Program-made: the position numbers and the translations under genes
Notes under the pieces: generated by a model
What the model saw: the letters and a program-made list of their open reading frames with translations, nothing else
Told to the model about the DNA's origin: nothing
Database searches by the model: none
From: a plasmid
Strand: one strand, 5' to 3'
DNA length: 64,000 nucleotides
Sequence record: NZ_CP029448.1
In this document: in pieces, positions 1 through 64,000 of the stretch
How positions within the stretch are numbered: position 1 is the first letter of the stretch
Layout of the letters: the number at the start of each line of letters is the position of its first letter

Positions 1-238
1 CGGAGGGTTGGCCGAACGTTATGAGGTGGACAGCATTAACCGGATTAAACCGGGCATTGCTGAAGCGACACGGGCAGTTCTGCGCCGTGTGCCCGATCAT
101 GTGTTTGTCCGGCAGATGGATGACCCGGATGTCGCTCTTCTGGTCGGTCTGGCAAAAGAGAAAGGTATCGCGGTGACGGAAGCCGGGGACGCTCTCGGCC
201 AGTATCGTGCAGTTACCATCATCAAAAAGGTACGCTGA
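1..238 (+). CDS. partial ORF (5' end outside window), possibly ter-cluster-associated phosphoribosyltransferase-like C-terminus
   Basis: Reading frame is open to base 1. It sits immediately upstream of, and overlaps the start of, a HpcH-aldolase-like gene, as in ter-linked clusters. Identity is weak. Confidence 0.3.
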   Translation, partial: GGLAERYEVDSINRIKPGIAEATRAVLRRVPDHVFVRQMDDPDVALLVGLAKEKGIAVTEAGDALGQYRAVTIIKKVR

Positions 239-1194
239 TGAAAAAACAATTCACTCCCTGGGATCTCGGTGCAACGCTGTATATGCCAGCAACCCGTATG
301 GATCTTGCCGAAGTTGTGCTGGAAGGGAAAATACCCGGTCTGCGGTCTCTGGTGGTCTGTCTGGAAGATGCGGTCAGTGAGCATGATGTTCCCTTTGCTC
401 TTCAGAATCTCTCACTGTTTTTGCAAAGGCTGAATGACGCGAAATTCCAACATGGAGACGACGAGTGGCCGCTGGTTTTTATTCGCCCCCGTCATCCGGA
501 CATGGGGCGATGGCTGACTGAAAACATGGAGCTGAGTGCAGTTGATGGGTTTGTGCTACCGAAATTCACCCGTTCCACGTTGCCGGTATGGTGGGACATC
601 ATGGCCGGTACCCGGTTGAGCATGATGCCGACGCTTGAAACAGAAGAGGTCTATGACGTTCTGAAAATGCAGGCGCTGGCTTCTGAACTGTCGGACCATG
701 ACTGCCGGGAACGTATTATTGCGCTGCGCATCGGGGGGAACGACCTGATGAACGTGGTCTCTCTGCGACGGCCACGGGATCTGACTCTCTACGACACGCC
801 AATGGGCTATGTCATTAAAATGCTGGTTTCGGTTTTTGCACCCCGTGATTTTGCGCTGACTGCTCCGGTATGCGAACACATTGATGACCATGGCGTCATG
901 GAGCGCGAGCTGGCGATGGATATCGCTCACGGGCTGGTGGGAAAAACCGCGATCCATCCGGAGCAGATCAGTGTGATTGAGGGGGCACTGAAGGTCTCGC
1001 CTGGCGAGCATTCAGATGCGCTGCGTATTCTGAACTCCACACAGGCAGTCTTTAAATCTCAGGGGGCGATGTGCGAACCGGCGACCCACCGGCGGTGGGC
1101 TCAGGGGATCCTGGCCCGGGGCCAGGTTTACGGACTGACGACAGGACAGAAAACGGACGGGATGAGGCTGATCCCGTTCTCTCAGCAGCAATAA
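238..1194 (+). CDS. HpcH/HpaI aldolase / citrate lyase beta-subunit-like protein
   Basis: 318-aa ORF. Overall pattern (LEDAV..., GGNDL, HP) is like CitE/HpcH family proteins found beside tellurite ter clusters. Confidence 0.5.
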   Translation: MKKQFTPWDLGATLYMPATRMDLAEVVLEGKIPGLRSLVVCLEDAVSEHDVPFALQNLSLFLQRLNDAKFQHGDDEWPLVFIRPRHPDMGRWLTENMELSAVDGFVLPKFTRSTLPVWWDIMAGTRLSMMPTLETEEVYDVLKMQALASELSDHDCRERIIALRIGGNDLMNVVSLRRPRDLTLYDTPMGYVIKMLVSVFAPRDFALTAPVCEHIDDHGVMERELAMDIAHGLVGKTAIHPEQISVIEGALKVSPGEHSDALRILNSTQAVFKSQGAMCEPATHRRWAQGILARGQVYGLTTGQKTDGMRLIPFSQQQ

Positions 1195-1204
1195 GGGGCA
1201 GAGC

Positions 1205-2428
1205 ATGGGATTCAGATTCAGGAAGTCGATAAGCATTATTCCCGGCGTCAGGATAAACCTGAGCAATGGAGCCCCCAGCCTGAGTGTTGGACCCCGGGGG
1301 GCGTCACTGTCTTTTGGGAAGCGCGGGACCTATGCCAATCTGGGGTTGCCGGGCACTGGACTGAGTTATCGGACCCGTATTGACCGGATAGTACGGGAGC
1401 GACAGAACAACAGAGCTCAGGCTAATCCGGGACTGAGGGAAGAGCTGGAGCAGGAAGTGGAAAGTCTGATGTCCGCTATAACGGCCATTTCCAGTATTCA
1501 TGAGCTTTCCCCTTCACCTGTGGGAGGGAACACATGGGCATCGCTCGAATCACATTATCTTGAGCTCCACCAGAGGACGTTCGACCGGCCCGCGCCTGTT
1601 CGTCCTGCCAAACCTGAATACAGTCCTCTCCCGTCCGCACCAGACGAACGTAGCGGTCGTGGTTTTCTGGGGGGATGGTTCGAAACCGATGCGGCTCGCA
1701 CCGAACGACAGAATGAGAACCAGCGACAGTGGCAACAGCAAGTAGCGGACGTTGAACGCGAAAACACACTGCTTAAACAACGGTATGAGAAACAACGTGT
1801 CGCCTGGGCTGAACAGTATGCAAACTGGCAGTATGAAGCTCAGGAACATGAAAAAAACTCTTCTCTCACTGCTGACGTTGCACGCGAGCAGTTCCGATCG
1901 GATGCCCGTTACTTTGAAGATTGCCTGGCAGAGGTGCTCTCACAAACGGAATGGCCGCGTGAAACGCTTGTGACTTTTGAAGTCAGGCCTGACGAATCAA
2001 TGGTCTGGCTTGATGTTGATTTACCTGAGATTGAGGATATGCCTGATAAGGTATATGTCGTCAATGCAAAGGGAACGGATATCACTGAAAAAACGATGAC
2101 ACAGAAAGCGGTCCGGGAGAGTTATGCAAGACACGTCCACGGTTGCCTGATGCGATTAGCTGCCATCGTATTTCAGACGCTTCCGTTTGAACACGCCGTG
2201 CTTTCCGGCTTTACTCAGCGGATCAGCAAACAAACGGGTTACCTTGAAGATGAGTACATTCTTTCCTGCAGGATAGACCGCCATCATATGGAAAAAATAA
2301 ACTACACGAACCTTAAAGATGTGGACCCTATCACGGTGCTGAGTGTTCAGGCGTTGGTCCGAAAAATGAGCGCAACTTTCCTGTTTCAGGCTATTGACCC
2401 TATTATGATAACTGCAGGCACCAGCTGA
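1205..2428 (+). CDS. DUF4236-domain protein
   Basis: N-terminus MGFRFRKSISIIPGVRINLSNGAPSLSVGPRGASLSFGKRGT is the characteristic DUF4236 repeat. 407 aa. Confidence 0.5.
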   Translation: MGFRFRKSISIIPGVRINLSNGAPSLSVGPRGASLSFGKRGTYANLGLPGTGLSYRTRIDRIVRERQNNRAQANPGLREELEQEVESLMSAITAISSIHELSPSPVGGNTWASLESHYLELHQRTFDRPAPVRPAKPEYSPLPSAPDERSGRGFLGGWFETDAARTERQNENQRQWQQQVADVERENTLLKQRYEKQRVAWAEQYANWQYEAQEHEKNSSLTADVAREQFRSDARYFEDCLAEVLSQTEWPRETLVTFEVRPDESMVWLDVDLPEIEDMPDKVYVVNAKGTDITEKTMTQKAVRESYARHVHGCLMRLAAIVFQTLPFEHAVLSGFTQRISKQTGYLEDEYILSCRIDRHHMEKINYTNLKDVDPITVLSVQALVRKMSATFLFQAIDPIMITAGTS

Positions 2429-2430
2429 CT

Positions 2431-2904
2431 ATGCAACTAAATACCCGACAGGAACGAATTTATACTCTGGCGAGCTTACTGGGTACGGGAAAACCCGTTT
2501 CTGCGGCAAAAATCATCAGCATTCTTGACTGTTCTGAACCTACCCTCAGTCGTGCGCTGAAGGAGCTTCGGGAGTCCTATGCAGCTGAAATAAAATACAG
2601 TAAAGCCGGTCATTCCTATCAGTTAGTTAGTCCCGGGCAGCTCGATAAAAAAACTTTGCGCCGAATGAATGAAGCACTCACTCAAAACGCTGAACAGAAA
2701 GCGCAGGATATTTCGACGAAAGTGGTGCTGGATAAAGATCTGAAGACGGCAGTCTCTTTATCAATCCGACGCCGGGTACTCCGGAAAATAGACAAACTGG
2801 CCGAACTTACCGGCACGTCCCGAAGTGAGGCGGTAGAGACTCTCGCTGAAATGAAGGTCGAGGACTTTATTAAGGTAGTTCAGTTGAAAAACAAGCCGGA
2901 ATAA
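2431..2904 (+). CDS. HTH-domain hypothetical regulator
   Basis: 157-aa ORF starting 3 bp after the previous stop (operon-like). N-terminal winged-HTH-like segment. Confidence 0.4.
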   Translation: MQLNTRQERIYTLASLLGTGKPVSAAKIISILDCSEPTLSRALKELRESYAAEIKYSKAGHSYQLVSPGQLDKKTLRRMNEALTQNAEQKAQDISTKVVLDKDLKTAVSLSIRRRVLRKIDKLAELTGTSRSEAVETLAEMKVEDFIKVVQLKNKPE

Positions 2905-3061
2905 CAGCATTCCAGGGGTACCGACAGAAAGGGCCCCTTTTTACTTGTAGGTAAAGTCGCCCACACGTGCCTTACAGTCAGAGATATTCTCCTTCCGTAT
3001 TTCCCATTTTGCCGTTGGACAAAAGAACGATGGCCGATCACCTATACTGTTTCTACAGGTT

Positions 3062-3643
3062 TTACCTAGCGGAGCAACTTCCGTAAATCACATTCCGGTG
3101 TAGGTAGATGTCTGCTACGGATTTTCCACCCAATTTCTTCAGCACGCGATTTATATGGTCCTGAGAAGACCGCTTTGTGATTGACAATACAGTGGCTATG
3201 TCTTCATCTGAACGACCACAAAGAACCAGACGCGCTACCGTAAATTCCCTGTCAGTCAGCCGTACAGTATTTGCTGCAGGCAGATTTGCACTGCCAGATA
3301 TAGTTTTCAACACGGTATAGGTAAAAATATTTAACCGTGTCGTGATGTCGATAAACTGTGTGTCATCATTTCTGACACTCTCTATCGCATGTTGCAGTAA
3401 AAAGCAGAAACGCGCACCTGAACGGTAGAGTTTACTCAGAAATTGGACGTTTTCCTCATGGAGAGGACGTTCAATGAAGTAAATATTATCCTTGCATATC
3501 ACATGGTTGGAGAGGTGGTTCACCGATAGTCGCGAAGCAGCTATCTCATGCTTGCAAAGAAGTAACTCAATTCCTACGTACAGAAACTGGTTGTCCGTAA
3601 TGACGTAAATCATCCTGTCTATCGCTCCAGGTATCCTACCCAC
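3062..3643 (-). CDS. LuxR-family transcriptional regulator
   Basis: C-terminal GerE/LuxR HTH (LTDREFTVARLVLCGRSDEDIATVLSITKRSSQDHINRVLKKLG). Confidence 0.55.
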   Translation of the reverse strand: MGRIPGAIDRMIYVITDNQFLYVGIELLLCKHEIAASRLSVNHLSNHVICKDNIYFIERPLHEENVQFLSKLYRSGARFCFLLQHAIESVRNDDTQFIDITTRLNIFTYTVLKTISGSANLPAANTVRLTDREFTVARLVLCGRSDEDIATVLSITKRSSQDHINRVLKKLGGKSVADIYLHRNVIYGSCSAR

Positions 3644-3734
3644 TGCGTCTCTGAATGCTTTTCTGACCTGCTCCCCGTTGATTAGTACACCCCGATGTTA
3701 GTAATGTCTTCATAAGCCACATGAGGACATCCCC

Positions 3735-3998
3735 ATGAAGAAGCGTTTTTCCGACGAACAGATCATCAGTATTCTCCGCGAAGCCGAAGCTGGGGTACCC
3801 GCCCGTGAACTCTGCCGCAAGCATGCCATTTCCGATGCCACGTTTTACACCTGGCGTAAGAAGTATGGCGGTATGGAGGTGCCTGAAGTTAAGCGCCTGA
3901 AGTCGCTTGAGGAAGAGAACACCAGACTCAAGAAGCTGCTTGCCGAAGCCATGCTGGATAAAGAGGCGCTTCAGGTGGCTCTTGGGCGAAAGTACTGA
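3735..3998 (+). CDS. IS3-family transposase OrfA
   Basis: [30 protein letters not shown]... has an HTH and a leucine zipper. Confidence 0.85.
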
Positions 3999-4021
3999 CG
4001 ACAGACCAGAAGCGGGAAGCC

Positions 4022-4855
4022 GTGATGTTGATGTGTGATGCGACCGGTCTGTCGCAACGTCGTGCCTGCAGGCTTACAGGTTTATCCCTGTCGACCTGCC
4101 GCTATGAGGCTCACCGTCCGGCTGCTGATGCGCATTTATCAGGGCGCATCACTGAGCTGGCACTGGAGCGCAGGCGTTTTGGCTACCGTCGTATTTGGCA
4201 GTTGCTGCGCCGTGAAGGGCTTCATGTTAATCATAAGCGCGTGTACCGGCTTTATCACCTCAGTGGCCTGGGCGTAAAACGCAGAAGACGTCGTAAAGGG
4301 CTGGCAACAGAACGTCTGCCGCTGCTCCGTCCGGCGGCGCCCAATCTGACCTGGTCGATGGATTTCGTCATGGACGCACTTTCCACCGGTCGCAGGATCA
4401 AGTGTCTTACCTGCGTCGATGATTTCACAAAGGAATGCCTGACGGTCACTGTTGCCTTTGGGATTTCAGGCGTTCAGGTCACGCGTATTCTGGACAGCAT
4501 TGCACTGTTTCGAGGCTATCCGGCGACGATAAGAACTGACCAGGGGCCGGAGTTCACTTGCCGTGCACTGGATCAATGGGCCTTTGAGCATGGTGTTGAG
4601 TTGCGCTTAATCCAGCCGGGCAAGCCAACGCAGAACGGATTTATTGAGAGCTTTAACGGACGATTTCGCGATGAATGTTTGAATGAGCACTGGTTCAGCG
4701 ATATCGTTCATGCCAGGAAAATTATTAATGACTGGCGGCAGGATTATAACGAATGCCGCCCGCACTCCACGCTGAATTATCAGACACCGTCTGAATTTGC
4801 AGCGGGCTGGAGAAAGGGTCATTCTGAGAATGAAGATTCCGACGTTACTAACTGA
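4022..4855 (+). CDS. IS3-family transposase OrfB (DDE integrase domain; expressed by frameshift from orfA)
   Basis: Integrase-core motifs are present: [23 protein letters not shown]. Confidence 0.85.
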
Positions 4856-5082
4856 GTGTTGTATCTAATCGTGGGGGCAGGTCAGTGGTAACTGTCAATT
4901 TTTTCATATTCTGTTAAGAATAAATTAATGTTTAAAAATTATGATAAATGAATGTCATCACAAACATGGCACGTCCTTTACAGGAATAAATCTCACCAAT
5001 TATTATATTTTCGCCACAGAACCTGTCCGGGAAGGATAGTCTGTTTAGTATTAACTGTTGATGCTGTTATAAGGAGTTTCTG

Positions 5083-6036
5083 ATGCAGGTAAACAAATTT
5101 ACGGATGATATTGATATTAGTTCTCATGAGCGTTTCATCGCGGCCCGTAAAAGTACGTGGGTTAGTGTGCTTGTTAATTGTTTTCTGACATCCGGGCAGG
5201 TGATTACTGGTATATTTTCTGGATCTCAGGGACTTATCGCGGATGGTATTCATTCCCTGTCTGATTTAGTCTCAGACTTTGTTGTACTCATTGCAAACCA
5301 TAAAAGTAAAAAAAATCCCGATGATGACCATCACTACGGTCATCATCGTTATGAAAATGGTGCATCATTAATTCTGGGGACAATTTTATTTATTGTTGGC
5401 ATCGGCATGTTATGGTCAGCAGTAAATAAAATGAAACAACCAGATGATATTCCTCAGGTACATATTGTTGCTCTGTGGGTGGCTTTAGCCGCACTGGTTA
5501 TCAAAGAGCTTCTTTTTCGCTATATGCTTGCCGTAGCAACCCGAGTAAAATCCACTATGCTGGTCGCTAATGCCTGGCATGCACGCTCTGATGCCGCTTC
5601 GTCTTTGGTTGTGGCTATTGGTATTATTGGGAACTTATCAGGTTTTAAATTACTCGACCCAGTTGCTGCAATGGTTGTCGGACTGATTGTAACCAGAATG
5701 GGATATTCATTTATGTCAGATTCGCTTCATGACTTGATGGACAGATCCGTGGATATTGAAACTGAAAATAAAATAAAAACCACATTATTGTCAACGCCTG
5801 GAGTTGAAGGTATCCATGATCTCAAAACCCGTAAAATGGGAGATCTTGTTGTTGTTGATGTTCATCTGGAAATTAATGGTAATTTATCAGTGAAAGTAGG
5901 GCATGACATTGCTGTTTTAGCCAGGAAATCAGTTTTAGATAATCATCATGTATTAAATGTCATGACGCATGTTGACCCTTTTTTTAAGGAGGTAAGTGGC
6001 CTTGATTATGGAAGTGTAAATAATCATAAACAATAA
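5083..6036 (+). CDS. cation diffusion facilitator (CDF) family metal efflux transporter
   Basis: Motifs ADGIHSLSDLVSDF and HHYGHHRYE. Six TM segments plus a C-terminal cytoplasmic domain. Low-GC context. Confidence 0.8.
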   Translation: MQVNKFTDDIDISSHERFIAARKSTWVSVLVNCFLTSGQVITGIFSGSQGLIADGIHSLSDLVSDFVVLIANHKSKKNPDDDHHYGHHRYENGASLILGTILFIVGIGMLWSAVNKMKQPDDIPQVHIVALWVALAALVIKELLFRYMLAVATRVKSTMLVANAWHARSDAASSLVVAIGIIGNLSGFKLLDPVAAMVVGLIVTRMGYSFMSDSLHDLMDRSVDIETENKIKTTLLSTPGVEGIHDLKTRKMGDLVVVDVHLEINGNLSVKVGHDIAVLARKSVLDNHHVLNVMTHVDPFFKEVSGLDYGSVNNHKQ

Positions 6037-6148
6037 TTTTAATGCTGATTTTCTTCGGGGAAATTGGCAAATAATTATTTTCTTTGCTCAATGTTACGTC
6101 TTCGGATTGTGATTTTTTTAAATGATAGTAAACAATGTGGGGTTATTA

Positions 6149-6522
6149 TGAGAAAAATTATGCATAGTGTTATAATAGGAACAGCCCTTGTTTTATCTAC
6201 CAGTGTAATAGCTGGTTCTGACGGTGTTGAACATGCCATGAAGATGATGAATAAAAGCTACCGCGCAGCACTTAAGGAGGAGGACGTTACATCTTTCAGG
6301 AAAGATATGCAGGATCTGAAATCAACAGCAGAGTCCATCTTGAACGGCCCGGTAGAGGGGTATGACAGGGAAACGTATGTTGCAGGTATGTCACTTCTGA
6401 TTGATGAGGTAACTGCTGTTGAAAGTACCGCTGAAAAGGAAGGTCTTGACGCTGGGAAAATTGCAGCACAGAAACTGGGCAGTATGATGAGAAAATACCA
6501 TAATAAACTTGGCGTTGACTGA
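6149..6522 (+). CDS. periplasmic cytochrome b562-family protein (putative)
   Basis: Signal peptide, then a four-helix-bundle-like sequence. Met near the N-terminus (HAMKMMNKSY) and C-terminal RKYHNK parallel the CybC heme ligands. Confidence 0.45.
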
Positions 6523-6959
6523 ACCGGGAACTATCAGGAGAAAGTAGATATGCTGGAAAGATATCCCGGAACTGACATGATATAGCTGCTTGTATTAGAA
6601 TGGATAGTTATGCCCTGGTGAAGAAATTATAATACGTTATCTTATCTGCTCAGTACATATAAAAATGTTGGGGTCGCAAACATGCTTACCGATGCTACAT
6701 TGCCTCAACATAAGCTAAGTCCTATTGATGTTGCACGGGGCGGATATACCCGCTTCGTGCTTCACTGAAACATACTGATGATCTCTTGGCTGGAAAAACA
6801 CTTCTTCATGGTAATCTCTTCATATTACTGATGTGATGTACTATAGGTTTAGATACCATTCTCTGATTAAAGAGTATTGTTTAGTTCCGATAAGTTAAGG
6901 TTTCGTTAATAAAAAGGCATGTTGATTTGGTCAACCACCCCTAACAAAGTGGCTAAATT

Positions 6960-7236
6960 ATGAATGAAAATTTACGTAATGCTCTCCCTCACAAAGACAC
7001 ACCATTTCTACGTGTGCTTCATATCATCTTAGCTGTATTGATTTTATTGCAGATTGTTAGTTCAAATCTTACCGAAAGCGATGCTCTCAGTGACTATACT
7101 CTCACAGGGTTCGTTACATGGTTCCATGTTATCACTGGATTATCACTGATTGTTCTTGGGTTAATCATGCTTGCATGGATGCTAACACAACGAGGATTTC
7201 ATTACTATTTTGCTTGGCTGACTCTTGATTTTCGAG
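6960..7236 (+). pseudogene. His-containing integral membrane protein (b-type-cytochrome-like), 3' end truncated at the IS5 junction
   Basis: ORF runs straight into the IS5 left end at 7237. Remaining ORF is 99 aa with 3 TM helices. Confidence 0.35.
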
Positions 7237-8432
<1,196 letters not shown>

Positions 8433-8749
8433 CTAGCGCTCTGAGCGAACTGGCAAAACAGTTTTGGGAAAAACGAGGATAACGCTTTTCAGTATCTCGA
8501 CAGGGATAACTTACTTTACCATCGGTATCCCTTTTAGCCGCACAAATTTTAGCCATGGCTTTTCAGGAAGTCAGGGCTATCAGAATGGCCTTAGAAAGCC
8601 TAGTCAAAGAGCTGTCACGAGAACACCGTTAGCTTAGCGTACGATTTTTTCCGAATTCTGCGGTTCCCCCTACTGGGTCAATGGCCCTCGCGCGGTCGAT
8701 CAGGCTGGCTGGAAGAAAATTATCGGGGACAAACCGACCCTGATCATGC

Positions 8750-9810
8750 TCGATGAGTTGCCGCCCTACCTTGAAAACGCGAGCACTACTGTCATCGGCG
8801 GCGGTACGCTGGCTACCGTGAGCACCTACACACTCAGCTGCCTGATGAGCGCCGCTCTGGAGTTACCGCGTTGCTGCATTGTGATTGCCAACCTATCCGG
8901 CAGCTATGTGGCTCAGACCAAGGCAATTGCCGAAGCAATCTCTAACCTCCAGCAAGAAGCCAGTCGCCAAGCGAGCACCATCACCCCCGTGCAGTTGGCG
9001 GGTACCTGTTCATCCCTAGCGCCTCTCCGCCTTGATGCTGGCAGATTCAGTCTGGCCTCGCGGTTCGACCTACCGAAATATCGGCGGTTACATTGTCCCC
9101 AGAGCTTCAGACCCGGCTGTTACCGGCCACGCCTGTCTGGGTAGGGAACGAGTGGTGGAACAGTCGGTTCCGTCGGGCGTTAACCTGCGGAACAGAAACC
9201 CATGCGACTTTCAGGTCGCACTGCCGAAATAATACTGGTTTCCCTTCTTGGTCTGGTGCATTTCCGGGTCGCGCTTGCCGTCCTTGTTCTTGGTCGAACT
9301 GGGCGCATTGATCAGCGTTGCATCGACGATGGTGCCCTGGCGCAGCGACAGGCCGCGGTCGCCCAGAGCCATTGATGACAGCGAGGATGCCGGCCGCCAG
9401 CTCGTGTTTCTCCAGCAAGCGGCGGAAGTTGAGAATGGTGGTTTCGTCGGGGATGCGCTCCAGGTTCAGCCCGGCAAACTGGCGCAGGATCGTGGTTTCG
9501 TACAGCGCTTCCTCCATCGCTGGATCGCTGTAGCCGAACCAGTTCTGCAGCAGATGCACACGCAGCATCGCCATCAACGGGTAGGCCGGACGGCCACCTT
9601 CACCCTTCGGATAATGTGGCTCGATCAAAGCAATCAAGCCCTTCCACGGCACCACCCGATCCATCTCGATCAGGAACAACTCCTTGCGGGTTTGCTTGCG
9701 CTTGCCAGCGTACTCGGCGTCGGCGAAGGTCATCTGCTTCATCGGGAAACTCGGTGGGTGGAATCCGGGTATTTTGCCAAAATCTGGAAGTCTTCTTCAG
9801 AGTTTCCCTA
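8750..9810 (-). mobile_element. degenerate IS5-family (ISKpn26-like) element, copy 1
   Basis: Transposase N-terminus MKQMTFADAEYAGKRKQTRKELFLIEMDRVVPWKGLIALIEPHYPKGEGGRPAYPLMAMLRVHLLQNWFGYSDPAMEEALYETTILRQFAGL on the minus strand. It is frameshifted after ILAVING and continues in another frame ([38 protein letters not shown]). Distal part is decayed, and the 8750 boundary is approximate. Confidence 0.5.
9107..9742 (-). pseudogene. IS5-family transposase, frameshifted
   Basis: See previous entry. First about 125 aa are intact. Confidence 0.6.
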
Positions 9811-9814
9811 GTGT

Positions 9815-9852
9815 GGGGTTTGAGGGCCAACGATGTAAAAAACCACGTTAAT
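9815..9852 (+). repeat. Tn3-family left terminal inverted repeat
   Basis: Read directly from the sequence. Confidence 0.85.
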
Positions 9853-10012
9853 AGGTTAACCTATTGTTTTATTTTAATTATTAGGTGCTGCATTTACAGC
9901 TACTCCAATGATCATGGGGCTGATGGTCGATGGAACGCAATACCAAGTAGATTGATTGCATAAAGTTCCTTCAATTCCGATCTGCCCTCCCGTTTTCACA
10001 TCCTACTTCAGT

Positions 10013-12079
10013 TCAATTTTGTTGCCATTCCTTTACAACAGCTTCCCAATTGGCCGTTCTCTCGACCAATTTCCCATCAGCATCCTTTCTTGTCCAAACA
10101 TCCCAGAAATCAGGGTCATCAGAATGGGGTTGCTGCTCTTTCGTCAAATTTTTCATTTTAACTAAGACAGGAAGTTCAGATGCCCAGCCCATCAGTATTG
10201 CATGTTGAGATGGCAATGAAGGCAATTCACGGAGTAATCCTCGCAAATTGTCGGGTACCATTTTATGAACTTGCTCCTGATCTTTGTCATTGCTAATTCG
10301 ATGCAGAAGAAAAGTATTACATTGAGATAAAACTGTAGGTGATAATTCTGATGGTCGTTGCGAAGAAATAACCATACCGAGACCAAATTTCCTGCCTTCT
10401 CGTGCAATTTTCTCAAATACTTGACAGCAAACAGCTGCGACATCCTGATTTTCACTGTCCTCACGATACCGTTTAATAAATGTATGTGCTTCTTCAGCAA
10501 CAAGTACCGTAGGTAAAGATTTGTTATATAGTCGTCTATAACGTTGCAATGATTCAAAAATAATTCTTGAAATGACAGCTGTCACAAGATGAGTAATTTC
10601 AGTTGGTACTAAAGAAAGATCAATAATTGAAACGCAGCTATCACCATCACCATCTTTCCCAATATATGTTTCTAACCAATTAGCCAAGTCAACTCTATGC
10701 TCTGAGTCATTGGTTATGGGTTTCATTCTTGTATCCGCAAGCATTGTGCGTATTCTAGCTACTAGATATTCAACATATTGCTCGCTACCATTTTCTTGTG
10801 CTAACGCCTCTAAATAGGAGACTAAATTATTTCCGTCAAAAGGGACGGGGATATCCTCGTTTTTAGGAAGGAGTTCACACTCATCGCCTCCAAGGCTCTG
10901 AAATGAAGATAACACTCCATTTATGATGTTATCAACTGCGCTAACTTTAGCATTGTAATCTGGATATCTGCCTTCTCTTTGCCCACAAAAATCTTGAATA
11001 GAGATGATTAATTTATCTAGCTCAGGGCATGGTGTAGTTAATCTCGCTTTGTATTCTTCCAGACTCTGACGCCAAATATTAATTTTAGCCAAAAGATTTT
11101 TGGCTCCAGGGAAATCATTAAGTGCCGCTGCTCCTTTAGATTTATCCGCTTTTAAAGAAACCAAAATTGTACCTAGGTATTTTTTAACTTCTATATCTAT
11201 ATTCTTTTGTAAATCAAATTCTTCATTTCTCATTGCTCTCAAGGAGCGTTTTAGTAATGGAAGTTGTGCTTTAGGACTTGCTTGCGTGAATGATGCCCAC
11301 TCCGAACTATTCCAAAACCATGAGGGTACTTGTAATTGGTTTTCACTGCCTTCAGCCTCAACCTTAAATACTCTACCTTTAAATTTCGTCGTTGGCCCCA
11401 AAGCACGTGCATACTCGCCGTTGGGGTCTAGGATGATAAATCTGGCATTTGGTTTTATTTGTGATTCCAATGCAGATTCGAGTGACCACTGGATTAATCC
11501 AGATACAGAGCAAGACTTACCGCTACCAGTATTTCCGAGCACTGCTATATGACGACCAAATAATCTATCAGGATCTACAGCTACATTTGCATTGTTCGCA
11601 AGTGGACTTTGTCCAATGATCACTCGCCTATTATTTCCAGATTCGACTATTGATCTAAGTTGTAAATCTGTCGGTAGTAAAATAGCAGCCCCAATAGAAG
11701 GAAACGATTCAGAACCTCGTTGAAATCTGAAATAATCAGTACCATCTTTGGACAAACGTTTAAGCATTCCCACCGGATTCAAACTTATTTTTTTTCGGGG
11801 GAATGGTAGATTTACTAAACCAAATTCTTGAACATCTCTTTGTTTTGGATAAGGCGAATGTTCTACAGCAAGCCACTCTATTTGCCCAACTAAGTAACCA
11901 TTATCACATGATATTAATACATAACTGTTTACTCTTGGAAAGTTTCTAGGCGTTCCTGCATTCAAAGCAACAGTATCAGGTGAGTCAATCTCTAATATTG
12001 CTCTAATTTCATTAGGTGAAACAAAATCTACAGTGCCGACCCTGAGTTGCTCACCTTGTTCAATCGGAAATGAGTTCAT
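10013..12079 (-). CDS. herA: HerA-like ATPase of the Sir2-HerA anti-phage system
   Basis: Walker A GNTGSGKS, Walker B LVAEEAH, 688 aa. Overlaps the upstream SIR2 gene by 4 bp (ATGA). AT-rich. Confidence 0.75.
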   Translation of the reverse strand: MNSFPIEQGEQLRVGTVDFVSPNEIRAILEIDSPDTVALNAGTPRNFPRVNSYVLISCDNGYLVGQIEWLAVEHSPYPKQRDVQEFGLVNLPFPRKKISLNPVGMLKRLSKDGTDYFRFQRGSESFPSIGAAILLPTDLQLRSIVESGNNRRVIIGQSPLANNANVAVDPDRLFGRHIAVLGNTGSGKSCSVSGLIQWSLESALESQIKPNARFIILDPNGEYARALGPTTKFKGRVFKVEAEGSENQLQVPSWFWNSSEWASFTQASPKAQLPLLKRSLRAMRNEEFDLQKNIDIEVKKYLGTILVSLKADKSKGAAALNDFPGAKNLLAKINIWRQSLEEYKARLTTPCPELDKLIISIQDFCGQREGRYPDYNAKVSAVDNIINGVLSSFQSLGGDECELLPKNEDIPVPFDGNNLVSYLEALAQENGSEQYVEYLVARIRTMLADTRMKPITNDSEHRVDLANWLETYIGKDGDGDSCVSIIDLSLVPTEITHLVTAVISRIIFESLQRYRRLYNKSLPTVLVAEEAHTFIKRYREDSENQDVAAVCCQVFEKIAREGRKFGLGMVISSQRPSELSPTVLSQCNTFLLHRISNDKDQEQVHKMVPDNLRGLLRELPSLPSQHAILMGWASELPVLVKMKNLTKEQQPHSDDPDFWDVWTRKDADGKLVERTANWEAVVKEWQQN

Positions 12080-13467
12080 TCAGCATCCTCGCTATTATTT
12101 GAAATTGTTGTACGATATAAACCCCTTGATTTCAATAGTTCTGCCATACGAATTGATGATCTGTCTATCGCTGCTTTAGGAAGATAAAAATCCACTAAAT
12201 TCTTGATATCTCCAAAGTGGTCACCAAGTAATAAAGATATTTGAGCTTTTCTTCCACTTTCGTTTACAAAGCGCATAATTCTACCGAGTGGATCGCCGTA
12301 GGCAATTATTACTATATGCGTTGAGGGTATTGTCAGCATGTCAATAATAACACGGTTTATATGTTCATCTCCAAAACTATAACCATATGTTACCAAAGTA
12401 CTATTAGGACGACATGTTGCAGATGCTAAGTCTCTGAATAGTTCAACATAAGGGTATTCTGATGTTTCTCGGTCTTTAACCGAGTTTGGATAAATCATTA
12501 ATTGATGATAGTTCGCTGCTCCAGCAGCCTCCACTTGTAAAAAGGGTTCCACCGAACTCGCACCAAAAGGTAATCCAAATCGCCTTATGGCTCCTTCGGT
12601 AGTATACCAGTCCAATGAGCCATGTAATTTAGTAAAGCGCGCCACACCTTCCAAATATCTTGGTTCACCACGAATACCCGGTGGATTATAATGATAGTCG
12701 ACTTCTAGTCGCGAAGATCTGAAAATAGGCGCTATAGTACCAACAAATCTGTCAATTAGTCGAATACCTGCTATTTCAGCTCCTGCTTCAATTATCCTGT
12801 CGTAATTCGTCGTGAAAATATGTAATCGATCCCTTGTCGCTGTTCGACTTGAAAAACTCATCAAAAAACTTACTAAATAATTAAACGTTTGTGTTTTTAA
12901 ATCGTTTTTTGCATCGCGAATTAACTTTTCCCCATTACTAACTGAATCTGAGAATAATTTCAAACATCTTGTTAGCTCATTATTTAACTCAACTAACTCA
13001 CTTTTTAAATTTCGATATGGGAGAGCACCAGGAGGCGGTTCTGGAAGTGGGAGATTTTGCGCAGTTAAAATCTCTAATCCTTTAATTAACTCATTAATTG
13101 AACGGATTTGGTCTTCAATATTACCTCTTCCTCTTCCTGAGGCTTCAGCTGTTTTAGCTACATAACTATCTATTTCAGCCTTGCAAACTTTGAGATCATT
13201 AATCCATCCCATGCCTTGAGGTTTCGTGCCTGTCGCTGACTCTTGGATTGCTGAACTAAGTCCCGCGCCAATAAGTATATTTAGGTGTTCAGACTGAAAA
13301 AGAGCAGTTAACCAAGGTTCTATTCTTAAACGCAAAAAATCAGGAGTGATTTTATCTCCTGGTTTTGCCCATGAGCAGTGTCCAACAACTTTAAATGCAC
13401 CAACTTCGCTGTGTGGATCCAACTGAACCGGAGACTGGTCATCTCCAAGCTTTAAGTATTGACTCAC
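12076..13467 (-). CDS. SIR2-family (NADase-type) protein of the Sir2-HerA anti-phage system
   Basis: Motifs NILIGAGLS, TTNYDRIIE and YGYSFGDEH are typical of defense-associated SIR2 domains. 463 aa. Confidence 0.75.
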   Translation of the reverse strand: MSQYLKLGDDQSPVQLDPHSEVGAFKVVGHCSWAKPGDKITPDFLRLRIEPWLTALFQSEHLNILIGAGLSSAIQESATGTKPQGMGWINDLKVCKAEIDSYVAKTAEASGRGRGNIEDQIRSINELIKGLEILTAQNLPLPEPPPGALPYRNLKSELVELNNELTRCLKLFSDSVSNGEKLIRDAKNDLKTQTFNYLVSFLMSFSSRTATRDRLHIFTTNYDRIIEAGAEIAGIRLIDRFVGTIAPIFRSSRLEVDYHYNPPGIRGEPRYLEGVARFTKLHGSLDWYTTEGAIRRFGLPFGASSVEPFLQVEAAGAANYHQLMIYPNSVKDRETSEYPYVELFRDLASATCRPNSTLVTYGYSFGDEHINRVIIDMLTIPSTHIVIIAYGDPLGRIMRFVNESGRKAQISLLLGDHFGDIKNLVDFYLPKAAIDRSSIRMAELLKSRGLYRTTISNNSEDAE

Positions 13468-13474
13468 TTTGAAT

Positions 13475-14044
13475 TCATCCTTCGTTAGAGTTAATAGCTG
13501 TTTTTCTTTTCAGCCTAAAATAGGTCGCCCTTGATATACCCGTTTTTTCCATTACTTCCTTAACTTGTACGTCCTTATTAATCAATTCATTAGCTAATTC
13601 AGCCTTCTTGTGAGGCTTTCTTCCGAATTTGACCCCCTTAATCATAGCGGTCTTCCGCCCATCGTTAGTTCGCTCCAAGATCCTTTCTCGTTCCGCCTCG
13701 GCAACAGCTGCTAGTATCTGGATAACCATTTTTCCCATTGTGCCTTCAGTACTAAGACCATTCTCTAGAAATCGGATAGCGATGCCTTTTTTATAGCAAG
13801 TATCCACAATACGAATCATATCAGCGGTATTACGTCCTAGACGATCCATTTTAGTACAGAGGATGATGTCATCTTTCTCCGCTCTGGCAAGGAGTCTCTG
13901 TAGCCCTGCACGCTCATCAGTTGCTCCTGACATCATGTCAGTAAATACACGATCATCCCTCACTCCCGCTGTTTTGAGTTCAGTAATCTGGCTCGTCAGT
14001 TTCTGATGGCTGGTTGATACTCTTGCATATCCTAATAATGCCAT
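13475..14044 (-). CDS. tnpR: serine recombinase / resolvase TnpR
   Basis: MALLGYARVSTSHQ... has the catalytic Ser motif. C-terminal HTH. Confidence 0.9.
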   Translation of the reverse strand: MALLGYARVSTSHQKLTSQITELKTAGVRDDRVFTDMMSGATDERAGLQRLLARAEKDDIILCTKMDRLGRNTADMIRIVDTCYKKGIAIRFLENGLSTEGTMGKMVIQILAAVAEAERERILERTNDGRKTAMIKGVKFGRKPHKKAELANELINKDVQVKEVMEKTGISRATYFRLKRKTAINSNEG

Positions 14045-14203
14045 TTTGGTCTCATAAATCGATATTGATACTGCGTAGTATCATAAGGTATAAATCGCGA
14101 TTTTTGATACTAATGTATGATGCCGTTTTGAGCAGTCTCACAATTTATAATATTTGAGACGGTTAAAAAAAGGACAGAACTCCCGTTTACGAAAGGATGC
14201 GCA
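14045..14203. promoter_or_regulatory. res site region with divergent tnpR/tnpA promoters
   Basis: AT-rich intergenic region between divergent tnpR and tnpA, containing short TATCATA/TGATA-type repeats. Confidence 0.5.
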
Positions 14204-17200
14204 ATGAGTGATGACTTTCTTACCAGCGAACAGACAGAAAACTACGGTCGCTATGTGGCAGACCCAAATGAGGTTCAGCTGGCTCGGTATTTTCATCTGG
14301 ATGAGCGTGACCTTGCTTTTATTAATCAGCGACGGGGAAAACATAACCGGCTGGGGATTGCACTTCAGCTGACTACGGCGCGCTTTCTGGGAACGTTTCT
14401 TCCTGATCCCCTTCAAATTCCCTCATTCATCCGTTTTTACATTGCGGCACAGTTGAACATCAGCCGACCAGAGATCCTTTCCCGGTATGCTGAAAGAGAA
14501 AATACCCGCTGGGAGCATCAGGGGCTTATCAAGCTCTATTATGATTATCATGATTTTGGTGATTTCCCCTGGACATTCAGACTGAAGCGTTTGCTCTATA
14601 CTCGCGCCTGGCTCAGCAATGAGCGTCCAGGTCTGCTGTTTGATTTTGCTACCGCATGGTTGCTGCAAAATAAGATCCTGCTACCCGCAGCCTCGACTCT
14701 GACAAGGCTGATTGGCGAAGTACGCGAACGGGCAAGTCGACGATTATGGCGAAGGCTGGCTTTGTTGCCTGACAGCTGGCAGAAAACACAACTGGACGGT
14801 TTACTTGAAATACCTGAAGGGCAGCGTATATCGGTGCTGGAGGAGATGCGAAAAGGTCCTGTCACTATCAGTGGGCCGTCATTTACAGACGCCCTGGAGC
14901 GATATACCCGACTGCGTAGCATGGAGTTTTCCCGGTTGAATTTCTCCGGTCTGCCTGCCATCCAGCTGCGGAATTTGGCCCGTTATGCCGGAATGGCTTC
15001 GGTGAAATACATTTCAAGAATGCCTGACGAACGGCGACTGGCCGTGCTTACTGCGTTTGTGAAAGCACAGGAAATTTCGGCGCTTGACGAGGCCGTGGAT
15101 GTGCTGGATATGCTTATTCTGGATATCACGCGTTCTGCAAAAAATATCGGGCAGAAAAAGCGGCTCAGGACCCTGAAAGATCTTGATCGTGCCGCGCTAT
15201 TACTGGCACGGGCATGCACGTTATTACTTGATGAGAACACCGATGAAGCAGCTCTGCGGCAGGCTATTTTTCGCCGCATACCAAAGGACAAACTGGCTGA
15301 ATCCGTCGGCAAGGTAAATGAGCTGGCGCGCCCGCAAGATACTCAGTTTCAGGATGAAATGGTGGAACAATATGGACGGGTGAAGCGTTTCCTGTCCGCG
15401 ATGTTGCGTGACTTACACTTTCAGGCCGCCCCGGCCGGGGAGCTCACGTTGTCAGCAATCCATTATCTGGCCGAACTGAGTGGCTCAAAAAAGCGAATTC
15501 TCGACGATGCACCAGAGCAAATCATTTCCGGCCCATGGAAACGTCTGGTCTACGACAGAGATGGTAGGATTCTACGAGCGGGTTACTCGCTGTGTCTTCT
15601 CGAGCGCCTTCAAGATTCTTTGCGCCGTCGTGATCTCTGGCTGGAGAACAGTGATCGGTGGGGGGACCCGCGTCAAAAATTGCTTCAGGGAGCTGAATGG
15701 CAGGCACAACGCATCCCGGTATGTCGGGCGCTGGGTCATCCATCAGACGGAACTAAAGCAGCAGAACAACTGGCTACGCGGCTTGATGACACATGGAAAT
15801 CAGTGGCTTCACGTTTTGCCTGCAACGCAGCGGTCAGCATAAGCAATGAAGGTAAGCATCCCTCACTGACGATTAGCAGTCTGGATAAACTGGATGAGCC
15901 ACCGGCACTGATACAATTGAATCGTCGGGTAAGAGAATTGATCCCTCCGGTTGATCTGACGGAGCTGTTGCTTGAAATAGATGCCCGAACCGGTTTTACC
16001 CGCGAATTCAGCCACGTCAGTGAATCAGGTGCTCGGGCGCAGGATCTCCAGGTCAGTCTGTGCGCAACACTGCTGGCAGAAGCCTGCAATATAGGGCATG
16101 AACCCCTGATAAAGCATAATATTCCCGCGCTTACTCGCCATCGTCTGAGCTGGGTTAAACAAAATTATCTCAGGGCAGAAACGCTGGTCACCGCTAATGC
16201 ACGGCTGGTTGATTTTCAGTCCACGCTGCCGCTCGCGGGGTACTGGGGAGGTGGTGAGGTTGCCTCCGCAGATGGTATGCGTTTTGTCACACCGGTTAAA
16301 ACGGTTAATTCCGGACCAAATCGTAAATACTTTGGTTCAGGACGCGGTATCACCTGGTACAACTTCGTCTCCGATCAATACTCCGGTTTCCATGGCATTG
16401 TAGTTCCCGGGACGCTTCGTGATTCCATCTTTGTACTGGAAGGGCTTCTGGAGCAGCAGACCGGGCTGAATCCGGTAGAAATTATGACGGACACGGCAGG
16501 ATCCAGCGATATCATTTTTGGCCTGTTCTGGTTACTGGGCTACCAGTTTTCCCCTCGTCTGGCCGATGCAGGCGGGGCGATATTCTGGCGGGCAGATAAA
16601 ACGGCACATTATGGTGCCCTGAATGAGCTGGCCCGGGGATGTGTTGAACTGTCAAAAATAGAATCCCAATGGGATGAAATGATGCGAATGGCGGGCTCAC
16701 TGAAGCTTGGGACCATCCATGCATCAGAGCTTATTCGTTCACTGTTGAGAAGTAGCCGACCATCTGGTCTGGCTCAGGCGATTATGGAAGTGGGCCGGGT
16801 CAACAAGACGTTGTATCTTCTCAACTATATCGATGATGAGGATTACCGGCGTCGGATCCTCACTCAGCTCAACCGGGGAGAAGGACGCCATGCAGTGGCT
16901 CGAGCCATTTGCTACGGACAACGTGGTGAGATTAGAAAACGCTACCGTGAAGGGCAGGAAGATCAACTCGGTGCTCTGGGTCTGGTGACCAATGCGGTTG
17001 TGCTGTGGAATACACTTTACATGCAGGAGGCGTTGTCACATCTTCGCAAATCGGGGGAAACACCTGAAGAGGAGCATCTGGCAAGATTATCGCCGCTGAT
17101 ACATGGCCATATAAATATGCTGGGACATTATACGTTTTCGTTACCGGAAGATATTCTGAAGGGCGAGTTAAGACCATTAAATTTGAATACAAACAATGAA

Positions 17201-17212
17201 TTAACCTCTTAG
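14204..17212 (+). CDS. tnpA: Tn3-family transposase TnpA
   Basis: 1002 aa. The stop lies within the terminal IR, as in Tn3/Tn21-like elements. Confidence 0.9.
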   Translation: MSDDFLTSEQTENYGRYVADPNEVQLARYFHLDERDLAFINQRRGKHNRLGIALQLTTARFLGTFLPDPLQIPSFIRFYIAAQLNISRPEILSRYAERENTRWEHQGLIKLYYDYHDFGDFPWTFRLKRLLYTRAWLSNERPGLLFDFATAWLLQNKILLPAASTLTRLIGEVRERASRRLWRRLALLPDSWQKTQLDGLLEIPEGQRISVLEEMRKGPVTISGPSFTDALERYTRLRSMEFSRLNFSGLPAIQLRNLARYAGMASVKYISRMPDERRLAVLTAFVKAQEISALDEAVDVLDMLILDITRSAKNIGQKKRLRTLKDLDRAALLLARACTLLLDENTDEAALRQAIFRRIPKDKLAESVGKVNELARPQDTQFQDEMVEQYGRVKRFLSAMLRDLHFQAAPAGELTLSAIHYLAELSGSKKRILDDAPEQIISGPWKRLVYDRDGRILRAGYSLCLLERLQDSLRRRDLWLENSDRWGDPRQKLLQGAEWQAQRIPVCRALGHPSDGTKAAEQLATRLDDTWKSVASRFACNAAVSISNEGKHPSLTISSLDKLDEPPALIQLNRRVRELIPPVDLTELLLEIDARTGFTREFSHVSESGARAQDLQVSLCATLLAEACNIGHEPLIKHNIPALTRHRLSWVKQNYLRAETLVTANARLVDFQSTLPLAGYWGGGEVASADGMRFVTPVKTVNSGPNRKYFGSGRGITWYNFVSDQYSGFHGIVVPGTLRDSIFVLEGLLEQQTGLNPVEIMTDTAGSSDIIFGLFWLLGYQFSPRLADAGGAIFWRADKTAHYGALNELARGCVELSKIESQWDEMMRMAGSLKLGTIHASELIRSLLRSSRPSGLAQAIMEVGRVNKTLYLLNYIDDEDYRRRILTQLNRGEGRHAVARAICYGQRGEIRKRYREGQEDQLGALGLVTNAVVLWNTLYMQEALSHLRKSGETPEEEHLARLSPLIHGHINMLGHYTFSLPEDILKGELRPLNLNTNNELTS

Positions 17213-17245
17213 CGTGGTTTTTTACATCATTGGACCTCGAACCCC
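17208..17245 (-). repeat. Tn3-family right terminal inverted repeat
   Basis: Reverse complement matches the left IR at 36 of 38 positions. Confidence 0.85.
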
Positions 17246-17520
17246 AGTGTGCGCTCTCTTGCTTGGATGGCATTACGTTCTGGCCCAACGTTACTGTAGC
17301 GAATCCGCAGCAGTATCAATCAAAGCCTCCTGTATCCCGCGTGAAGAAAGACGCTACGTTGCGCCCGTTCTTCCACGGCTTCGCTTGCCGCCCCGCTACG
17401 GCAGATTCGAAGTATTCATCGAAATGTCATCCTTTAGAAGCAGTGCGGTAACAAGGAATTTCTATCCTTTGCATCGCGAACCGCAATTGTGCGGCCAGCA
17501 ATATTGCGAAAGGTGATCAA

Positions 17521-21926
<4,406 letters not shown>

Positions 21927-21944
21927 GGTGATGGATGGTTGCGA

Positions 21945-22346
21945 TCCAGCGCTTGGCTTGTCAGCCTAGGGAAACTCTGAAAAAGACTTTCTGATTTGGC
22001 AAAATACCGCGACCCCACCCACCGAGTTTCCCGATGAAGCAGATGACCTTCGCCGACGCCGAGTACGCTGGCAAGCGCAAGCAAACCCGCAAGGAGTTGT
22101 TCCTGATCGAGATGGATCGGGTGGTGCCGTGGAAGGGCTTGATTGCTTTGATCGAGCCACATTATCCGAAGGGTGAAGGTGGCCGTCCGGCCTACCCGTT
22201 GATGGCGATGCTGCGTGTGCATCTGCTGCAGAACTGGTTCGGCTACAGCGATCCAGCGATGGAGGAAGCGCTGTACGAAACCACGATCCTGCGCCAGTTT
22301 GCCGGGCTGAACCTGGAGCGCATCCCCGACGAAACCACCATTTGTT
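21945..22346 (+). mobile_element. truncated IS5-family (ISKpn26-like) element, copy 2 (left end only)
   Basis: The same transposase N-terminus as copy 1 (identical for about 105 aa, 22034-22346), then unrelated sequence. It is inverted relative to copy 1. Confidence 0.55.
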
Positions 22347-22354
22347 GGCGCTGA
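22034..22354 (+). pseudogene. IS5-family transposase N-terminal fragment
   Basis: MKQMTFADAEYAGKRKQTRKELFLIEMDRVVPWKGL...PDETTI, then divergence. Confidence 0.6.
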
Positions 22355-22788
22355 TGGAAAATTGACCCACCCTGCCGATTGAAATTTGACCCAGGGCGGA
22401 TTGCTGATTTTGTTACCAGCAACTGTGGATAAGTCTACCAGCGCAGCTGCTGTTGCCCCCACTCCTTCGCTAGCCCAGTTCAGTTGTTTAAGACCTGCCA
22501 CACGCAGCCATGTAGCAGGCCGTCGTCGCCATGAAATCAGAACGGCTCATCGTATAAAATGTGGCAAAGAAAGGTGATGCCAGCGCCAGCGTTAACAGAA
22601 CTAAGGCGAGCGGTATGAAGCGGTTGCCGGCGAAACTGCCATTGCCGATCGCCGTCATCGTGCGGAACATCTCACTTAGCGCCAGGATCATCATAAAACT
22701 GCATAAAGCCATGTATAACATTAAAACCACTCCTTACTGCCCGCGTGCTAGGGTCGTATTTCCGGCTAATTCCAGATAGTCCCGGCCC

Positions 22789-22998
22789 TTATCGTGGTGC
22801 ATAGCCCTCTTCAGCCAGTGCTTTCATGATCTGGTTGATTCCATCCATCATCAGATATGCCTCAATATCTGACGTCGCCAGGCCGCGGCAGTCACTGAAT
22901 CCCAGACGCTTAACCAGTTGCGCCAGAGCCTGCGCTTCTCTGTGTGTCAGCTGTATATTCACTTCAACGGGTTTTTCGTGGCGAATTTCATCTTTCAT
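22789..22998 (-). CDS. hypothetical small protein
   Basis: 70-aa ORF MKDEIRHEKPVEVNIQLTHREAQALAQLVKRLGFSDCRG... in a coding-looking high-GC block. Start chosen to avoid overlap with the next gene. Confidence 0.3.
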   Translation of the reverse strand: MKDEIRHEKPVEVNIQLTHREAQALAQLVKRLGFSDCRGLATSDIEAYLMMDGINQIMKALAEEGYAPR

Positions 22999-23000
22999 GG

Positions 23001-23219
23001 TCAGAGTCCTTTTTTGATGTTTCGTGAAATGTACCAGGCTTCTTTTGCCTGAGCTACAGCCCAGATCCAGACGAGAGTTGACACAATGCACAGCCCCGTC
23101 ATGTTCCAGAAATGACCTGTCGTATATTCATGGCCATGAAGCAGGAGGCCGGCGCCGGCCGCCAGGCTCATGACCAGGAAAAGGACGGCTGCGCCGGCGT
23201 GATAAATGATGCTGAACAT
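23001..23219 (-). CDS. small membrane protein (2 TM)
   Basis: 72 aa, two hydrophobic helices. Confidence 0.3.
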   Translation of the reverse strand: MFSIIYHAGAAVLFLVMSLAAGAGLLLHGHEYTTGHFWNMTGLCIVSTLVWIWAVAQAKEAWYISRNIKKGL

Positions 23220-23263
23220 GTAAAACCCCCTTCTGGCGACGGTAGCGCCAGTCTCTGTCTGTA

Positions 23264-23947
23264 TTAAATGGTCGCCGCCTGCCGGGCGTCTGCCTGCATC
23301 ATGGCGTCAATCAGGGCGCCGGCGCAGGCAATATTCAGGCACGTCATGTTCGATTTCAGGGGCGCCATCATGTCCGCGCGGCTTCTTTTCAGAAACGGCT
23401 GCAGCGGACCACGATAGCCCTGTGAGGTCACGATAATCAGCTGAGTGGCCGCATCATGCAGTGCCGGCACGCCGGCCAGAATATCCTGCTCAGCCGCGCT
23501 GATATACACGGGTGAACCGGCGATCACAAAGCGCTCGTCCGGGCAGCGTTGCATCAGCTCAGCCAGGGAGGCGCAGCGGCCCGCCAGCGGGGGCCGTGCC
23601 GTCAGTGAGCCCCAGACGGTCGCCGGCGCGAAGGGCATGGCGTGAAACGTTGCCTCATACGCGACCGCCGGATCGGTATGGTGGCGCAGCCCCAGACCGG
23701 CCGACATGGCCCACAGCTCGATGCCCGGCCACCGCGCCGCGATACCGCGGGCACGCCGCCAGTGTGCGCCCCGGTAAAGCTCTCCCGTTTCCAGCACCCT
23801 GCCAGGACGGCGGGCAGCCTGGGCGATCAGCCTGTACCAGCCGTCAAAGGCGTCATCAAGGGAAGTGTCGCCCGGAAAAACGGTATCCTCCACGCTGCCC
23901 GCCTTGCGCCGGGTACAGGTGGTGATGAGGTGAAGACGTCTGTTCAT
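23264..23947 (-). CDS. hypothetical protein (high GC)
   Basis: 227-aa ORF whose stop overlaps the upstream gene (ATGA-type coupling at 23944-23947). Confidence 0.4.
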   Translation of the reverse strand: MNRRLHLITTCTRRKAGSVEDTVFPGDTSLDDAFDGWYRLIAQAARRPGRVLETGELYRGAHWRRARGIAARWPGIELWAMSAGLGLRHHTDPAVAYEATFHAMPFAPATVWGSLTARPPLAGRCASLAELMQRCPDERFVIAGSPVYISAAEQDILAGVPALHDAATQLIIVTSQGYRGPLQPFLKRSRADMMAPLKSNMTCLNIACAGALIDAMMQADARQAATI

Positions 23948-24216
23948 TCAGGGCCTCCCGGCTCTGGTGCGTCTGTGCCTGCCGCGCGCGGTTCGCCGGG
24001 CCGCCGGGCACGAATATCGGGCAGACCCCGGCAGGCATCGTTCCAGTGCGTGCCCCGATCGGGGTTATTGGCCAGCTTACTGATCCAGGTTTCTGACACA
24101 TTCCAGCGGCGGGCCAGCTCCTTCTGCTTCCAGCCTTTCGCCCTGAGCAGCGCTCGCCACTCCTGCGGGGAAAGCGGCGCCGCCGTGATGCCGGCCGCAT
24201 GACAGGTCGTTTTCAT
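23944..24216 (-). CDS. small HTH DNA-binding protein
   Basis: MKTTCHAAGITAAPLSPQEWRALLRAKGWKQKELARRWNVSETWISKLAN... is XRE-like. Confidence 0.4.
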   Translation of the reverse strand: MKTTCHAAGITAAPLSPQEWRALLRAKGWKQKELARRWNVSETWISKLANNPDRGTHWNDACRGLPDIRARRPGEPRAAGTDAPEPGGPE

Positions 24217-24233
24217 CGCGTATGCTCCCGGCC

Positions 24234-25508
24234 CTAATCCTGCCCCGGCCGTGCCGGATGGATTTGACGCAGTATTGTTGTTGCCTGCCATCCCGTAAAC
24301 CCGAAGGTATCGGCCAGTTCGCCGGGCAGTGACGCGGCCAGGCGCGGCAGTTCGTCCGGGGATTCATTGTGAAAGACAAAACTGACCCCCTCATCCCTGA
24401 TGCGCGACATCAACATTGCAATAAGCCGGTGCGGTCCCTCATGGCTGGCGTATTCCGTGACCTTTTCAGTAAACCGCCGGGGATTGCTGCAGCTGATACC
24501 CCGGTCGGCCAGGAACGCCAGAAAGCGCTGCAGGAAACCGGGGAGATCCCTGGCGGTCAGGGCGGGTTTCAGCACCGCTTCTGCCTGGACCTGTGTGAAG
24601 CCAAACGCCGCCGCCAGCTCAGGGGAAAAGTCCGGCGTGTCAGCGCTGGCCTCAAAAATGACACCATCGTTTATGGCCTGCTGCATGTCCGGGGGCATAT
24701 TCCCGATCATATTTTCACGCACGCCCCATGCACGGCCGGCGCTTTCGGTCAGTCTCTGCGGATCGCTGCAGCTGACGCCCCGCTCCGCCAGGAACGTCAG
24801 GAAACGCTGCAGGACGGCGGCACCGATCTTGCCGGAGACGGGCGCTTCCCCGGAGGGATAGAAGACCCTGACGTTGGTGTTATCCAGTAAGGCCTGTTCA
24901 GCGCCGGCGCCGGACCCGGTGCTTTTTCCGCTCCGCCAGGCCGTATTATTTCGACTGACGATGGCAGGATCGACATGTTCGCTGTCCACGATGCTGTTAA
25001 TGAACGTCACTGACTGTTCTTCGCTGAAATCAAAGTCGCGCTGTAACAGGGACAGCAGCCTGTCATGCCAGTCATCTTTCACGCGACTGGCGGCATTAAC
25101 CATGAACGTGACGTTCAGTACACCGGCCAGTAAACAGGCAGCCTGGTCGGCCACATACAGGCTGAAGTACTCCAGTACCGCCTGTTCAAATGCAGCGGGA
25201 TCGCAGCAGACCACTTCCACAGCTCCCAGCGACTGCAGAAACCGCCGGGTGTTTTCGGTCACAGCGTCGGCGGGATTGAGGGCGATGGCGCGGCCGCGCT
25301 GTGACTGGATGTCAAATGTGACGATACGCTCCGTGACGGGCATCCGGCCGTGATCGGCGATGAAGCGGTAAAGCTGCTCCACCGCTTCCGTGGCGGTCAT
25401 CCCCATTGCCTCCAGACGCAGTTCGGCGCGTTTCTTCAGCTGCTCATCGAGACGCACGGTCAGCTGGGCGTTTTTGGCCCGCTTTTTACGTTCAAAAAAA
25501 CCGGTCAT
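24234..25508 (-). CDS. RHH (RelB/DinJ-like) N-terminal domain protein with two about 100-aa internal repeats
   Basis: N-terminus QLTVRLDEQLKKRAELRLEAMGMTATEAVEQLYRFIADHGRMPV, then repeats containing LQRFL[TA]FLA[ED]RG[VI]SCS[DN]P[QR]R[LF]TE. 424 aa. Confidence 0.45.
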   Translation of the reverse strand: MTGFFERKKRAKNAQLTVRLDEQLKKRAELRLEAMGMTATEAVEQLYRFIADHGRMPVTERIVTFDIQSQRGRAIALNPADAVTENTRRFLQSLGAVEVVCCDPAAFEQAVLEYFSLYVADQAACLLAGVLNVTFMVNAASRVKDDWHDRLLSLLQRDFDFSEEQSVTFINSIVDSEHVDPAIVSRNNTAWRSGKSTGSGAGAEQALLDNTNVRVFYPSGEAPVSGKIGAAVLQRFLTFLAERGVSCSDPQRLTESAGRAWGVRENMIGNMPPDMQQAINDGVIFEASADTPDFSPELAAAFGFTQVQAEAVLKPALTARDLPGFLQRFLAFLADRGISCSNPRRFTEKVTEYASHEGPHRLIAMLMSRIRDEGVSFVFHNESPDELPRLAASLPGELADTFGFTGWQATTILRQIHPARPGQD

Positions 25509-25988
25509 GCTCCTTCCTTTTTGTACAGTCATCTGGCTTTACATAATGTACAGCCATTTGTACCGCACTTTTGCGCACGGGACCACATTTTTTCGCCGTT
25601 GCGGTTTAGCGGTAGTCCCGGATCTGCTTTCCGGCCTCCGGCGCGCTGCGGCCCGGCAACACAAGATGTAGCGGTGTTCTCAGCTGGCTGTGACGCTATA
25701 TGTTGTGTCCTTCCCCTGCCCCGTGACCGGCCGCTCACCACCATAAAAGGGCGATATGGTTATTTCGTGTGCGTGGTACACTTCCGGAAATCCGTTAAAT
25801 TATAGAAAGTCGGATCAGGTGAAAACGGGGACCCGGTAATTTAACTACGTGGTTATATGGCTGCTTGTTATCAGGTGAGAAATAATCACGGCTTGGAAAA
25901 TAATCCTTCATGATGATGAGAAGAGTTAATGTCGTGAAACTGGTTGTGGCGAGTGACTATTTGTCAGCTAAACACAAAGGAGTTCAGA

Positions 25989-26351
25989 ATGGGACGTTCA
26001 ATACCGGTGAAGATTGGTCAGAAGGAATTTGCATCAAAACAGAAAGCCCGCGGCTATTACATGGATCAACGACCTGACGTGAAAGCTGTCGGGATCATTT
26101 CAGAAGGTGACTATTTTGAAGAGCTGAAGGAACTGTTCACCCTCTATTGTGACAGTTGTCCGGGCTGGGAACTGAACGGTCGTCTGATTAAACATTTTAC
26201 GGTTCAGAATGAACCTCGTTTTACGAATGGCCGCTGGGTGTCACATCCCTGCTATAAGGTCCAGCTGAGCAACGGTGAGCTGAGACCGTTTTCGGTTGAA
26301 AAGGCAATAGACGCCATCGTAAAAGCAGCTGCAGCTGATCAACAGAAATAG
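25989..26351 (+). CDS. hypothetical protein
   Basis: 121-aa ORF. 18 bp upstream of the next gene, so probably the same operon. Confidence 0.4.
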   Translation: MGRSIPVKIGQKEFASKQKARGYYMDQRPDVKAVGIISEGDYFEELKELFTLYCDSCPGWELNGRLIKHFTVQNEPRFTNGRWVSHPCYKVQLSNGELRPFSVEKAIDAIVKAAAADQQK

Positions 26352-26368
26352 AAGGCGGGATTTCTCAT

Positions 26369-27178
26369 ATGAAAGACATGATGATTGATATTGAAGCGGA
26401 ACGATTTAATGAATGGCTTGAGGAAAATTACCCGGATATTGTCCCTGAGTCTGAAGCATGGGAGGAGGCCGCGAACCTGTATTACTGGGAGCAGGAGGCG
26501 CTTGCTGATCAGGCTCAGTGGGATCATGAACATGGACTGTTCGTGGTTTCCCTGAACGATGTTCATCAGCGTCACCGGCACGCAAGACAGGAGCTGCAGA
26601 AGCTACATGCCCTGCTCGACAGAGAGCAGCCAGAACTGGTGTACAGGATGTCTTTCGTCCATGCAGTGACTGTCATGGAAGCATACCTGATGTACTGCGC
26701 CAGGGCTCTGCTGGAACATGACTGGCCTCTTAAACGCTTCAGGGATGAATATTACCTGAATTCAGAACGCGTCAAAAAAAACAAAAAGCAGTCTTTGCGT
26801 GAGATGGAACTTGATATGTTCAGGCCCGCCGCACGCAATTATGTTTCCCGAATGACGTTTCATAACGTTAAAACCATTGAGCGCTATTTCAGCGCCGTGC
26901 TGCATACTCCGCCCGTCTGGCCGGTTAAGCCGCTGGACATTATTGCAGACTGGCGAAACGACCTTGTGCACCGTAACGGGGTGGATGAGCATGATGTGCC
27001 AAGAGGTATATCAGCGCAGCAGCTACAGAATGCTCTTCAGAGAGTGTCTGACCTTATAGAGGCAGCACACCGTTCCCTGTGCCAGGAGGTGGACTATTTC
27101 GGAAACTGGCGTAGTGAGGAAAACCGGGAAATCATTGCTTCAGCGCTGAACATATCAACAGACAGAGATGTATCCTGA
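26369..27178 (+). CDS. hypothetical protein with a HEPN-type Rx4H motif
   Basis: C-terminal IADWRNDLVHRNG fits the HEPN R-x4-H signature. 269 aa. Confidence 0.4.
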   Translation: MKDMMIDIEAERFNEWLEENYPDIVPESEAWEEAANLYYWEQEALADQAQWDHEHGLFVVSLNDVHQRHRHARQELQKLHALLDREQPELVYRMSFVHAVTVMEAYLMYCARALLEHDWPLKRFRDEYYLNSERVKKNKKQSLREMELDMFRPAARNYVSRMTFHNVKTIERYFSAVLHTPPVWPVKPLDIIADWRNDLVHRNGVDEHDVPRGISAQQLQNALQRVSDLIEAAHRSLCQEVDYFGNWRSEENREIIASALNISTDRDVS

Positions 27179-27742
27179 TAACTGGAATCATTATACTCGT
27201 ACTGCAGACAGTCTCGGTTGCTCAGTAGCCGGTGGTCATCGATTACCCTGCCGTGCTGGCGGTGGAAGTGAGCTTACTACGGCCCGGATCTTTAGCACAA
27301 AATGCTGCTGTCGAAGCTCTGGAACACTGGTGCGCGCATTAACCAGGCGCTGAGCGATAGGCCAAGAGTGCCAATTTTGCCCGTCAGTTTTCCCGTAACT
27401 ATGCTCTTTCTAACGTAACTCTTTACACCATTTGTAAGAAGTTCAATGAAGTCGCTAAAGAAAAATGGTTTGAGCCGCTTGAAGAAGAGACGCACGTTTC
27501 TGAATACGAATAGCAGAAGCCATACTGAAGCATGAACGTTCGAGATGATATTGAGCTGAAAATATTGACGACAAAGAACAAGCGAGAAGCAGTTATCCTA
27601 ATAGTTGCAACTATTAATAAAAATTGAAACACTCAATACTTTTATTCTATGATCTCCATCGCAATTTCTATCAATTTAAATACAATTATCAAAAATCAAT
27701 TATAATGTAATAATAAAACCAATTAATAGCGTTGAGGAAATT

Positions 27743-29415
27743 ATGAGCATAAACCCTATAATAATAAGGCAAAATTTTAAAATCGGCGAATTGGACGCTG
27801 AATCAGACACACTTCTCTTGGAAAACTGTTTTATTGATAGTGGTTATCTTTCTAAACTATTAAACCCATCTGATACATCATCTATAGTTATAGGAAGAAC
27901 AGGCGCAGGAAAAAGTGCTTTGTTGCACATGGTGGCAAACAAAGCACATAAATATAAAAAACTTGACCCTAATGATATTTCAATAGGTTTTCTAGAGCAT
28001 TCAGATATAATTTCATTTTTTGAAGAGTTAAATGTTAATCTTGATATGTTTTATAAAGTATTATGGCGACATATTTTAATTATGGAATTATTAAAAATAC
28101 GCCATGACATTAAGAGTGAATCTGATACGAATAGCTTTTTCTCAAACTTGCTTAGCAGGCTAAAAAAGATGAGATAAAACGAAAAGCCCTTGAGTATTTT
28201 AGGGAGTGGGGAGATAAATTTTGGATAGATACTGACACCCATCTTAGGGAAATAACATACAAACTGGAACGTGATACTAAGGCTTCGATTGGCACAGAAT
28301 ACAGTGCTGTAAATCTTAGTGCTGAATATGCAAAAAAACTAACCGAAGAACAAATACATGATGTTAAGAAACGAGCAAATGAGGTTGTCAGTAGGTTACA
28401 GATTCAAAAACTTAATGAAATACTTTCATTGCTTGCTGAATATTCTTTTGATGACCCACAAAAAAACTATTACATCATTATTGATCAACTGGATGATAAC
28501 TGGGCGGAAAATGATACAAGATATAAATTTATAAGAGCGCTAATTGAAGAGATTAAGGTGTTTCGTAAAATTAAAAATATCAAAATAATAGCTGCTTTAC
28601 GCCTGGACCTTTTACGATCAGTATTTAATATTACAAGAGGCTCTGGTTTTCAGGAGGAAAAATATGAGTCATATATACTTGATATAAAATGGACCTCTCA
28701 ACAACTAACCGAATTAGTCCAAAAACGAGTGCGAGAGGTATACAAAAGACAATATACTCGAGAAGATGTTACTATTAAAGATATATTTCCAAAAGCAAAG
28801 GGGGGGCATTTAGGCATCACCCCTATTGAATATATAATTGAAAGAACATTATTTCGACCAAGAGACGTTTTACAATACGTGAATGAGTGTTTTAATGTGG
28901 CACTTAACAGAGAAAGAATATCATGGGATTCAATTCATAAAGCGGAGGCAGTCTATTCCTTAAAGCGCCTGAGATCTCTAAAAGAAGAATGGGGGGATAT
29001 ATACCCTTCCTTTGAGGAAACAATTGAAATACTGAGAAATCTTCCTGATAAATTTAGTAGAACATCTATGTCAAAAAACACTATAGACGCGGTATTAAGT
29101 GAATTATCCATTCAAAATACTACTGATCCATGTGCTATTACAGCAAACAAATTTTTAGAAGGAGAATCAAGAGAACAGGATGTCATTAATGAAATAATGC
29201 TTTGTCTTTATACAGTTGGAATTGTAGGTTTCAAGATTAGTAGCCTGACACCTTACAAATGGGCATTCAGAGACAGTACACCAACAACAAAAAATGAAAT
29301 CAAACGTGCCAGTCTGATGAAAATTCATAAGATGCTCCATTCAGCTCTAGATATAAGAATAATTACTGGAAATCGCTATGAACGCGATGATGAGGAAGAT
29401 ATTGAGTGTTCTTAA
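27743..29415 (+). pseudogene. STAND/KAP-like P-loop NTPase, split by a -1 frameshift at an A6 run (28162-28167)
   Basis: Walker A IVIGRTGAGKSALL. Walker B YYIIIDQLDDNW, about 215 aa downstream of Walker A in the fused reading. A stop in frame 1 (28175) is followed by a long open frame opening at 28156. Together about 556 aa. Very AT-rich. Confidence 0.55.
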
Positions 29416-29639
29416 TTATATTATCTTTTGGTTTATAACATTTTTTGCCAGAAACAAGGATTATTCCCACACACACTAAGAAACTTTACTTTGAAGATGG
29501 ACGGATGACAGCAGGAGCCGTCCTCTTTTCTGTTACTTACATCCTGACATTCCTCCATTTATCCCAAATATTCAGTACTGGACGCACCTTTGAGTATCAT
29601 TCAAACTGATTGTAAGATTTAAACTTACAATCGTGAGGC

Positions 29640-29912
29640 TTGTATATCGCCAGAACAATAACAGTGGATCTCGGACACGAACTCCGTGACTTCATAGAAT
29701 ATCTCATTGAATCAGGTGATTATCGTACGCAGAGTGAGGTGATCCGCGAGTCACTTCGTCTCCTTCGCGAGAAACAGGCAGAATCACGTCTCCAGACCCT
29801 GCGGAATTTACTGGCAGAAGGCCTGAGCAGCGGCGAGCCTGTGGTGTGGGAAAAGGACACGTTCCTGAAAAAAGTTAAAGCAGGCACAAAGCCTGCCGGT
29901 GAAAAACGTTAA
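29640..29912 (+). CDS. parD: ParD-family (COG3609, RHH) antitoxin
   Basis: ARTITVDLGHELRDFIEYLIESGDYRTQSEVIRESLRLLREKQAESRLQTLRNLL. Confidence 0.7.
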   Translation: MYIARTITVDLGHELRDFIEYLIESGDYRTQSEVIRESLRLLREKQAESRLQTLRNLLAEGLSSGEPVVWEKDTFLKKVKAGTKPAGEKR

Positions 29913-30185
29913 ACTCACACCTAAAGCCAGTCAGGATCTTGAGGATATCTGGTATTACGGCTACCACCATTTTCGGTGAGGAGAGGGCCGACAGATATAT
30001 TAATCAGCTCTCCGCTTTTTTTTTGTTTTGGAGTGCTCATAATATCGGTACTCCCCGTCCTGAACTGGGGGAATACATATTGGCACTACCCGTTGAATGA
30101 CATATGCTTTATTTTCTGCAGACTGATACTGAAATTATTATTATCCGTATATTAAGTCAGCATCAGGATGCCGGCCGTCATCTCA
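29909..30185 (+). pseudogene. ParE-family toxin remnant (frameshift at a T-run near 30011-30021 and an internal stop)
   Basis: Fragments LTPKASQDLEDIWYYGYHHFGEERADRYINQLSAFF and FLQTDTEIIIIRILSQHQD in different frames. Confidence 0.5.
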
Positions 30186-30560
30186 ACTGGGCAGTAGTCG
30201 GCAACCACATTGCGCTGCGTGAAAACTGACAGGGTTACAGGGGTGTACCAGGTCAGAATTCACGTAGCGCATCCTCCCCTTCCCTGCTCCCTTCCTTTTT
30301 TTGTTCGATCCTGTTTGTCCTGGCATTACCCCAATTCTCCCAAAAACCGTAAAACAGCCATGAACCCGCGTCATTACTGGCTTCATGGAGGATCTGAGCA
30401 GAAAAACGATCCTTTACGTATTTGGTTTTACCCGCAATAATGCGGGATAAGACAACAAAAGGATCCGCGCGCTGCGATTTATTGTCATGGCAGGATCGGC
30501 CCGTCAGGTGCAAAATACCTGTATCCATAAACAGTGCGTGCGCTACGTGAAAAATAACTC

Positions 30561-31301
30561 ATGAACAGCATCATTTCCTTGCAGAATTCACCAGAACGCG
30601 TCTCCCTGCTGCCGATCGCCCCGGGCGTTGATTTTGCGACCGCGGTGGCACTCCGGCGGATGGCCACCTCAACAGGTGCCACGCCGGCTTACCTCCTGGC
30701 GCCGGAAGTGAGCGCCCTCCTCTGGTATATGCCTGACCAGCGTCACCACATGTTGTTCGCCACCATGTGGAATACCGGGATCCGTATCGGTGAAGCCCGG
30801 ACGCTCACCCCGGAATCGTTCGACCTGGATGGTCTGCGCCCGTTTGTTAGGGTGCTGTCGGAGAAAGTGCGCGCGCGGCGCGGGCGGCCACCAAAAGATG
30901 AAGTGCGACTGGTGCCGCTGACGGATGCCAGTTTTGTGCGTCAGATGGAAAGCTGGATGGTCACCACCCGCCCCCGCCGGCGTGAGCCGTTATGGCCGGT
31001 CACGGATGAGACAATGCGCAACTGGCTGAAACAGGCGGTGAAGCGGGCTGAAGCTGACGGCGTGCATTTTTCGATCCCCGTGACGCCGCATACTTTCCGT
31101 CACAGCTATATTATGCACATGCTTTATCACCGGCAGCCCAGGAAGGTCATCCAGGCACTGGCCGGGCATAAGGATCCGCGCTCGATGGAAGTCTATACCC
31201 GGGTATTTGCGCTGGACATGGCTGCCACCCTGGCCGTTCCCTTTACCGGTGATGGGCGAGATGCCGCGGAGATCCTTCGCTCCCTGCCCCCGGCCGGCTG
31301 A
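30561..31301 (+). CDS. tyrosine recombinase (plasmid resolvase/integrase, RepFIB int-like)
   Basis: C-terminal HTFRHSY...LAGH...Y catalytic pattern. Adjacent to the RepFIB replicon. Confidence 0.75.
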
Positions 31302-31794
31302 GATTGACGGCCCTGGCATGACGTCCTGTATTCCGCTAATACGAAATACAGGAGCAGAGCGCATTCAGTGCCCCTCCCTGCTCCAGCACACCAGGACATC
31401 ATTCGGATGACTGAACAGCCGTGGTCTTGCACGGTGACCTGCAAGCCTGCAGGCATCGACATACCGCAGACAAGACAGGACACAGGCCGTACATCCCACA
31501 GTGTATTGTTTCCTGAAAGCTCAGTGAATCATCCCGTTAATTGCGAAAGTCATTCACCCCTGTGGCTCACTCCCTTCTGCCATCGGTCTCCTGTTCGCAT
31601 TTAGCAGTGTGAAGCTGGCGCCGGGTTATACAGACAGCTGCAGTCTCATCCTGCCGGGCTAAACCTGCAATACACAGGGGAACGGATACCGTCAGGTAAC
31701 ATGACCGTCTCAGCATCCGATTGAGATTTTCGTAAGGGGTATAGAGCTTTACTGAAAAATTGACTGTGGCATGTTAACACGTGTGGAGCAGTGC

Positions 31795-31995
31795 ACAGAC
31801 CTGGGAATATCGCCGTTAAACCCGCATACCGTAGTCAATATCTGCGTATCACGGCCTGAAATCACATATGACAGTCAATATTGTTCGATCATGGCAGACA
31901 TGATGGAGAACACATATTGACTGCGGTATGCGTGATGCATATCACAGTCAATGGAATGTCCTTAGCGGCATCCGGCAGTCATGTTATGCATATCG
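31795..31995. repeat. RepFIB iterons (downstream set)
   Basis: Repeated motifs of the ATGCATATCRCAGTCAAT / TGACTGCGGTATGC type. Confidence 0.6.
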
Positions 31996-31998
31996 CAG

Positions 31999-33021
31999 TC
32001 AATTTTCTGGCTTCATCGCTGAGAGAGCTTCGGCCAGTTTAAGGGGATCGATGCCAGCAGCCTTCAGCGCCTTAATGACTTCGTCATAATTTTGCTCTGG
32101 CGCCTTCTCTTCTTCCTCTTTGCGCGGAACCTTCACAGGACCACTGATGAGTTTGGGGTTGCGATAATGCACGCTGAAATAGGTGGCTCGGCCACGTTTA
32201 AACTCAGTGTAATCCAGATAACCAATATCCCGCAGCTGCTCCATCGCCTTACGTACCGTGTGGTTCTGCGTATAGACATTTGAGGTGAGATTCAGCCGGT
32301 CACGCATCCGTTTCATGGAAATAGGTGCAGGATTCTGGGGAAGACTTTCGATGTAGGTATAAAGCGCCTGGGCTGATTCCTTGCGCTGCAGGGCGTCAAT
32401 GGCTTTCAGCCGCAGCAGTACCCTTCTGTCCATGTGGTAAAGCTCAAACAGCTTAGGTTCAGCCTTGATCTCAACGATATCCTCGTTGATGTCATAATAG
32501 GCTGACTGCACCAGATGTGTGGTCCATCCTTTGGTCTCGCTCTGGAACTTCAGCGTAACCGAGGCGAGTTTAAACAGGGAATTACTGATGCGATCGCGCA
32601 TTTTTTTGTTTGAACGACGGGAGTCAAATCCGCACATCTTAACGAATTCGACGAACGACAGTTCCAGGGTGTCACTTTTTACCCCATACTCCGACATGGA
32701 GCGAATTATCCCCAGCCAGACTTTAAAATCCGTGTCCATATCAAGACGCGAACCGGTGATCTTAACGTCAGTGTATCCTTCGCTTTTGGCAATGGACAGC
32801 TGTACAAGCTCCTCAGTCGCGTCTGTAACGTTTTTCCGGTTCGCCTTGCTCTTCCCTGTTGATTTCAGAGTTGGGACGAAGAGACCGAGTCTCATGAGCG
32901 CTACTGGCTGCACGGTACTGGTGCTGTTGACATCCAGCTTAACAACTTCACCGGTTGTCTTATCAACCTCCTGAAGGTTCAGAAGTAAGCTGTTATTTTC
33001 GCTCGTCATCTTGATCCTCAA
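31999..33021 (-). CDS. repA: RepFIB replication initiator RepA (RepB of F)
   Basis: 340-aa Rep_3-type initiator flanked by iterons. Alternative start MTSENN at 33009. Confidence 0.85.
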
Positions 33022-33024
33022 CGG

Positions 33025-33615
33025 TTATCCACAAAAGGATGTAGTAATACGTATCGCAGTCAACGGATATACATACCTCAGTAAATACCGTTGCATATCA
33101 CAGTATTAGATTATGCATATAACAGTCAACATTTTACATTCCACAGTCGATCCAGACAGACGTTAAAGCCAGTTACAGCGCATGCTGGAGCGATCCGGGG
33201 ATCTCTTTTGGATCTCATTATGATCTCCTTGGGATCAATTATTGGATCGAGACCATGAATAACCCAGATACAAGCCCGGAAGCGCCACGCCAGATATCCA
33301 GAACCCTGGCCTTATTTTCCTGAATACGCTCTGGAAGATTGAGATCTACAGGTACAACAATGAAACATTGACTGCGGTATGCTGAGTCGTCTTTCCTCTT
33401 CCTCGACACAGATGCGGTAAGCATCATACCATAGTCAATATATTACATACCGCAGTCAATTTCATTATAACTGGCTGATCCCGAGCCATCTTTAGCAACC
33501 CGACGTACGTGCAATCTGTGAATTCTGTGATTTTCCGCTTCCTCGCCGCTTTCTCACTGTGTGAGATCGCTTACTGCGGCGAGCGGCAGTGATTAATATT
33601 GACTGCGGTATGTAC
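33025..33615. repeat. RepFIB iterons (upstream set, interspersed)
   Basis: Multiple copies of the same iteron motif at about 33040, 33085, 33380, 33430, 33450 and 33595. Confidence 0.55.
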
Positions 33616-33750
33616 TCTTTTGTAATCCCCTGCGTTCTTTCATTACCCAATGTGGTTCACTTTGCACTTTTTCGTGCACTTTGCGATTTTATTGTTGCTT
33701 TGCAATAAATTCCAAGATTTAATAAAATAATGCAAAGTGATGATTAAAGG

Positions 33751-34926
33751 ATGTTCAGTATGGGACTCATGGATACACTCAACCAGTGCATAAGTGCTGG
33801 TCATGAAATGACGAAAGCAATCGCCATTGCACAGTTTAATGATGACAGTCCGGAAGCCCGGAAAATAACCCGGCGCTGGAGGATTGGTGAAGCGGCAGAT
33901 TTAGTTGGCGTGTCATCTCAGGCTATCAGGGATGCCGAGAAAGCTGGCCGGCTGCCGCACCCTGATATGGAAACCCGTGGGAGAGTTGAGCAACGCGTTG
34001 GTTATACCATCGAACAAATCAATCACATGCGGGATGTATTTGGTACACGACTGCGCCGTGCTGAAGATGCGTTTCCGCCGGTGATTGGCGTTGCAGCTCA
34101 CAAAGGTGGTGTTTACAAAACCTCAGTATCCGTTCACCTGGCTCAGGATCTTGCTCTGAAAGGACTCCGTGTTCTGCTTGTTGAAGGCAATGACCCACAG
34201 GGAACTGCTTCTATGTATCACGGATGGGTGCCCGATCTTCATATTCATGCTGAGGACACTCTCCTGCCCTTTTATCTTGGGGAAAAGGATGACGCCAGCT
34301 ACGCTATAAAGCCCACCTGCTGGCCTGGCCTTGATATCATCCCGTCCTGTCTGGCACTGCACCGCATTGAAACCGAGCTGATGGGGAAATTTGACGAAGG
34401 CAAATTACCTGCTGACCCGCACCTGATGCTCCGTCTGGCCATTGAAACTGTCGCTCATGATTATGACGTGATAGTTATCGACAGCGCACCCAACCTTGGT
34501 ATCGGTACGATAAATGTTGTATGCGCTGCTGATGTTCTGATTGTCCCTACTCCGGCAGAGCTGTTCGACTACACCTCCGCACTGCAGTTTTTCGATATGC
34601 TTCGTGACCTGCTTAAGAACGTGGATCTTAAAGGCTTCGAGCCAGATGTCCGTATTCTGCTTACCAAATACAGTAATAATAATGGCTCGCAGTCCCCGTG
34701 GATGGAAGAACAAATTCGGGATGCCTGGGGAAGCATGGTCCTTAAAAATGTTGTGCGCGAAACGGATGAAGTCGGCAAAGGTCAGATCCGTATGAGAACC
34801 GTTTTTGAACAGGCTATTGATCAACGTTCTTCAACCGGTGCCTGGCGTAATGCCCTCTCTATCTGGGAGCCTGTTTGCAATGAGATTTTTGATCGTCTGA
34901 TTAAACCACGCTGGGAGATTAGATAA
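33751..34926 (+). CDS. sopA: partition ATPase SopA (ParA)
   Basis: Near-identical to F SopA ([43 protein letters not shown]..., Walker A KGGVYKTS). Confidence 0.95.
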
Positions 34927-35897
34927 TGAAGCGTGCTCCTGTCATTCCAAGACATACCACACATACTCAATCGACTGAAGATACTTCATCACCGGCGCCG
35001 GCCGCGCCGATGGTGGATTCATTAATTGCGCGCGTGGGTGCTATGGCCCGCGGTAATGCAATCTCTCTTCCGGTAAGTGGACGGGAAGTAAAATTTACCC
35101 TTGAGGTGCTCCGGGGAGACTCTGTTGAGAGCGCTTCACGCGTATGGTCAGGCAATGAGCGCGATCAGGAACTACTTACCGAAGATGCTCTGGATGATCT
35201 CATTCCTTCATTTTTACTGACCGGTCAGCAGACTCCAGCTTTCGGCCGCCGGGTTTCTGATGTCATAGAAATTGCAGACGGCAGCCGTCGCCGTAAAGCC
35301 GCAATCCTGACGGAAAGTGATTATCGCGTTCTGGTTGGTGAACTGGACGATGAGCAGATGGCTGCATTGTCCCGACTGGGTAACGATTATCGGCCGACGA
35401 GTGCTTATGAACGTGGCCTGCGTTATACAAGCCGGCTGCAGAATGAGTTTGCAGGAAATATTTCTGCGCTTGCCGATGCGGAAAACATTTCTCGTAAGAT
35501 CATTACCCGCTGTATTAATACGGCCAAACTGCCTAAATCCGTTGTTGCCCTGTTTGCACATCCTGGAGAACTGTCTGCCCGGTCAGGTGAAGCCCTTCAG
35601 AAGGCTTTTGCAGATAAAGAAGAATTACTGAAGCAGCAGGCTGAGACTCTCCACGATCAGAAGAAAGCGGGACTAATCTTTGAAGCTGAAGAGGTCATTA
35701 GTCTTTTAACATCCGTACTGAAACAATCTCCCGCATCAAGAGTTAATCTGAGCTCACGTCATCAGTTTGCTCCAGGGGCAACAGCATTGTATAAGGGCGA
35801 TAAAATGGTGCTTAACCTGGATAAGTCCCGCATTCCTGCGGAGTGTATAGAGAAAATAGAAGCCATTCTTAAGGAGCTTGAGAAACCAGGAGTCTGA
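34926..35897 (+). CDS. sopB: partition protein SopB (ParB)
   Basis: Near-identical to F SopB. Confidence 0.95.
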
Positions 35898-35974
35898 TGC
35901 GGACACGCATTATTCTACGGTGATCTCCCTTTACTTCATTTCCTTTCTCACAGGCCAGAAAACATAACTGGCCT

Positions 35975-36757
35975 GAATATTCTCTCTGGGACCACGGTCC
36001 CACCTGCGTCATCTGTCAGCTTATCTGCCTTGGACCACGGTCCCACCTGCATCGCCGGTCAGGTTATCTCCCTGGGACCACGGTCCCACCTGCATCGTCG
36101 GTCAGCTTATCTGCCTGGGACCACGGTCCCACCTGCATCGCCGGTCAGGTAATCTGTCTGGGACCACGGTCCCACCTGCGTCATCGGTCAGGTTATCTGA
36201 CTGGGACCACGGTCCCACCTGCGTCGTCGGTCAGGTTATCTGCCTGGGACCACGGTCCCACCTGCGTCATCGGTCAGCTTATCTGTCTGGGACCACGGTC
36301 CCACCTGCGTCATCGGTCAGCTTATCTGTCTGGGACCACGGTCCCACCTGCATCGTCTGTCAGGTTATCTGCCTGGGACCACGGTCTCACCTGCGTCATC
36401 GGTCAGGTTATCTGTCTGGGACCACGGTCCCACCTGCGTCGTCGGTCAGGTTATCTGACTGGGACCACGGTCCCACCTGCGTCATCGGTCAGGTTATCTG
36501 TCTGGGACCACGGTCCCACCTGCGTCATCGGTCAGGTAATCTGCCTGGGACCACGGTCCCACCTGCGTCATCGGTCAGCTTATCTGCCTGGGACCACGGT
36601 CCCACCTGCATCGTCTGTCAGCTTATCTGCCTGGGACCACGGTCCCACCTGCGTCGTCGGTCAGGTAATCTGCCTGGGACCACGGTCCCACCTGCATCGT
36701 CGGTCAGGTAATCTGCCTGGGAGCACGGTCCCACCTGCATCGTCGGCACATTATTAG
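35975..36757 (+). repeat. sopC: sopC centromere: 18 tandem 43-bp repeats
   Basis: Unit GGGACCACGGTCCCACCTGCRTCRTCGGTCAGSTWATCTGNCT counted 18 times at 43-bp spacing. Each unit contains the 7-bp inverted repeat bound by SopB. Confidence 0.9.
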
Positions 36758-37222
36758 TTTGGGACAACGGTTAAGCAATGCCTGTCACGAACAGGTATTG
36801 GCTTGTCGCCAGCAACCTGTTGAGCGGAGTAATCACGCAGCAGGGCGGCTATTACAGGTGATGGTGAAAGCTCTGTTGGGATCTGAACGAAGCATGTTGA
36901 GTGAAATTTGCAAAATTTCGCGGGGTGTGCGGCTTAATTTTAAATTTCCGCCAGCATTTTTAAAACCAGCTGCCGCCGCTGCGCGTTGGCCGGTCCTTCG
37001 TCCGGCCGGTAACCAGTCCCGGCCGTTCTTACGACCCTGGATGAACATGGTCCCGTCATCAGCGTCTCCAGTGTGATGTCGTTTGTCACGCCGTCCGAGG
37101 GGATATCAGGGACACAACATATGGTAGAAAAAGCAGCTGTCTGAGACACAATATATTGATTATCCACAGTAACGGGGGATAACCGTGTGGGTAACATATT
37201 GAAAGTCCAACACGTTATCTGA

Positions 37223-37585
37223 TTAACTGACTTTGTAAACGCCGCTGAACCATGAAAAAAATCCGGGGGAATCATCACAGCGCATAAACATACCGTTATG
37301 TTTTTGGGTGACGGCAAGGAGGCCCCTGTTATCACCACATACCTTGTCAAAGGTTTCCATTCCTATCCTTATCAGGCTCTTTTCGTTATTTTCGGGAGAG
37401 ATCCGGAGATGTTTTGTCAGCCAGACAGGATAGGTATCAGCGTTACGCCAGTACTGCAATTCAATCACTGAAGCCATTCCCCAGACAGTGAAGAATAAGA
37501 AAACCACACCTGCGATTTTGCTACCCATATTGTTCCTTAACATTGATTTAATACATTCCTTGCTCCTCGCACCGGAGCACATCAC
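37223..37585 (-). CDS. hypothetical exported protein
   Basis: Signal-peptide-like MGSKIAGVVFLFFTVWGMASV (alternative start at 37528). 4-bp overlap with the upstream phd-like gene. Confidence 0.3.
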   Translation of the reverse strand: MMCSGARSKECIKSMLRNNMGSKIAGVVFLFFTVWGMASVIELQYWRNADTYPVWLTKHLRISPENNEKSLIRIGMETFDKVCGDNRGLLAVTQKHNGMFMRCDDSPGFFSWFSGVYKVS

Positions 37586-37851
37586 AGATACTGATTGAGA
37601 TCCACTCCACGCAGCGGCTGGTTTTGACGTTCTGTGATCAATTGCACCAGGTCTTTTTCGTCCAGCGCATCGAGCATTTGTTCATACAGAGCCGCGGGCA
37701 CACAATAAAAAACAGGGCGGTTGCGGTCAATAATCGCGACCGGGTAGCCGCCGCCGGCACTGGCGGTGGCCACCGGATCGTTTTTAAGTTCGCTGACGCT
37801 GGCAGTCACATCACACAGAATGATGTTTGTCATGGTTCCCCCCTGAGACAA
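37582..37851 (-). CDS. Phd/YefM-family antitoxin-like protein
   Basis: SVSELKNDPVATASAGGGYPVAIIDRNRPVFYCVPAALYEQMLDALDEKDL. Confidence 0.55.
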   Translation of the reverse strand: MSQGGTMTNIILCDVTASVSELKNDPVATASAGGGYPVAIIDRNRPVFYCVPAALYEQMLDALDEKDLVQLITERQNQPLRGVDLNQYL

Positions 37852-37911
37852 GTCATCTGTATGATCGGTAAAGTAAGCTCTGGCGGCAAGTCCCTTCTGT
37901 CATTTCAACGG

Positions 37912-39183
37912 TCAGAAACGGGCAACCGGCAGCTCCTTCCAGCGGGTGGTATATGCCGGTGACAGCATCTCCCGTTTCATCTGCCAGTCCGGCGCAATAC
38001 CCCGTCCGGCAAACCAGACTTTCCCGAGTCCGGAATGATTAATACCGTCGAGCACCTTCATCAGCGCATCGCTGTGCGGCCGTGGCTGCACGTCATCGAA
38101 CAGATTCAGCTGTGCAACGCCGTTCGGGCTGAAATCATTGAGCATTATCCCCGCTTTTGCGTAGCGGTGGCCATCGAGCCAGATCCTGTCCAGAGACCTG
38201 ACCGCTGCCGCTATAATGTCCCGGGTGTCACGGGTAGGGGTGTTCAGTTTCTCAGTGGCCACGTTACCGTAGTACGGTTCATTAACCGCAAAAGGGGAGG
38301 TTTTGATGAAGATGCTGATATGCCGGCAGTACTGCCGCTCACCTCGCAACTTTTCTGCTGCGCGCTCGGCGTACTGGCAGACGGCCTGGCGCATTTCTTC
38401 ATAGGTGGTGATCCGCTGCCCGAAGCTGCGACTGCAGACAATCTGCTGTTTCGGCGGCGGCGCTTCCTCCAGTGAAATGCAACTCTCGCCGTTCAGCTCA
38501 CGTACCGTGCGCTCCAGCACTACGTTGAAGTTTTTGCGGATAAACGCGGGGTTCGTCAGCGACAGCTGCAGGGCGGTGGTGATCCCCATAACGTGCAGCT
38601 TTTTCGCTATCCGGTTCCCCACGCCCCATATTTCTTCCACCGGCTGCAGGCTGAGTAATTTTGCCGTCCTGCGTGGATTATCGGGCGACAGCGCCAGCAC
38701 CCCCCTGAATTGTGGCCATTCCTTTGACGCCCACTGCGCCGATTTGGCCAGTGTTTTTGTGGCGCCGCAGCCGACACCGATCGTCAGTCCGGTTCCACTG
38801 AGAACGTGCCCACGCAACTGCCTGCCAAAATCCTCCAGATCCATACATTGGCCAATTCCCCGGGCATCCAGGAAACATTCGTCTATCGAGTATTGTTCGA
38901 CGCGGGGAGACAGCTCCTCCAGCAGGGCGACCACGCGGTTACTCAGGCTAGCGTAGAGCTCGTAATTGCTGGAAAAAACGTACAGTTTTTCAGGAAACTG
39001 CGCCTCTTTGAGCTGGAACCAGGGGGTTCCCATCTTTATACCCAGCCGTTTGGCTTCAGCACTCCGGGCAATAACGCAGCCATCGTTGTTACTGAGAACG
39101 ACGACCGGTTTTCCGCGCAAATCCGGCCTGAAAACCCTCTCGCAACTGGCGTAGAAGGAGTTGACGTCGGCCAGGGCGAACAT
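37912..39183 (-). CDS. umuC: error-prone Y-family DNA polymerase V catalytic subunit (UmuC/ImpB/MucB family)
   Basis: [41 protein letters not shown]..., 423 aa. Confidence 0.9.
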
Positions 39184-39608
39184 CAGTCTGTCCCCCGGGT
39201 TTTATGAATGAAGGCCGTCACCACACCGAAAATTTGCAGCGTTTCCGGATCCGGGTACAGGGAAGGGAAGTCCGGGTTCATCGCCTGCAAGGCCGGCCGT
39301 GGCGTCAGAAGCAGGCGTTTTACCGTAAATTCACCCTCAATTTCCGCGATAACAATATCCCCGTGCCGCGGCTGTTCTGCTTTATCCACGACCATCAGAT
39401 CGCCGGAATAGAGGCCAATATCAGTCATTGAGTTGCCAATCGCCCTGACAAAATAGGTGGAGTGGCGCCGGTGAATGCAGTACTCATTCAGATCCAGTTC
39501 AGACTCAGTGTAGTCCGCAGCCGGTGACGGAAAACCCGCAGGGCATCGCTCTGTGAACAAAGGAATTTTTACTATGCTGGCTTCTGATACTGCAGGAATG
39601 AACTTCAT
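39183..39608 (-). CDS. umuD: UmuD/ImpA-family self-cleaving SOS protein
   Basis: 141 aa. Ala-Gly cleavage region ([12 protein letters not shown]). Ser/Lys peptidase motifs GNSM...FTVKRL. Overlaps the umuC start. Confidence 0.85.
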
Positions 39609-39630
39609 CGTATTTTCCCCTCGCTTGAAA

Positions 39631-39646
39631 CTGTATATATATACAG
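39631..39646. promoter_or_regulatory. LexA box (SOS operator) of the umuDC-like operon
   Basis: Perfect palindrome CTGTATATATATACAG (CTGT-N8-ACAG), 22 nt upstream of the umuD ATG with a GAGGGG RBS. Confidence 0.75.
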
Positions 39647-39647
39647 T

Positions 39648-41550
39648 GTGCGCCGGGAGACCGGTAAAGATCAAGGGGTGAAAGTCCCCGACCATTGAAG
39701 GACCAGCAATCCACAGGGTCCCTGAGTCATGCGTTGTATACCGTGAGGTATGGGGCGAAGCGTTGACAGGGGTGTTGACAGGCCAGCCATTGAGCCACGA
39801 AATGTATATTAAATTCCCGGGTGCCGACGTTGTACTGTTTACGGAAGGCAACATCATAGGGTGCGTTACTGCGAGTGCCATATGGACCCGGCGGGGTCTG
39901 AGACCCTGGCATGTCAATACGATCTTTACGCGGGAACCGGGAGATCTCCCCTCTGACCATCTGCCAGTGCCGGAGATGGCCCGCACCGGGAAGGCGAGGA
40001 GCCGAAGCCGGTGATGTACGGAGAGGAGAAGTCGGACTTGCTCATAGTAGCTGCGAAGCTGGCGAACAATCCGCAAGGAGCGGAGTCAGTGGAGCGAAGG
40101 AGCGGGGCCAAGGGAAACGCGGAACAGCCACACATGCGCCGGACGCAGAGCCGGGAAAGTATGTCACAGAGGCTGTCACGCGTGCGGGAAGCTGCGAAGC
40201 AGCGGAAGAAAGAACGGTTTACCGCATTGTTCCACCTCCTGACAGCAGAGGCACTGGAGAACGCATTCCTCTCCCTGAGCAGGAAAGCGGCTGCCGGAGT
40301 TGATGGTGTCAGGTGGAAGGACTACGCCGAAAACCTGAAGGTCAACATAGCAGATCTGCACCGGAGGCTTCATCAGGGCAGTTACAGGGCTCAGCCCGGC
40401 AGGCGGCACTACATCCCGAAAGCGGATGGAAAACAGCGCCCGCTCGGCATCGCCTCACTGGAGGACAAAATCGTCCAGTATGCGCTGGTTAAGATCCTGA
40501 ATGCAGTCTACGAAAATGACTTTATGGGGTTTTCATACGGGTTCAGACCCGGGCGAAGCCAGCACAATGCGCTGGACGCACTGGCCACAGGGCTGGTTCG
40601 GACCAATGTAAACTGGGTACTGGATGCCGATATCAGTCAGTTCTTCGACAAGGTAAGCCATGAATGGCTAATCAGGTTCATAGAACACAGAATCGGCGAC
40701 CAGAGGGTAATCAGGCTCATACGAAAGTGGCTCACAGCCGGGACCTCAGAGGAAGGAGAATGGCGGGCATCGGAGGAAGGCACCCCACAGGGTGCGGTTA
40801 TCTCGCCGCTGCTGGCAAACATCTACCTCCACTATGTCTTCGATCTGTGGGCGCATCAGTGGCGACGCCGCCATGCCACAGGCAATGTGGTCATGGTCAG
40901 ATACGCAGATGACATAGTCATCGGGTTCGACAAGCGAATCGACGCTCAATGCTTTCGTATAGCCATGCAGCGCAGACTGAAGGAGTTCGGACTCACGGTA
41001 CATCCGAAGAAAACCCGACTGATGGAGTTCGGCCGCTTCGCAGCCGAAAACCGCGCCAGCAGGGGAAAAGGTAAACCAGAAACGTTCAACTTCCTCGGGT
41101 TCACGCATATCAGTGGGAAAGATCGTAGTGGCAGGTTCATGCTGATACGAAAGACACGCCGGGACAGGATGACGGCGACACTGAAAGCGATCAAGGACGG
41201 ACTACGAAAGCGCTGGCATTACTCAATCCCCGAACAGGGAAAATGGCTCAGGAGAGTGGTTCAGGGATACCTGAACTACCACTCAGTCCCGGGCAACTAT
41301 CCCATGATGCGGAAGTTCAGGATATACGTAACAGACCTCTGGCGACGGGCGCTGAGGCGCAGGAGCCAGCAGGATGATACGACATGGACGAAAGCAAACA
41401 GACTGGCAGCCGTATGGCTGCCGAAGGTTCGGGTTCTGCATCCATGGCCTGTGGAGCGGTTCACCGCCAGACACCCAAGGCAGGAGCCCGGTGCGTGAAT
41501 AGCGCACGCCGGGATCTGTGCGGGGGGTACCCGGTAACGGGTATCCCTAC
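39648..41550 (+). mobile_element. bacterial group II intron (about 1.9 kb) with an intron-encoded reverse transcriptase/maturase
   Basis: 5' GTGCGCC at 39648. Domain V-like hairpin GAGCCCGGTGCGTGAATAGCGCACGCCGGGATC at about 41482-41514. Domain VI-like stem with a bulged A just after. RT ORF in between. The 3' boundary is approximate. Confidence 0.65.
40134..41498 (+). CDS. group II intron reverse transcriptase/maturase
   Basis: RT domains 0-7 with YADD (MVRYADDIVIGF), then a maturase (X) domain. Start ambiguous (40011, 40134 or 40161). Confidence 0.85.
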   Translation: MRRTQSRESMSQRLSRVREAAKQRKKERFTALFHLLTAEALENAFLSLSRKAAAGVDGVRWKDYAENLKVNIADLHRRLHQGSYRAQPGRRHYIPKADGKQRPLGIASLEDKIVQYALVKILNAVYENDFMGFSYGFRPGRSQHNALDALATGLVRTNVNWVLDADISQFFDKVSHEWLIRFIEHRIGDQRVIRLIRKWLTAGTSEEGEWRASEEGTPQGAVISPLLANIYLHYVFDLWAHQWRRRHATGNVVMVRYADDIVIGFDKRIDAQCFRIAMQRRLKEFGLTVHPKKTRLMEFGRFAAENRASRGKGKPETFNFLGFTHISGKDRSGRFMLIRKTRRDRMTATLKAIKDGLRKRWHYSIPEQGKWLRRVVQGYLNYHSVPGNYPMMRKFRIYVTDLWRRALRRRSQQDDTTWTKANRLAAVWLPKVRVLHPWPVERFTARHPRQEPGA

Positions 41551-42482
41551 CGCGACATTATTTTGCGGAGGCCGTTTTTTTTCAAGTCATCTTGTTGCCG
41601 TTGTCTGTAACCATTTGCTGTTCCTGCAAAAACAGGGAAATTTCAGAAGGATCACTGCCAGCCCGGAGAATCGTTATCTAATAAAATGTAATATACTGAA
41701 GTACAGTGTATTTATTCTGAGTGGAGTGATTATGAATACGGGTTTAAGGCAGGTTCTGCGATATGCAGGCGTCCCGGTTGACGCCGCTGAACCGGTGCGC
41801 CGGCAATTCGGTAGCCGCCTGATTTTAATCGTGACGGTTGCTCTTCTTCCGCTGTTGATTGTTGACGTCCCTCAGTGGATATTTGTGCTCTCCCAGATTA
41901 TCTGGGGAAGCGGTATGTATATTGGTATCTCCGTGGCCAGTGATAAACCAGATCGCCGGTAAGCTCAGAACGAGAGGTCTCCCGGATCGCCTGGTGACGG
42001 GCAACTGATAAACCGGCGCCGTGCCATCAACACCGGATAAGGACGTCACCGGCTTGTCGTTGCCGCCGACTCCGCTTCACCCGGCCCCATCCCTCCGGTC
42101 TGTGGCCTGATTCCTGCGTCTGTCGCGTTGCGACATTTGCTTCCGCTTTTCTCCCTGTGGTCGAAATACGGGTTAGACAAACCTTTTATTCAACCTCTGC
42201 ATCGCGACGGGTAGTGCTGTGCCTTCACTTTACCCGGCCGCTGCAGATGCAAGGGTTCGCTGACGCCGCCATCCTCGCCCGGTCGCAGGTTACTGATGAT
42301 GCTCGCTGTTCTTCCCGTCGTTTTCTCGCTCAGGTTTCGCTCGAAAACCGTCCAGACCAGCTTCGTGCTTTATCTGCGCTGCGGCCTCCGGTGTCGCCCC
42401 TGCGTCTTCCGCTTTCCGCCGGGCTGTCGTGTCGGCACGGCACAACCCGGTGCCGCAATCTTATGAACCTGTGGAGGTTGCT

Positions 42483-42908
42483 ATGTATCATGCCCGTCAA
42501 ACCATGCTGAATGTTGAGGAGTCCGACCGTCTCTCGTTCCTGCCGGATCTGTTTGGTAACGATTTTCTGGCCGGAGAGATGCAGGTCTATGCGCTCGCTG
42601 TGAAACACATCACCGATTACTGCGGAGGCTTCTGGCATTTCATCCGAATTCCGGAGGGCGGCGGCTACATGATGCCTGACGGTGACCGTTTCCATCTGAC
42701 TAACCCGGATAACTGGTTTGATCGGTCCGTCAGCGCGGATGCGGCCGGAGTTATCATTACGGCGCTGGCGATCAACCGCCGTATCTGGCTGCACCATGAA
42801 CGCGGTGATGCTGCCCTGACACGCCACCTGATGCTGCGGGAATCGCAGCTGTGGGATTTCATTGACTCTCATGACGAATGCGCAGCTATTTACGCGGCTC
42901 TTGACTGA
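42483..42908 (+). CDS. klcA: antirestriction protein KlcA/ArdB family
   Basis: 141 aa. LSFLPDLFGNDFLAGEMQVYALAVKHITDYCGGFWHFIRIPEGGGYMMPD...SADAAGVIITALAI matches the KlcA/ArdB pattern. Confidence 0.7.
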   Translation: MYHARQTMLNVEESDRLSFLPDLFGNDFLAGEMQVYALAVKHITDYCGGFWHFIRIPEGGGYMMPDGDRFHLTNPDNWFDRSVSADAAGVIITALAINRRIWLHHERGDAALTRHLMLRESQLWDFIDSHDECAAIYAALD

Positions 42909-43144
42909 TACTACATCGGGGCGCCCGACGTCCCGTTTAAGGTCTGAGACGGCACGATCTGTGGGGAGCTTACCCGGCTTCGCAGATCGGTGCGGCCGCG
43001 CGAAAATCCTGGCAGGCTTCGCCTGCCGGTGAGGCGGTTCGCCACGCCTGCGGCGCTGCGTACAGGCCTCACCTCAACAGGTCGCCAGTTAAGAATTAAG
43101 AGCGTAATATCTGCGTACCCTTTCTTCTTTTGCGGAATTTGGGT

Positions 43145-43399
43145 ATGTCGCAGTGGAATATTGCCTCTTTTTCAAAAGAGGAGCAGGACAAAGTTGCCGT
43201 CGATAAGGTGGCCGCTGCTGTTGCCTGGCAGGAACGCATGAACAAGCCCGTCATGCCGGAACTTGTTGAACGGGAACAGCCTGAACACCTGCGCGAATAT
43301 TTCCGTGAACGGCTCTGCGTACATCGACTGAACAGTCAGCAGCTGCTGCGCGCAAATGCGCCCGAATATAATAAACCGGGCGATGATCAGCAGAATTGA
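43145..43399 (+). CDS. hypothetical leading-region protein
   Basis: 84-aa [39 protein letters not shown]... Confidence 0.35.
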
Positions 43400-43433
43400 T
43401 TTTCTTACTCAGTGTGTCCAGGGAGGGTAATCT

Positions 43434-43754
43434 GTGCGTATGTCTCTGATGTTTGCTGCCGTGACGCTTTTAACCGGCATTAACCTGTTTTTTATTCCGT
43501 TTCAGCCTGTTCCGGCTCTGTGGGGGGCTATCCTGGCCGTTGCTTTTGTTCTGATTAATGTCGTGGCGGATAAGCTGCGCCTCTGGAGTGGCATTGCGTG
43601 GATTATCGTTGCCGGCATCATCATAACGCTGATGCTGAAGGGGAAAGAGCCGGGTGACGAATTTCGTGCCCTGATCACCGTTTTCGCTTTCCTGGCTTCT
43701 GCCTGGTACTGCGTTGTTCAGTACAGAAAAGAGAAGGGCGAATCTCAGTCCTGA
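43434..43754 (+). CDS. small inner-membrane protein
   Basis: 106 aa, 3 TM helices. Confidence 0.4.
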   Translation: MRMSLMFAAVTLLTGINLFFIPFQPVPALWGAILAVAFVLINVVADKLRLWSGIAWIIVAGIIITLMLKGKEPGDEFRALITVFAFLASAWYCVVQYRKEKGESQS

Positions 43755-43789
43755 CCTGACCAGACCGGTACTCTCCATCTTGCTGCAGC

Positions 43790-44390
43790 TCTTCCTCTGT
43801 TTAACTTTCTTTTCACACAATCTGCACCGGGGCCACCTTCGGCTCCTGACCCGCTGGCGCGGTTCAGTCGTCGAGCCACACTCCGCTAACCGCGAAAAGA
43901 CGCGGTAAGCTCCGCCGAACCCGCCAGGCGGTTTCGGGCCTGCCGGCTAGTGTCTGATGTCTGAGGTCAACGGCAGCGCTTGCTGCGACCGTTCCGGCCG
44001 CGCCGCTTTCACCGTGCCGGCGAAGGACTGCCGGCACTCTGCAGGGCAACGCCGTTTCGCGCCCGCGCGTTCCATCGTTGCGGCGGGTGCCTGCTCCTTT
44101 CCCCTGGTACCCGAATCACCCGTTTGAGTCCATTCGCCCGGGCTGACATAGCCACAACCTGTCGCATTGGCTGTCCAGGGTGTAATGAACAGTCCACAAA
44201 ACTTTTTGCATGGAACCGCAAAAACTTTTGTGTCCTGCCCCGGACAGATGCGTCAGGCCGTGGCGTCTTTGCCCTTGCGGCGAACGGCTCTCAAACGGGT
44301 GAAGGTAACAACCAGGGGGCAGGTTCAGCAGGTCCCCGCACAAAGTCAAAACCGCGGCCCCGGCAACTCAACGGGTGATGGTTTTTAAAG
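43790..44390 (+). promoter_or_regulatory. Frpo/ssi-like leading-region single-strand promoter element (copy 1)
   Basis: Long imperfect-palindrome-rich noncoding block upstream of ssb. Contains AAAACTTTTTGCATGGAACCGCAAAAACTTTTGTG and shares about 200 bp of similarity with 61085-61510. Confidence 0.55.
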
Positions 44391-44418
44391 ACAAAACAAC
44401 AGAGTAAGGAGATTCATC

Positions 44419-44961
44419 ATGGCAGCACGTGGCGTTAACAAAGTCATTCTGGTCGGACATCTGGGACAGGAACCGGATGTGCGTTACATGCCCAACGGGG
44501 GCGCAGTGGCCAATCTGACGCTGGCCACGTCTGAAACATGGCGTGACAAGCAGACGGGAGAGATGCGCGAAAACACCGAGTGGCACCGTGTTGTCATGTT
44601 CGGCAAGCTCGCGGAAGTGGCGGGCGAATACCTGCGTAAAGGCGCGCAGGTCTACATCGAGGGCCAGCTGCGCACCCGCAACTGGCAGGACGATGCCGGA
44701 GTCACGCGCTACGTCACCGAGGTGCTGGTCGGCCAGAACGGCACCCTGCAGATGCTCGGCGGCCGCCGTGAATCCGGTGTGCCTGAGAGCACTGCGCAGC
44801 CGCAGAGTCCTGCCGCCCCGGCACAACCTGCTCAGGCCCCGGCTAAATCCCCGAAAGCGAAGGGCGGTAAGAAAGGCCGTCAGGATGCGGCTCCGTCTCA
44901 GCAACCGCCTCAGCCACTCCCGGATGATTTCCCACCAATGGATGACGACGCGCCCTTTTAA
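44419..44961 (+). CDS. ssb: plasmid single-stranded DNA-binding protein
   Basis: OB-fold N-terminus, Gly/Pro/Gln-rich linker, acidic tail DDDAPF. Confidence 0.9.
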
Positions 44962-45009
44962 ACCATGATGAAGACGCCCCGTTCAGGCGGGGCAGAGAAG
45001 GAGAAACAT

Positions 45010-45258
45010 ATGGACCATAACGTTTTGTCCCCGCTTGAATCTCTGCCGGATGGCACGTTTACCCGCGAGCAGGCTCAGATTGTCGCCGCGCAGTATCAGA
45101 ATGTGGCGATTGAAGATGACCAGGGGACCCATTTTCGCCTTGTCGTCCGTCATCAGGATGACGGCAGCATGGTCTGGCGCGTCTGGAATTTTGAACCGGG
45201 CGGCGAGGACATGATGAACCGTTACATCCGGGACTACGGAGTACGCAAAACGCAATAA
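45010..45258 (+). CDS. DUF905-like small leading-region protein
   Basis: 82 aa, immediately downstream of ssb as in F-like plasmids. Confidence 0.45.
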
Positions 45259-45326
45259 GCCGTAATAGGTGCCGGGCAGATGGGTCTGCCCGGCAGACAT
45301 TAACCAATATCGGAGAGAAATCAATT

Positions 45327-47327
45327 ATGTCAGTGACCGAGTCTAAAGCAAAAGCGCCGGTTAAAACCAGCAAAAAATCGGTGAACCCTGCCGAATCCGC
45401 CGCCCTGAAAGCCGCGCTTGAGGCTGCTCAGGTTGAGATGGTGCCGCTGTCGGCGCTGGTCAAATCCCCGCTGAACGTTCGCACGATCCCCTATCCGGCT
45501 GACAGTGTCCGGGAGATGGCTGACTCCATCATGGCGATCGGCCTGATCCAGAATCTGGTGGTTCACTCGCTGCCGGACGGTATGTCAGGGGTGGCTGCAG
45601 GTGGCCGCCGTCTTGCCGCCCTGCAACAGTTGCTCAGCGAGCAGCGCATCGATGCCGGGTATCTCGTTGTCGCCAAGCGTGTCAGTGACGACCTGGCGAT
45701 GGTTGCCTCGATGGTCGAGAACAACCAGCGGGTGGCCATGCATCCGGCAGAGCAAATCAGCGGGTTCCGCACCCTGTCAGAAGAGGGGAAAACCCCGGCT
45801 CAAATCGGGGACCTGCTGGGCTACAGTGCCCGTCACGTTCAGCGGATGCTGAAGCTGGCAAACCTCGCCCCGGAACTGATCACCCTGCTGGCAGAGGACA
45901 AACTCGACGTGGAGCAGTGTCAGGCCCTGAGTCTGGAGAGCGACCCGGCACGTCAGGTGCAGGTGTATGACCAGGTGAAAACCTCATACGGCAGCACACC
46001 CGCTCACCTGCTGAAGCGGGCCATCACGGATACGGAAATCGCCGTAACCCACTCCCGCTTCGTGTTTATCGGTCGTGAAGCGTATGAGGCCGCCGGGGGC
46101 GTGGTGCGTGAGGATCTGTTCAGCGCCCAGGAGGGAGACGGAACGGCTGATGGGGTACTGGTTGAGCGTCTGGTTCAGGAGAAGCTGGCGGCGGCTGCGC
46201 TGGCCATCGAACAACAGGAAGGCTGGTCATGGTCACTGGCTCGTGAGGGCTCCGTCAGAAACTACGGCGATGACCGCGAGCATTATCTGGTGCTGCCGGC
46301 GCCGGAGGGGGAATTCAGCGCTGAGGAGCTACAGCGTCTTGATGAACTGTACGCCACGCTGGAGGCAACGGAAACCTTTGAGGATGAAGCCGCGATTCAG
46401 GTGCTGATTGATGAGATTGAAAATGCGGCGTCAGTTCGGGCGTGGACACCGGAGCAGAAAGCGGCCTGTGGCGTGGTGGTCAGTCTGTATGACGGTGAGC
46501 TTTGCGTCCAGCGTGGTGTCCAGAAGAAGATCCAGACGGCGGTCTCTGACGTCGGGGAACACGGTGGCGATCAGGCTGCCGTACATGTGGTCACCCGCAG
46601 TATCCCTGATGCGGCAGAAGGCATCAGCATGCCGTTGCTGAAAAAAATGTCTTCAGAAAGGACACTGGCGGTTCAGGCCGAACTGGTTAAGCAGCCACAG
46701 AAAGCCGTGGCCCTGATGGCCTGGCGGCTGTGCAGTTGCGTGTTTGACTACTGCACCACCACCCGGCATCCGTTCGTCCTGCGCCTTGAGGTGCATCACA
46801 GCGGCCTGACCAGTGAAGCCCCGACCGGAGAGGAAGGTCAGGCATGGCGGTATCTGATGCAGGAGAAAGCCCGTCTGGAAGCCCTGCTGCCGGAGGGGTG
46901 GCAGAAGGATTTCACCACCTTCTTTACCCTCGACGGGCAGACCCTGATGTCGCTGATGGCCTTCTGTGCTGCCTGTTCCGTCGACGGTGTTCAGACCCGT
47001 GAATGTGGACATACCGGCCGCAGTGACCTCGATGGCGTGGAGGCGGCGCTGGGATTTCATCTGCGCGACTGGTGGCAGCCGACAGCGGATAACTTCCTCG
47101 GGTTGCTCAGCAAGGCCCAGATTGTGGCGGCGCTGAAGGAGGCCGGGCTGACCGGAGCCGCCTCGGATGCCGAAAAAATGAAGAAGGGTGATGCTGCCAG
47201 CCATGCGGAACAGTGGCTCTCCGGCTCCCGCTGGGTACCGGGCTGGATGCAGTCCCCGGATGCCGCAAAGCCGGACGATGCACATGCTGCCCCTGACACT
47301 GACGAACCGACTTCACACGCAGCCTGA
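45327..47327 (+). CDS. ParB-like nuclease domain protein (F orf652-type leading-region protein)
   Basis: N-terminal ParB/Srx domain ([15 protein letters not shown]...[11 protein letters not shown]). 666 aa. Confidence 0.8.
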
Positions 47328-47371
47328 TAACGGAGACGCCGCCCTGCGGGGCGGCGATAAGGAGACTGAAG

Positions 47372-47803
47372 ATGAAAACGTTACTGACTCTGGACGTCCT
47401 CAAAACCATGTCCATCGACGAGCTGGAAGATTACCGCGCTGCGGGTGAAGATTTTCGCCGTGAGCTGACCCATGCAGTGATGCGTGTTCTGCATCTGCCG
47501 TCAGGCTGGTCCGTGAACGGTGAATATCGCAGTGAGTTTGGCGGTTTTTTCCCGGTTCAGATCCGCTTTTCTCCGGCCCATTGCCATTTTGATGTCGCTG
47601 TCTGCAGCCCCGGAGAGTTGAGTGAGCGCTGGATGATCGTCTTTGTGACACGTGGTGGCCAGCCGTTCTCTGTTGTTCGCAGCATGGAAGCATTTAACCC
47701 GGAGTTGATCTCCCACACGCTAGCATTGATAGCGTGTCTCGATACTGACGGATATTCCTGCGCCAGTATCATCAGTACGCTGGAACAGGAGGGCGCACAA
47801 TGA
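47372..47803 (+). CDS. psiB: plasmid SOS inhibition protein PsiB
   Basis: [40 protein letters not shown] is strongly PsiB-like. 143 aa. Confidence 0.9.
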
Positions 47804-48528
47804 TCCCTTCGTCCCGTTCCCTTGTCACCCTGCAGCCTGCCCGGCAGGCTGCGCTGCAGGCCATCATGACCGTGGAGAATGCCCGCCAGCGCGGTGCTCG
47901 TCTGTCTGCAGCGCCACACGTGCGTACTTTCCTGCGCCTGCTGACCGGGAACAGCCGTATGAACACGACCGTGGCGCTGCGCATTCCCGGCCTGAACTGG
48001 GACCCGAAACATCGTCTGAGCAGTCTTAAACAGGTGGAAGAGGCGCTCGATGCACTGATTGCCAGTCACGGGGAGTGCTGCCCGCTGCCGCTGCCGGTTG
48101 ATGTTCAGGCCGAACTGTTCCCCGAGGTGCAGCACAGCCGGACTGAGCGCCGGAAACAGCGCAGCAGCCTCGCCTTTACCCGTAAGATGCGTCGGGAAGA
48201 ACGCGCAATGGTGCATCACTGGCGATTACGGCAGAACCTGCTGGGACAGGCCGTCACGGAGCTGAATTTCCAGTCACCGGAAACGGTCATCAGCTGGTAC
48301 CGCCGGTGGGCCGGTGAGTTTGACGCGCGTGAGCTTGCCCCTGCCTTCTGGCACTGGCGATCGCGATATGCCTCGCTGGCCTCTCTGGACTGGCTGCGGG
48401 ATGCCGGGGAGCCGCTGTATGGTGTCATGCATGAAATCAGCTTCATTGTGAGAGAGACGCCGGAGTCTGTGCGTCAGGCAGAACGCTGGCAGGTCCCGAA
48501 CAAGCTGACACACCGGAGCCACGGATGA
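47800..48528 (+). CDS. psiA: PsiA
   Basis: 242 aa immediately after psiB with a 4-bp overlap. PsiA-like pattern. Confidence 0.75.
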
Positions 48529-48851
48529 AGTGGCGCTATTCCCTGCGCTGGAAACTGCCGCACAGGCCCTGCCCGGGTCCACAGGAGCTGGTTTCCGTTG
48601 TCGTGGAGGCAGGGCAGGCGGCACCTGAAGAAGTGATGTCTTGCTGGGTAGCGGGCGCGGGATATGCGGTATGCGTGGATTTTCTGGACGAGAGGCAGAT
48701 TAAGCGCTGGAGCGACGAGCGGAAAGCCGCCGCCCGCCACCGGAATCTGGTGCGCCGCATCAACAGGATTGCGCCCTTGTTTGCCGACGAGCTGATCGAG
48801 CGGGAGCTTGAGAGCAGACCCGGGTATTTTCGCGGCAAATCAGAACGATGA
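48525..48851 (+). CDS. hypothetical protein
   Basis: 108-aa ORF overlapping the psiA stop. Confidence 0.3.
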   Translation: MKWRYSLRWKLPHRPCPGPQELVSVVVEAGQAAPEEVMSCWVAGAGYAVCVDFLDERQIKRWSDERKAAARHRNLVRRINRIAPLFADELIERELESRPGYFRGKSER

Positions 48852-48867
48852 TGGCGCGATGCCTGGT

Positions 48868-48995
48868 CAGTCTGGCAGCGGGTAAGGTATACTGGCGGTG
48901 GCGCTTGAGGCTTTTTGCCTCATGACGTGAAGGTGGTTTGTTACCGTGTTGTGTGGCAGAAAGCAGAAAGCCCCGTAGTTAATTTTCATTAACCC
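48868..48995 (+). pseudogene. hok/sok (flm)-type leader remnant, interrupted by IS insertion
   Basis: GGCGCTTGAGGCTTTTTGCCTCATGACGTGAAGGTGGTTTGTTACCGTGTTGTGTGGCAGAAAG...GTAGTTAATTTTCATTAACC matches my recollection of the hok mRNA 5' fold-back region of R1/F. The mok/hok coding part is absent. Confidence 0.5.
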
Positions 48996-49027
48996 ATGCA
49001 CTGCACCCATTTAGTTGGACTCTCAAA

Positions 49028-49549
49028 TTGGAGAGTCCCATGTCCAGACGTAAGTACACCTTTCAACAGCGCCTCGAAGTGGTTATGCACTATTTCGCTA
49101 CCGATGAAGGCTATCGTTTAACTTCAGCTCGCTTTAACGTTCCCAGAACCCAGGTAAGAATATGGGTTGCAGCCTATGATGCTTATGGAGAAGAAGGTCT
49201 GAAGCCCAGGGATAAGGGCGTATCAATCGCTCCCGATATCAGAGTCGAAGCCGTAAAGGCTGTACTGACGGGGCAGATTTCCCAGACGCAGGCTGCAGCG
49301 AAATTTAACGTCGCGGGTTCGGCCTCTGTTGGGAAGTGGATGAAGGTCTTCAGCGAACATGGAGAGGAAGGGCTTCGTTCTCTCCGTATTGGCAAAAAAA
49401 GGGCACTTCATATGATTGATGATCCTGTTGCGCTTGAGGCAGCACTGGAGCGTTCGAAAGATAAACGTATTCAGGACCTTGAACAAAAAGTCCGCCGCCT
49501 GGAATTACGGATACTTTATTTAAAAAAGTTGAAAGCCTTAGTTCGATAA
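49028..49549 (+). CDS. IS150-like transposase OrfA
   Basis: MESPMSRRKYTFQQRLEVVMHYFATDEGYRLTSARFNVPRTQVRIWVAAYDAYGEEGL... Confidence 0.85.
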   Translation: MESPMSRRKYTFQQRLEVVMHYFATDEGYRLTSARFNVPRTQVRIWVAAYDAYGEEGLKPRDKGVSIAPDIRVEAVKAVLTGQISQTQAAAKFNVAGSASVGKWMKVFSEHGEEGLRSLRIGKKRALHMIDDPVALEAALERSKDKRIQDLEQKVRRLELRILYLKKLKALVR

Positions 49550-49605
49550 GGGATAAGGTCAGAATTATCGACGAACTGAGGCAGCACTATTCGTTCGAGC
49601 AGCTT

Positions 49606-50409
49606 TTGCAGATAGCTCAGATACCCAGGAGTACGTTTTACTATCACCTGAAAGCACTCCGCTCTCCGGGAAAATACGATGAAGTGAAATGCAGAATCAA
49701 AGAGATCTATGATGAGAACCAGGGCCGCTATGGTTATCGGCGGATAGCACTGGCGCTCAGAAGAGAGGGAGGAGCGTTGAACCACAAAGTGGTTCAACGT
49801 CTGATGAATGTGCTTCGTCTCAAAGCTGCGATAAGAGTTAAGCGTTACAGTTCATGGCGGGGTGAACATGGGCGCGCTGCTGACAATATCCTGCAACGAA
49901 ACTTCAAAGCCAGCCGGCCCAATGAAAAATGGGTCACCGATGTCACTGAATTCGCTGTAAATGGCCGGAAACTCTATCTTTCTCCCATCATCGACCTCTT
50001 CAATAACGAAGTTATTTCCTACAGTATTTCAGAACGCCCAACCATGCCGATGATTGATGAGATGTTGATTAAGGCATTTGCCAGAATGGATCCAAACAGC
50101 AAGCCAGTTCTTCATTCAGATCAGGGCTGGCAGTACCGTCATCGATGGTACCAGTATCAGCTCCGCGATTTTGGCGTCACGCAAAGTATGTCCCGCAAAG
50201 GTAACTGCCTGGATAACGCCTGTGCAGAATGCTTTTTCGGGACTTTAAAATCAGAATGCTTTTACCTCGGTAAATTTAAGGATATAGATGAACTTAAGGA
50301 TGCTATTGAGGATTACATTCGGTACTACAACACCCGGCGAATCAGCCTTAAATTTAACGGTCTCAGCCCAGTTGAATACCGCCTGAAATTCCATCCATTG
50401 CGCATTTAA
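49606..50409 (+). CDS. IS150-like transposase OrfB (DDE; expressed by frameshift from OrfA)
   Basis: DDE motifs: HSDQGWQY, CLDNACAECFFGTLKSE. Confidence 0.85.
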   Translation: MQIAQIPRSTFYYHLKALRSPGKYDEVKCRIKEIYDENQGRYGYRRIALALRREGGALNHKVVQRLMNVLRLKAAIRVKRYSSWRGEHGRAADNILQRNFKASRPNEKWVTDVTEFAVNGRKLYLSPIIDLFNNEVISYSISERPTMPMIDEMLIKAFARMDPNSKPVLHSDQGWQYRHRWYQYQLRDFGVTQSMSRKGNCLDNACAECFFGTLKSECFYLGKFKDIDELKDAIEDYIRYYNTRRISLKFNGLSPVEYRLKFHPLRI

Positions 50410-50626
50410 TCAGCCGATTTTTAGTTGATGCAGCTTTAAAGAAAGCGTTTAAATATGAGTGATTTGTATGCTCTGAGTTCTTGCGTTTAAGGCTAATTGA
50501 GTTAAAGAAAGCGTCCGGTATTCGTGACCATTGCGTCACCGGCCATCAATACATCTGATTTTCCACATGTGTTATTGATTTTAAATTCCCAGAGCGTATC
50601 CTGTTACCAAATGAGAAGGAGTACTG

Positions 50627-50977
50627 ATGAAACTAACTACCCTACAACTCTTCAAATACCTCTCCGATGAAACCCGTTTGGGTATCGTGTTGCTGCTCAG
50701 GGAGATGGGGGAGCTGTGCGTGTGTGATCTCTGCACTGCATTGGAACAGTCTCAGCCCAAGATCTCCCGCCATCTGGCAATGCTCCGGGAAAGTGGACTA
50801 TTGCTGGATCGCAAACAGGGCAAGTGGGTTCATTACCGCCTTTCTCCGCAAATTCCTTCCTGGGCTGCTCAAGTAATTGAGCTGGCCTGGTTAAGCCAAC
50901 AGGACGACGTGCAAGCCATCGCCCGTAAGCTGGCATCAGCAAACTGCTCTGGCAGCGGTAAGGCTGTTTGTATCTAA
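50627..50977 (+). CDS. arsR: arsenical resistance operon repressor ArsR
   Basis: ELCVCDLC As(III) site, near-identical to R773 ArsR. Confidence 0.95.
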   Translation: MKLTTLQLFKYLSDETRLGIVLLLREMGELCVCDLCTALEQSQPKISRHLAMLRESGLLLDRKQGKWVHYRLSPQIPSWAAQVIELAWLSQQDDVQAIARKLASANCSGSGKAVCI

Positions 50978-51024
50978 AAAATTTGCCTTAATATATGTGA
51001 TTTTTCGAATGTGAGGTATTCAGA

Positions 51025-51387
51025 ATGAAAACGTTAACGGTGTTTGACCCGGCAATGTGCTGCAGTACCGGCGTATGTGGCTCAGATGTCGATCAGGTTC
51101 TGGTTGATTTTTCTGCTGATGTGCAGTGGCTGAAAGGACGTGGCGTACAGGTTGAACGTTACAACCTGGCGCAGCAGCCCATGAGTTTTGTTCAGAATGA
51201 GAAAGCGAAAGCATTCCTCGAAGCATCTGGTGCAGAAGGGCTTCCGTTACTGCTGTTGGACGGTGAAACGGTGATGGCAGGGCGATACCCAAAACGCGCC
51301 GAGCTGGCTCGCTGGTTCGGTATTCCGCTGGAGAAGGTAGGGCTAGCTCCCATCAGTTGCTGTGGTGGTAATACTTCCTGTTGCTGA
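51025..51387 (+). CDS. arsD: arsenic metallochaperone ArsD
   Basis: MKTLTVFDPAMCCSTGVCGSDVD, C-terminal CC pairs. Confidence 0.95.
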   Translation: MKTLTVFDPAMCCSTGVCGSDVDQVLVDFSADVQWLKGRGVQVERYNLAQQPMSFVQNEKAKAFLEASGAEGLPLLLLDGETVMAGRYPKRAELARWFGIPLEKVGLAPISCCGGNTSCC

Positions 51388-51404
51388 GTATGTCAGGAGG
51401 ACAT

Positions 51405-53156
51405 ATGAAATTCTTACAGAATATCCCGCCTTACCTGTTTTTTACTGGCAAGGGAGGTGTAGGAAAAACTTCCATTTCCTGCGCGACGGCTATTCGCCTT
51501 GCCGAACAGGGTAAGCGGGTTTTGCTTGTCAGTACCGACCCAGCCTCCAATGTCGGTCAGGTATTCGATCAGGCTATCGGTAACACGATTCGCCCTGTGA
51601 CAGCAGTTCATGGACTTTCCGCACTGGAGATTGATCCGCAGGACGCCGCCCAGCAATACCGCGCCAGAATCGTTGACCCTATTAAAGGTCTTTTGCCTGA
51701 TGACGTTGTTAACAGCATCAGTGAACAGCTTTCAGGAGCCTGTACCACTGAGATTGCGGCGTTTGATGAGTTCACCGGCTTATTGACAGACGCTTCTCTG
51801 CTGACCCGCTTCGATCACATCATTTTTGATACTGCCCCAACGGGCCACACTATTCGCCTTCTTCAGCTTCCCGGAGCCTGGAGCAGCTTCATCGAAAGTA
51901 ACCCGGATGGTGCTTCCTGTCTTGGCCCAATGGCCGGGCTGGAAAAGCAACGCGAGCAATATGCTCATGCAGTTGAGGCATTATCCGATCCTGAACGTAC
52001 TCGCCTGGTGCTGGTCGCGCGATTGCAAAAATCCACATTGCAGGAAGTTGCCCGCACTCATGAAGAACTGTCAGCCATTGGCCTTAAAAATCAGTATCTC
52101 GTCATTAATGGTGTGCTGCCTAAAGCCGAAGCTGAACATGACGCCCTGGCCGCTGCGATATGGCAACGAGAGCAGGAGGCGCTGGCAAATCTTCCTTCCG
52201 GGTTATCTGAGTTGCCGACAGATACCCTATTACTACAGCCAGTCAATATGGTTGGTGTTTCAGCATTGAAGGGACTGCTGGATACCCGTTCTGAGACATT
52301 ACCGCTCCCGGTAACGAACATCCTGTACACGCCTGAAAACTTATCACTCTCTGGCCTGGTCGATGATATCGCTCGCAGTGAACACGGCCTGATTATGCTG
52401 ATGGGAAAAGGTGGTGTAGGGAAAACCACGATGGCTGCGGCTATAGCCGTCAGGCTGGCAGACATGGGATTTGACGTGCATCTCACGACCTCTGATCCTG
52501 CTGCGCACCTGAGTACAACGCTGAACGGCAGCCTCAAAAACCTGCAGGTCAGCCGCATCAACCCTCACGATGAAACCGAACGCTATCGCCAGCATGTTCT
52601 TGAGACGAAGGGAAGAGATCTGGACGAAGCAGGGAAACGGCTACTGGAAGAGGATTTACGCTCTCCCTGTACTGAAGAAATTGCCGTGTTTCAGGCCTTT
52701 TCCAGGGTGATTCGTGAAGCGGGTAAACGGTTTGTGGTCATGGATACTGCCCCTACGGGACATACGCTGTTGCTGCTGGATGCGACCGGGGCTTACCACC
52801 GAGAGATTGCCAAAAAAATGGGGAGTAAAGGTCATTTTACTACCCCAATGATGCAGCTTCAGGATCCGGATAGAACCAAAGTTCTGCTGGTTACGCTTCC
52901 TGAAACCACACCGGTGCTGGAAGCGGCAAACCTGCAGGCTGACCTTGAAAGAGCGGGGATTCATCCGTGGGGCTGGATTATCAATAACAGCCTTTCCATT
53001 GCGGATACGCGTTCTCCGTTGCTTTGCCAGCGTGCTCGTCAGGAACAGCCTCAGATTGAGGCTGTTAAGAATCAGTACGCTAACCGTATAGCGCTTGTTC
53101 CGGTGCTGACGTCAGAGCCAGCTGGTATTGAAAAGCTCAGAGAGTTGATGAGTTAA
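51405..53156 (+). CDS. arsA: arsenite-transporting ATPase ArsA
   Basis: Two GKGGVGKT Walker A motifs and DTAPTGH. R773-like. Confidence 0.95.
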
Positions 53157-53203
53157 TTTTTTTGCATATACAGGGCGGCAAAGTCGCCCTGTCAGGAGGT
53201 TTT

Positions 53204-54493
53204 ATGTTACTGGCCGGCGCTATTTTTGTCCTGACCATTGTTTTGGTTATCTGGCAACCAAAGGGATTAGGGATCGGCTGGAGTGCAATGCTGGGCGCGG
53301 GACTGGCTCTGATATCTGGCGTTGTGCATGTGGGGGATATTCCGGTGGTGTGGAATATCGTCTGGAACGCTACGGCGACCTTTATTGCCGTAATTATTAT
53401 CAGCCTGCTGCTTGATGAGTCCGGCTTTTTCGAATGGGCAGCGCTGCACGTTTCCCGATGGGGTAACGGTCGTGGACGTTTGCTCTTTACGTATATCGTT
53501 CTGCTCGGTGCGGCGGTGGCGGCACTGTTTGCCAACGATGGTGCGGCACTTATTCTGACGCCGATAGTCATCGCCATGCTGCTGGCATTAGGGTTCAGCA
53601 AAGGTACGACACTGGCATTTGTCATGGCAGCCGGTTTTATTGCCGATACGGCCAGCCTGCCGCTTATCGTGTCGAACCTGGTGAATATAGTCTCGGCGGA
53701 CTTTTTTGGTCTGGGATTCACCGAATATGCGTCGGTGATGGTTCCGGTTGATATTGCCGCTATTATCGCCACGCTGGTGATGCTGCATCTGTTCTTCCGC
53801 AAGGATATTCCACCGACTTACGACCTGGCGCTCCTGAAAGCTCCGACAAAAGCAATAAAAGATCCTGCTACGTTCCGCACCGGCTGGATAGTTTTGATTC
53901 TTCTGTTGGTAGGTTTTTTCGTCCTCGAGCCGCTTGGGATTCCCGTTAGTGCGATTGCGGCTGTTGGTGCTGTGATCCTGTTTGCGGTAGCTAAACGAGG
54001 CCATGCCATTAACACCGGAAAAGTGCTGCGTGGCGCACCCTGGCAAATCGTCATCTTCTCATTGGGGATGTACCTGGTGGTCTACGGTCTGCGCAACGCC
54101 GGGCTAACCGAATACCTTTCAGGAGTGCTGAACGTACTGGCGGATAAAGGACTCTGGGCTGCGACGCTGGGTACTGGCTTCCTGACGGCTTTCTTGTCTT
54201 CCATCATGAACAACATGCCTACCGTGCTGGTTGGCGCTCTTTCTATCGATGGAAGCACTGCAACTGGCGTTATTAAAGAGGCGATGATCTACGCCAACGT
54301 GATTGGCTGCGATCTGGGCCCGAAAATTACACCTATAGGTAGCCTGGCAACGCTGCTCTGGCTGCATGTCCTTTCACAGAAGAATATGACCATCACCTGG
54401 GGATACTATTTCCGCACCGGGATCGTCATGACTCTGCCTGTGCTGTTTGTAACGCTGGCAGCGCTGGCGTTACGTCTCTCTTTCACTTTGTAA
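53204..54493 (+). CDS. arsB: arsenite efflux permease ArsB
   Basis: 429 aa, near-identical to R773 ArsB from [13 protein letters not shown]. Confidence 0.95.
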
Positions 54494-54505
54494 TGAGATA
54501 CTGAT

Positions 54506-54931
54506 ATGAGCAACATCACCATTTATCACAACCCGGCCTGCGGCACGTCGCGTAATACGCTGGAGATGATCCGCAACAGTGGTAATGAACCGACCGTTAT
54601 TCATTACCTTGAAAATCCACCTTCACGCGATGAGCTGGTCAAACTCATTGCAGATATGGGCATTTCAGTCCGGGCTTTGCTGCGCAAAAACGTCGAGCCT
54701 TATGAAGAACTGGGGCTTGCTGAAGATAAGTTTATTGACGGTGAGTTAATCGATTTTATGCTTCAGTATCCGATCCTGATTAACCGTCCGATTGTGGTAA
54801 CACCGCTGGGAACGCGCCTTTGCCGCCCTTCCGAAGTGGTGCTGGATATTCTTCCGGATGCGCAAAAAGGCGCATTTGCTAAGGAAGACGGCGAGAAAGT
54901 CGTTGATGAAACAGGTAAGCGATTGAAATAA
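54506..54931 (+). CDS. arsC: glutaredoxin-dependent arsenate reductase ArsC
   Basis: MSNITIYHNPACGTSRNTLEMI... Confidence 0.95.
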   Translation: MSNITIYHNPACGTSRNTLEMIRNSGNEPTVIHYLENPPSRDELVKLIADMGISVRALLRKNVEPYEELGLAEDKFIDGELIDFMLQYPILINRPIVVTPLGTRLCRPSEVVLDILPDAQKGAFAKEDGEKVVDETGKRLK

Positions 54932-54965
54932 AGATAAAGGGGGCAGACGCCCCCTTATTCCTGCC

Positions 54966-55502
54966 TCAGAGCATAAGATCTGAATCTTCTGGCAGAGTAC
55001 GATTCCCTTCACCAAGTTTCATTTGCAGCAAAACCGTGTCAAGCCAGCGGCCATGTTTGAAACCAATGTCTTTTAATGTGCCTATTTCAGTAAATCCTGT
55101 GCGGATATGAAGCGCAACAGAAGCGACGTTAGCGCTGTCACCTACGACAGCAATCATCTGACGATATCCCTGGGACTCGGCCCATTTTAATGCATGATTG
55201 AGCAGTGCTTTTCCGACGCCCTGGCGCTGATAAGTCGGATCAATATATATCGAATTTTCAACTGTAAACCGATAGGCATGGCGTTCGCGGTAACGGGAAA
55301 TATAACAGTAGCCGATGACCGTATCGCCATGCAGAGCGACATACCAAGGAAATCCCCGAGACTGAATGCTCCTCAGTCGGTTAAGCATTTCCTGCGTATC
55401 CGGAGGTTCGGTTTCGAAGCTACCTGTACCATGCAGAACATGGTGAGCATAGATATTGCGTATCGCGGTAATGTGCTGTTCTTCAGCATTAATAATGTGC
55501 AT
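54966..55502 (-). CDS. GNAT (phosphinothricin-acetyltransferase-type) N-acetyltransferase, ArsN1-like
   Basis: GNAT motifs RQGVGKALL. Located at the 3' end of the minus-strand ars cluster, where arsN1 (arsinothricin acetyltransferase) genes occur. Confidence 0.55.
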   Translation of the reverse strand: MHIINAEEQHITAIRNIYAHHVLHGTGSFETEPPDTQEMLNRLRSIQSRGFPWYVALHGDTVIGYCYISRYRERHAYRFTVENSIYIDPTYQRQGVGKALLNHALKWAESQGYRQMIAVVGDSANVASVALHIRTGFTEIGTLKDIGFKHGRWLDTVLLQMKLGEGNRTLPEDSDLML

Positions 55503-55626
55503 CGTGTTACTCCAGTAATGATGCTTTACAAGCTACCGGAATTCGCGACAGAAGGTTAAATACTTAAACTTATAGCCTGTATAAGTAAAAGTTTGACTGC
55601 AGGAAATGGGGCCGCAGCCCCATCTT

Positions 55627-57384
55627 TTAGCCTGCCATTTTTGCCAGCAGAGCTGCACCCACTGGTTCTTCATTCTGCAGCGGTGTTAATGCAATACGCT
55701 CTGCAAACTGCTCTGTAACGTCATTTATCAGAGGCAGTTCGCGACTGGCTCGGGTTACGAGGAACGGTGAGGACGGTTTCGCAGCAGCCAGACTGCTATT
55801 GATTACCCATGCCCATGGTTCAATTTCAGCCCGACGCAAATCCTGCTGCAGGTTTGCTGCTTCCAGTACAGGTGTCGTTTCGGCAAGCGTCACGATAATC
55901 ACCTTCGTCTTCTCCGGGTCCTGCAATAGCATCATTGGTGTCAACAAATTGTCATGCGTTTGCCCCATCTGGCGCACCATTTCCCGGTGATAGGCTCCTG
56001 TTGCATCCAGTAGCAGAAGCGTATGACCTGTTGGGGCTGTATCCATAATGACAAAATGGTCGTCTGCTTCTTTGATGATCCGAGAGAATGCCTGGAAGAC
56101 GGCGATCTCTTCAGTGCATGGTGAGCGGAGGTCTTCCTCAAGCACCGCCAGCCCTTCTGCATCTAATCCTTTGCCCTGATTTTCCAGGACAAAGCGGCGA
56201 TAACGTTCTGTCTCTACCTTCGGGTCGATACGGCTGACCTGAAGATTGGGCAGCGAGCCATCCAGTGTGTAAGACAGATGTGCTGCCGGATCGGATGTAG
56301 TCAGGTGGACCTTATGACCACGTTTCGCCAGCGATACCGCGACTGACGCTGCAATGGTCGTTTTACCTACACCGCCTTTACCCATCGTCATGACCAGCCC
56401 ATTGCCAGTCTGGCTCAGTTCATCAACCAGTGAAGACAGTTTCGGTAAATCCAGAACATTCAACGTGGTATCAGGGAGAGCCGGTGCGGCTTTGCTCTGG
56501 GTAAATAGCTCCCGCAGGGCTTCCAGGCCGACCAGGTTAAATGGCTTCAGATACAGCTGCGAGCGGGGAAGATTAGCCAGATTATCAGGCATTGCCTGTA
56601 ATGCTTTTTCTTCCCGAACCAGAATACTTTGCGCCAGTGGGTCATCCTCACCAGCAAACGGCGGCAGCACACCATTGATGGCAAGGTGTTGATGCTGCAA
56701 ACCAATAGCAGAAAGCTCATCGTGCGTATGAGAAACCTCTTTCAGCGTTGAAGCCTGAGCTCGGGCAACCAGCACTAAGCGTGTGAGAGCTGCGTCGGAC
56801 AGCGCTTTAACCGCATCGGAGTACTGGTGCTGTTGTTTCTCAAGCCCTACCAGAGGTCCAAGGTTTGCAGCGGCATCAGGGTTCGCTTCGAGATAACCGC
56901 TCCAGGCTCCCGGCAATTCAAGCATGCGGATGGTGTGACCGGTTGGCGCGGTATCAAATACGATATGGTCATATTTTTCTCGCAGCTCATGATTGGTCAG
57001 CAGACCAGTAAACTCATCAAACGCAGCGATTTCTGTGGTGCATGAGCCGGAGAGCTGCTCTTCAATACTGCTGACCACATCGGCTGGCATCAGCCCGCGA
57101 ACCGGGTCGAGCACGCGGTCACGATAAGCCTGTGCTGCAGCCATCGGATCAACTTCCATAGCGGCAAGATTTTCTACGGTACTGATATCTGTGATTCGGT
57201 GGCCGATAGTCTGGCTAAATACCTGGCCGACATTGGAAGCCGGATCGGTACTCACCAGAAGCGTTCTCTTACCCTGATCGGCCAGCCATACCGCAGTAGC
57301 ACATGCCAGGGATGTTTTACCCACACCACCTTTGCCAGTGAAGAAGATGAACGGGGGAATGTCTTTTAAAAATGGAATATTCAT
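55627..57384 (-). CDS. arsA: second, divergent arsenite ATPase ArsA
   Basis: 585 aa. GKGGVGKTS twice and DTAPTGH twice. Clearly diverged from copy 1. Confidence 0.9.
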   Translation of the reverse strand: MNIPFLKDIPPFIFFTGKGGVGKTSLACATAVWLADQGKRTLLVSTDPASNVGQVFSQTIGHRITDISTVENLAAMEVDPMAAAQAYRDRVLDPVRGLMPADVVSSIEEQLSGSCTTEIAAFDEFTGLLTNHELREKYDHIVFDTAPTGHTIRMLELPGAWSGYLEANPDAAANLGPLVGLEKQQHQYSDAVKALSDAALTRLVLVARAQASTLKEVSHTHDELSAIGLQHQHLAINGVLPPFAGEDDPLAQSILVREEKALQAMPDNLANLPRSQLYLKPFNLVGLEALRELFTQSKAAPALPDTTLNVLDLPKLSSLVDELSQTGNGLVMTMGKGGVGKTTIAASVAVSLAKRGHKVHLTTSDPAAHLSYTLDGSLPNLQVSRIDPKVETERYRRFVLENQGKGLDAEGLAVLEEDLRSPCTEEIAVFQAFSRIIKEADDHFVIMDTAPTGHTLLLLDATGAYHREMVRQMGQTHDNLLTPMMLLQDPEKTKVIIVTLAETTPVLEAANLQQDLRRAEIEPWAWVINSSLAAAKPSSPFLVTRASRELPLINDVTEQFAERIALTPLQNEEPVGAALLAKMAG

Positions 57385-57404
57385 CAGTAATAGCTCCTCT
57401 GGAA

Positions 57405-57767
57405 TTAAGGCATGCGTGGAATGCTGCAGCAGCGTGGTTGCGTGCTGCCTTCACTCCAGTCCTGAGTAAGCGGAATACCTGACCAACGGGCGATATCTTC
57501 TCGCGTCGGGAGTTTGCCTGCCATCACGAGCTTCCCATCGAGCAAGGTGGCGGGGAGGGATTCCATTCCTGATGTGTTCAGGAACTCTTTGATGACAGGG
57601 GTATTCAGGAACTGCTGCGGGTTCTTCGCAAGGCTGTAACGCTGAATATCAACGCCATTCTTTTTCGCCCATTCGGCGCTGGCATTCCATTTGATGGCTT
57701 CGTTGCTGACCACAACGCTACTGGTTGCGCAGCAGCCTGCTGCTTCAAAGATCTCAATTTTTGACAT
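57405..57767 (-). CDS. arsD: divergent ArsD-like metallochaperone
   Basis: Aligns with ArsD (LPATLLDGKLVMAGKLPTREDIARWSGIPL). The Cys12-Cys13 pair is kept (AGCCATSS) but the Cys18 position is Ser. Confidence 0.7.
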   Translation of the reverse strand: MSKIEIFEAAGCCATSSVVVSNEAIKWNASAEWAKKNGVDIQRYSLAKNPQQFLNTPVIKEFLNTSGMESLPATLLDGKLVMAGKLPTREDIARWSGIPLTQDWSEGSTQPRCCSIPRMP

Positions 57768-57842
57768 GGACTGTTTACCTCAGTGTTTAGTCGATTGGCT
57801 TTACACTGAGGTAAACGAAGGTGGTGAGAAAAAGATGCGCGA

Positions 57843-58400
57843 TTAATTCATTTTTTTGTGGCAGCAGACGGGAGACGTGTCATCCGCCTCAATCTGACAA
57901 AGTTCTGTCATCGTTTCTTTCAGGTGCTTTCTGGCCCGAAGCAGTCGGGATTTAAACGCCGTAAGCGTGATTCCCAGCTCATCAGCCAGAGACTGCTGGG
58001 GCCGCCGGTTAAGGTCGGACTCTTCAATCAACCACCGATCATCTTCGGATAAAGCCTGTAATGTTTCAGGCAGGCAAATATCCAGCGTTGAGATAGCATC
58101 AGGGGATGCGTCTGTTAATGGGGTAACTTCTTCCAGCTCAACAAACTCCCTGGTGGTGCGGTACTCATCAATCAGCAGATTCCTCGCCGCCCGATATAGC
58201 CAGGCTCGCGGATTCTCCATCTCGCAGAAACTGTCTGAATGAGCGCGGGCACGCAGGAATAGCTCTTGCAGAAGGTCTGCTGCTTTTTCGCTATCGCCAG
58301 TCTTTGATGTCAGAAAGCGAGAGAGTTCGGCTTCATGTTGCCGCCAGAACACACTCATGCAGTTGTTGAATGCTGTTACATCACTCATTCCAGCCCTCAA
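57843..58400 (-). CDS. ECF-type sigma-70 family factor with Cys-containing C-terminal tail
   Basis: Region 2 ([16 protein letters not shown]) and region 4 ([28 protein letters not shown]). Ends ...[20 protein letters not shown]. Confidence 0.7.
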
Positions 58401-59110
58401 ATTTTGCTCTGATTAACCCGCCGGGAAAGTTCTTCTGCAGACTCTTTTCGTTCGCTGTAGCGATCAACGAGATAGGCTGAGTTACCTCGGGTCAGCAGAG
58501 TAAATTTCACCAGTTCTTCCATCACATCCACGATCCGGTCGTAATAAGACGACGGCTTCATGCGTCCATCTTCATCAAACTCCTGCCAGGCTTTTGCGAC
58601 AGAGGACTGATTCGGGATGGTGATCATCCGCATCCAGCGGCCAAGAATGCGCATCTGGTTTACGGCATTGAAAGACTGAGAGCCACCGCAGACCTGCATA
58701 ACGGCCAGTGTCTTACCCTGTGAAGGGCGAACTGCACCTTCTGATAACGGTATCCAGTCAATCTGGGCCTTCATGATCCCGGTCATCGCACCATGGCGTT
58801 CAGGGGAACACCACACCATCCCTTCGGACCAACGGACCAGCTCGCGCAGTTCCATGACTTTAGGATGCGAGTCAGGCGCATCGTCAGGAAGAGGCAAGCC
58901 AGATGGATTGAAGATCCGCACCTCTGCGCCCATGGCAGTCAGCAACCTTGCTGCTTCCTCTGTTGCCAGTCGACTGTATGAGCATTCACGTACAGAGCCA
59001 TACAGCATCAGGATACGGGGAGGATGGGGAATTGCAGGTACGTGGAATTTTGCCTCTGTGATGGAGGTATCGAACAGGCCTGCATCAACATTCTTAAGTT
59101 CAGTGGGCAT
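58397..59110 (-). CDS. arsH: ArsH NADPH-dependent FMN reductase
   Basis: [18 protein letters not shown]... is a typical ArsH N-terminus. 4-bp overlap with the sigma gene. Confidence 0.85.
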
Positions 59111-59111
59111 A

Positions 59112-59435
59112 TTATTCTCCGACGTCGTTATTGGTATTGTGCAGTCCATCTGCGCCTGTGCAACATTCTTCCGTCAGAAAGGCAATCAGCGCACTAAGTT
59201 TTTCATAGCAGGCATGGCAATACAGAGTTCTTCCCTGACGTTCCTGACGAACCAGCGATACTGATATCAGGGATGAAATATGATGACTCAGTGTCGATGC
59301 TGGGATCTCAAGTTGCTTCTGTAGATCGCCCACGGGCAGGCCCTGAGGCCCTGCTTTGACCAATTTTTTGTAAATCCCTAGCCTTGTAGCATGCCCAAGT
59401 TCTTTCAGCACCGTCGACGCACTGATAAGTTCCAT
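59112..59435 (-). CDS. arsR: second ArsR/SmtB-family repressor
   Basis: [16 protein letters not shown]. Cys residues at the C-terminal end (CHACY...EECC), a different arrangement from copy 1. Confidence 0.75.
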
Positions 59436-59734
59436 ACTCGTTCTCACAATCAATGATTCTATATTTCCAGAATAATGGAAATGTTTTTTTCTTTCAACCT
59501 ACAATCTGTCTGGTTGGGGAGTTGTTGAGAGCGGCTAAGTAATCGTTGCGAGCCATCATGTTTGTAGGACTAATGTGATGGATGGATTAACCTCCTTCCT
59601 TTGTCTAACGCTGCTTTTAGCGCAAAGTGAACTTCAGAACTTCGCATACCAAAGAAGATAAATAATTGTATAGCGTTTGCTATACATGAATATTATGCTA
59701 TCTTTGTAAAGCAAATGCTATACAGAGGTGTCTC

Positions 59735-60474
<740 letters not shown>

Positions 60475-60675
60475 AACGCGAAGACTATAACGCTCAAAGC
60501 GCCAGGAGCGAGAATCGGATGGTCCGTCTAATGTTAATTCAGTAGAAACGCTTCACGAAAGAAGATGACGAACAGTTATTGATGAGACTGTAAGGCGAAA
60601 GGAAAGAAGCGGCGGGATGGATAATTTGAGCACGGAATACTCTATTTAGCGTTAGCTGGAAACAAAAAAGAGCCC

Positions 60676-60909
60676 ATGTATTCAATGGACTCTTTCTCTG
60701 ATGCCTCGGTTAATCTGTCCAACTTTTTGGGTTCAGTACACCACGAGGCCACCTGTATGCCTAGACAACATCAGGATAGCCTCTTAGATGCCGCAAGGCA
60801 AGGAGAAGAAGGCCATGAAACTGCCGCGAAACACTCTGCTCGGGTGCGTATTAATAGTGTGTCTCACACTGCTGATATTCACTTATCTGACCCGGAAATC
60901 ACTCTGTGA
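60676..60909 (+). CDS. mok: Mok (modulation of hok killing)
   Basis: Reading frame overlapping hok in the characteristic arrangement. Confidence 0.55.
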
Positions 60910-60973
60910 AATCCGGTACAGGGACACGAACAGGGAGGTGGCGGCTTTTATGGCTTACGAATCCGCTAAGTAG
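60815..60973 (+). CDS. hok: Hok-family type I toxin
   Basis: [52 protein letters not shown]. Confidence 0.9.
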
Positions 60974-61084
60974 CTAACCCCGGCGGAGGGAAACCTCCGC
61001 CACTCAGGGGCTGAAATTGTCTGGACATACCTGAAGCGCCTTTATGAAGGGGTTGCCGGTTCGCCGGTAGCCCCTTTTTCCTTT

Positions 61085-61510
61085 CAGTTAATAACATCTG
61101 GCCACCTTCGGCTCCCGGTCGCTCCGCGTCCAGTCGTCGAGCCACACTCCGCTAACCGCGAAATGATGCGGTAAGCTCCGCCGAACCCGCGGGGCGGTTT
61201 CGGGCCATTCGGCTAGTGTCTGATGGCTGACGTCAACGGCGCGCTTGCTGCGTCCGTTCCGGTCGCGCCGCTTTCACCGTGCCGGCGATAAAGCTGCCGG
61301 CACTCTGATGGCGCCACGCCGTTCCGTCGTGTCGGGTGTGTTCATTCTCATCCCTTCCCCTGGTGAGTCATCTCTCGTCCGTTCCCCGGCGGAGGGCTGG
61401 TCGTAGCACCGTCGCGTCGTCATCCAAGAGGTAAATGAACTCCGCCAAAAACTTTTTGCATCGGACCGCAAAAACTTTTTGTCTCCGCCCCTTTCCTTCC
61501 TCCTTGCGAC
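61085..61510 (+). promoter_or_regulatory. Frpo/ssi-like leading-region single-strand promoter element (copy 2)
   Basis: Shares GGCCACCTTCGGCTCC...GTCGTCGAGCCACACTCCGCTAACCGCGAAA...GCGGTAAGCTCCGCCGAACCCGC...GGTTTCGGGCC...GGCTAGTGTCTGATG and AAAAACTTTTTGCAT.GGACCGCAAAAACTTTTTGT with 43800-44250. Confidence 0.55.
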
Positions 61511-61584
61511 GTCGCTCCTTTGCCCTTTGCCGCCAGGGAACTCACCGAGAGATGGATTAACCACCAGACAAGAGGAAAAGCAGA

Positions 61585-61803
61585 ATGAACACACACAACG
61601 TCAACGTCAAAACCGCCACCAAAGAATCTTCCGAAAGATGGGTTATGGCCTGCCCGGAACCGATCGCAGCAAAGGTGCTGGCATTTCACGGACAGAGCGC
61701 CAGCTATGCATTTAATGTCCTGGCTGATTTGAAAGCTGTCGGTGCGTCATATGCACGACGAAACATTATCGCAGATATGTTTCGTCGTTTAGGTGTGAAG
61801 TAA
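61585..61803 (+). CDS. hypothetical leading-region protein
   Basis: 72-aa ORF just downstream of the Frpo-like element. Confidence 0.35.
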   Translation: MNTHNVNVKTATKESSERWVMACPEPIAAKVLAFHGQSASYAFNVLADLKAVGASYARRNIIADMFRRLGVK

Positions 61804-61823
61804 CCCACTGAAGGAGAACTGTT

Positions 61824-62147
61824 ATGGACCGTCGAAATATGAACCTCCGCACTGACGGCTTTGTGCGCAACATTCACTCCCGTAACCCGTTCGATGTTAT
61901 CCGCGCCGATGTGGTGCTGGCACGTATCGAGAAAGAGGCGGGGCGCTGCTGCGGTATGCACTTCGAACTGTATCAGGCGCGTGTGCTGGGCGATGCGCTG
62001 GATTATCTGGACGCCCTGCCGCTGAAAGACCGCCCTGTACTCATGGGCGCGGCGGCAAAGCGTGGTTACATCCTGACGTTTTCGGAAGAAGAGCACGCGC
62101 TGGAAGCAAAAGATGTGCTGATGAGCGAACTGGCGGCAAACGAATAA
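61824..62147 (+). CDS. hypothetical leading-region protein
   Basis: 107-aa ORF, RBS GAAGGAG upstream. Confidence 0.4.
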   Translation: MDRRNMNLRTDGFVRNIHSRNPFDVIRADVVLARIEKEAGRCCGMHFELYQARVLGDALDYLDALPLKDRPVLMGAAAKRGYILTFSEEEHALEAKDVLMSELAANE

Positions 62148-62199
62148 ATAAGCACGGGGGCGGCGTGCTGCTGCCTCCCTTAACCCGAAGGAGAAAAAT

Positions 62200-62547
62200 A
62201 TGTACTTACACCTGACTGAATCTTCCGCCGTTCCGGGAATGCAGGCTACTGCTGAAGCGGAACGCGAATACTGGCTGAGTCGCCAGAAAACGGCGGTAAA
62301 AGCCCCCGCTGAAATAGACGTCCACGCCTTCCATGATGCGCTGGGCCTGATGTACCCGCTCAACTGGTCAACGAGCGAAAGCGGCAGCTGGGAGACGTTC
62401 ATGCTGCAGGAAATGGTCTGCGGGGACGTGACAGAGATTTACGCCCGCTACGGAGCCAGATATTACCGGCTGCGGGATGTGTGCAACCTGAGCCATGAGC
62501 AGATAAAGACGCGCATTAAGGAGGCACTGAAACTGGCCCAGAAATGA
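62200..62547 (+). CDS. hypothetical leading-region protein
   Basis: 115-aa ORF, RBS GAAGGAG upstream. Confidence 0.4.
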   Translation: MYLHLTESSAVPGMQATAEAEREYWLSRQKTAVKAPAEIDVHAFHDALGLMYPLNWSTSESGSWETFMLQEMVCGDVTEIYARYGARYYRLRDVCNLSHEQIKTRIKEALKLAQK

Positions 62548-62640
62548 AAAAAGCAGGCTTTCGCCTGCTCATTCAACGCCGGATACCTACCCGCAAAAGT
62601 GCGTATCCGGCTTCATCAAAAACCACATGGAGATAACACC

Positions 62641-62787
62641 ATGAAATTTGACCCTCAAATCGTCGCACAGGCGAACGAGTTTGTAAATGCCTTACGCAGT
62701 GGTAAGCGTGCCCACGTCCCCGCTATGCGTCTGGAATACTGGCAGCAGTTCATGGCCACGGTATACGCCGGCCTCGGTCTGGCGTGA
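62641..62787 (+). CDS. small hypothetical protein
   Basis: 48 aa from MKFDPQIVAQANEF. Confidence 0.25.
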   Translation: MKFDPQIVAQANEFVNALRSGKRAHVPAMRLEYWQQFMATVYAGLGLA

Positions 62788-62836
62788 TGTGAAACCAGCC
62801 GCTCCGTAAGGGGCGGCTTTTTCAGGAGAAAAATTC

Positions 62837-63670
62837 ATGTCACAGCTGAGTTTTGCCGATGTGTTCAATATGGCCAGAGAGAGCGCTGACAAAAGACCGG
62901 TCACACAGGACATGCTGCAGGGGATCGAATGTGTGCCCTCTGTGCAGAAGATGATGAGTGCGCACTATAGCCGGAGCCGTTTCATCAGCGTGTTTAAATC
63001 CACGGGCCGCCATCTGGGGCGCTGGGAAGTGTTCAGTGACTTTTTGTCACTCGCTGCCAGTGAACTGGATATCGCCCGGATAAGAACGCCGGAGAGCATG
63101 GAGCACTGCCGGAAAATCAGTGCGCGATACGAGGCGTCAGATATCGCGAATATGCAGGAGATGTTTTGCCTGATGGTGTGTGCGCTGGAGGCAAAATTCC
63201 ATGATTTCCTCGGTGCCATTTTCATGGAGCTTGAGCTGGGCGATAACTTCCGCGGGCAGTATTTTACCCCTTATTCGGTCCAGTGCCTGATGGCGCGGAT
63301 GCTGATGCCGGGTGTCAGGGACACTATCCGCCGGGAAGGCATTGCTACCGTCAGCGACCCGGCCTGCGGGGCTGCCGGGATGCTTATTGCGTATGCGGAG
63401 TGTCTGCTTGAGGCGGATATCAATCCTTCCATGCACATGTTTGGCAGTTGCATCGATATCGACCCGGTGGCGGCAGATATGGCCTTCATCCAGCTGTCAC
63501 TGCTGGGGATTGCGGCGGAAGTGGTGACGGGTAACACGTTAACAATGAAGTTTAACAGGGTAAGGTATACCCCGGTTTATTACTTCAATGACTTTGAAAA
63601 ACGGCTGGCAGACCTGGGCCGGTTCAGGGCGATGCGGGACTTTTTGCGCGGAATACCGGAGGCCGCGTAA
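62837..63670 (+). CDS. orphan N6-adenine DNA methyltransferase (leading-region type)
   Basis: GQYFTPYSV motif and SAM-binding DPACGAAGML. No cognate restriction gene nearby. Confidence 0.65.
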   Translation: MSQLSFADVFNMARESADKRPVTQDMLQGIECVPSVQKMMSAHYSRSRFISVFKSTGRHLGRWEVFSDFLSLAASELDIARIRTPESMEHCRKISARYEASDIANMQEMFCLMVCALEAKFHDFLGAIFMELELGDNFRGQYFTPYSVQCLMARMLMPGVRDTIRREGIATVSDPACGAAGMLIAYAECLLEADINPSMHMFGSCIDIDPVAADMAFIQLSLLGIAAEVVTGNTLTMKFNRVRYTPVYYFNDFEKRLADLGRFRAMRDFLRGIPEAA

Positions 63671-64000
63671 ATAACCAGAAGGGCAGGGGATAACCTGCCC
63701 GACTGCGGGAAAAGGCCGCGCACCTGCGGTGCAGAATAATACCGGCTGCGCTACGCGCCGCCCGTATTACTCCGGCGCGGGCTTGTCTCACCATTATTAT
63801 TTGTTCAGGTCAGTTATATCTCATCCGGTATCGTGCTGTTTATCTCTTCCGGTATTTATCCTTTATGGTGAATAAAATGAATACCGGTTCGGGCGTCGTC
63901 CCGGAGGGACACGGCTGTCGTGAACAGAGCCAGCAAGCTGTCTCTGCCCTGTCGGGCTTCCATCCTGACGCAAATTCAAATTCGCGCTTGCTGCATCCTT

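What the first reader, a model, noticed from the sequence alone, without database searches (positions are those of the whole stretch)
9810..17250. Tn3-family transposon with clean IRs and TSD carrying a Sir2-HerA anti-phage module as cargo
**Seen in the sequence**
- 38-bp terminal inverted repeats at 9815-9852 and 17208-17245, matching at 36 of 38 positions. Both end in the Tn3-family GGGG.
- The tnpA stop codon sits inside the right IR.
- The identical pentamer AGTGT lies on both outer flanks, so this was a simple and probably recent transposition.
- The backbone is tnpR, res and tnpA, with tnpR and tnpA divergent.
- Cargo lies between the left IR and the tnpR 3' end, the position bla occupies in Tn3.
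- The cargo is two translationally coupled genes (ATGA overlap).

**Interpretation**
- First cargo gene is a SIR2-like protein (motifs GAGLS, TTNYD, YGYSFGDEH).
- Second is a HerA-like ATPase (Walker A GNTGSGKS, Walker B VAEEAH). Together this is the Sir2-HerA NAD-depleting defense architecture.
- The cargo is far more AT-rich than tnpA, so it was captured from elsewhere.

A Sir2-HerA system riding on a 7.4 kb Tn3-family unit would be a directly mobilisable defense island.
Basis: partly seen in the sequence, partly recalled or inferred. Interest (0 to 1): 0.8.

Follow-up and report, generated by a model that had tools for sequence, protein, structure and literature searches.

The report
Tn1000-like transposon carrying SIR2-HerA defence genes
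This is an intact, recently inserted 7.4-kb jumping gene, related to the classical gamma-delta transposon, that carries a two-gene module predicted to be anti-phage, and identical copies sit at many different sites in plasmids of clinical and environmental enterobacteria.

Summary
Window 9815-17245 is a 7431-bp Tn3-family unit transposon. It has 38-bp GGGG-ended inverted repeats (33/38 matching, not 36/38) and a 5-bp AGTGT duplication. Gene order is IRL-herA-sir2-tnpR-res-tnpA-IRR.

- **Insertion:** The uninterrupted target site, with one AGTGT, occurs in 587 plasmids, 10 of them at 100% identity.
- **Mobility:** The element occurs full-length in 79 plasmids. Eight sampled copies with intact ends all sit at different sites.
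- **Backbone:** It is not Tn5403-like (TnpA 30% identical). It is Tn1000/gamma-delta-like (TnpA 82%).
- **Cargo:** It matches PADLOC SIR2 and HerA models over most of each model (517 and 820 bits). The catalytic Asn/His and the Walker A/B residues are invariant in 75-77 homologues. dN/dS is about 0.06. It is a subtype far from every solved or tested SIR2-HerA, so defence is inferred.
- **Origin:** Only the two ORFs plus 15 bp upstream were captured, apparently from marine Gammaproteobacteria. They lie 7 nt behind tnpR, so they are probably co-transcribed with it.
- **Sibling elements:** These carry a second, unrelated SIR2-HerA or a TIR+SLATT pair in the same slot.

A close relative was published in 2018 as an anonymous "Tn3-like transposon" with two hypothetical ORFs. 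Verdict: real, a new member of known kinds, of moderate interest.

The parts
9810..9814 (.). Left copy of the 5-bp target-site duplication AGTGT
   Evidence: Read directly. The joined flanks carrying a single AGTGT occur uninterrupted in 587 plasmids.
9815..9852 (+). Left 38-bp terminal inverted repeat (IRL), GGGGTTTGAGGGCCAACGATGTAAAAAACCACGTTAAT
   Evidence: It matches IRR at 33 of 38 positions. It resembles the Tn1000 IR GGGGTTTGAGGGCCAATGGAACGAAAACGTACGTT.
9853..10012 (.). Non-coding transposon left end between IRL and the herA stop codon
   Evidence: It is not homologous to the marine non-transposon SIR2-HerA loci. The whole 9815-10012 left end, this stretch plus IRL, is 82-100% identical in sibling copies.
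10013..12079 (-). herA-like ATPase gene, 688 aa, Walker A GNTGSGKS (182-189), Walker B VAEEAH (527-532)
   Evidence: Pfam DUF87/HerA 80 bits. PADLOC HerA PDLC04098 820 bits, covering 4-685 of 686 model positions. Solved HerA chains up to E 7e-49. The motifs are invariant or nearly so in 75 homologues.
12076..13467 (-). SIR2-family gene, 463 aa, GTG start, 4-nt ATGA overlap with herA; putative catalytic N221 and H369
   Evidence: Pfam SIR2_2 32 bits. PADLOC SIR2 PDLC04079 517 bits. PDB 8j4u/8sxx E. coli Sir2 E 1e-21. TTNYD and H369 are invariant in 77 homologues. The Asn/His dyad is described in PMC11514289.
13475..14044 (-). tnpR serine resolvase gene, 189 aa; its stop codon lies 7 nt upstream of the sir2 start
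   Evidence: Pfam Resolvase 135 bits. 48% identical to gamma-delta resolvase, with the YARVS serine at position 10. Junction sequence.
14045..14203 (.). res region between divergent tnpR and tnpA. The site I candidate AGTCTCACAATTTATAATATTTGAGACGG lies at about 14134-14162. TGATAC/GTATCA half-site pairs lie at 14066-14083 and 14105-14120.
   Evidence: It aligns with the Tn1000 res. The site I assignment rests on my recollection of the published gamma-delta site I sequence. The hybrid element L016 switches parent at this core.
14204..17212 (+). tnpA Tn3-family DDE transposase gene, 1002 aa; stop TAG lies inside IRR
   Evidence: Pfam DDE_Tnp_Tn3 509 bits and DUF4158 182 bits. NCBIfam transpos_Tn3 1123 bits. 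82% identical to Tn1000 TnpA.
17208..17245 (-). Right 38-bp terminal inverted repeat (IRR)
17246..17250 (.). Right copy of the 5-bp target-site duplication AGTGT

Best explanation
Window 9815-17245 is an intact 7431-bp unit transposon of the Tn3 family, in the Tn3/Tn1000 (gamma-delta) subgroup. It inserted by transposition into the spacer between an IS5-family remnant and the phnC/ptx phosphite-uptake operon of a Klebsiella/Raoultella-type plasmid, and duplicated AGTGT on insertion.

- **Transposition (inferred from the family).** TnpA acts on the 38-bp IRs to make a cointegrate. TnpR then resolves the cointegrate at res.
- **Passenger module.** Downstream of tnpR, in the slot that holds bla in Tn3, sits a promoter-less two-gene SIR2-HerA module. 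Only the two ORFs and 15 bp of upstream sequence were captured, from a low-GC, marine-gammaproteobacterium-like source.
- **Expression (inferred).** sir2 starts 7 nt after the tnpR stop codon, behind an AAGGA Shine-Dalgarno sequence. The module is therefore most likely transcribed as a tnpR-sir2-herA operon from the resolvase-controlled promoter in res.
- **Function (inferred by homology).** The HerA hexamer and SIR2 oligomer form a complex that, on phage infection, hydrolyses NAD+ and aborts the infection.
- **Evolution.** The tnpR+cargo half and the tnpA half are shuffled between related transposons by recombination at res.
For: **Anatomy**
- The IRs, TSD, ORFs and gene order are as described.

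**Insertion event**
- The empty site, with one AGTGT, is present in 587 plasmids, 10 of them at 100% identity.
- This exact junction is absent from all 72,556 PLSDB plasmids.

**Mobility**
- 79 plasmids hold a full-length copy.
- Eight sampled copies with intact ends lie at eight different sites in Klebsiella, Enterobacter and Citrobacter. Three of these copies are base-for-base identical to the window element. Three have intact 5-bp TSDs: TTTAT, TATTA and GTATA.
- Full-length copies occur in 32 of 5426 complete E. coli genomes.
- The exact SIR2 and HerA protein sequences are each seen on at least 1000 contigs.

**Backbone**
- TnpA is 82% identical to Tn1000 TnpA.
- res aligns with gamma-delta res.
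- My IR search returned 5981 bp for Tn1000 in F, the length I recall as published, which is a control on the method.

**Cargo identity**
- Pfam, PADLOC and PDB all hit SIR2 and HerA.
- SIR2 is immediately followed by HerA in 79 of 79 loci across many phyla.
- N221 and H369 are invariant in 77 SIR2 homologues. K188 and E530 are invariant, and E529 nearly so (74 of 75), in the HerA homologues. The Asn/His dyad and HerA-dependent NADase activation are shown experimentally for SaSir2-HerA (PMC11514289).
- dN/dS is 0.059 for both cargo genes between two transposon-borne types.

**Capture**
- Homology to non-transposon marine loci (75-87% aa) spans only window 13482 to about 10010.
- An 86-bp deletion relative to type 2 elements fuses the tnpR 3' end to the sir2 Shine-Dalgarno sequence.
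- No terminator-like site lies on the minus strand between tnpR and herA.

**Shuffling at res**
- L015 has identical cargo with a 74.5%-identical tnpA. L016 has 89%-identical cargo with a 99.2%-identical tnpA.
Against: - No experiment exists on this subtype. The nearest solved SIR2 is only E 1e-21, and the aligned core shares a minority of identical residues.
- NCBIfam's anti-phage equivalog models score far below their cut-offs: 118 against 500 bits for SIR2, and 227 against 850 for HerA.
- Five of the eight sampled copies lack matching TSDs, so some copies have been rearranged after insertion.
- The simple promoter scan found no strong sigma-70 match in res for tnpR, and weak matches exist inside sir2. 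An internal promoter therefore cannot be excluded.
- Co-transcription with tnpR, and resolvase control of the cargo, are inferences from spacing and from gamma-delta/Tn3 biology.
Confidence: 0.8

Rival explanations
1. The SIR2-HerA module mainly serves the mobile element rather than the host. It would act against competing plasmids, phage-plasmids or incoming conjugative DNA, or it would stabilise the carrier plasmid by killing cells that lose it or are invaded. Anti-phage protection would then be secondary.
For: The element lives almost entirely on plasmids: 1080 of 1104 places in E. coli genomes are on plasmids. The cargo stays linked to tnpR through backbone swaps. Sibling transposons also carry abortive-infection-type cargo.
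Against: Homologous SIR2-HerA pairs sit in chromosomal, non-transposon contexts in more than 70 genomes across phyla. Characterised SIR2-HerA systems are reported as anti-phage (PMC11514289). There is no antitoxin-like third gene.
Confidence: 0.12
2. The element is a dead relic. It is no longer able to transpose and has spread only by carriage on plasmids and by homologous or IS26-mediated rearrangement.
For: Five of eight sampled copies lack matching TSDs. The IRs differ at 5 of 38 positions. IS-interrupted copies exist.
Against: Eight sampled copies lie at eight different sites, and three have perfect TSDs. Matches end at the IR tips to within a few chance flank bases. The window copy has a perfect TSD and a 100%-identical empty site elsewhere. 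tnpA and tnpR are full-length, with dN/dS below 0.09.
Confidence: 0.05
3. The two cargo genes are not an immune system. They would be a DNA-repair or DNA-processing HerA machine with a regulatory sirtuin, carried passively.
For: HerA also matches the archaeal DSB-repair HerA models weakly.
Against: The best hits by far are defence-type SIR2 and HerA profiles. There is no NurA, Mre11 or Rad50 partner. The SIR2 catalytic dyad is the NADase type. The pairing SIR2 then HerA is strictly conserved.
Confidence: 0.03

Closest known systems
Tn1000 (gamma-delta) of the F plasmid
   Same: The architecture is the same: IRL - passenger - tnpR - res - tnpA - IRR. TnpA is 1002 aa and 82% identical. The IRs are similar 38-bp GGGGTTTGAGGGCCAA... 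repeats. res site I has a conserved TTTATAATAT core. The passenger lies immediately downstream of tnpR on the same strand.
   Different: TnpR is only 48% identical. The passenger is unrelated: Tn1000 carries one 698-aa P-loop protein, while this element carries SIR2+HerA. Lengths are 5981 and 7431 bp. tnpA is 74% identical at the nucleotide level.
Unnamed 'Tn3-like transposon' of IncX3 blaNDM-4 plasmids (pEncl-44578cz, pEnas-80654cz; Paskova et al. 2018, PMC6048247)
   Same: It has the same gene order and the same cargo family. sir2 and herA are 89-90% identical at the nucleotide level and 94% at the amino-acid level. tnpR is 93% identical. It has 38-bp IRs and a 5-bp TSD.
   Different: It is 7517 bp long. 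Its tnpA is only 77% identical at the nucleotide level (86% aa). It has a 76-nt spacer between tnpR and sir2, which the window element has lost by an 86-bp deletion. Its sir2 start codon is TTG rather than GTG. The paper called the two cargo genes hypothetical proteins.
Characterised SIR2-HerA (Gao et al. 2020 system; E. coli Sir2-HerA PDB 8SXX/8J4U; S. aureus and Paenibacillus Sir2-HerA)
   Same: It is a two-gene SIR2 then HerA operon. SIR2 has a Rossmann core with the Asn/His dyad. HerA has an N-terminal barrel region and a RecA-like ATPase with Walker A/B motifs.
   Different: It is a distant subtype. SIR2 is 463 aa against 415, and only residues 178-407 align (E 1e-21). HerA is 688 aa, and its central region of about 190 aa does not align. 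It scores below the NCBIfam equivalog cut-offs. No experimental data exist for it.
Tn3/Tn2/Tn1 (blaTEM transposons)
   Same: They belong to the same subgroup (TnpA 64% identical). The passenger occupies the same slot downstream of tnpR. Hybrids are generated by recombination at res.
   Different: Their passenger is a beta-lactamase gene, which as I recall has its own promoter. Here the passenger is a promoter-less defence pair.
Tn5403
   Same: It is a Tn3-family element with 38-bp IRs that is common on the same clinical plasmids.
   Different: It has no passenger genes. Its TnpA is 965 aa and only 30% identical, and its TnpR is 30% identical. It is not the backbone here.
Tn7-like transposons with defence cargo (Benler et al. 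2021, PMC8649781)
   Same: These are also transposons that carry anti-phage systems as cargo.
   Different: Their transposition machinery is unrelated (TnsABCD/TniQ, site-specific). They are large multi-system cargo islands, whereas this is a minimal replicative unit transposon with one system.

Membership tests
Tn3-family unit transposon (Tn3/Tn1000 subgroup) | Large (about 1000 aa) DDE transposase of the Tn3 type | tested here: met
   PF01526 at 509 bits over 1-389 of 389 positions, plus DUF4158. NF033527 at 1123 bits against a cut-off of 500. 82% identical to Tn1000 TnpA.
Tn3-family unit transposon (Tn3/Tn1000 subgroup) | About 38-bp terminal inverted repeats beginning GGGG | tested here: met
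   33 of 38 positions match, and these are the only two copies in the window.
Tn3-family unit transposon (Tn3/Tn1000 subgroup) | 5-bp target-site duplication and an identifiable empty site | tested here: met
   AGTGT flanks both ends. The empty site occurs in 587 plasmids. Other copies carry TTTAT, TATTA, GTATA and GTATT.
Tn3-family unit transposon (Tn3/Tn1000 subgroup) | Serine resolvase and a res site between divergent tnpR and tnpA | tested here: met
   Resolvase domain at 135 bits, with S10 present. res aligns with gamma-delta res at site I, and a hybrid breakpoint falls there. Subsites II and III are inferred from TGATAC inverted pairs only.
Tn3-family unit transposon (Tn3/Tn1000 subgroup) | Replicative transposition through a cointegrate | not testable with these tools
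   Support is indirect only: eight sampled copies lie at eight different sites. A sibling element has copies on three plasmids of one strain.
   TnpA is 30% and TnpR 30% identical to the Tn5403 copy in pKPN-068.
SIR2-HerA anti-phage system | SIR2-domain protein with the catalytic Asn/His dyad | tested here: met
   PF13289 at 32 bits. PADLOC SIR2 PDLC04079 at 517 bits. N221 and H369 are invariant in 77 homologues. The dyad is defined in PMC11514289.
SIR2-HerA anti-phage system | HerA-type ATPase with Walker A and B motifs | tested here: met
   PF01935 at 80 bits. PADLOC HerA PDLC04098 at 820 bits over 4-685 of 686 positions. The motifs are invariant or nearly so in 75 homologues.
SIR2-HerA anti-phage system | The two genes are adjacent and co-oriented as one operon | tested here: met
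   They overlap by ATGA. SIR2 is followed directly by HerA in 79 of 79 related loci.
SIR2-HerA anti-phage system | Membership of the curated NCBIfam anti-phage equivalogs (NF042942, NF042943, NF042944) | tested here: not met
   118 bits against a 500 cut-off for SIR2. 227 against 850 and 188 against 800 for HerA. This is a different subtype from those curated sets.
SIR2-HerA anti-phage system | SIR2:HerA supramolecular complex, HerA-activated NADase, and protection from phage | not testable with these tools
   This needs biochemistry and plaque assays. No solved structure is close.

The most novel reading that the evidence does not exclude
The Tn1000-like clade of Tn3-family transposons is a dedicated carrier of immune modules.

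- **A swappable slot.** The slot just downstream of tnpR has been filled independently by two unrelated SIR2-HerA subtypes and by a TIR+SLATT pair. In Tn1000 itself it holds an uncharacterised 698-aa ORC/Cdc6-like P-loop protein, which would then be a new defence gene sitting on the F plasmid.
- **Wiring.** Most of these modules are promoter-less and are transcribed with tnpR. Immunity would therefore be under resolvase autoregulation.
- **Shuffling.** Resolvase-mediated crossover at res site I shuffles immune modules among transposase backbones, much as gene cassettes are shuffled in integrons.
Probability: 0.3. Interest if true: 0.65.

Novelty: new member of a known kind. Interest (0 to 1): 0.45.

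Why it matters
**What it shows.** A minimal, self-mobilising 7.4-kb unit can move a complete predicted abortive-infection system between plasmids and chromosomes of Klebsiella, Enterobacter, Citrobacter, E. coli, Salmonella and Serratia. This happens on the same replicons that carry NDM, OXA-48-like and KPC carbapenemase genes.

**Practical relevance.** This matters for phage therapy of carbapenem-resistant Enterobacterales, because phage resistance could spread together with drug-resistance plasmids.

**Relevance to immunity research.** It bears on how defence systems spread outside classical defence islands.

**Annotation.** Elements so far labelled "Tn3-like, two hypothetical proteins" gain a functional reading.

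**A testable generalisation.** Tn1000-like transposons may use the tnpR-proximal slot for immune cargo.

**What is not new.** Neither the transposon type nor the defence family is new, and standard defence finders would flag these genes.

Tried and rejected
- **Tn5403 backbone.** I fetched Tn5403 from pKPN-068 and compared the proteins. Identity is 30%, so this is rejected.
- **A cargo-less version of this backbone.** The only tnpR hit without sir2 (H144) is an IS5 truncation, not a natural cargo-less element. H71 runs across the record origin. I found no passenger-free sibling.
- **Tn1000's passenger as a decayed HerA.** There is no similarity.
- **Phage origin.** No megablast match to 50,697 phage records.
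- **Literature.** No held paper combines Tn3, SIR2, HerA and transposon. Other term combinations gave nothing on point. The E. coli defence-island survey lists SIR2-HerA but discusses Tn7-like and GInt elements, not Tn3.
- **Element name.** The pT-OXA-181 paper, which might name the element, is not held. The p30860-tetA search found no useful paper. TnCentral and ISfinder could not be queried, so a Tn number may exist.
- **Promoter scan.** The promoter and terminator scan was uninformative: 14 promoter-like sites against 12.3 expected.
- **Structure prediction.** Not attempted. Only window sequences or homologous-protein hits may be submitted, and a single-sequence model would be poor.

Full report

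Yes. The sequence shows GGGG-initiated 38-bp inverted repeats at 9815-9852 and 17208-17245, flanked on both sides by AGTGT. The repeats match at 33 of 38 positions, not the 36 reported. A 33-nt IR pattern with up to 3 mismatches finds only these two sites in 64 kb, against 0 expected in shuffles.

The ORFs are as described:
- herA at 10013-12079 (-), 688 aa.
- sir2 at 12076-13467 (-), 463 aa, with a GTG start.
- tnpR at 13475-14044 (-), 189 aa.
- tnpA at 14204-17212 (+), 1002 aa.

The tnpA TAG stop at 17210-17212 lies inside IRR. sir2 and herA overlap by ATGA. All the quoted motifs are present. The cargo is 38.7-38.8% GC (GC3 0.26-0.27), against 51.4% (GC3 0.50) for tnpA.

**2. Is it a transposon that inserted here?**

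I joined 600 bp of each flank, keeping one AGTGT, and searched PLSDB. The uninterrupted target occurs in 587 plasmids, 10 of them at 100% identity. It lies between an IS5-family remnant and phnC of a ptx/phn phosphite operon. No plasmid in the collection carries this particular junction. This is therefore a simple insertion, and recent relative to the sampled plasmids.

The element itself is present full-length in 79 plasmids. 25 listed single-piece matches round to 100.0% identity, and the alignments start and stop at the IR tips to within a few chance flank bases.

I fetched eight copies with intact ends from Klebsiella, Enterobacter and Citrobacter plasmids of different replicon types (IncF-type, IncX3 and Col-type).
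- All eight sit in different flanks.
- Three are base-for-base identical to the window element.
- Three have perfect AT-rich 5-bp duplications: TTTAT, TATTA and GTATA.
- Five do not have matching duplications, which indicates later rearrangement.

Full-length copies occur in 32 of 5426 complete E. coli genomes, almost always on plasmids. The exact SIR2 and HerA proteins are each recorded on at least 1000 contigs, under generic names only.

**3. Which transposon?**

It is not Tn5403. TnpA and TnpR are each only 30% identical to those of the Tn5403 copy in pKPN-068, and Tn5403 has no passenger genes.

The backbone is Tn1000 (gamma-delta)-like:
- TnpA is 82% identical to that of Tn1000 in F, over 1001 of 1002 residues, and 64% identical to Tn3/Tn2 TnpA.
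- TnpR is 48% identical to gamma-delta resolvase, with S10 in place.
- The res region aligns with gamma-delta res. The site I equivalent is AGTCTCACAATTTATAATATTTGAGACGG at about 14134-14162. Two TGATAC/GTATCA inverted pairs lie towards tnpR.
- As a control, my IR search gave 5981 bp for Tn1000 in F, the length I recall as published.

**4. What is the cargo?**

*Profile and structure hits*
- Pfam gives SIR2_2 and HerA/DUF87.
- PADLOC gives SIR2 PDLC04079 at 517 bits. It gives HerA PDLC04098 at 820 bits, covering 4-685 of 686 positions.
- Against solved structures, SIR2 reaches E. coli Sir2 (8J4U/8SXX) at only E 1e-21, over residues 178-407. HerA reaches E 7e-49, with its central region of about 190 residues unaligned.
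- NCBIfam's anti-phage equivalogs score far below their cut-offs.

The pair is therefore a member of the broad SIR2-HerA family, but of a subtype distinct from those studied experimentally.

*Conservation across genomes*
- A scan of one genome per species found 79 loci with relatives (46-100% aa identity) from Gammaproteobacteria to Acidobacteriota, Firmicutes, Planctomycetota and a methanogen.
- In every locus SIR2 is followed directly by HerA.
- Across these homologues, TTNYD (N221) and H369 of SIR2 are invariant, as are Walker A K188 and Walker B E530 of HerA. E529 is conserved in 74 of 75.
- The Asn/His pair is the catalytic dyad, and HerA binding switches on the NADase, in the S. aureus system (PMC11514289).
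- Between the two transposon-borne types, dN/dS is 0.059 for both genes. The module is therefore under strong purifying selection while it rides the transposon.

**5. Where did the cargo come from, and how is it wired?**

Tn3-family genes flank only the copies that are at least 92% identical (Serratia, Cedecea, and a broken copy in Shewanella profunda). The nearest non-transposon relatives (75-87% aa) are in marine Gammaproteobacteria: Vibrio, Shewanella, Marinomonas, Oleispira, Marinospirillum and Glaciecola. This fits the low GC content.

Nucleotide homology to those loci runs only from window 13482 to about 10010. That is the two ORFs, 15 bp upstream including the AAGGA Shine-Dalgarno sequence, and almost nothing downstream. 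No native promoter was captured.

In the commoner "type 2" relatives a 76-nt spacer separates tnpR and sir2. The window's "type 1" has an 86-bp deletion that remodels the last codons of tnpR and leaves 7 nt between the tnpR stop and the sir2 GTG. No terminator-like site intervenes.

My inference is that tnpR-sir2-herA is one transcript from the tnpR promoter in res. In gamma-delta and Tn3 this promoter is repressed by resolvase, according to established knowledge of those elements. This was not tested here.

**6. Modular evolution.**

Segment-wise comparison shows that tnpR+sir2+herA behaves as one module. Between types 1 and 2 it is 89-93% identical at the nucleotide level, with dS 0.3-0.5. 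tnpA ranges from 74% to 99%.
- p30860-tetA has the window's cargo and tnpR at 99.95-100%, with a 74.5%-identical tnpA.
- A Raoultella plasmid has type 2 cargo with a 99.2%-identical tnpA. Its sequence switches parent at the site I core.

This is the same res-mediated hybrid formation described for Tn1/Tn2/Tn3. herA is itself mosaic in some copies.

**7. Sibling elements.**

I sampled other TnpA relatives and found further passengers in the same slot:
- A 7183-bp element with perfect 38-bp IRs that carries KTSC + HerA (586 aa) + SIR2 (397 aa). This is a different SIR2-HerA subtype (PADLOC 04093/04105), only 25% identical to ours in the SIR2 core. It is present in 11 plasmids, including three plasmids of one C. 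freundii strain.
- A 5259-bp element whose IRs are almost the same as ours, carrying a ThsB-like TIR protein and a DUF4231/SLATT protein. It is present in 31 plasmids.
- Tn1000 itself, with a 698-aa ORC/Cdc6-like P-loop protein that weakly hits PADLOC candidate families.
- Elements carrying an SMR efflux gene, and elements carrying blaTEM-1.

In all of them the tnpR-proximal passenger is co-oriented with tnpR. The TIR gene of the 5259-bp element, further from tnpR, lies on the opposite strand.

**8. What is known, and what is new?**

A type 2 relative was published in 2018 as an unnamed "Tn3-like transposon" of IncX3 blaNDM-4 plasmids. It was described with 38-bp IRs, tnpA, tnpR, "two ORFs encoding hypothetical proteins" and a GTACC duplication (PMC6048247). 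RefSeq already labels the genes "SIR2 family protein" and "DUF87 domain-containing protein".

I found no held paper that links a Tn3-family transposon with SIR2-HerA. I could not query TnCentral or ISfinder.

Both components are known kinds, and defence cargo on transposons is established for Tn7-like elements (PMC8649781). I therefore rate this a new member of known kinds. The pattern across the clade is the more interesting lead.

**9. Verdict.**
- The mechanism is shown for structure, insertion and mobility by comparative evidence.
- The mechanism is inferred for NAD+-depleting defence and for co-transcription with tnpR.
- Interest is 0.45.

Noticed in passing
L006:4303-6399 (F plasmid NC_002483, inside Tn1000): Tn1000 (gamma-delta) carries an unannotated 698-aa P-loop protein 15 nt downstream of tnpR, in the slot that holds SIR2-HerA here. 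Its N-terminus matches Pfam ORC-CDC6-like at a borderline score. It weakly hits the PADLOC candidate families PDC-M36A (E 2e-11) and PDC-M28C. It may be an unrecognised defence gene on F.
   Followed up: partly
L101:866-8048 (C. freundii p48846_IncFII, NZ_CP070540.1): A 7183-bp sibling transposon with perfect 38-bp IRs (TnpA 71% identical) carries KTSC + HerA (586 aa) + SIR2 (397 aa). This is a different SIR2-HerA subtype, so the acquisition was independent. It is in 11 plasmids, including three plasmids of a single strain.
   Followed up: partly
L099:1852-7110 (K. quasipneumoniae pRHBSTW-00138_3, NZ_CP058133.1): A 5259-bp sibling transposon has IRs nearly identical to the window element's. 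It carries a ThsB-like TIR protein and a DUF4231/SLATT protein next to tnpR. It is full-length in 31 plasmids.
   Followed up: partly
window 9107-9742 and 17521-19208: The transposon sits 270 bp upstream of phnC/ptxA of a plasmid-borne phosphite/phosphonate uptake operon (phnC, phnD, ptxD), next to a truncated IS5-family transposase gene. It may separate the operon from upstream signals. tnpA reads towards the operon.
   Followed up: no
L001, L007, L008, L010, L013 (five of eight sampled copies with intact ends): Five of eight copies have non-matching 5-bp flanks. This suggests frequent post-insertion inversion, deletion or recombination between copies, as expected for intramolecular replicative transposition.
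   Followed up: no
L017:682-2745; L064:8389-10446; L069:7666-9723: herA is mosaic among copies. In some elements much of herA is only about 80-86% identical while sir2 stays at 89-93%. This indicates recombination inside the cargo with other SIR2-HerA alleles.
   Followed up: no
L069 (Shewanella profunda DSM 15900, NZ_JAKILG010000004.1): A copy of the tnpR-sir2-herA module (TnpR 95%, SIR2 92% identical) lies in a marine Shewanella genome with sir2 split by insertions. This fits a marine origin for the capture event.
   Followed up: no
L100 (C. portucalensis NZ_CP055090.1): A blaTEM-1 transposon whose TnpA is 82.7% identical to the window's, rather than the 64% seen for Tn3/Tn2. Its two IRs differ at 9 of 38 positions. 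It is probably a Tn1000-like/Tn2 hybrid formed at res.
   Followed up: no

Follow-up and report, generated by a model that had tools for sequence, protein, structure and literature searches.

Group II introns choose their targets by RNA-DNA pairing, and a few lineages use generic motifs such as terminators or attC sites. Class C (IIC) introns lack EBS2. In other group II introns, the intron-encoded protein reads the distal 5' exon (the −14 to −19 region). RmInt1 and other endonuclease-less introns, whose proteins lack an endonuclease domain, use EBS1/EBS2 pairing plus extra distal 5' exon positions and home inside particular insertion sequences or genes; RmInt1 primes at replication forks. Kl.pn.I5 is catalogued in the Zimmerly group II intron database from the K. 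pneumoniae plasmid pK245; in our comparison, this reference copy too begins 1 nt past a LexA box, in antisense orientation to a umuD gene. Leclercq & Cordaux (2012) noted a conserved homing site from −25 to +10 for Kl.pn.I5 (PMC3522654); their text does not identify this site as a LexA operator and contains neither "LexA" nor "SOS". Two new Kl.pn.I5 insertions arose in a hospital outbreak (PMC8269217).

We analyzed a window of 64,000 nucleotides from a plasmid (NZ_CP029448.1) in which such an intron adjoins the LexA box of a umuDC-like operon. The features of the locus are listed below; promoters and start sites throughout are consensus predictions.

37912–39183, minus strand: umuC-like gene for a Y-family DNA polymerase, an intact ORF of 423 aa (Pfam IMS, IMS_C and DUF4113)
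39183–39608, minus strand: umuD-like gene, 141 aa, ATG at 39608 (Pfam Peptidase_S24, E = 3.8e-24)
39617–39622, minus strand: Shine-Dalgarno sequence GAGGGG of umuD (read from the sequence)
39625–39630, plus strand: −35 TTGAAA of a predicted divergent promoter, whose 16-nt spacer is the LexA box and whose −10, TATTAT, is split (10/12 matches in the empty site L001)
39631–39646, either strand: LexA operator core CTGTATATATATACAG (read from the sequence; matches the logo of 38 independent target sites)
39648–41556, plus strand: complete Kl.pn.I5-family group II intron, 1,909 nt (ends fixed by the empty sites L001 and L002)
39681–39906, plus strand: ribozyme domains I–IV core, Rfam RF02005 (group-II-D1D4-6; 180.6 bits, gathering score 49, E = 9e-53, full-length model)
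39804–39810, plus strand: EBS2 loop GUAUAUU (core UAUAU), pairing with the AT-rich operator centre (about −13 to −9); homologous loops covary
39833–39840, plus strand: EBS1 loop U-ACUGU-UU, of which ACUGU pairs with the operator right half ACAGT (−5 to −1); supported by covariation
40011–41498, plus strand: intron-encoded reverse transcriptase/maturase, 495 aa, without an endonuclease domain (RVT_1, TIGR04416)
41482–41556, plus strand: domains V and VI, with the AGC triad and a bulged A in CCCUACCGC (RF00029 full-length; fold)
41557–41585, minus strand: displaced predicted umuD promoter, −35 TTGAAA (41585–41580), 17-nt spacer, −10 AATAAT (41562–41557) (consensus scan, 10/12 matches)
41733–41962, plus strand: small hypothetical ORF, 76 aa, the first gene downstream on the intron strand (annotation of a homologous empty-site plasmid)

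The window intron and the pK245 reference share 92.2% nucleotide identity over all 1,909 nt without gaps, and their ORF length, EBS1 core ACUGU and EBS2 loop are the same. However, the window copy is a diverged variant (8%) inserted at another umuD allele and another box; therefore, Kl.pn.I5-like is the safe label. Copies with 100% identity occur in other records, including a K. michiganensis chromosome, and copies with 99.6–99.7% identity are found in Klebsiella and E. coli phages. Like the plasmid SOS mutagenesis operons umuDC, mucAB and impAB, the window operon encodes an S24 peptidase resembling UmuD and a Y-family polymerase resembling UmuC, and a consensus LexA box precedes both genes. 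It differs from them in that its predicted promoter is split from the operator and genes by a 1.9-kb antisense intron. The umuD and umuC ORFs overlap by one base at 39183. In plasmid records the umuD-like gene is named umuD, and identical plasmids annotate the umuC-like gene as a Y-family DNA polymerase.

Across the junction, plasmids without the intron carry ...CTGTATATATATACAGT/ATTATTTTGCGG. Therefore, the intron is unambiguously 39648–41556 and ends in ...CCGCGAC. Its termini, GTGCG at 39648 and ...CGAC at 41556, agree with the GUGYG and AY ends of group II introns. The ORF is located in domain IV and matches RVT_1 (E = 1e-45) and the group II RT/maturase model TIGR04416 (373.8 bits against a cutoff of 300, aa 80–451), with the YADD active site at 40902–40913. 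No HNH/En domain matched the ORF, and just 44 aa lie C-terminal to the TIGR04416 match. The Pfam maturase-specific domain GIIM was not found in it at E = 1e-3. In a local search, RF00029 scored 36.9 bits, which is 3 bits under its gathering score of 40 (E = 4.7e-6), and its alignment ends exactly at the independently found 3' boundary. The domain V–VI region folds at −48.3 kcal/mol (z = −4.7). The ends, domains, RT/maturase and precise insertion confirm by sequence criteria that the element is an intact mobile group II intron.

Much of the initial annotation of this locus stands. The operon that it called umuDC-like is borne out by the Peptidase_S24 and the IMS/IMS_C/DUF4113 matches, and its perfect SOS operator is present as CTGTATATATATACAG, 22 nt from the umuD-like ATG. 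The group II 5' consensus that it reported, GTGCGCCGGGAGACC, begins at 39648, a single base (T39647) past the box. The element of about 1.9 kb with a YADD RT/maturase ORF and domains V–VI with a bulged A agrees with RF02005, TIGR04416 and RF00029, and the intron is antisense to umuD and umuC, as stated (intron plus, genes minus). Domains I–VI, whose absence on folding it had named as grounds for rejection, are present; RF02005 and RF00029 both match full-length. Its intron 3' end, 41560, was wrong and becomes 41556 by comparison with the intron-free plasmids.

The box is a palindrome of the LexA pattern CTGT-N8-ACAG and is AT-rich in the middle. Of the 20-mer AACTGTATATATATACAGT/A, the first 19 bases (up to 39647) precede the intron and base 20 (41557) follows it, and the 16-bp operator core is left whole. 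Complementarity of the intron to the 5' exon is supported by covariation. For EBS1, covariation with differing targets was found in at least seven relatives. The EBS1/target pairs are CUGUUG/CAACAG (L028), UGUCAC/GTGACA (L029), GUUUCC/GGAGAC (L024), UUAUUCG/CGAGTAA (L025), UUACUCA/TGAGTAG (L027), UACUGUG/CACAGTA (L021) and UCACAA/TTGTGG (L040). The EBS2-homologous loops are AGAUGUC with GACATCT in L024 and AAACC with GGTTT in L025. The EBS2 register in the window is ambiguous, the target being a TA repeat, and the +1 A is a possible partner for the flanking U at 39833. As a general rule, a delta-delta' pair between the base 5' of EBS1 and +1 was rejected; it fits the window (U-A) and L028 but fails in L029, L030 and L022.

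The placement seen here recurs in nearly all close copies of the intron that were sampled. Among copies at least 88% identical, CTG-N10-CAG is positioned exactly 1 nt before the intron in 54 of 55 distinct 5' flanks, representing 38 independent sites. The chance of this motif at a fixed offset is about 2.4e-4 per site, and a coincidental adjacency of box and intron is rejected by the survey. The count of about 38 independent events depends on flank clustering, since many occupied records are clonally related plasmids. The logo of the 38 sites is the 20-nt LexA consensus TACTGTATATAWAWACAGT/A, that is, TACTG(TA)5CAGTA, with about 2 bits at CTG and at CAG. CTG and CAG are invariant, and the fourth position and the centre vary. 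Genes next to occupied sites include true SOS genes, which encode UmuD-like, DinI, GyrI/SbmC-like and cloacin-type bacteriocin (colicin-like) proteins, and prophage genes. All four E. coli chromosomal copies sampled obey the rule, including one at the classic umuDC operator. Two relatives of about 70% identity in non-enteric MAGs also occupy LexA boxes; they insert 1 nt away from the usual point, and their EBS1 register has moved by 1 nt as well. Empty alleles at three unrelated loci keep the box, which indicates precise insertion. It is likely that this is an intact Kl.pn.I5-family intron whose lineage retrohomes specifically into LexA (SOS) operators, with recognition partly by RNA. The new outbreak insertions (PMC8269217) and the roughly 38 independent sites indirectly suggest that Kl.pn.I5 is active.

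The left half-site TACTGT is required and yet lies outside the EBS1/EBS2 pairings. Within 0.68 Mb of the same molecules, we counted sites that have ACAGT[A/G] and are AT-rich in the centre. With CTG, 57 were occupied and 60 were empty; without CTG, one was occupied and 82 were empty (Fisher p = 9e-16). We infer that the intron-encoded protein reads this half-site. Post-insertion selection or LexA involvement would yield the same pattern. The intron might insert wherever EBS1 and EBS2 pair, and only the copies in LexA operators, being harmless or well expressed, would persist. The part that RNA can read does extend over the box's centre and right half, sequences with an AT-rich centre and ACAGT/A are strongly enriched in LexA boxes, and bacterial group II introns generally sit where harm is small (PMC3522654). 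However, many of the empty sites without CTG should be equally neutral, and RNA pairing alone is insufficient by this within-molecule control (one against 82). In addition, antisense and probably promoter-damaging insertions such as that in the window persist; therefore, selection is not obviously strict, and survival bias is an unlikely explanation. Involvement of LexA, by which the bound repressor or the DNA conformation that it induces would recruit or position the intron RNP, with the left half kept for LexA binding, appears quite unlikely. Targets vary in the same way as LexA sites are known to do, and both halves are equally conserved though the RNA reads only one. However, LexA sitting on the operator should block reverse splicing there, and protein recognition of −14 to −19 is the standard account in other group II introns.

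The initial annotation suggested that the operator was selected as an insertion target, which is borne out by the 54 of 55 flanks and the LexA logo. The mechanism that it proposed, mimicry of a hairpin or terminator, is not supported. In that case the palindrome would be recognized as a DNA stem-loop, as in class C introns. The target is palindromic, some single-stranded targets fold weakly (the window box at −4.3 kcal/mol), and endonuclease-less introns are generally thought to use single-stranded DNA at replication forks. However, EBS2 is present and its homologs covary with the targets in relatives, while IIC introns have none. The 3' arm of the stem is IBS1, and the stem would compete with EBS1 pairing. 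Stems in most targets are only 4–7 bp long, close loops of 8–10 nt and reach −0.3 to −3.5 kcal/mol; for two of the six targets folded, a structure other than the operator palindrome was the most stable. Changes at −14 (T to G, four sites) and −5 (A to C, one site) are never compensated on the opposite arm; the invariant feature is the LexA consensus sequence rather than complementarity alone. With EBS2 present, hairpins of only −0.3 to −4.3 kcal/mol and no compensatory changes, we consider stem-loop recognition very unlikely. A box beside virtually every copy could also be cargo, the element's own SOS promoter or operator travelling with the intron. Intron-free alleles at three unrelated loci already hold a complete box, boxes differ between sites while the adjoining introns are near-identical, and the canonical GTGCG start follows immediately after the box. 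The empty sites refute the cargo explanation, and we give it practically no weight.

Homing into LexA operators, the reading that we prefer, resembles the strategy of IIC introns (terminators) and IIC-attC introns (integron attC) in that the target is a generic, widespread functional DNA motif rather than one gene, which offers numerous sites in each genome and lets the intron land in non-coding DNA. A comparable effect on neighbouring gene expression, dependent on orientation, is reported for IIC-attC introns (PMC3001079). Unlike IIC introns, the window lineage reads the motif as sequence and not as a stem-loop, possesses EBS2, belongs to Rfam RF02005 and uses a transcription-factor binding site. 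The window intron thus does not share the class C features of an absent EBS2 and a stem-loop target with a short IBS1. RmInt1-type introns are similar to it in their protein without an endonuclease domain, EBS1/EBS2 pairing and additional distal 5' exon positions, and priming at replication forks is presumed for the window intron likewise; its target, however, is a regulatory operator.

For target-site promoters, a custom −35 survey was used in place of the consensus scan. The consensus scan of the E. coli chromosomal umuDC gave no call because TACTGT matches only 3/6 positions of the −10 consensus. At 38 of 57 sites, a −35-like hexamer (at least 4/6) is located 16–18 nt, mostly 17, upstream of TACTGT, compared with a background of 8.6%.

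At the window locus, the comparison with intron-free umuDC plasmids that the initial annotation had proposed recovered the original predicted promoter as TTGAAA-17-AATAAT. It is the sole sigma-70-like site on the umuD strand in these relatives and ends 1 nt before the box. It is seen in both empty (L001) and occupied alleles, and in the window it lies directly past the intron 3' end. The earlier proposal that the −35 region had been replaced by intron was partly correct: the predicted promoter is displaced by 1.9 kb, but the predicted −10 has moved as well as the −35. The 22 nt between the box and the umuD ATG contain only a Shine-Dalgarno sequence; therefore, a promoter situated wholly between them, which the initial annotation had named as grounds for rejection, is not borne out. 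The divergent −10 is broken by the intron into T39647 and ATTAT (41557–41561), and the window scan does not call this promoter. Nor did that scan find a sigma-70-like site created where intron and operator meet. On the umuD strand, there are a weak 9/12 sigma-70-like candidate inside the intron (39881–39853) and a weak terminator-like site (41422–41405). The sequence supports disruption of the umuD promoter region, with both predicted elements 1.9 kb from the operator and umuDC. As a likely consequence, the plasmid Pol V operon would be expressed less strongly or in a deregulated way. The umuD and umuC genes stay intact ORFs in intron-bearing plasmids, which is compatible with ongoing expression via read-through or an internal antisense promoter such as the weak candidate.

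A mechanism can be proposed in which the intron always inserts after base 19 of the 20-nt box, TACTGTATATAWAWACAGT/A. As the covariation shows, EBS1 (ACUGU) pairs with the right half-site ACAGT and EBS2 (UAUAU) with the AT-rich centre; the protein would recognize the left half-site TACTGT. Priming would occur at the replication fork, judging from other endonuclease-less introns. Most sites are sense insertions, at which the left half of the operator serves as the predicted −10 of a TTGAyn-N17-TACTGT promoter. The intron thus lands a few nucleotides past the predicted transcription start of an SOS gene and would be transcribed under LexA control. The predicted 5' exon of the transcript at sense sites, about 6–8 nt, covers IBS1 but not IBS2 and may be too short for efficient splicing. 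Because the target is palindromic, the intron can also enter the opposite strand, and the window is such a case. Here, the antisense intron lies precisely where the predicted −10 (AATAAT) adjoined the operator, so that the whole predicted umuD promoter is moved by 1.9 kb and the divergent −10 is split.

We tentatively suggest that the SOS operator evolved as a homing site that mostly makes the intron the first sequence transcribed from LexA-repressed promoters and its mobility DNA-damage-inducible, with orientation determining whether splicing is needed or a promoter is lost; we would not yet favour this extension. A more radical version would have LexA itself guide the RNP to the site. If the suggestion is true, DNA damage, prophage induction and conjugative DNA entry would trigger intron expression and mobility. 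Sense copies would impose splicing ahead of SOS genes (umuDC, dinI, sbmC, colicins and prophage genes), and antisense copies would cut genes from their promoters, for example Pol V on most Klebsiella IncF plasmids with the umuDC allele of the window.

The intron and its position beside umuD are already present in thousands of public records, annotated as ltrA. The placement rule behind these records appears to have gone unrecognized so far; a literature search, with subscription-only papers outside its scope, found no report of LexA/SOS-box targeting by a group II intron. A lineage homing to the sites at which a global transcription factor binds would represent a new targeting strategy. Homing into LexA operators would guarantee sites in every gammaproteobacterial genome and in many phages and plasmids, would place the intron under SOS control and would make it a natural modifier of the SOS regulon. 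The system would make DNA reading by an intron-encoded protein tractable to test and might yield a tool with which LexA operators are tagged or disrupted. In a very large group of Klebsiella/E. coli resistance plasmids, most sequenced examples of the error-prone polymerase operon are separated from the predicted promoter by the intron, which bears on how far such plasmids add to stress-induced mutagenesis. PLSDB holds at least 1,270 records with the occupied arrangement and 267 with an uninterrupted junction, the records being non-independent. Downstream on the intron strand in relatives, antirestriction, Pol III theta and ssb genes of the plasmid leading region come after the 76-aa ORF.

The LexA box of a umuDC-like operon in the window is directly adjoined by a complete group II intron on the opposite strand. 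The features of the locus are as follows.

39608, minus strand: start codon of the UmuD-like gene, 22 nt from the LexA box and preceded by the Shine-Dalgarno sequence GAGGGG
Minus strand: UmuD-like S24 peptidase, 141 aa
Minus strand: UmuC-like IMS/Y-family polymerase, 423 aa
39631-39646: LexA box CTGTATATATATACAG, read from the sequence
Starting at 39648, plus strand: intron 5' end GTGCGCCGGGAGACC, 1 base past the LexA box
40011-41498, plus strand: intron ORF, 495 aa, with an RVT_1 match
40902-40913: YADD, within the intron ORF

The umuD and umuC ORFs are both intact, and the juxtaposition of box, intron and start codon described in the initial annotation was borne out. In an Rfam search, RF02005 (group-II-D1D4-6) matched at 39681-39906 over the full-length model (180.6 bits). 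RF00029 (domains V-VI) also aligned at full length, at 41482-41556, with 36.9 bits, three bits under the gathering score, and the domain V-VI fold is far more stable than shuffled sequence. The intron ORF scored 373.8 bits against the NCBIfam equivalog for group II RT/maturases (cutoff 300), and domain searches of the ORF found no endonuclease domain. A junction query with the intron removed was used to search for empty sites; 267 plasmid records span the intron-free junction in one piece, and two fetched intron-free records read ...AAACTGTATATATATACAGT followed directly by ATTATTTTGCGGAGG... Because of this junction sequence, the intron is unambiguously assigned to 39648-41556 (1,909 nt), and the 3' end first placed at 41560 was four bases too far. 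The occupied arrangement was found in at least 1,270 PLSDB records, mostly Klebsiella IncF plasmids, which are not independent events (at least 80% coverage of a 3-kb query comprising umuD, the intron and the downstream flank).

Placement at LexA boxes is the rule of this intron lineage. We surveyed relatives of the intron-encoded protein, with one genome per species plus viral contigs, and mapped intron ends by BLAST. Copies with at least 88% nucleotide identity have 55 distinct 30-nt 5' flanks, 54 of which read CTG-N10-CAG plus one base before the intron. In the one remaining flank (L003), which precedes an sbmC-like gene, GTG replaces CTG. Clustering of the distal flanks gave 38 independent sites, whose logo from -19 to -1 is T A C T G T A T A T A W A W A C A G T, with A at +1; CTG and CAG each carry 1.8-2.0 bits. 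The logo equals the 20-nt LexA consensus of enterobacteria, split between bases 19 and 20. Two relatives of ~70% identity from non-enteric metagenome-assembled genomes (MAGs) also adjoin LexA boxes, one base further on (after CAGTA); more distant relatives have unrelated targets. The intron is present in 219 of 5,426 complete E. coli genomes, where it occupies 45 places on chromosomes and 229 on plasmids. All four sampled E. coli chromosomal copies fit the rule, and two of them occupy the classic umuDC operator in sense orientation, between ACTACTGTATATAAAAACAGT and ATAACTTCAGGCAGATTATTATG. In these two chromosomes, Ecol_AZ146 (L153) and AR_0119 (L154), the intron lies at locus positions 1501-3409, 21 nt before the umuD ATG; the two strains are naturally occurring material in which recovery of Pol V expression through splicing could be assessed.

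The boxes are real operators as well as intron targets. The adjoining genes encode UmuD-like S24 peptidases, DinI-family proteins, a GyrI/SbmC-like protein, a cloacin/colicin-type bacteriocin and small prophage proteins of unknown function; the L023 copy lies beside a cloacin-type bacteriocin gene. At two further loci, a dinI-like prophage gene and a phrog_3893 gene, intron-free alleles already carry the box. The boxes vary from site to site and the introns are almost identical. The possibility that the LexA box travels as intron cargo was ruled out by these boxed intron-free alleles and by the site-specific boxes beside near-identical introns.

In the L120/L144 (3' flank) and L143 loci, the target is the first of two close LexA boxes, for example with the intron between ...TTACAGT and ATATATACTGTATGCATGAACAGTG, and the second box is empty. 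Tandem intron pairs were observed in L099 (2638-6455) and L110 (1103-4920), in which ...CCGCGAC is joined directly to GTGCGCC... behind a single LexA box. Such copies are expected if the 5'-exon target stays whole after insertion, with G, the first intron base, at +1, and an occupied site can thus be hit again.

The loops that read the target were mapped by aligning domain I among relatives with differing targets. The loop at 39833-39840 (U-ACUGU-UU) was assigned to EBS1 because it covaries with the 5' exon.

EBS1 loops and 5'-exon targets of relatives of the window intron
L028: loop CUGUUG, target CAACAG
L029: loop UGUCAC, target GTGACA
L024: loop GUUUCC, target GGAGAC
L025: loop UUAUUCG, target CGAGTAA
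L021: loop UACUGUG, target CACAGTA

In the window intron, the EBS1 sequence ACUGU is complementary to ACAGT, the right half of the operator. EBS2 was placed in the GUAUAUU loop at 39804-39810. In the relative L024, the corresponding loop, AGAUGUC, is the exact complement of the target at -14 to -8, GACATCT. The UAUAU core of the window EBS2 can pair with the AT-rich centre of the operator, in an ambiguous register.

Neither pairing reaches the left half-site TACTGT (-19 to -14), although its conservation equals that of the right half. As a within-molecule control, the same plasmids and prophages (0.68 Mb) were scanned for sites combining ACAGT[A/G] with an AT-rich centre.

Occupancy of control sites by sequence at -17 to -15
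CTG: 57 occupied, 60 empty
No CTG: 1 occupied, 82 empty

The difference (Fisher p = 9e-16) shows that the left half-site matters for occupancy. In other group II introns, the distal 5' exon is recognised by the intron-encoded protein, and we infer that this protein may likewise impose the left-half requirement here. Selection after insertion would leave the same footprint, as would a role of LexA itself. The initial annotation had further suggested that the palindromic operator was chosen as a mimic of a hairpin or terminator. The lineage-wide flank rule upholds the operator as the chosen target; however, its recognition as a hairpin is not supported. Class C introns lack EBS2, whereas the window intron has one, and the 3' arm of the putative stem is IBS1 itself. 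The predicted single-strand hairpins of the targets are weak (-0.3 to -4.3 kcal/mol), and the operator stem is not the best fold in two of six targets. Moreover, tolerated changes are uncompensated (-14 T to G at four sites, -5 A to C at one). The base at +1 is A at 31 of 34 occupied sites, and the two uninterrupted alleles of otherwise occupied sites, in Klebsiella phage Kp4865-4 (L150) and Wanchaivirus PDP110P2 (L151), have G (CAGT, then G), a hint that sites with G at +1 are less readily targeted.

About two-thirds of sites carry the intron in sense orientation, the dinI and phrog_3893 prophage sites among them; there, the Shine-Dalgarno sequence and start codon of the SOS gene lie 14-23 nt past it. 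A -35-like hexamer, typically TTGATC, TTGACT or TTGAAC, occurs 16-18 nt (mostly exactly 17) upstream of TACTGT at 38 of 57 sites, against a background of 8.6%. A shared promoter architecture is suggested, with the left half of the operator serving as the -10 element. Transcription is predicted to begin ~6-8 nt upstream of the 5' splice site; if this design is correct, the intron would be the first sequence transcribed once LexA is cleaved. The predicted 5' exon would be just long enough for IBS1, and splicing from so short an exon is putative. Since the target is nearly palindromic, entry on the opposite strand is also possible. Examples are the window copy, the reference copy on pK245 and several further umuD sites on plasmids. 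The strand chosen is consistent with the preference for A at +1: in the window box, CAGT is followed by A on the plus strand and by T on the umuD strand.

Antisense insertion parts the SOS gene from its predicted promoter; all promoter calls here are consensus-match predictions. The sole sigma-70-like site on the umuD strand of the empty site, TTGAAA-17-AATAAT, ends one base before the box, and the identical site lies in the window at 41585-41557, directly past the intron 3' end. Therefore, the intron sits exactly between the predicted -10 and the operator, and the predicted -35 and -10 are both 1.9 kb from umuDC. The 22-nt interval between box and ATG holds a ribosome-binding site only, and the intron-free comparison places the predicted umuD promoter beyond the box and none within this gap. 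A divergent plus-strand promoter, TTGAAA-16-TATTAT, with the LexA box as its spacer, was also predicted in the empty-site plasmid (L001, 3072-3099). The insertion splits its -10, leaving the two pieces of this promoter at 39625-39647 and 41557-41561 in the window. If this promoter is real, the operator would serve both directions and the insertion would disrupt the promoters on both sides. The promoter disruption proposed at the outset is thus supported by prediction, and would extend to the -10 and to the divergent promoter; we infer that Pol V expression may be affected. The predicted plus-strand promoter faces genes of the plasmid leading region (a small ORF, antirestriction, Pol III theta and ssb).

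The intron itself is already catalogued, as a member of the Kl.pn.I5 family in the Zimmerly database; its identity to the pK245 reference copy is 92.2%. Like the window copy, Kl.pn.I5 on pK245 follows a LexA box antisense to umuD; however, its box (TACTGGTTATACATACAGT, directly before the insertion point) and its umuD allele are different. Leclercq and Cordaux described a conserved homing site from -25 to +10 common to Kl.pn.I5 copies, in a paper in which the words LexA and SOS are absent (PMC3522654). Two new Kl.pn.I5 insertions were recorded during a hospital outbreak (PMC8269217). A search of the full-text literature, with most subscription journals outside its scope, found no description of LexA/SOS-box targeting by a group II intron, and the operator specificity appears to be so far unrecognised.

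Uncultured alphaproteobacterial MAGs (L029-L036 and L073) contain relatives of ~63-67% nucleotide identity, with many copies in each genome. Each copy follows the motif (A/T)TTACGGTGAC(A/G), with EBS1 UGUCAC matching GTGACA; here too the homing site is a repeated DNA motif, and possibly a functional one. Copies of 92-99% identity with enterobacterial LexA-box flanks were also found on very short contigs (L006, L009, L010, L012, L014, L015, L016, L018, L019 and L023) of assemblies labelled Streptomyces, Actinomadura, Microbacterium, Kitasatospora, Pedobacter, Haemophilus, Flammeovirga, Arthrobacter and Eggerthellaceae. They are most likely contaminating enterobacterial DNA.

Two other elements were detected in the window.

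9019-9221, minus strand: second group II intron fragment, unrelated to the intron at 39648
3965-4082, plus strand: IS1222-type ribosomal frameshifting element (RF00383, 156.6 bits)

The fragment matches RF02012 (D1D4-7) at 9167-9019 on the minus strand (122.7 bits), with a candidate 5' end GTGCGACC at 9221. It looks like a truncated 5' remnant, as neither an RT ORF nor domains V-VI lie beyond it. The frameshifting element overlaps the 5' end of an ORF at 4022-4855, which indicates an IS3-family insertion sequence.

Follow-up and report, generated by a model that had tools for sequence, protein, structure and literature searches.

The plasmid stretch analysed here (NZ_CP029448.1; 64,000 nucleotides, referred to as the window) carries two arsenic-resistance clusters, the second of which includes a gene for a cysteine-tailed ECF sigma factor, and raises the question of what such a cluster does next to a complete ars operon. 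The explanation that we favour, with moderate confidence, is a mobile arsenic-resistance island of the Enterobacterales in which two convergent transcription units share one pump, ArsB.

Two convergent units around one arsenite carrier

The plus-strand cluster, taken as a classical R773-type operon in the earlier note, is a canonical arsRDABC according to Pfam and NCBIfam, with arsR1 (50627–50977), arsD1 (51025–51387), arsA1 (51405–53156), arsB (53204–54493) and arsC (54506–54931), and its products have 95–99% identity to those of RefSeq-annotated arsRDABC operons (L001–L004). ArsB is the sole arsenite carrier encoded in the island. A GC-rich hairpin with T-runs between the convergent operons (54937–54956), seen in the terminator scan and in the sequence, probably terminates transcription in both directions, that of arsC and that of the last gene of the opposite unit.

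Profile searches agree with the second cluster as first described, on the minus strand, convergent with arsRDABC, in the order arsR2-arsH-sigma-arsD2-arsA2-GNAT and with neither arsB nor acr3 within it. The first gene, arsR2 (59112–59435), encodes an ArsR/SmtB repressor (NF033788, 60.8 bits, cut-off 55) with 33% identity to ArsR1 over 64 aa; in the alignment it lacks the R773-type CVC site and has a conserved Cys near position 73 together with a C-terminal Cys-Cys pair. It is followed by arsH (58397–59110), coding for an organoarsenical-oxidising, NADPH-dependent FMN reductase (TIGR02690, 406 bits, cut-off 292). Downstream of the sigma gene lie arsD2 (57405–57767), an ArsD-family member (Pfam ArsD, 98.9 bits; NF033727, 82 bits, cut-off 90), and arsA2 (55627–57384), which encodes a two-domain arsenite-pump ATPase (TIGR04291, 936 bits, cut-off 650). 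Their products are diverged, as had been stated, with 41% identity to ArsD1 and 63% to ArsA1, respectively. ArsD2 keeps Cys12-Cys13, and alignments trace the loss of Cys18, also recognised earlier, to a 2-residue deletion present throughout the clade; a further Cys-Cys pair is found at its C-terminus. In ArsA2 Cys172 is replaced by Asn and both Cys113 and Cys422, the residues reported to bind metalloid with high affinity in R773 ArsA, are kept, a pattern common to the whole clade, including genomes with no other ArsA. Directly 3' of the arsA2 stop codon the sequence contains a GC-rich hairpin, ATGGGGC-TGCG-GCCCCAT (55606–55623, minus strand), which has no proper U-tract and was not reported by the terminator scan; it is possibly a weak terminator or an mRNA end.

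The last gene (54966–55502, minus strand) encodes a GNAT acetyltransferase of the phosphinothricin/arsinothricin (PAT/ArsN1-like) type. Its NCBIfam scores fall below the cut-offs for ArsN1b (148 bits, cut-off 210), ArsN1a (94 bits, cut-off 170) and PPT acetyltransferase (118 bits, cut-off 300); the gene reported earlier is thus present, and its ArsN1 label has to be weakened to ArsN1-like. It is an accessory gene, missing from some otherwise identical islands (L003, L004).

This gene content bears on an alternative, which we consider unlikely, in which the second unit does not boost arsenite efflux and is an organoarsenical specialist, its two-Cys sites (assigned to ArsR2, the sigma factor, ArsD2 and ArsA2) serving methylarsenite or aromatic arsenicals together with ArsH and the ArsN1-like GNAT. 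The presence of these two enzymes in the unit fits such a role, as does the absence of Cys18 from ArsD2 and of Cys172 from ArsA2 in both clades, and relatives of the sigma factor control genes for ArsP_1 permeases and ArsM, ArsP proper being an exporter of methylarsenite. However, ArsA2 retains Cys113 and Cys422, the GNAT is optional, the island encodes no organoarsenical permease (ArsP, ArsK, ArsJ) and ArsB is not known as a methylarsenite exporter.

The sigma factor and the predicted promoter of arsD2-arsA2

The sigma gene (57843–58388, minus strand) encodes 181 aa with Sigma70_r2 (45 bits) and Sigma70_r4_2 (36 bits) domains, both above cut-off, and the protein matches TIGR02959 over its full length. 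The ECF group assignment, which had been left to alignment, places it in ECF24, since merged into ECF238, with 95% identity to ECF24_1034 and 30% to SigZ of B. subtilis (ECF24_69) from the same group. According to the published description of ECF238 (PMC7826278), its members end in ~20 cysteine-rich residues and lack an anti-sigma factor; no anti-sigma gene adjoins the sigma gene at this locus. The protein is a real, conserved group-4 sigma factor of the cysteine-tailed, anti-sigma-less kind; strictly speaking, it is not CorE-like.

The proposed translational coupling to arsH through a 4-bp overlap did not hold, as it requires an unlikely TTG start at 58400. The ATG at 58388, used by RefSeq, lies 6 nt downstream of a GAGG Shine-Dalgarno sequence and yields the N-terminus MSDVTAFN... 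common to all orthologues. The two genes are therefore separated by 8 nt, with no overlap, and are probably co-transcribed.

A promoter motif of the family, GC[AG]TCYTTT-N12-CGTCT, has 66 copies on the sigma strand of 79 related loci (1.03 Mb) and 2 on the opposite strand, against a mean of 1.1 per strand in shuffled sequence. It is present in 57 of these loci, 32 copies lie no more than 250 nt 3' of the sigma stop codon, and the motif directly precedes genes for ArsP_1 (ArsP-type) permeases, the arsenite methyltransferase ArsM and DUF2703 proteins. The window contains exactly one match (0.04 expected), placed in the 75-nt spacer between the sigma gene and arsD2. The predicted ECF24-type promoter of arsD2-arsA2 (57811–57838, minus strand), identified by this match and by conservation, begins 4 nt past the sigma stop codon and consists of the -35 element GCATCT (57833–57838), a 15-nt spacer and the -10 element CGTTTAC (57811–57817), a departure from the CGTCTTC of the family that counts against this reading. 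Across 9 orthologues neither element changes and the spacer does, and in two loci where an extra gene is inserted 3' of the sigma gene (L087, L088) the promoter remains with arsD. This comparative genomics indicates a dedicated promoter for arsD2. The expectation of an ECF promoter was thus correct as to its position, exactly upstream of arsD2, and not as to its type, since it reads GCATCT-N15-CGTTTAC instead of AAC-N16-CGT. Because this cognate promoter lies ahead of arsD2, regulation beyond ArsR alone, as first proposed, is well supported. No description of this sigma-run regulatory layer was found in the literature.

The same conservation speaks against the idea that the second cluster is redundant, a duplicate in decay that has no function itself. 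Derivatives that keep an intact arsRDABC and have the second unit shrunk to a sigma'-'arsA fusion stub do fit decay, and the second unit is thus dispensable when arsD1A1 is present. This explanation is nevertheless hardly credible: the promoter has stayed conserved despite drift in its spacer, dN/dS is 0.05–0.09 for every gene of the unit at dS ~1 (0.09 for the sigma gene, 0.07 for arsA2 and 0.09 for the GNAT gene, compared with a relative whose cluster DNA is 80% identical), the sigma gene is intact in 1431 of the 1813 plasmids with a match, and in Cedecea and Chania the sigma-arsD-arsA module is the sole arsDA. The sigma factor is under purifying selection. At least 1,064 plasmids carry at least 80% of the second cluster; the plasmid-borne island with its cysteine-tailed sigma factor is very common.

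A proposed cascade and a possible role of the cysteines

Upstream of arsR2 the promoter scan revealed a sigma-70-type promoter, TTGAAA-17-TATTCT (59469–59497, minus strand), overlapped by the inverted repeat ATTTCCA-N6-TGGAAAT (59463–59482), and the block ATTCYGGAAATATAG is conserved here in the alignment of 5 orthologues, Chania among them. Judged from this arrangement, the repeat is probably the ArsR2 operator. We regard as reasonably probable a cascade from ArsR2 to the sigma factor and on to arsD2A2, with a leader hairpin, ArsB as partner and, as a hypothesis, sensing by cysteines. In its first step ArsR2 would control the palindrome-overlapped promoter driving arsR2-arsH-sigma; in the second, the ECF24/ECF238 sigma factor would guide RNA polymerase to the promoter in the spacer, with transcription of arsD2-arsA2.

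The repeat search found in this spacer a perfect 14-bp inverted repeat, GUUUACCUCAGUGU ... ACACUGAGGUAAAC (57773–57816, minus strand). Its left arm shares bases with the -10 element and the predicted start of transcription, and the Shine-Dalgarno sequence of arsD2, GAGG (57778–57781), falls within the right arm. The RNA hairpin has a fold energy of -22.4 kcal/mol (z = -6.7), and 82% of its pairs are kept in 9 orthologues, compared with ~40% after sliding of the partner. There is only weak covariation, with the observed score reached in 18 of 500 shuffles. Read-through transcripts from upstream would carry the hairpin, burying the arsD2 ribosome-binding site, and those from the ECF promoter would start inside the left arm and should therefore be translatable. 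Alternatively, a protein might bind the palindrome as its operator.

The product of this step, ArsD2 with ArsA2, would then energise ArsB from the opposite strand, as gene context indicates. In four relatives, from Cedecea, Chania and two metagenome contigs (L085, L086, L089, L155), sigma-arsD-arsA and an arsR-arsB-arsC operon without its own arsDA are transcribed towards each other, so the partner pump of ArsD2 and ArsA2 is probably the convergent ArsB, which would explain why the second cluster has no transporter gene. Relatives of the sigma factor adjoin arsenic genes in many phyla: of the 79 loci, 58 include an ars-type neighbour, and 35 include an arsenic gene in the strict sense (ArsM, Acr3, ArsA, ArsD, ArsC, ArsH, AioA or ArxA-like).

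The cysteine-bearing C-terminal tail noted earlier was confirmed in the sequence; the fused anti-sigma sensor suggested with it has left no sign, the tail being ~18 residues long and predicted to be disordered. One conserved cysteine (C105) lies at the start of region 4 and three (C164, C175 and C176) within this tail. Among relatives down to ~37% identity, C105 is invariant and C164 and C176 are present in at least 90% of sequences, C175 being the fourth conserved cysteine. No cysteine geometry is readable in the AlphaFold model, in which the tail is disordered. Direct arsenite sensing through the four cysteines is plausible. In this hypothesis a metalloid that binds thiols, be it As(III), Sb(III) or methylarsenite, probably sets the activity of the sigma factor through them, in what would parallel the responses of CorE to Cu and of CorE2 to Cd/Zn. 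In several proteobacterial relatives the Cys-Cys pair is gone (their tails end in VSDFVPRP) and the promoter remains, so the pair is not universally required.

These relatives, some of which also retain the ars context, are among the points in favour of a real though fairly unlikely possibility, that the sigma factor is only a relay, active once made, with cysteines that bind structural zinc or are idle and an arsenic response given by ArsR2 or another ArsR. The conserved ArsR-type operator and sigma-70 promoter ahead of arsR2-arsH-sigma would suit this, and four cysteines would also suit a zinc site. On the other hand, values listed for the uninduced plasmid pBIC1a, low and from one condition, are 21 for arsR, 39 for arsH, 47 for sigma, 9 for arsD and 4 and 4 for arsA (PMC6286996); they step down at the sigma-arsD spacer and also show that sigma transcript alone is insufficient for arsDA expression. 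Cedecea-type loci have no arsR ahead of the sigma gene, so any arsenic response there would need to come from the sigma factor itself or from a regulator in trans, and for CorE and CorE2, of the neighbouring ECF44 group, activation is known to depend on cysteines (PMC4937300).

Conserved cysteines could also serve a sensor of general thiol or oxidative stress that works through disulfides and owes its link to arsenic genes solely to the stress of this kind that arsenic causes, and thioredoxin-like ArsE-type and DUF2703 proteins do occur among the neighbours. This is very unlikely, as the neighbours are specific arsenic genes and not general redox genes, namely ArsM (above the curated cut-off), Acr3, ArsDA, AioA and ArxA-like. 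If the cascade is true, a second arsenite-pump ATPase and chaperone are switched on by the island's own sigma factor.

Comparison with known systems

The closest known systems include ECF24_1034, the E. coli plasmid sigma factor of the ECF library of Rhodius et al. 2013. This protein and SigZ share with the island sigma factor the sigma2 and sigma4 layout, a Cys at the start of region 4, Cys residues after the last helix and the lack of an anti-sigma factor, and neither had a previously known function or working promoter. The test promoter Pecf24_up69 gave 0.97-fold activation with both (PMC3817407 supplement), whereas a different promoter and an arsenic regulon are predicted here. The tail of the island protein has a C-x10-CC pattern, in contrast to CC...CxxC in Firmicutes-type members.

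The Myxococcus xanthus sigma factors CorE and CorE2 (ECF44, now in ECF238) are activated by Cu and by Cd/Zn, respectively, through a C-terminal cysteine-rich domain (PMC4937300, PMC8999054). Like the island sigma factor they have no anti-sigma partner, carry conserved Cys in a C-terminal extension and between sigma2 and sigma4, and adjoin metal-detoxification genes (PMC4937300, PMC8999054). The island protein differs in its single linker Cys and three Cys in ~18 residues, in a presumed effector that is a metalloid, and in its target, an ATPase and chaperone pair instead of an efflux pump or oxidase. In OrbS of Burkholderia cenocepacia a C-terminal cysteine-rich sensing element likewise replaces the anti-sigma factor, a likeness of concept only (PMC9023288); OrbS belongs to another ECF group and has an iron(-starvation) signal and another regulon.

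The R773 arsRDABC operon has the same division of labour as the island, with ArsD as chaperone, ArsA as ATPase and ArsB as carrier, and an ArsR/SmtB repressor at its head, as in each island unit. Unlike R773, the second unit has its carrier on the other strand, an ArsD2 without Cys18 and an ArsA2 without Cys172. All genes of R773 depend on one ArsR-controlled promoter, whereas arsD2A2 of the island has an internal promoter, predicted to be read by the sigma factor encoded just upstream.

Gene content and the probable partner pump

The open reading frame list and the family scans bear out the two convergent ars clusters of the earlier note, with the genes assigned to them. The plus-strand cluster is formed by arsR1 (50627–50977), arsD1 (51025–51387), arsA1 (51405–53156), arsB (53204–54493) and arsC (54506–54931). 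Facing it on the minus strand are arsR2 (59112–59435; NF033788, 60.8 bits against a cut-off of 55, general ArsR/SmtB family), arsH (58397–59110; TIGR02690, 405.9 bits against 292.25, equivalog level), the ECF-type sigma factor gene (57843–58388, family scans), arsD2 (57405–57767; Pfam ArsD, 98.9 bits), arsA2 (55627–57384; TIGR04291, 936 bits against 650) and a GNAT gene (54966–55502). The 4-bp overlap between arsH and the sigma gene that had been proposed needs a TTG start at 58400 and could not be maintained; the ATG at 58388 is better supported, with a GAGG ribosome-binding site and an N-terminus common to all orthologues, and it is the RefSeq start.

ArsA2 and ArsD2 are diverged copies, as previously described, with 63% identity to ArsA1 and 41% to ArsD1, respectively. 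ArsA2 is built from two homologous P-loop halves, each carrying GKGGVGKT, and keeps two of the three metalloid-site cysteines (113 and 422), residue 172 being Asn throughout the clade. The alignments of ArsD2 show the Cys12-Cys13 pair and no Cys18, in agreement with the first reading. This third cysteine was lost through a two-residue deletion in all six clade members, leaving the R773-type Cys12-Cys13-Cys18 site incomplete; a further Cys-Cys pair is placed at the C-terminus, and the protein scores below the NF033727 cut-off (82.1 bits against 90). ArsR2 lacks the R773-type CVC site and reads GLPVGDL at the position where ArsR1 reads ELCVCDL. Its conserved cysteines comprise a single residue around position 73 and two adjacent ones at the C-terminus.

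The product of the last gene, named ArsN1-like in the earlier note, has the GNAT fold; the ArsN1 part of that name did not hold at the NCBIfam equivalog level, all scores being below the cut-offs (ArsN1b 148.1 bits against 210, ArsN1a 94.3 against 170, PPT acetyltransferase 117.9 against 300). The gene is absent from some islands that otherwise match. In the spacer separating it from arsA2, a GC-rich hairpin without a U-tract lies directly after the arsA2 stop codon (55606–55623, minus strand), next to a 13-nt, 85% inverted repeat at 55562–55592 (ACTTTTACTTATA / TATAAGTTTAAGT).

In this plasmid the island is bordered on one side by a two-ORF transposase pair (49028–50409, plus strand) about 200 nt upstream of arsR1, which looks like an IS3-family element, with helix-turn-helix domains in ORF 1 and an rve integrase core in ORF 2. 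Directly past arsR2 there is a pair of genes for a TacA-type antitoxin (PF08681) and a GNAT toxin (59735–60474, plus strand), with a 20-nt, 90% inverted repeat upstream of it (59667–59724). Low-GC stretches at 5000–7000, 10000–14000 and 27000–30000 (GC 0.33–0.42 vs 0.50–0.63 in the rest of the window) suggest a plasmid of mosaic origin.

No transporter gene accompanies the second cluster, as had been noted, and its relatives give this absence a context. In Cedecea neteri, Chania multitudinisentens and two metagenome contigs, sigma-arsD-arsA is convergent with an arsR-arsB-arsC operon that has no arsDA of its own; in Chania, arsR2-arsH is also found upstream of sigma-arsD-arsA. In those genomes ArsB has no other ArsD and ArsA to work with than the sigma-linked pair. 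The window seems to hold this module opposite an R773-type arsRDABC operon, which explains the arsDA redundancy. The ArsB encoded on the opposite strand would then be the partner pump of ArsD2 and ArsA2.

The sigma factor and its family

The sigma contains regions 2 and 4 only, with neither region 1 nor region 3, the composition of ECF (group 4) sigma factors. The earlier note had made its reading depend on conserved residues of regions 2.4 and 4.2, and both domain models score above cut-off in the 185-residue TTG reading: PF04542 with 45.2 bits against 24 (residues 19–84) and PF08281 with 36.1 bits against 25.7 (residues 109–160). TIGR02937 gives 64.6 bits against 42.9. The group assignment called for there is ECF24/ECF238, by 95% identity to ECF24_1034, listed with an E. 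coli plasmid as its source in the supplement of Rhodius et al. 2013 (PMC3817407). ECF24 was merged with ECF44 (CorE, CorE2) into ECF238, described as having no anti-sigma factors and a Cys-containing tail of about 20 residues (PMC7826278). A short Cys-containing C-terminal extension is present here too, and the only neighbours are arsH and arsD2, with no adjacent anti-sigma gene.

The best NCBIfam match is TIGR02959 (SigZ), which aligns over the full length at 136.7 bits, below the equivalog cut-off of 168.65. Bacillus subtilis SigZ (ECF24_69) is 30% identical, and the alignment extends to the first tail cysteine. Strict CorE-like (ECF44) members have a CxC motif between sigma2 and sigma4.2 (PMC4937300) and a Cys-rich domain of 28–38 residues with six cysteines, whereas the sigma here has a single cysteine at the first place (C105, in ICLPETL) and three within its last 18 residues. 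Strict CorE-like membership is ruled out by the missing CxC motif and six-cysteine domain; judged by its sequence, the protein is SigZ-like and not strictly CorE-like.

All 16 homologues compared have C105, at least 90% of them have C164 and C176, and C175 persists down to 37% identity. The tail pattern CQVRFD..G.VCC is common among the nearest full-length relatives. Some relatives lack the Cys-Cys pair, which counts against an obligatory role for it. In the AlphaFold2 model (mean pLDDT 81) two helical domains are joined by a disordered linker, and the tail falls below 50.

A second sigma of the family, 40% identical, is found on Klebsiella and Citrobacter plasmids, where it precedes a permease and a thioredoxin gene and adjoins another ars operon. 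In the Klebsiella plasmid NZ_CP085104.1 (locus L211, 7001–8945) its tail reads CQIRLDEYGRVCCFTPK, and it is followed by the same promoter motif as described below, an ArsP_1-type permease and a thioredoxin-like gene. This module and an arsR-arsC-arsD-arsA-arsB-arsC-arsC operon are oriented divergently. The two sigma modules of enterobacterial plasmids might conceivably cross-talk.

An exhaustive HMMER search (E <= 1e-10, 50% identity clusters) yielded 912 representative relatives. A genome-wide scan gave 79 loci of other species (sigma identity 25–46%); their neighbouring ORFs were clustered and representatives annotated. An ars-type neighbour was present in 58 of the 79 loci and a strict arsenic gene in 35. 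The gene that directly follows the sigma codes for a PF03773 (ArsP_1) permease in 15 loci, mainly of Proteobacteria and often followed by an MTH895/ArsE-type thioredoxin-like protein, an arsenite methyltransferase in 13 loci of Firmicutes, Chloroflexi, Bacteroidota and others (340–352 bits against the curated 263), and DUF2703 in two; in several further loci one of these genes is present at another place in the stretch. The sigma lies within arsR-acr3-arsC-arsD-arsA clusters in six loci (L006, L007, L026, L034, L035 and L072), beside arsenite oxidase AioA (1258 bits) with AioX/S/R-like genes in L008 and L036, and beside ArrA/ArxA-like molybdoenzymes in L010, L020, L022 and L026. These neighbours suggest that the sigma relatives are linked not only with resistance but also with arsenite oxidation islands. 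The contig of P0062 ends at the sigma gene.

Predicted promoter and leader hairpin ahead of arsD2

The spacers between sigma and permease genes hold a common block, GCATCC-TTTT-N11-CGTCTTC, which was generalised to the family motif GC[AG]TC[CTG]TT[TC]-N12-CGT. Over 1.03 Mb this motif occurs 66 times on the sigma strand vs twice on the other (shuffled mean 1.1 per strand), with at least one copy in 57 of the 79 loci. Thirty-two copies follow the sigma stop within 250 nt, and 11 closely precede the sigma gene; where called, the gene directly behind the motif encodes the ArsP_1 permease, ArsM, DUF2703 or the sigma itself. Such a distribution, read from sequence, is the signature of a putative group-specific ECF promoter.

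Over the two strands of the 64-kb window the strict pattern has a single match (0.04 expected), at 57815–57838 on the minus strand, inside the 75 nt that separate the sigma stop from the arsD2 start. Of the two places where the earlier note had suggested looking for a cognate promoter, upstream of arsD2 or of arsN1, the first thus holds a candidate and the second, ahead of the GNAT gene, has no match. With up to one mismatch allowed, no site beyond that in the spacer was found in the window, the regions upstream of the GNAT gene, arsR2 and arsR1 being covered. Comparison of nine orthologous spacers, from sigmas as little as 50% identical, shows conservation of the -35 element (GCATCY, or GAATCC in Chania) and of the -10 element TCGTTTAC, with drift of the intervening bases. 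Two metagenome contigs have a DUF6630 gene inserted behind the sigma, and the promoter is still directly ahead of arsD. Scanning metagenomes with the arsD-type pattern returned true sigma-arsD loci in six of the 80 loci examined; the others, without ars or sigma gene, are presumably chance matches.

An earlier ECF24 test promoter, Pecf24_up69, was taken from upstream of B. subtilis sigZ with the region upstream of its -35 swapped for an UP element, and gave 0.97-fold activation with both ECF24 sigmas (PMC3817407); therefore no working promoter is known for the ECF24 group. Pecf24_up69 does not match the motif found here and differs in architecture. This mismatch and the replaced region may explain its inactivity with both sigmas.

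A perfect 14-bp inverted repeat (57773–57816) overlaps the predicted promoter. Its left arm overlaps the -10 element together with the presumed start site, and its right arm contains the arsD2 Shine-Dalgarno sequence. The predicted fold has an energy of -22.4 kcal/mol (z = -6.7 vs shuffles), and pairing is kept in 82% of cells across the nine orthologues vs about 40% with a slid partner. Covariation is weak overall: only two pairs changed on both sides, with 18 of 500 shuffles scoring at least as high as observed. One pair goes from G-C to A-U and another from C-G to U-G. No Rfam family matched in 54800–59800, even at E = 1. The repeat could alternatively serve as a protein operator instead of an RNA hairpin; compared with the candidate ArsR2 operator it shares no sequence similarity, so that binding of ArsR2 at this place is unlikely. 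Read as an RNA hairpin, it would be carried by read-through transcripts, from which arsD2 would be poorly translated, and transcripts started at the ECF promoter would lack most of the left arm and allow arsD2 translation.

Control, spread and comparison with known systems

A predicted sigma-70-type promoter, TTGAAA-17-TATTCT, lies ahead of arsR2 and is overlapped by the repeat ATTTCCA-N6-TGGAAAT; this block is conserved as far as Chania. In RNA-seq of pBIC1a, a related plasmid, without arsenic, values of 21 for arsR, 39 for arsH, 47 for the sigma (annotated as hypothetical), 9 for arsD and 4 and 4 for arsA were reported (PMC6286996). Expression falls across the sigma-arsD spacer, and the sigma transcript alone does not raise arsDA. 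We infer a cascade in which ArsR2 would control the sigma and the sigma arsD2A2.

ArsR proteins are known to bind arsenite at sites made of a vicinal pair plus one further cysteine. By analogy with these sites and with CorE/CorE2, we hypothesize that As(III), Sb(III) or MAs(III) may activate the sigma directly through C105, C164, C175 and C176, along the lines of the arsenite sensor first suggested. Intrinsic sensing is attractive in Cedecea-type loci because no arsR is found upstream; there a tRNA gene precedes the sigma, which has a conserved promoter-like sequence of its own. In L085, L155 and L089 the 3' end of the tRNA gene (...GGTTCGA..CCTTCCCCCGCCACCA), directly behind which the module lies, is found about 100 nt upstream of the sigma, and a conserved CTGCGTTATGCTAT block precedes the sigma. 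This region probably combines an integration site with a promoter belonging to the module.

Extended to the whole SigZ/ECF24 clade, which occurs across phyla, the proposal is tentative, and we lean somewhat against it: all members would be self-sensing, arsenic-dedicated sigmas whose cysteines bind As(III) or methylarsenite and which activate arsP-type permeases, arsM, DUF2703 or arsDA from one promoter, GC[AG]TCYTTT-N12-CGTCT, the island in the window adding ArsR derepression and a translation-blocking leader hairpin to sigma activation. If it were true, this plasmid island would be a clinically widespread member of the clade. Were sensing direct, the protein would be the first metalloid-sensing sigma factor, and with its promoter would make a compact metalloid-responsive biosensor switch.

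The second cluster (4.8 kb) matches 1,942 PLSDB plasmids, at least 80% of its length being covered in 1,064; the hosts are mostly Klebsiella, then Citrobacter, Escherichia, Salmonella and Enterobacter. It also occurs in E. coli chromosomal islands, and the two convergent operons are found together at 80% to 100% cluster DNA identity. Loss or pseudogenisation of the sigma gene in related islands, named at the outset as fatal to its proposed role, is not the rule: of 1,813 plasmids with a tblastn match, 1,431 carry it without interruption over 80% or more of its length. Measured against a relative with 80% identical cluster DNA (dS about 1.1), dN/dS is 0.09 for the sigma and 0.05–0.09 for arsD2, arsA2, arsH and the GNAT gene. 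The second unit is under purifying selection, and the idea of a decaying duplicate was rejected on these ratios together with the count of intact copies.

One deletion derivative joins sigma residues 1–38 to the C-terminal end of ArsA2 and adjoins a Tn3-type transposase and an intact arsRDABC operon, so the second unit can be lost where arsD1A1 is present. This stub, annotated as ArsA-related P-loop ATPase, was seen at 7001–7405 of the Citrobacter plasmid NZ_CP056187.1 (locus L212), beside Tn3-family tnpA, tnpR and the intact operon, and among the proteins P0072–P0087; it is a recurrent deletion product, with the same stub in Klebsiella, Enterobacter and Yersinia records.

The island has been sequenced and annotated thousands of times and its sigma catalogued as ECF24 since 2009–2013. 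In the searched full-text literature no paper characterising a sigma factor within an ars operon was found, nor did the searchable literature yield a function, regulon or promoter for this one. Gene content, group assignment, purifying selection and the family-wide arsenic association were computed here, as were the conserved promoter with its single copy ahead of arsD2, the conserved hairpin and the recurrent arsB pairing. With them the ECF24/SigZ group gains a predicted promoter and a predicted physiological theme.

Textbooks describe arsenic resistance as governed by repressors of the ArsR family, ArsD acting as a second, minor one. An alternative sigma with its own predicted promoter, inside the commonest arsenic island of Klebsiella, Enterobacter and Citrobacter plasmids, would represent a second regulatory tier, which could account for the presence of two arsDA pairs and one ArsB on these plasmids. 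Cys-tailed ECF sigmas working without an anti-sigma factor are already known; what is new is an arsenic-dedicated member with a defined promoter and, in the model proposed here, an ArsR-to-sigma cascade that would feed an ArsDA pair.
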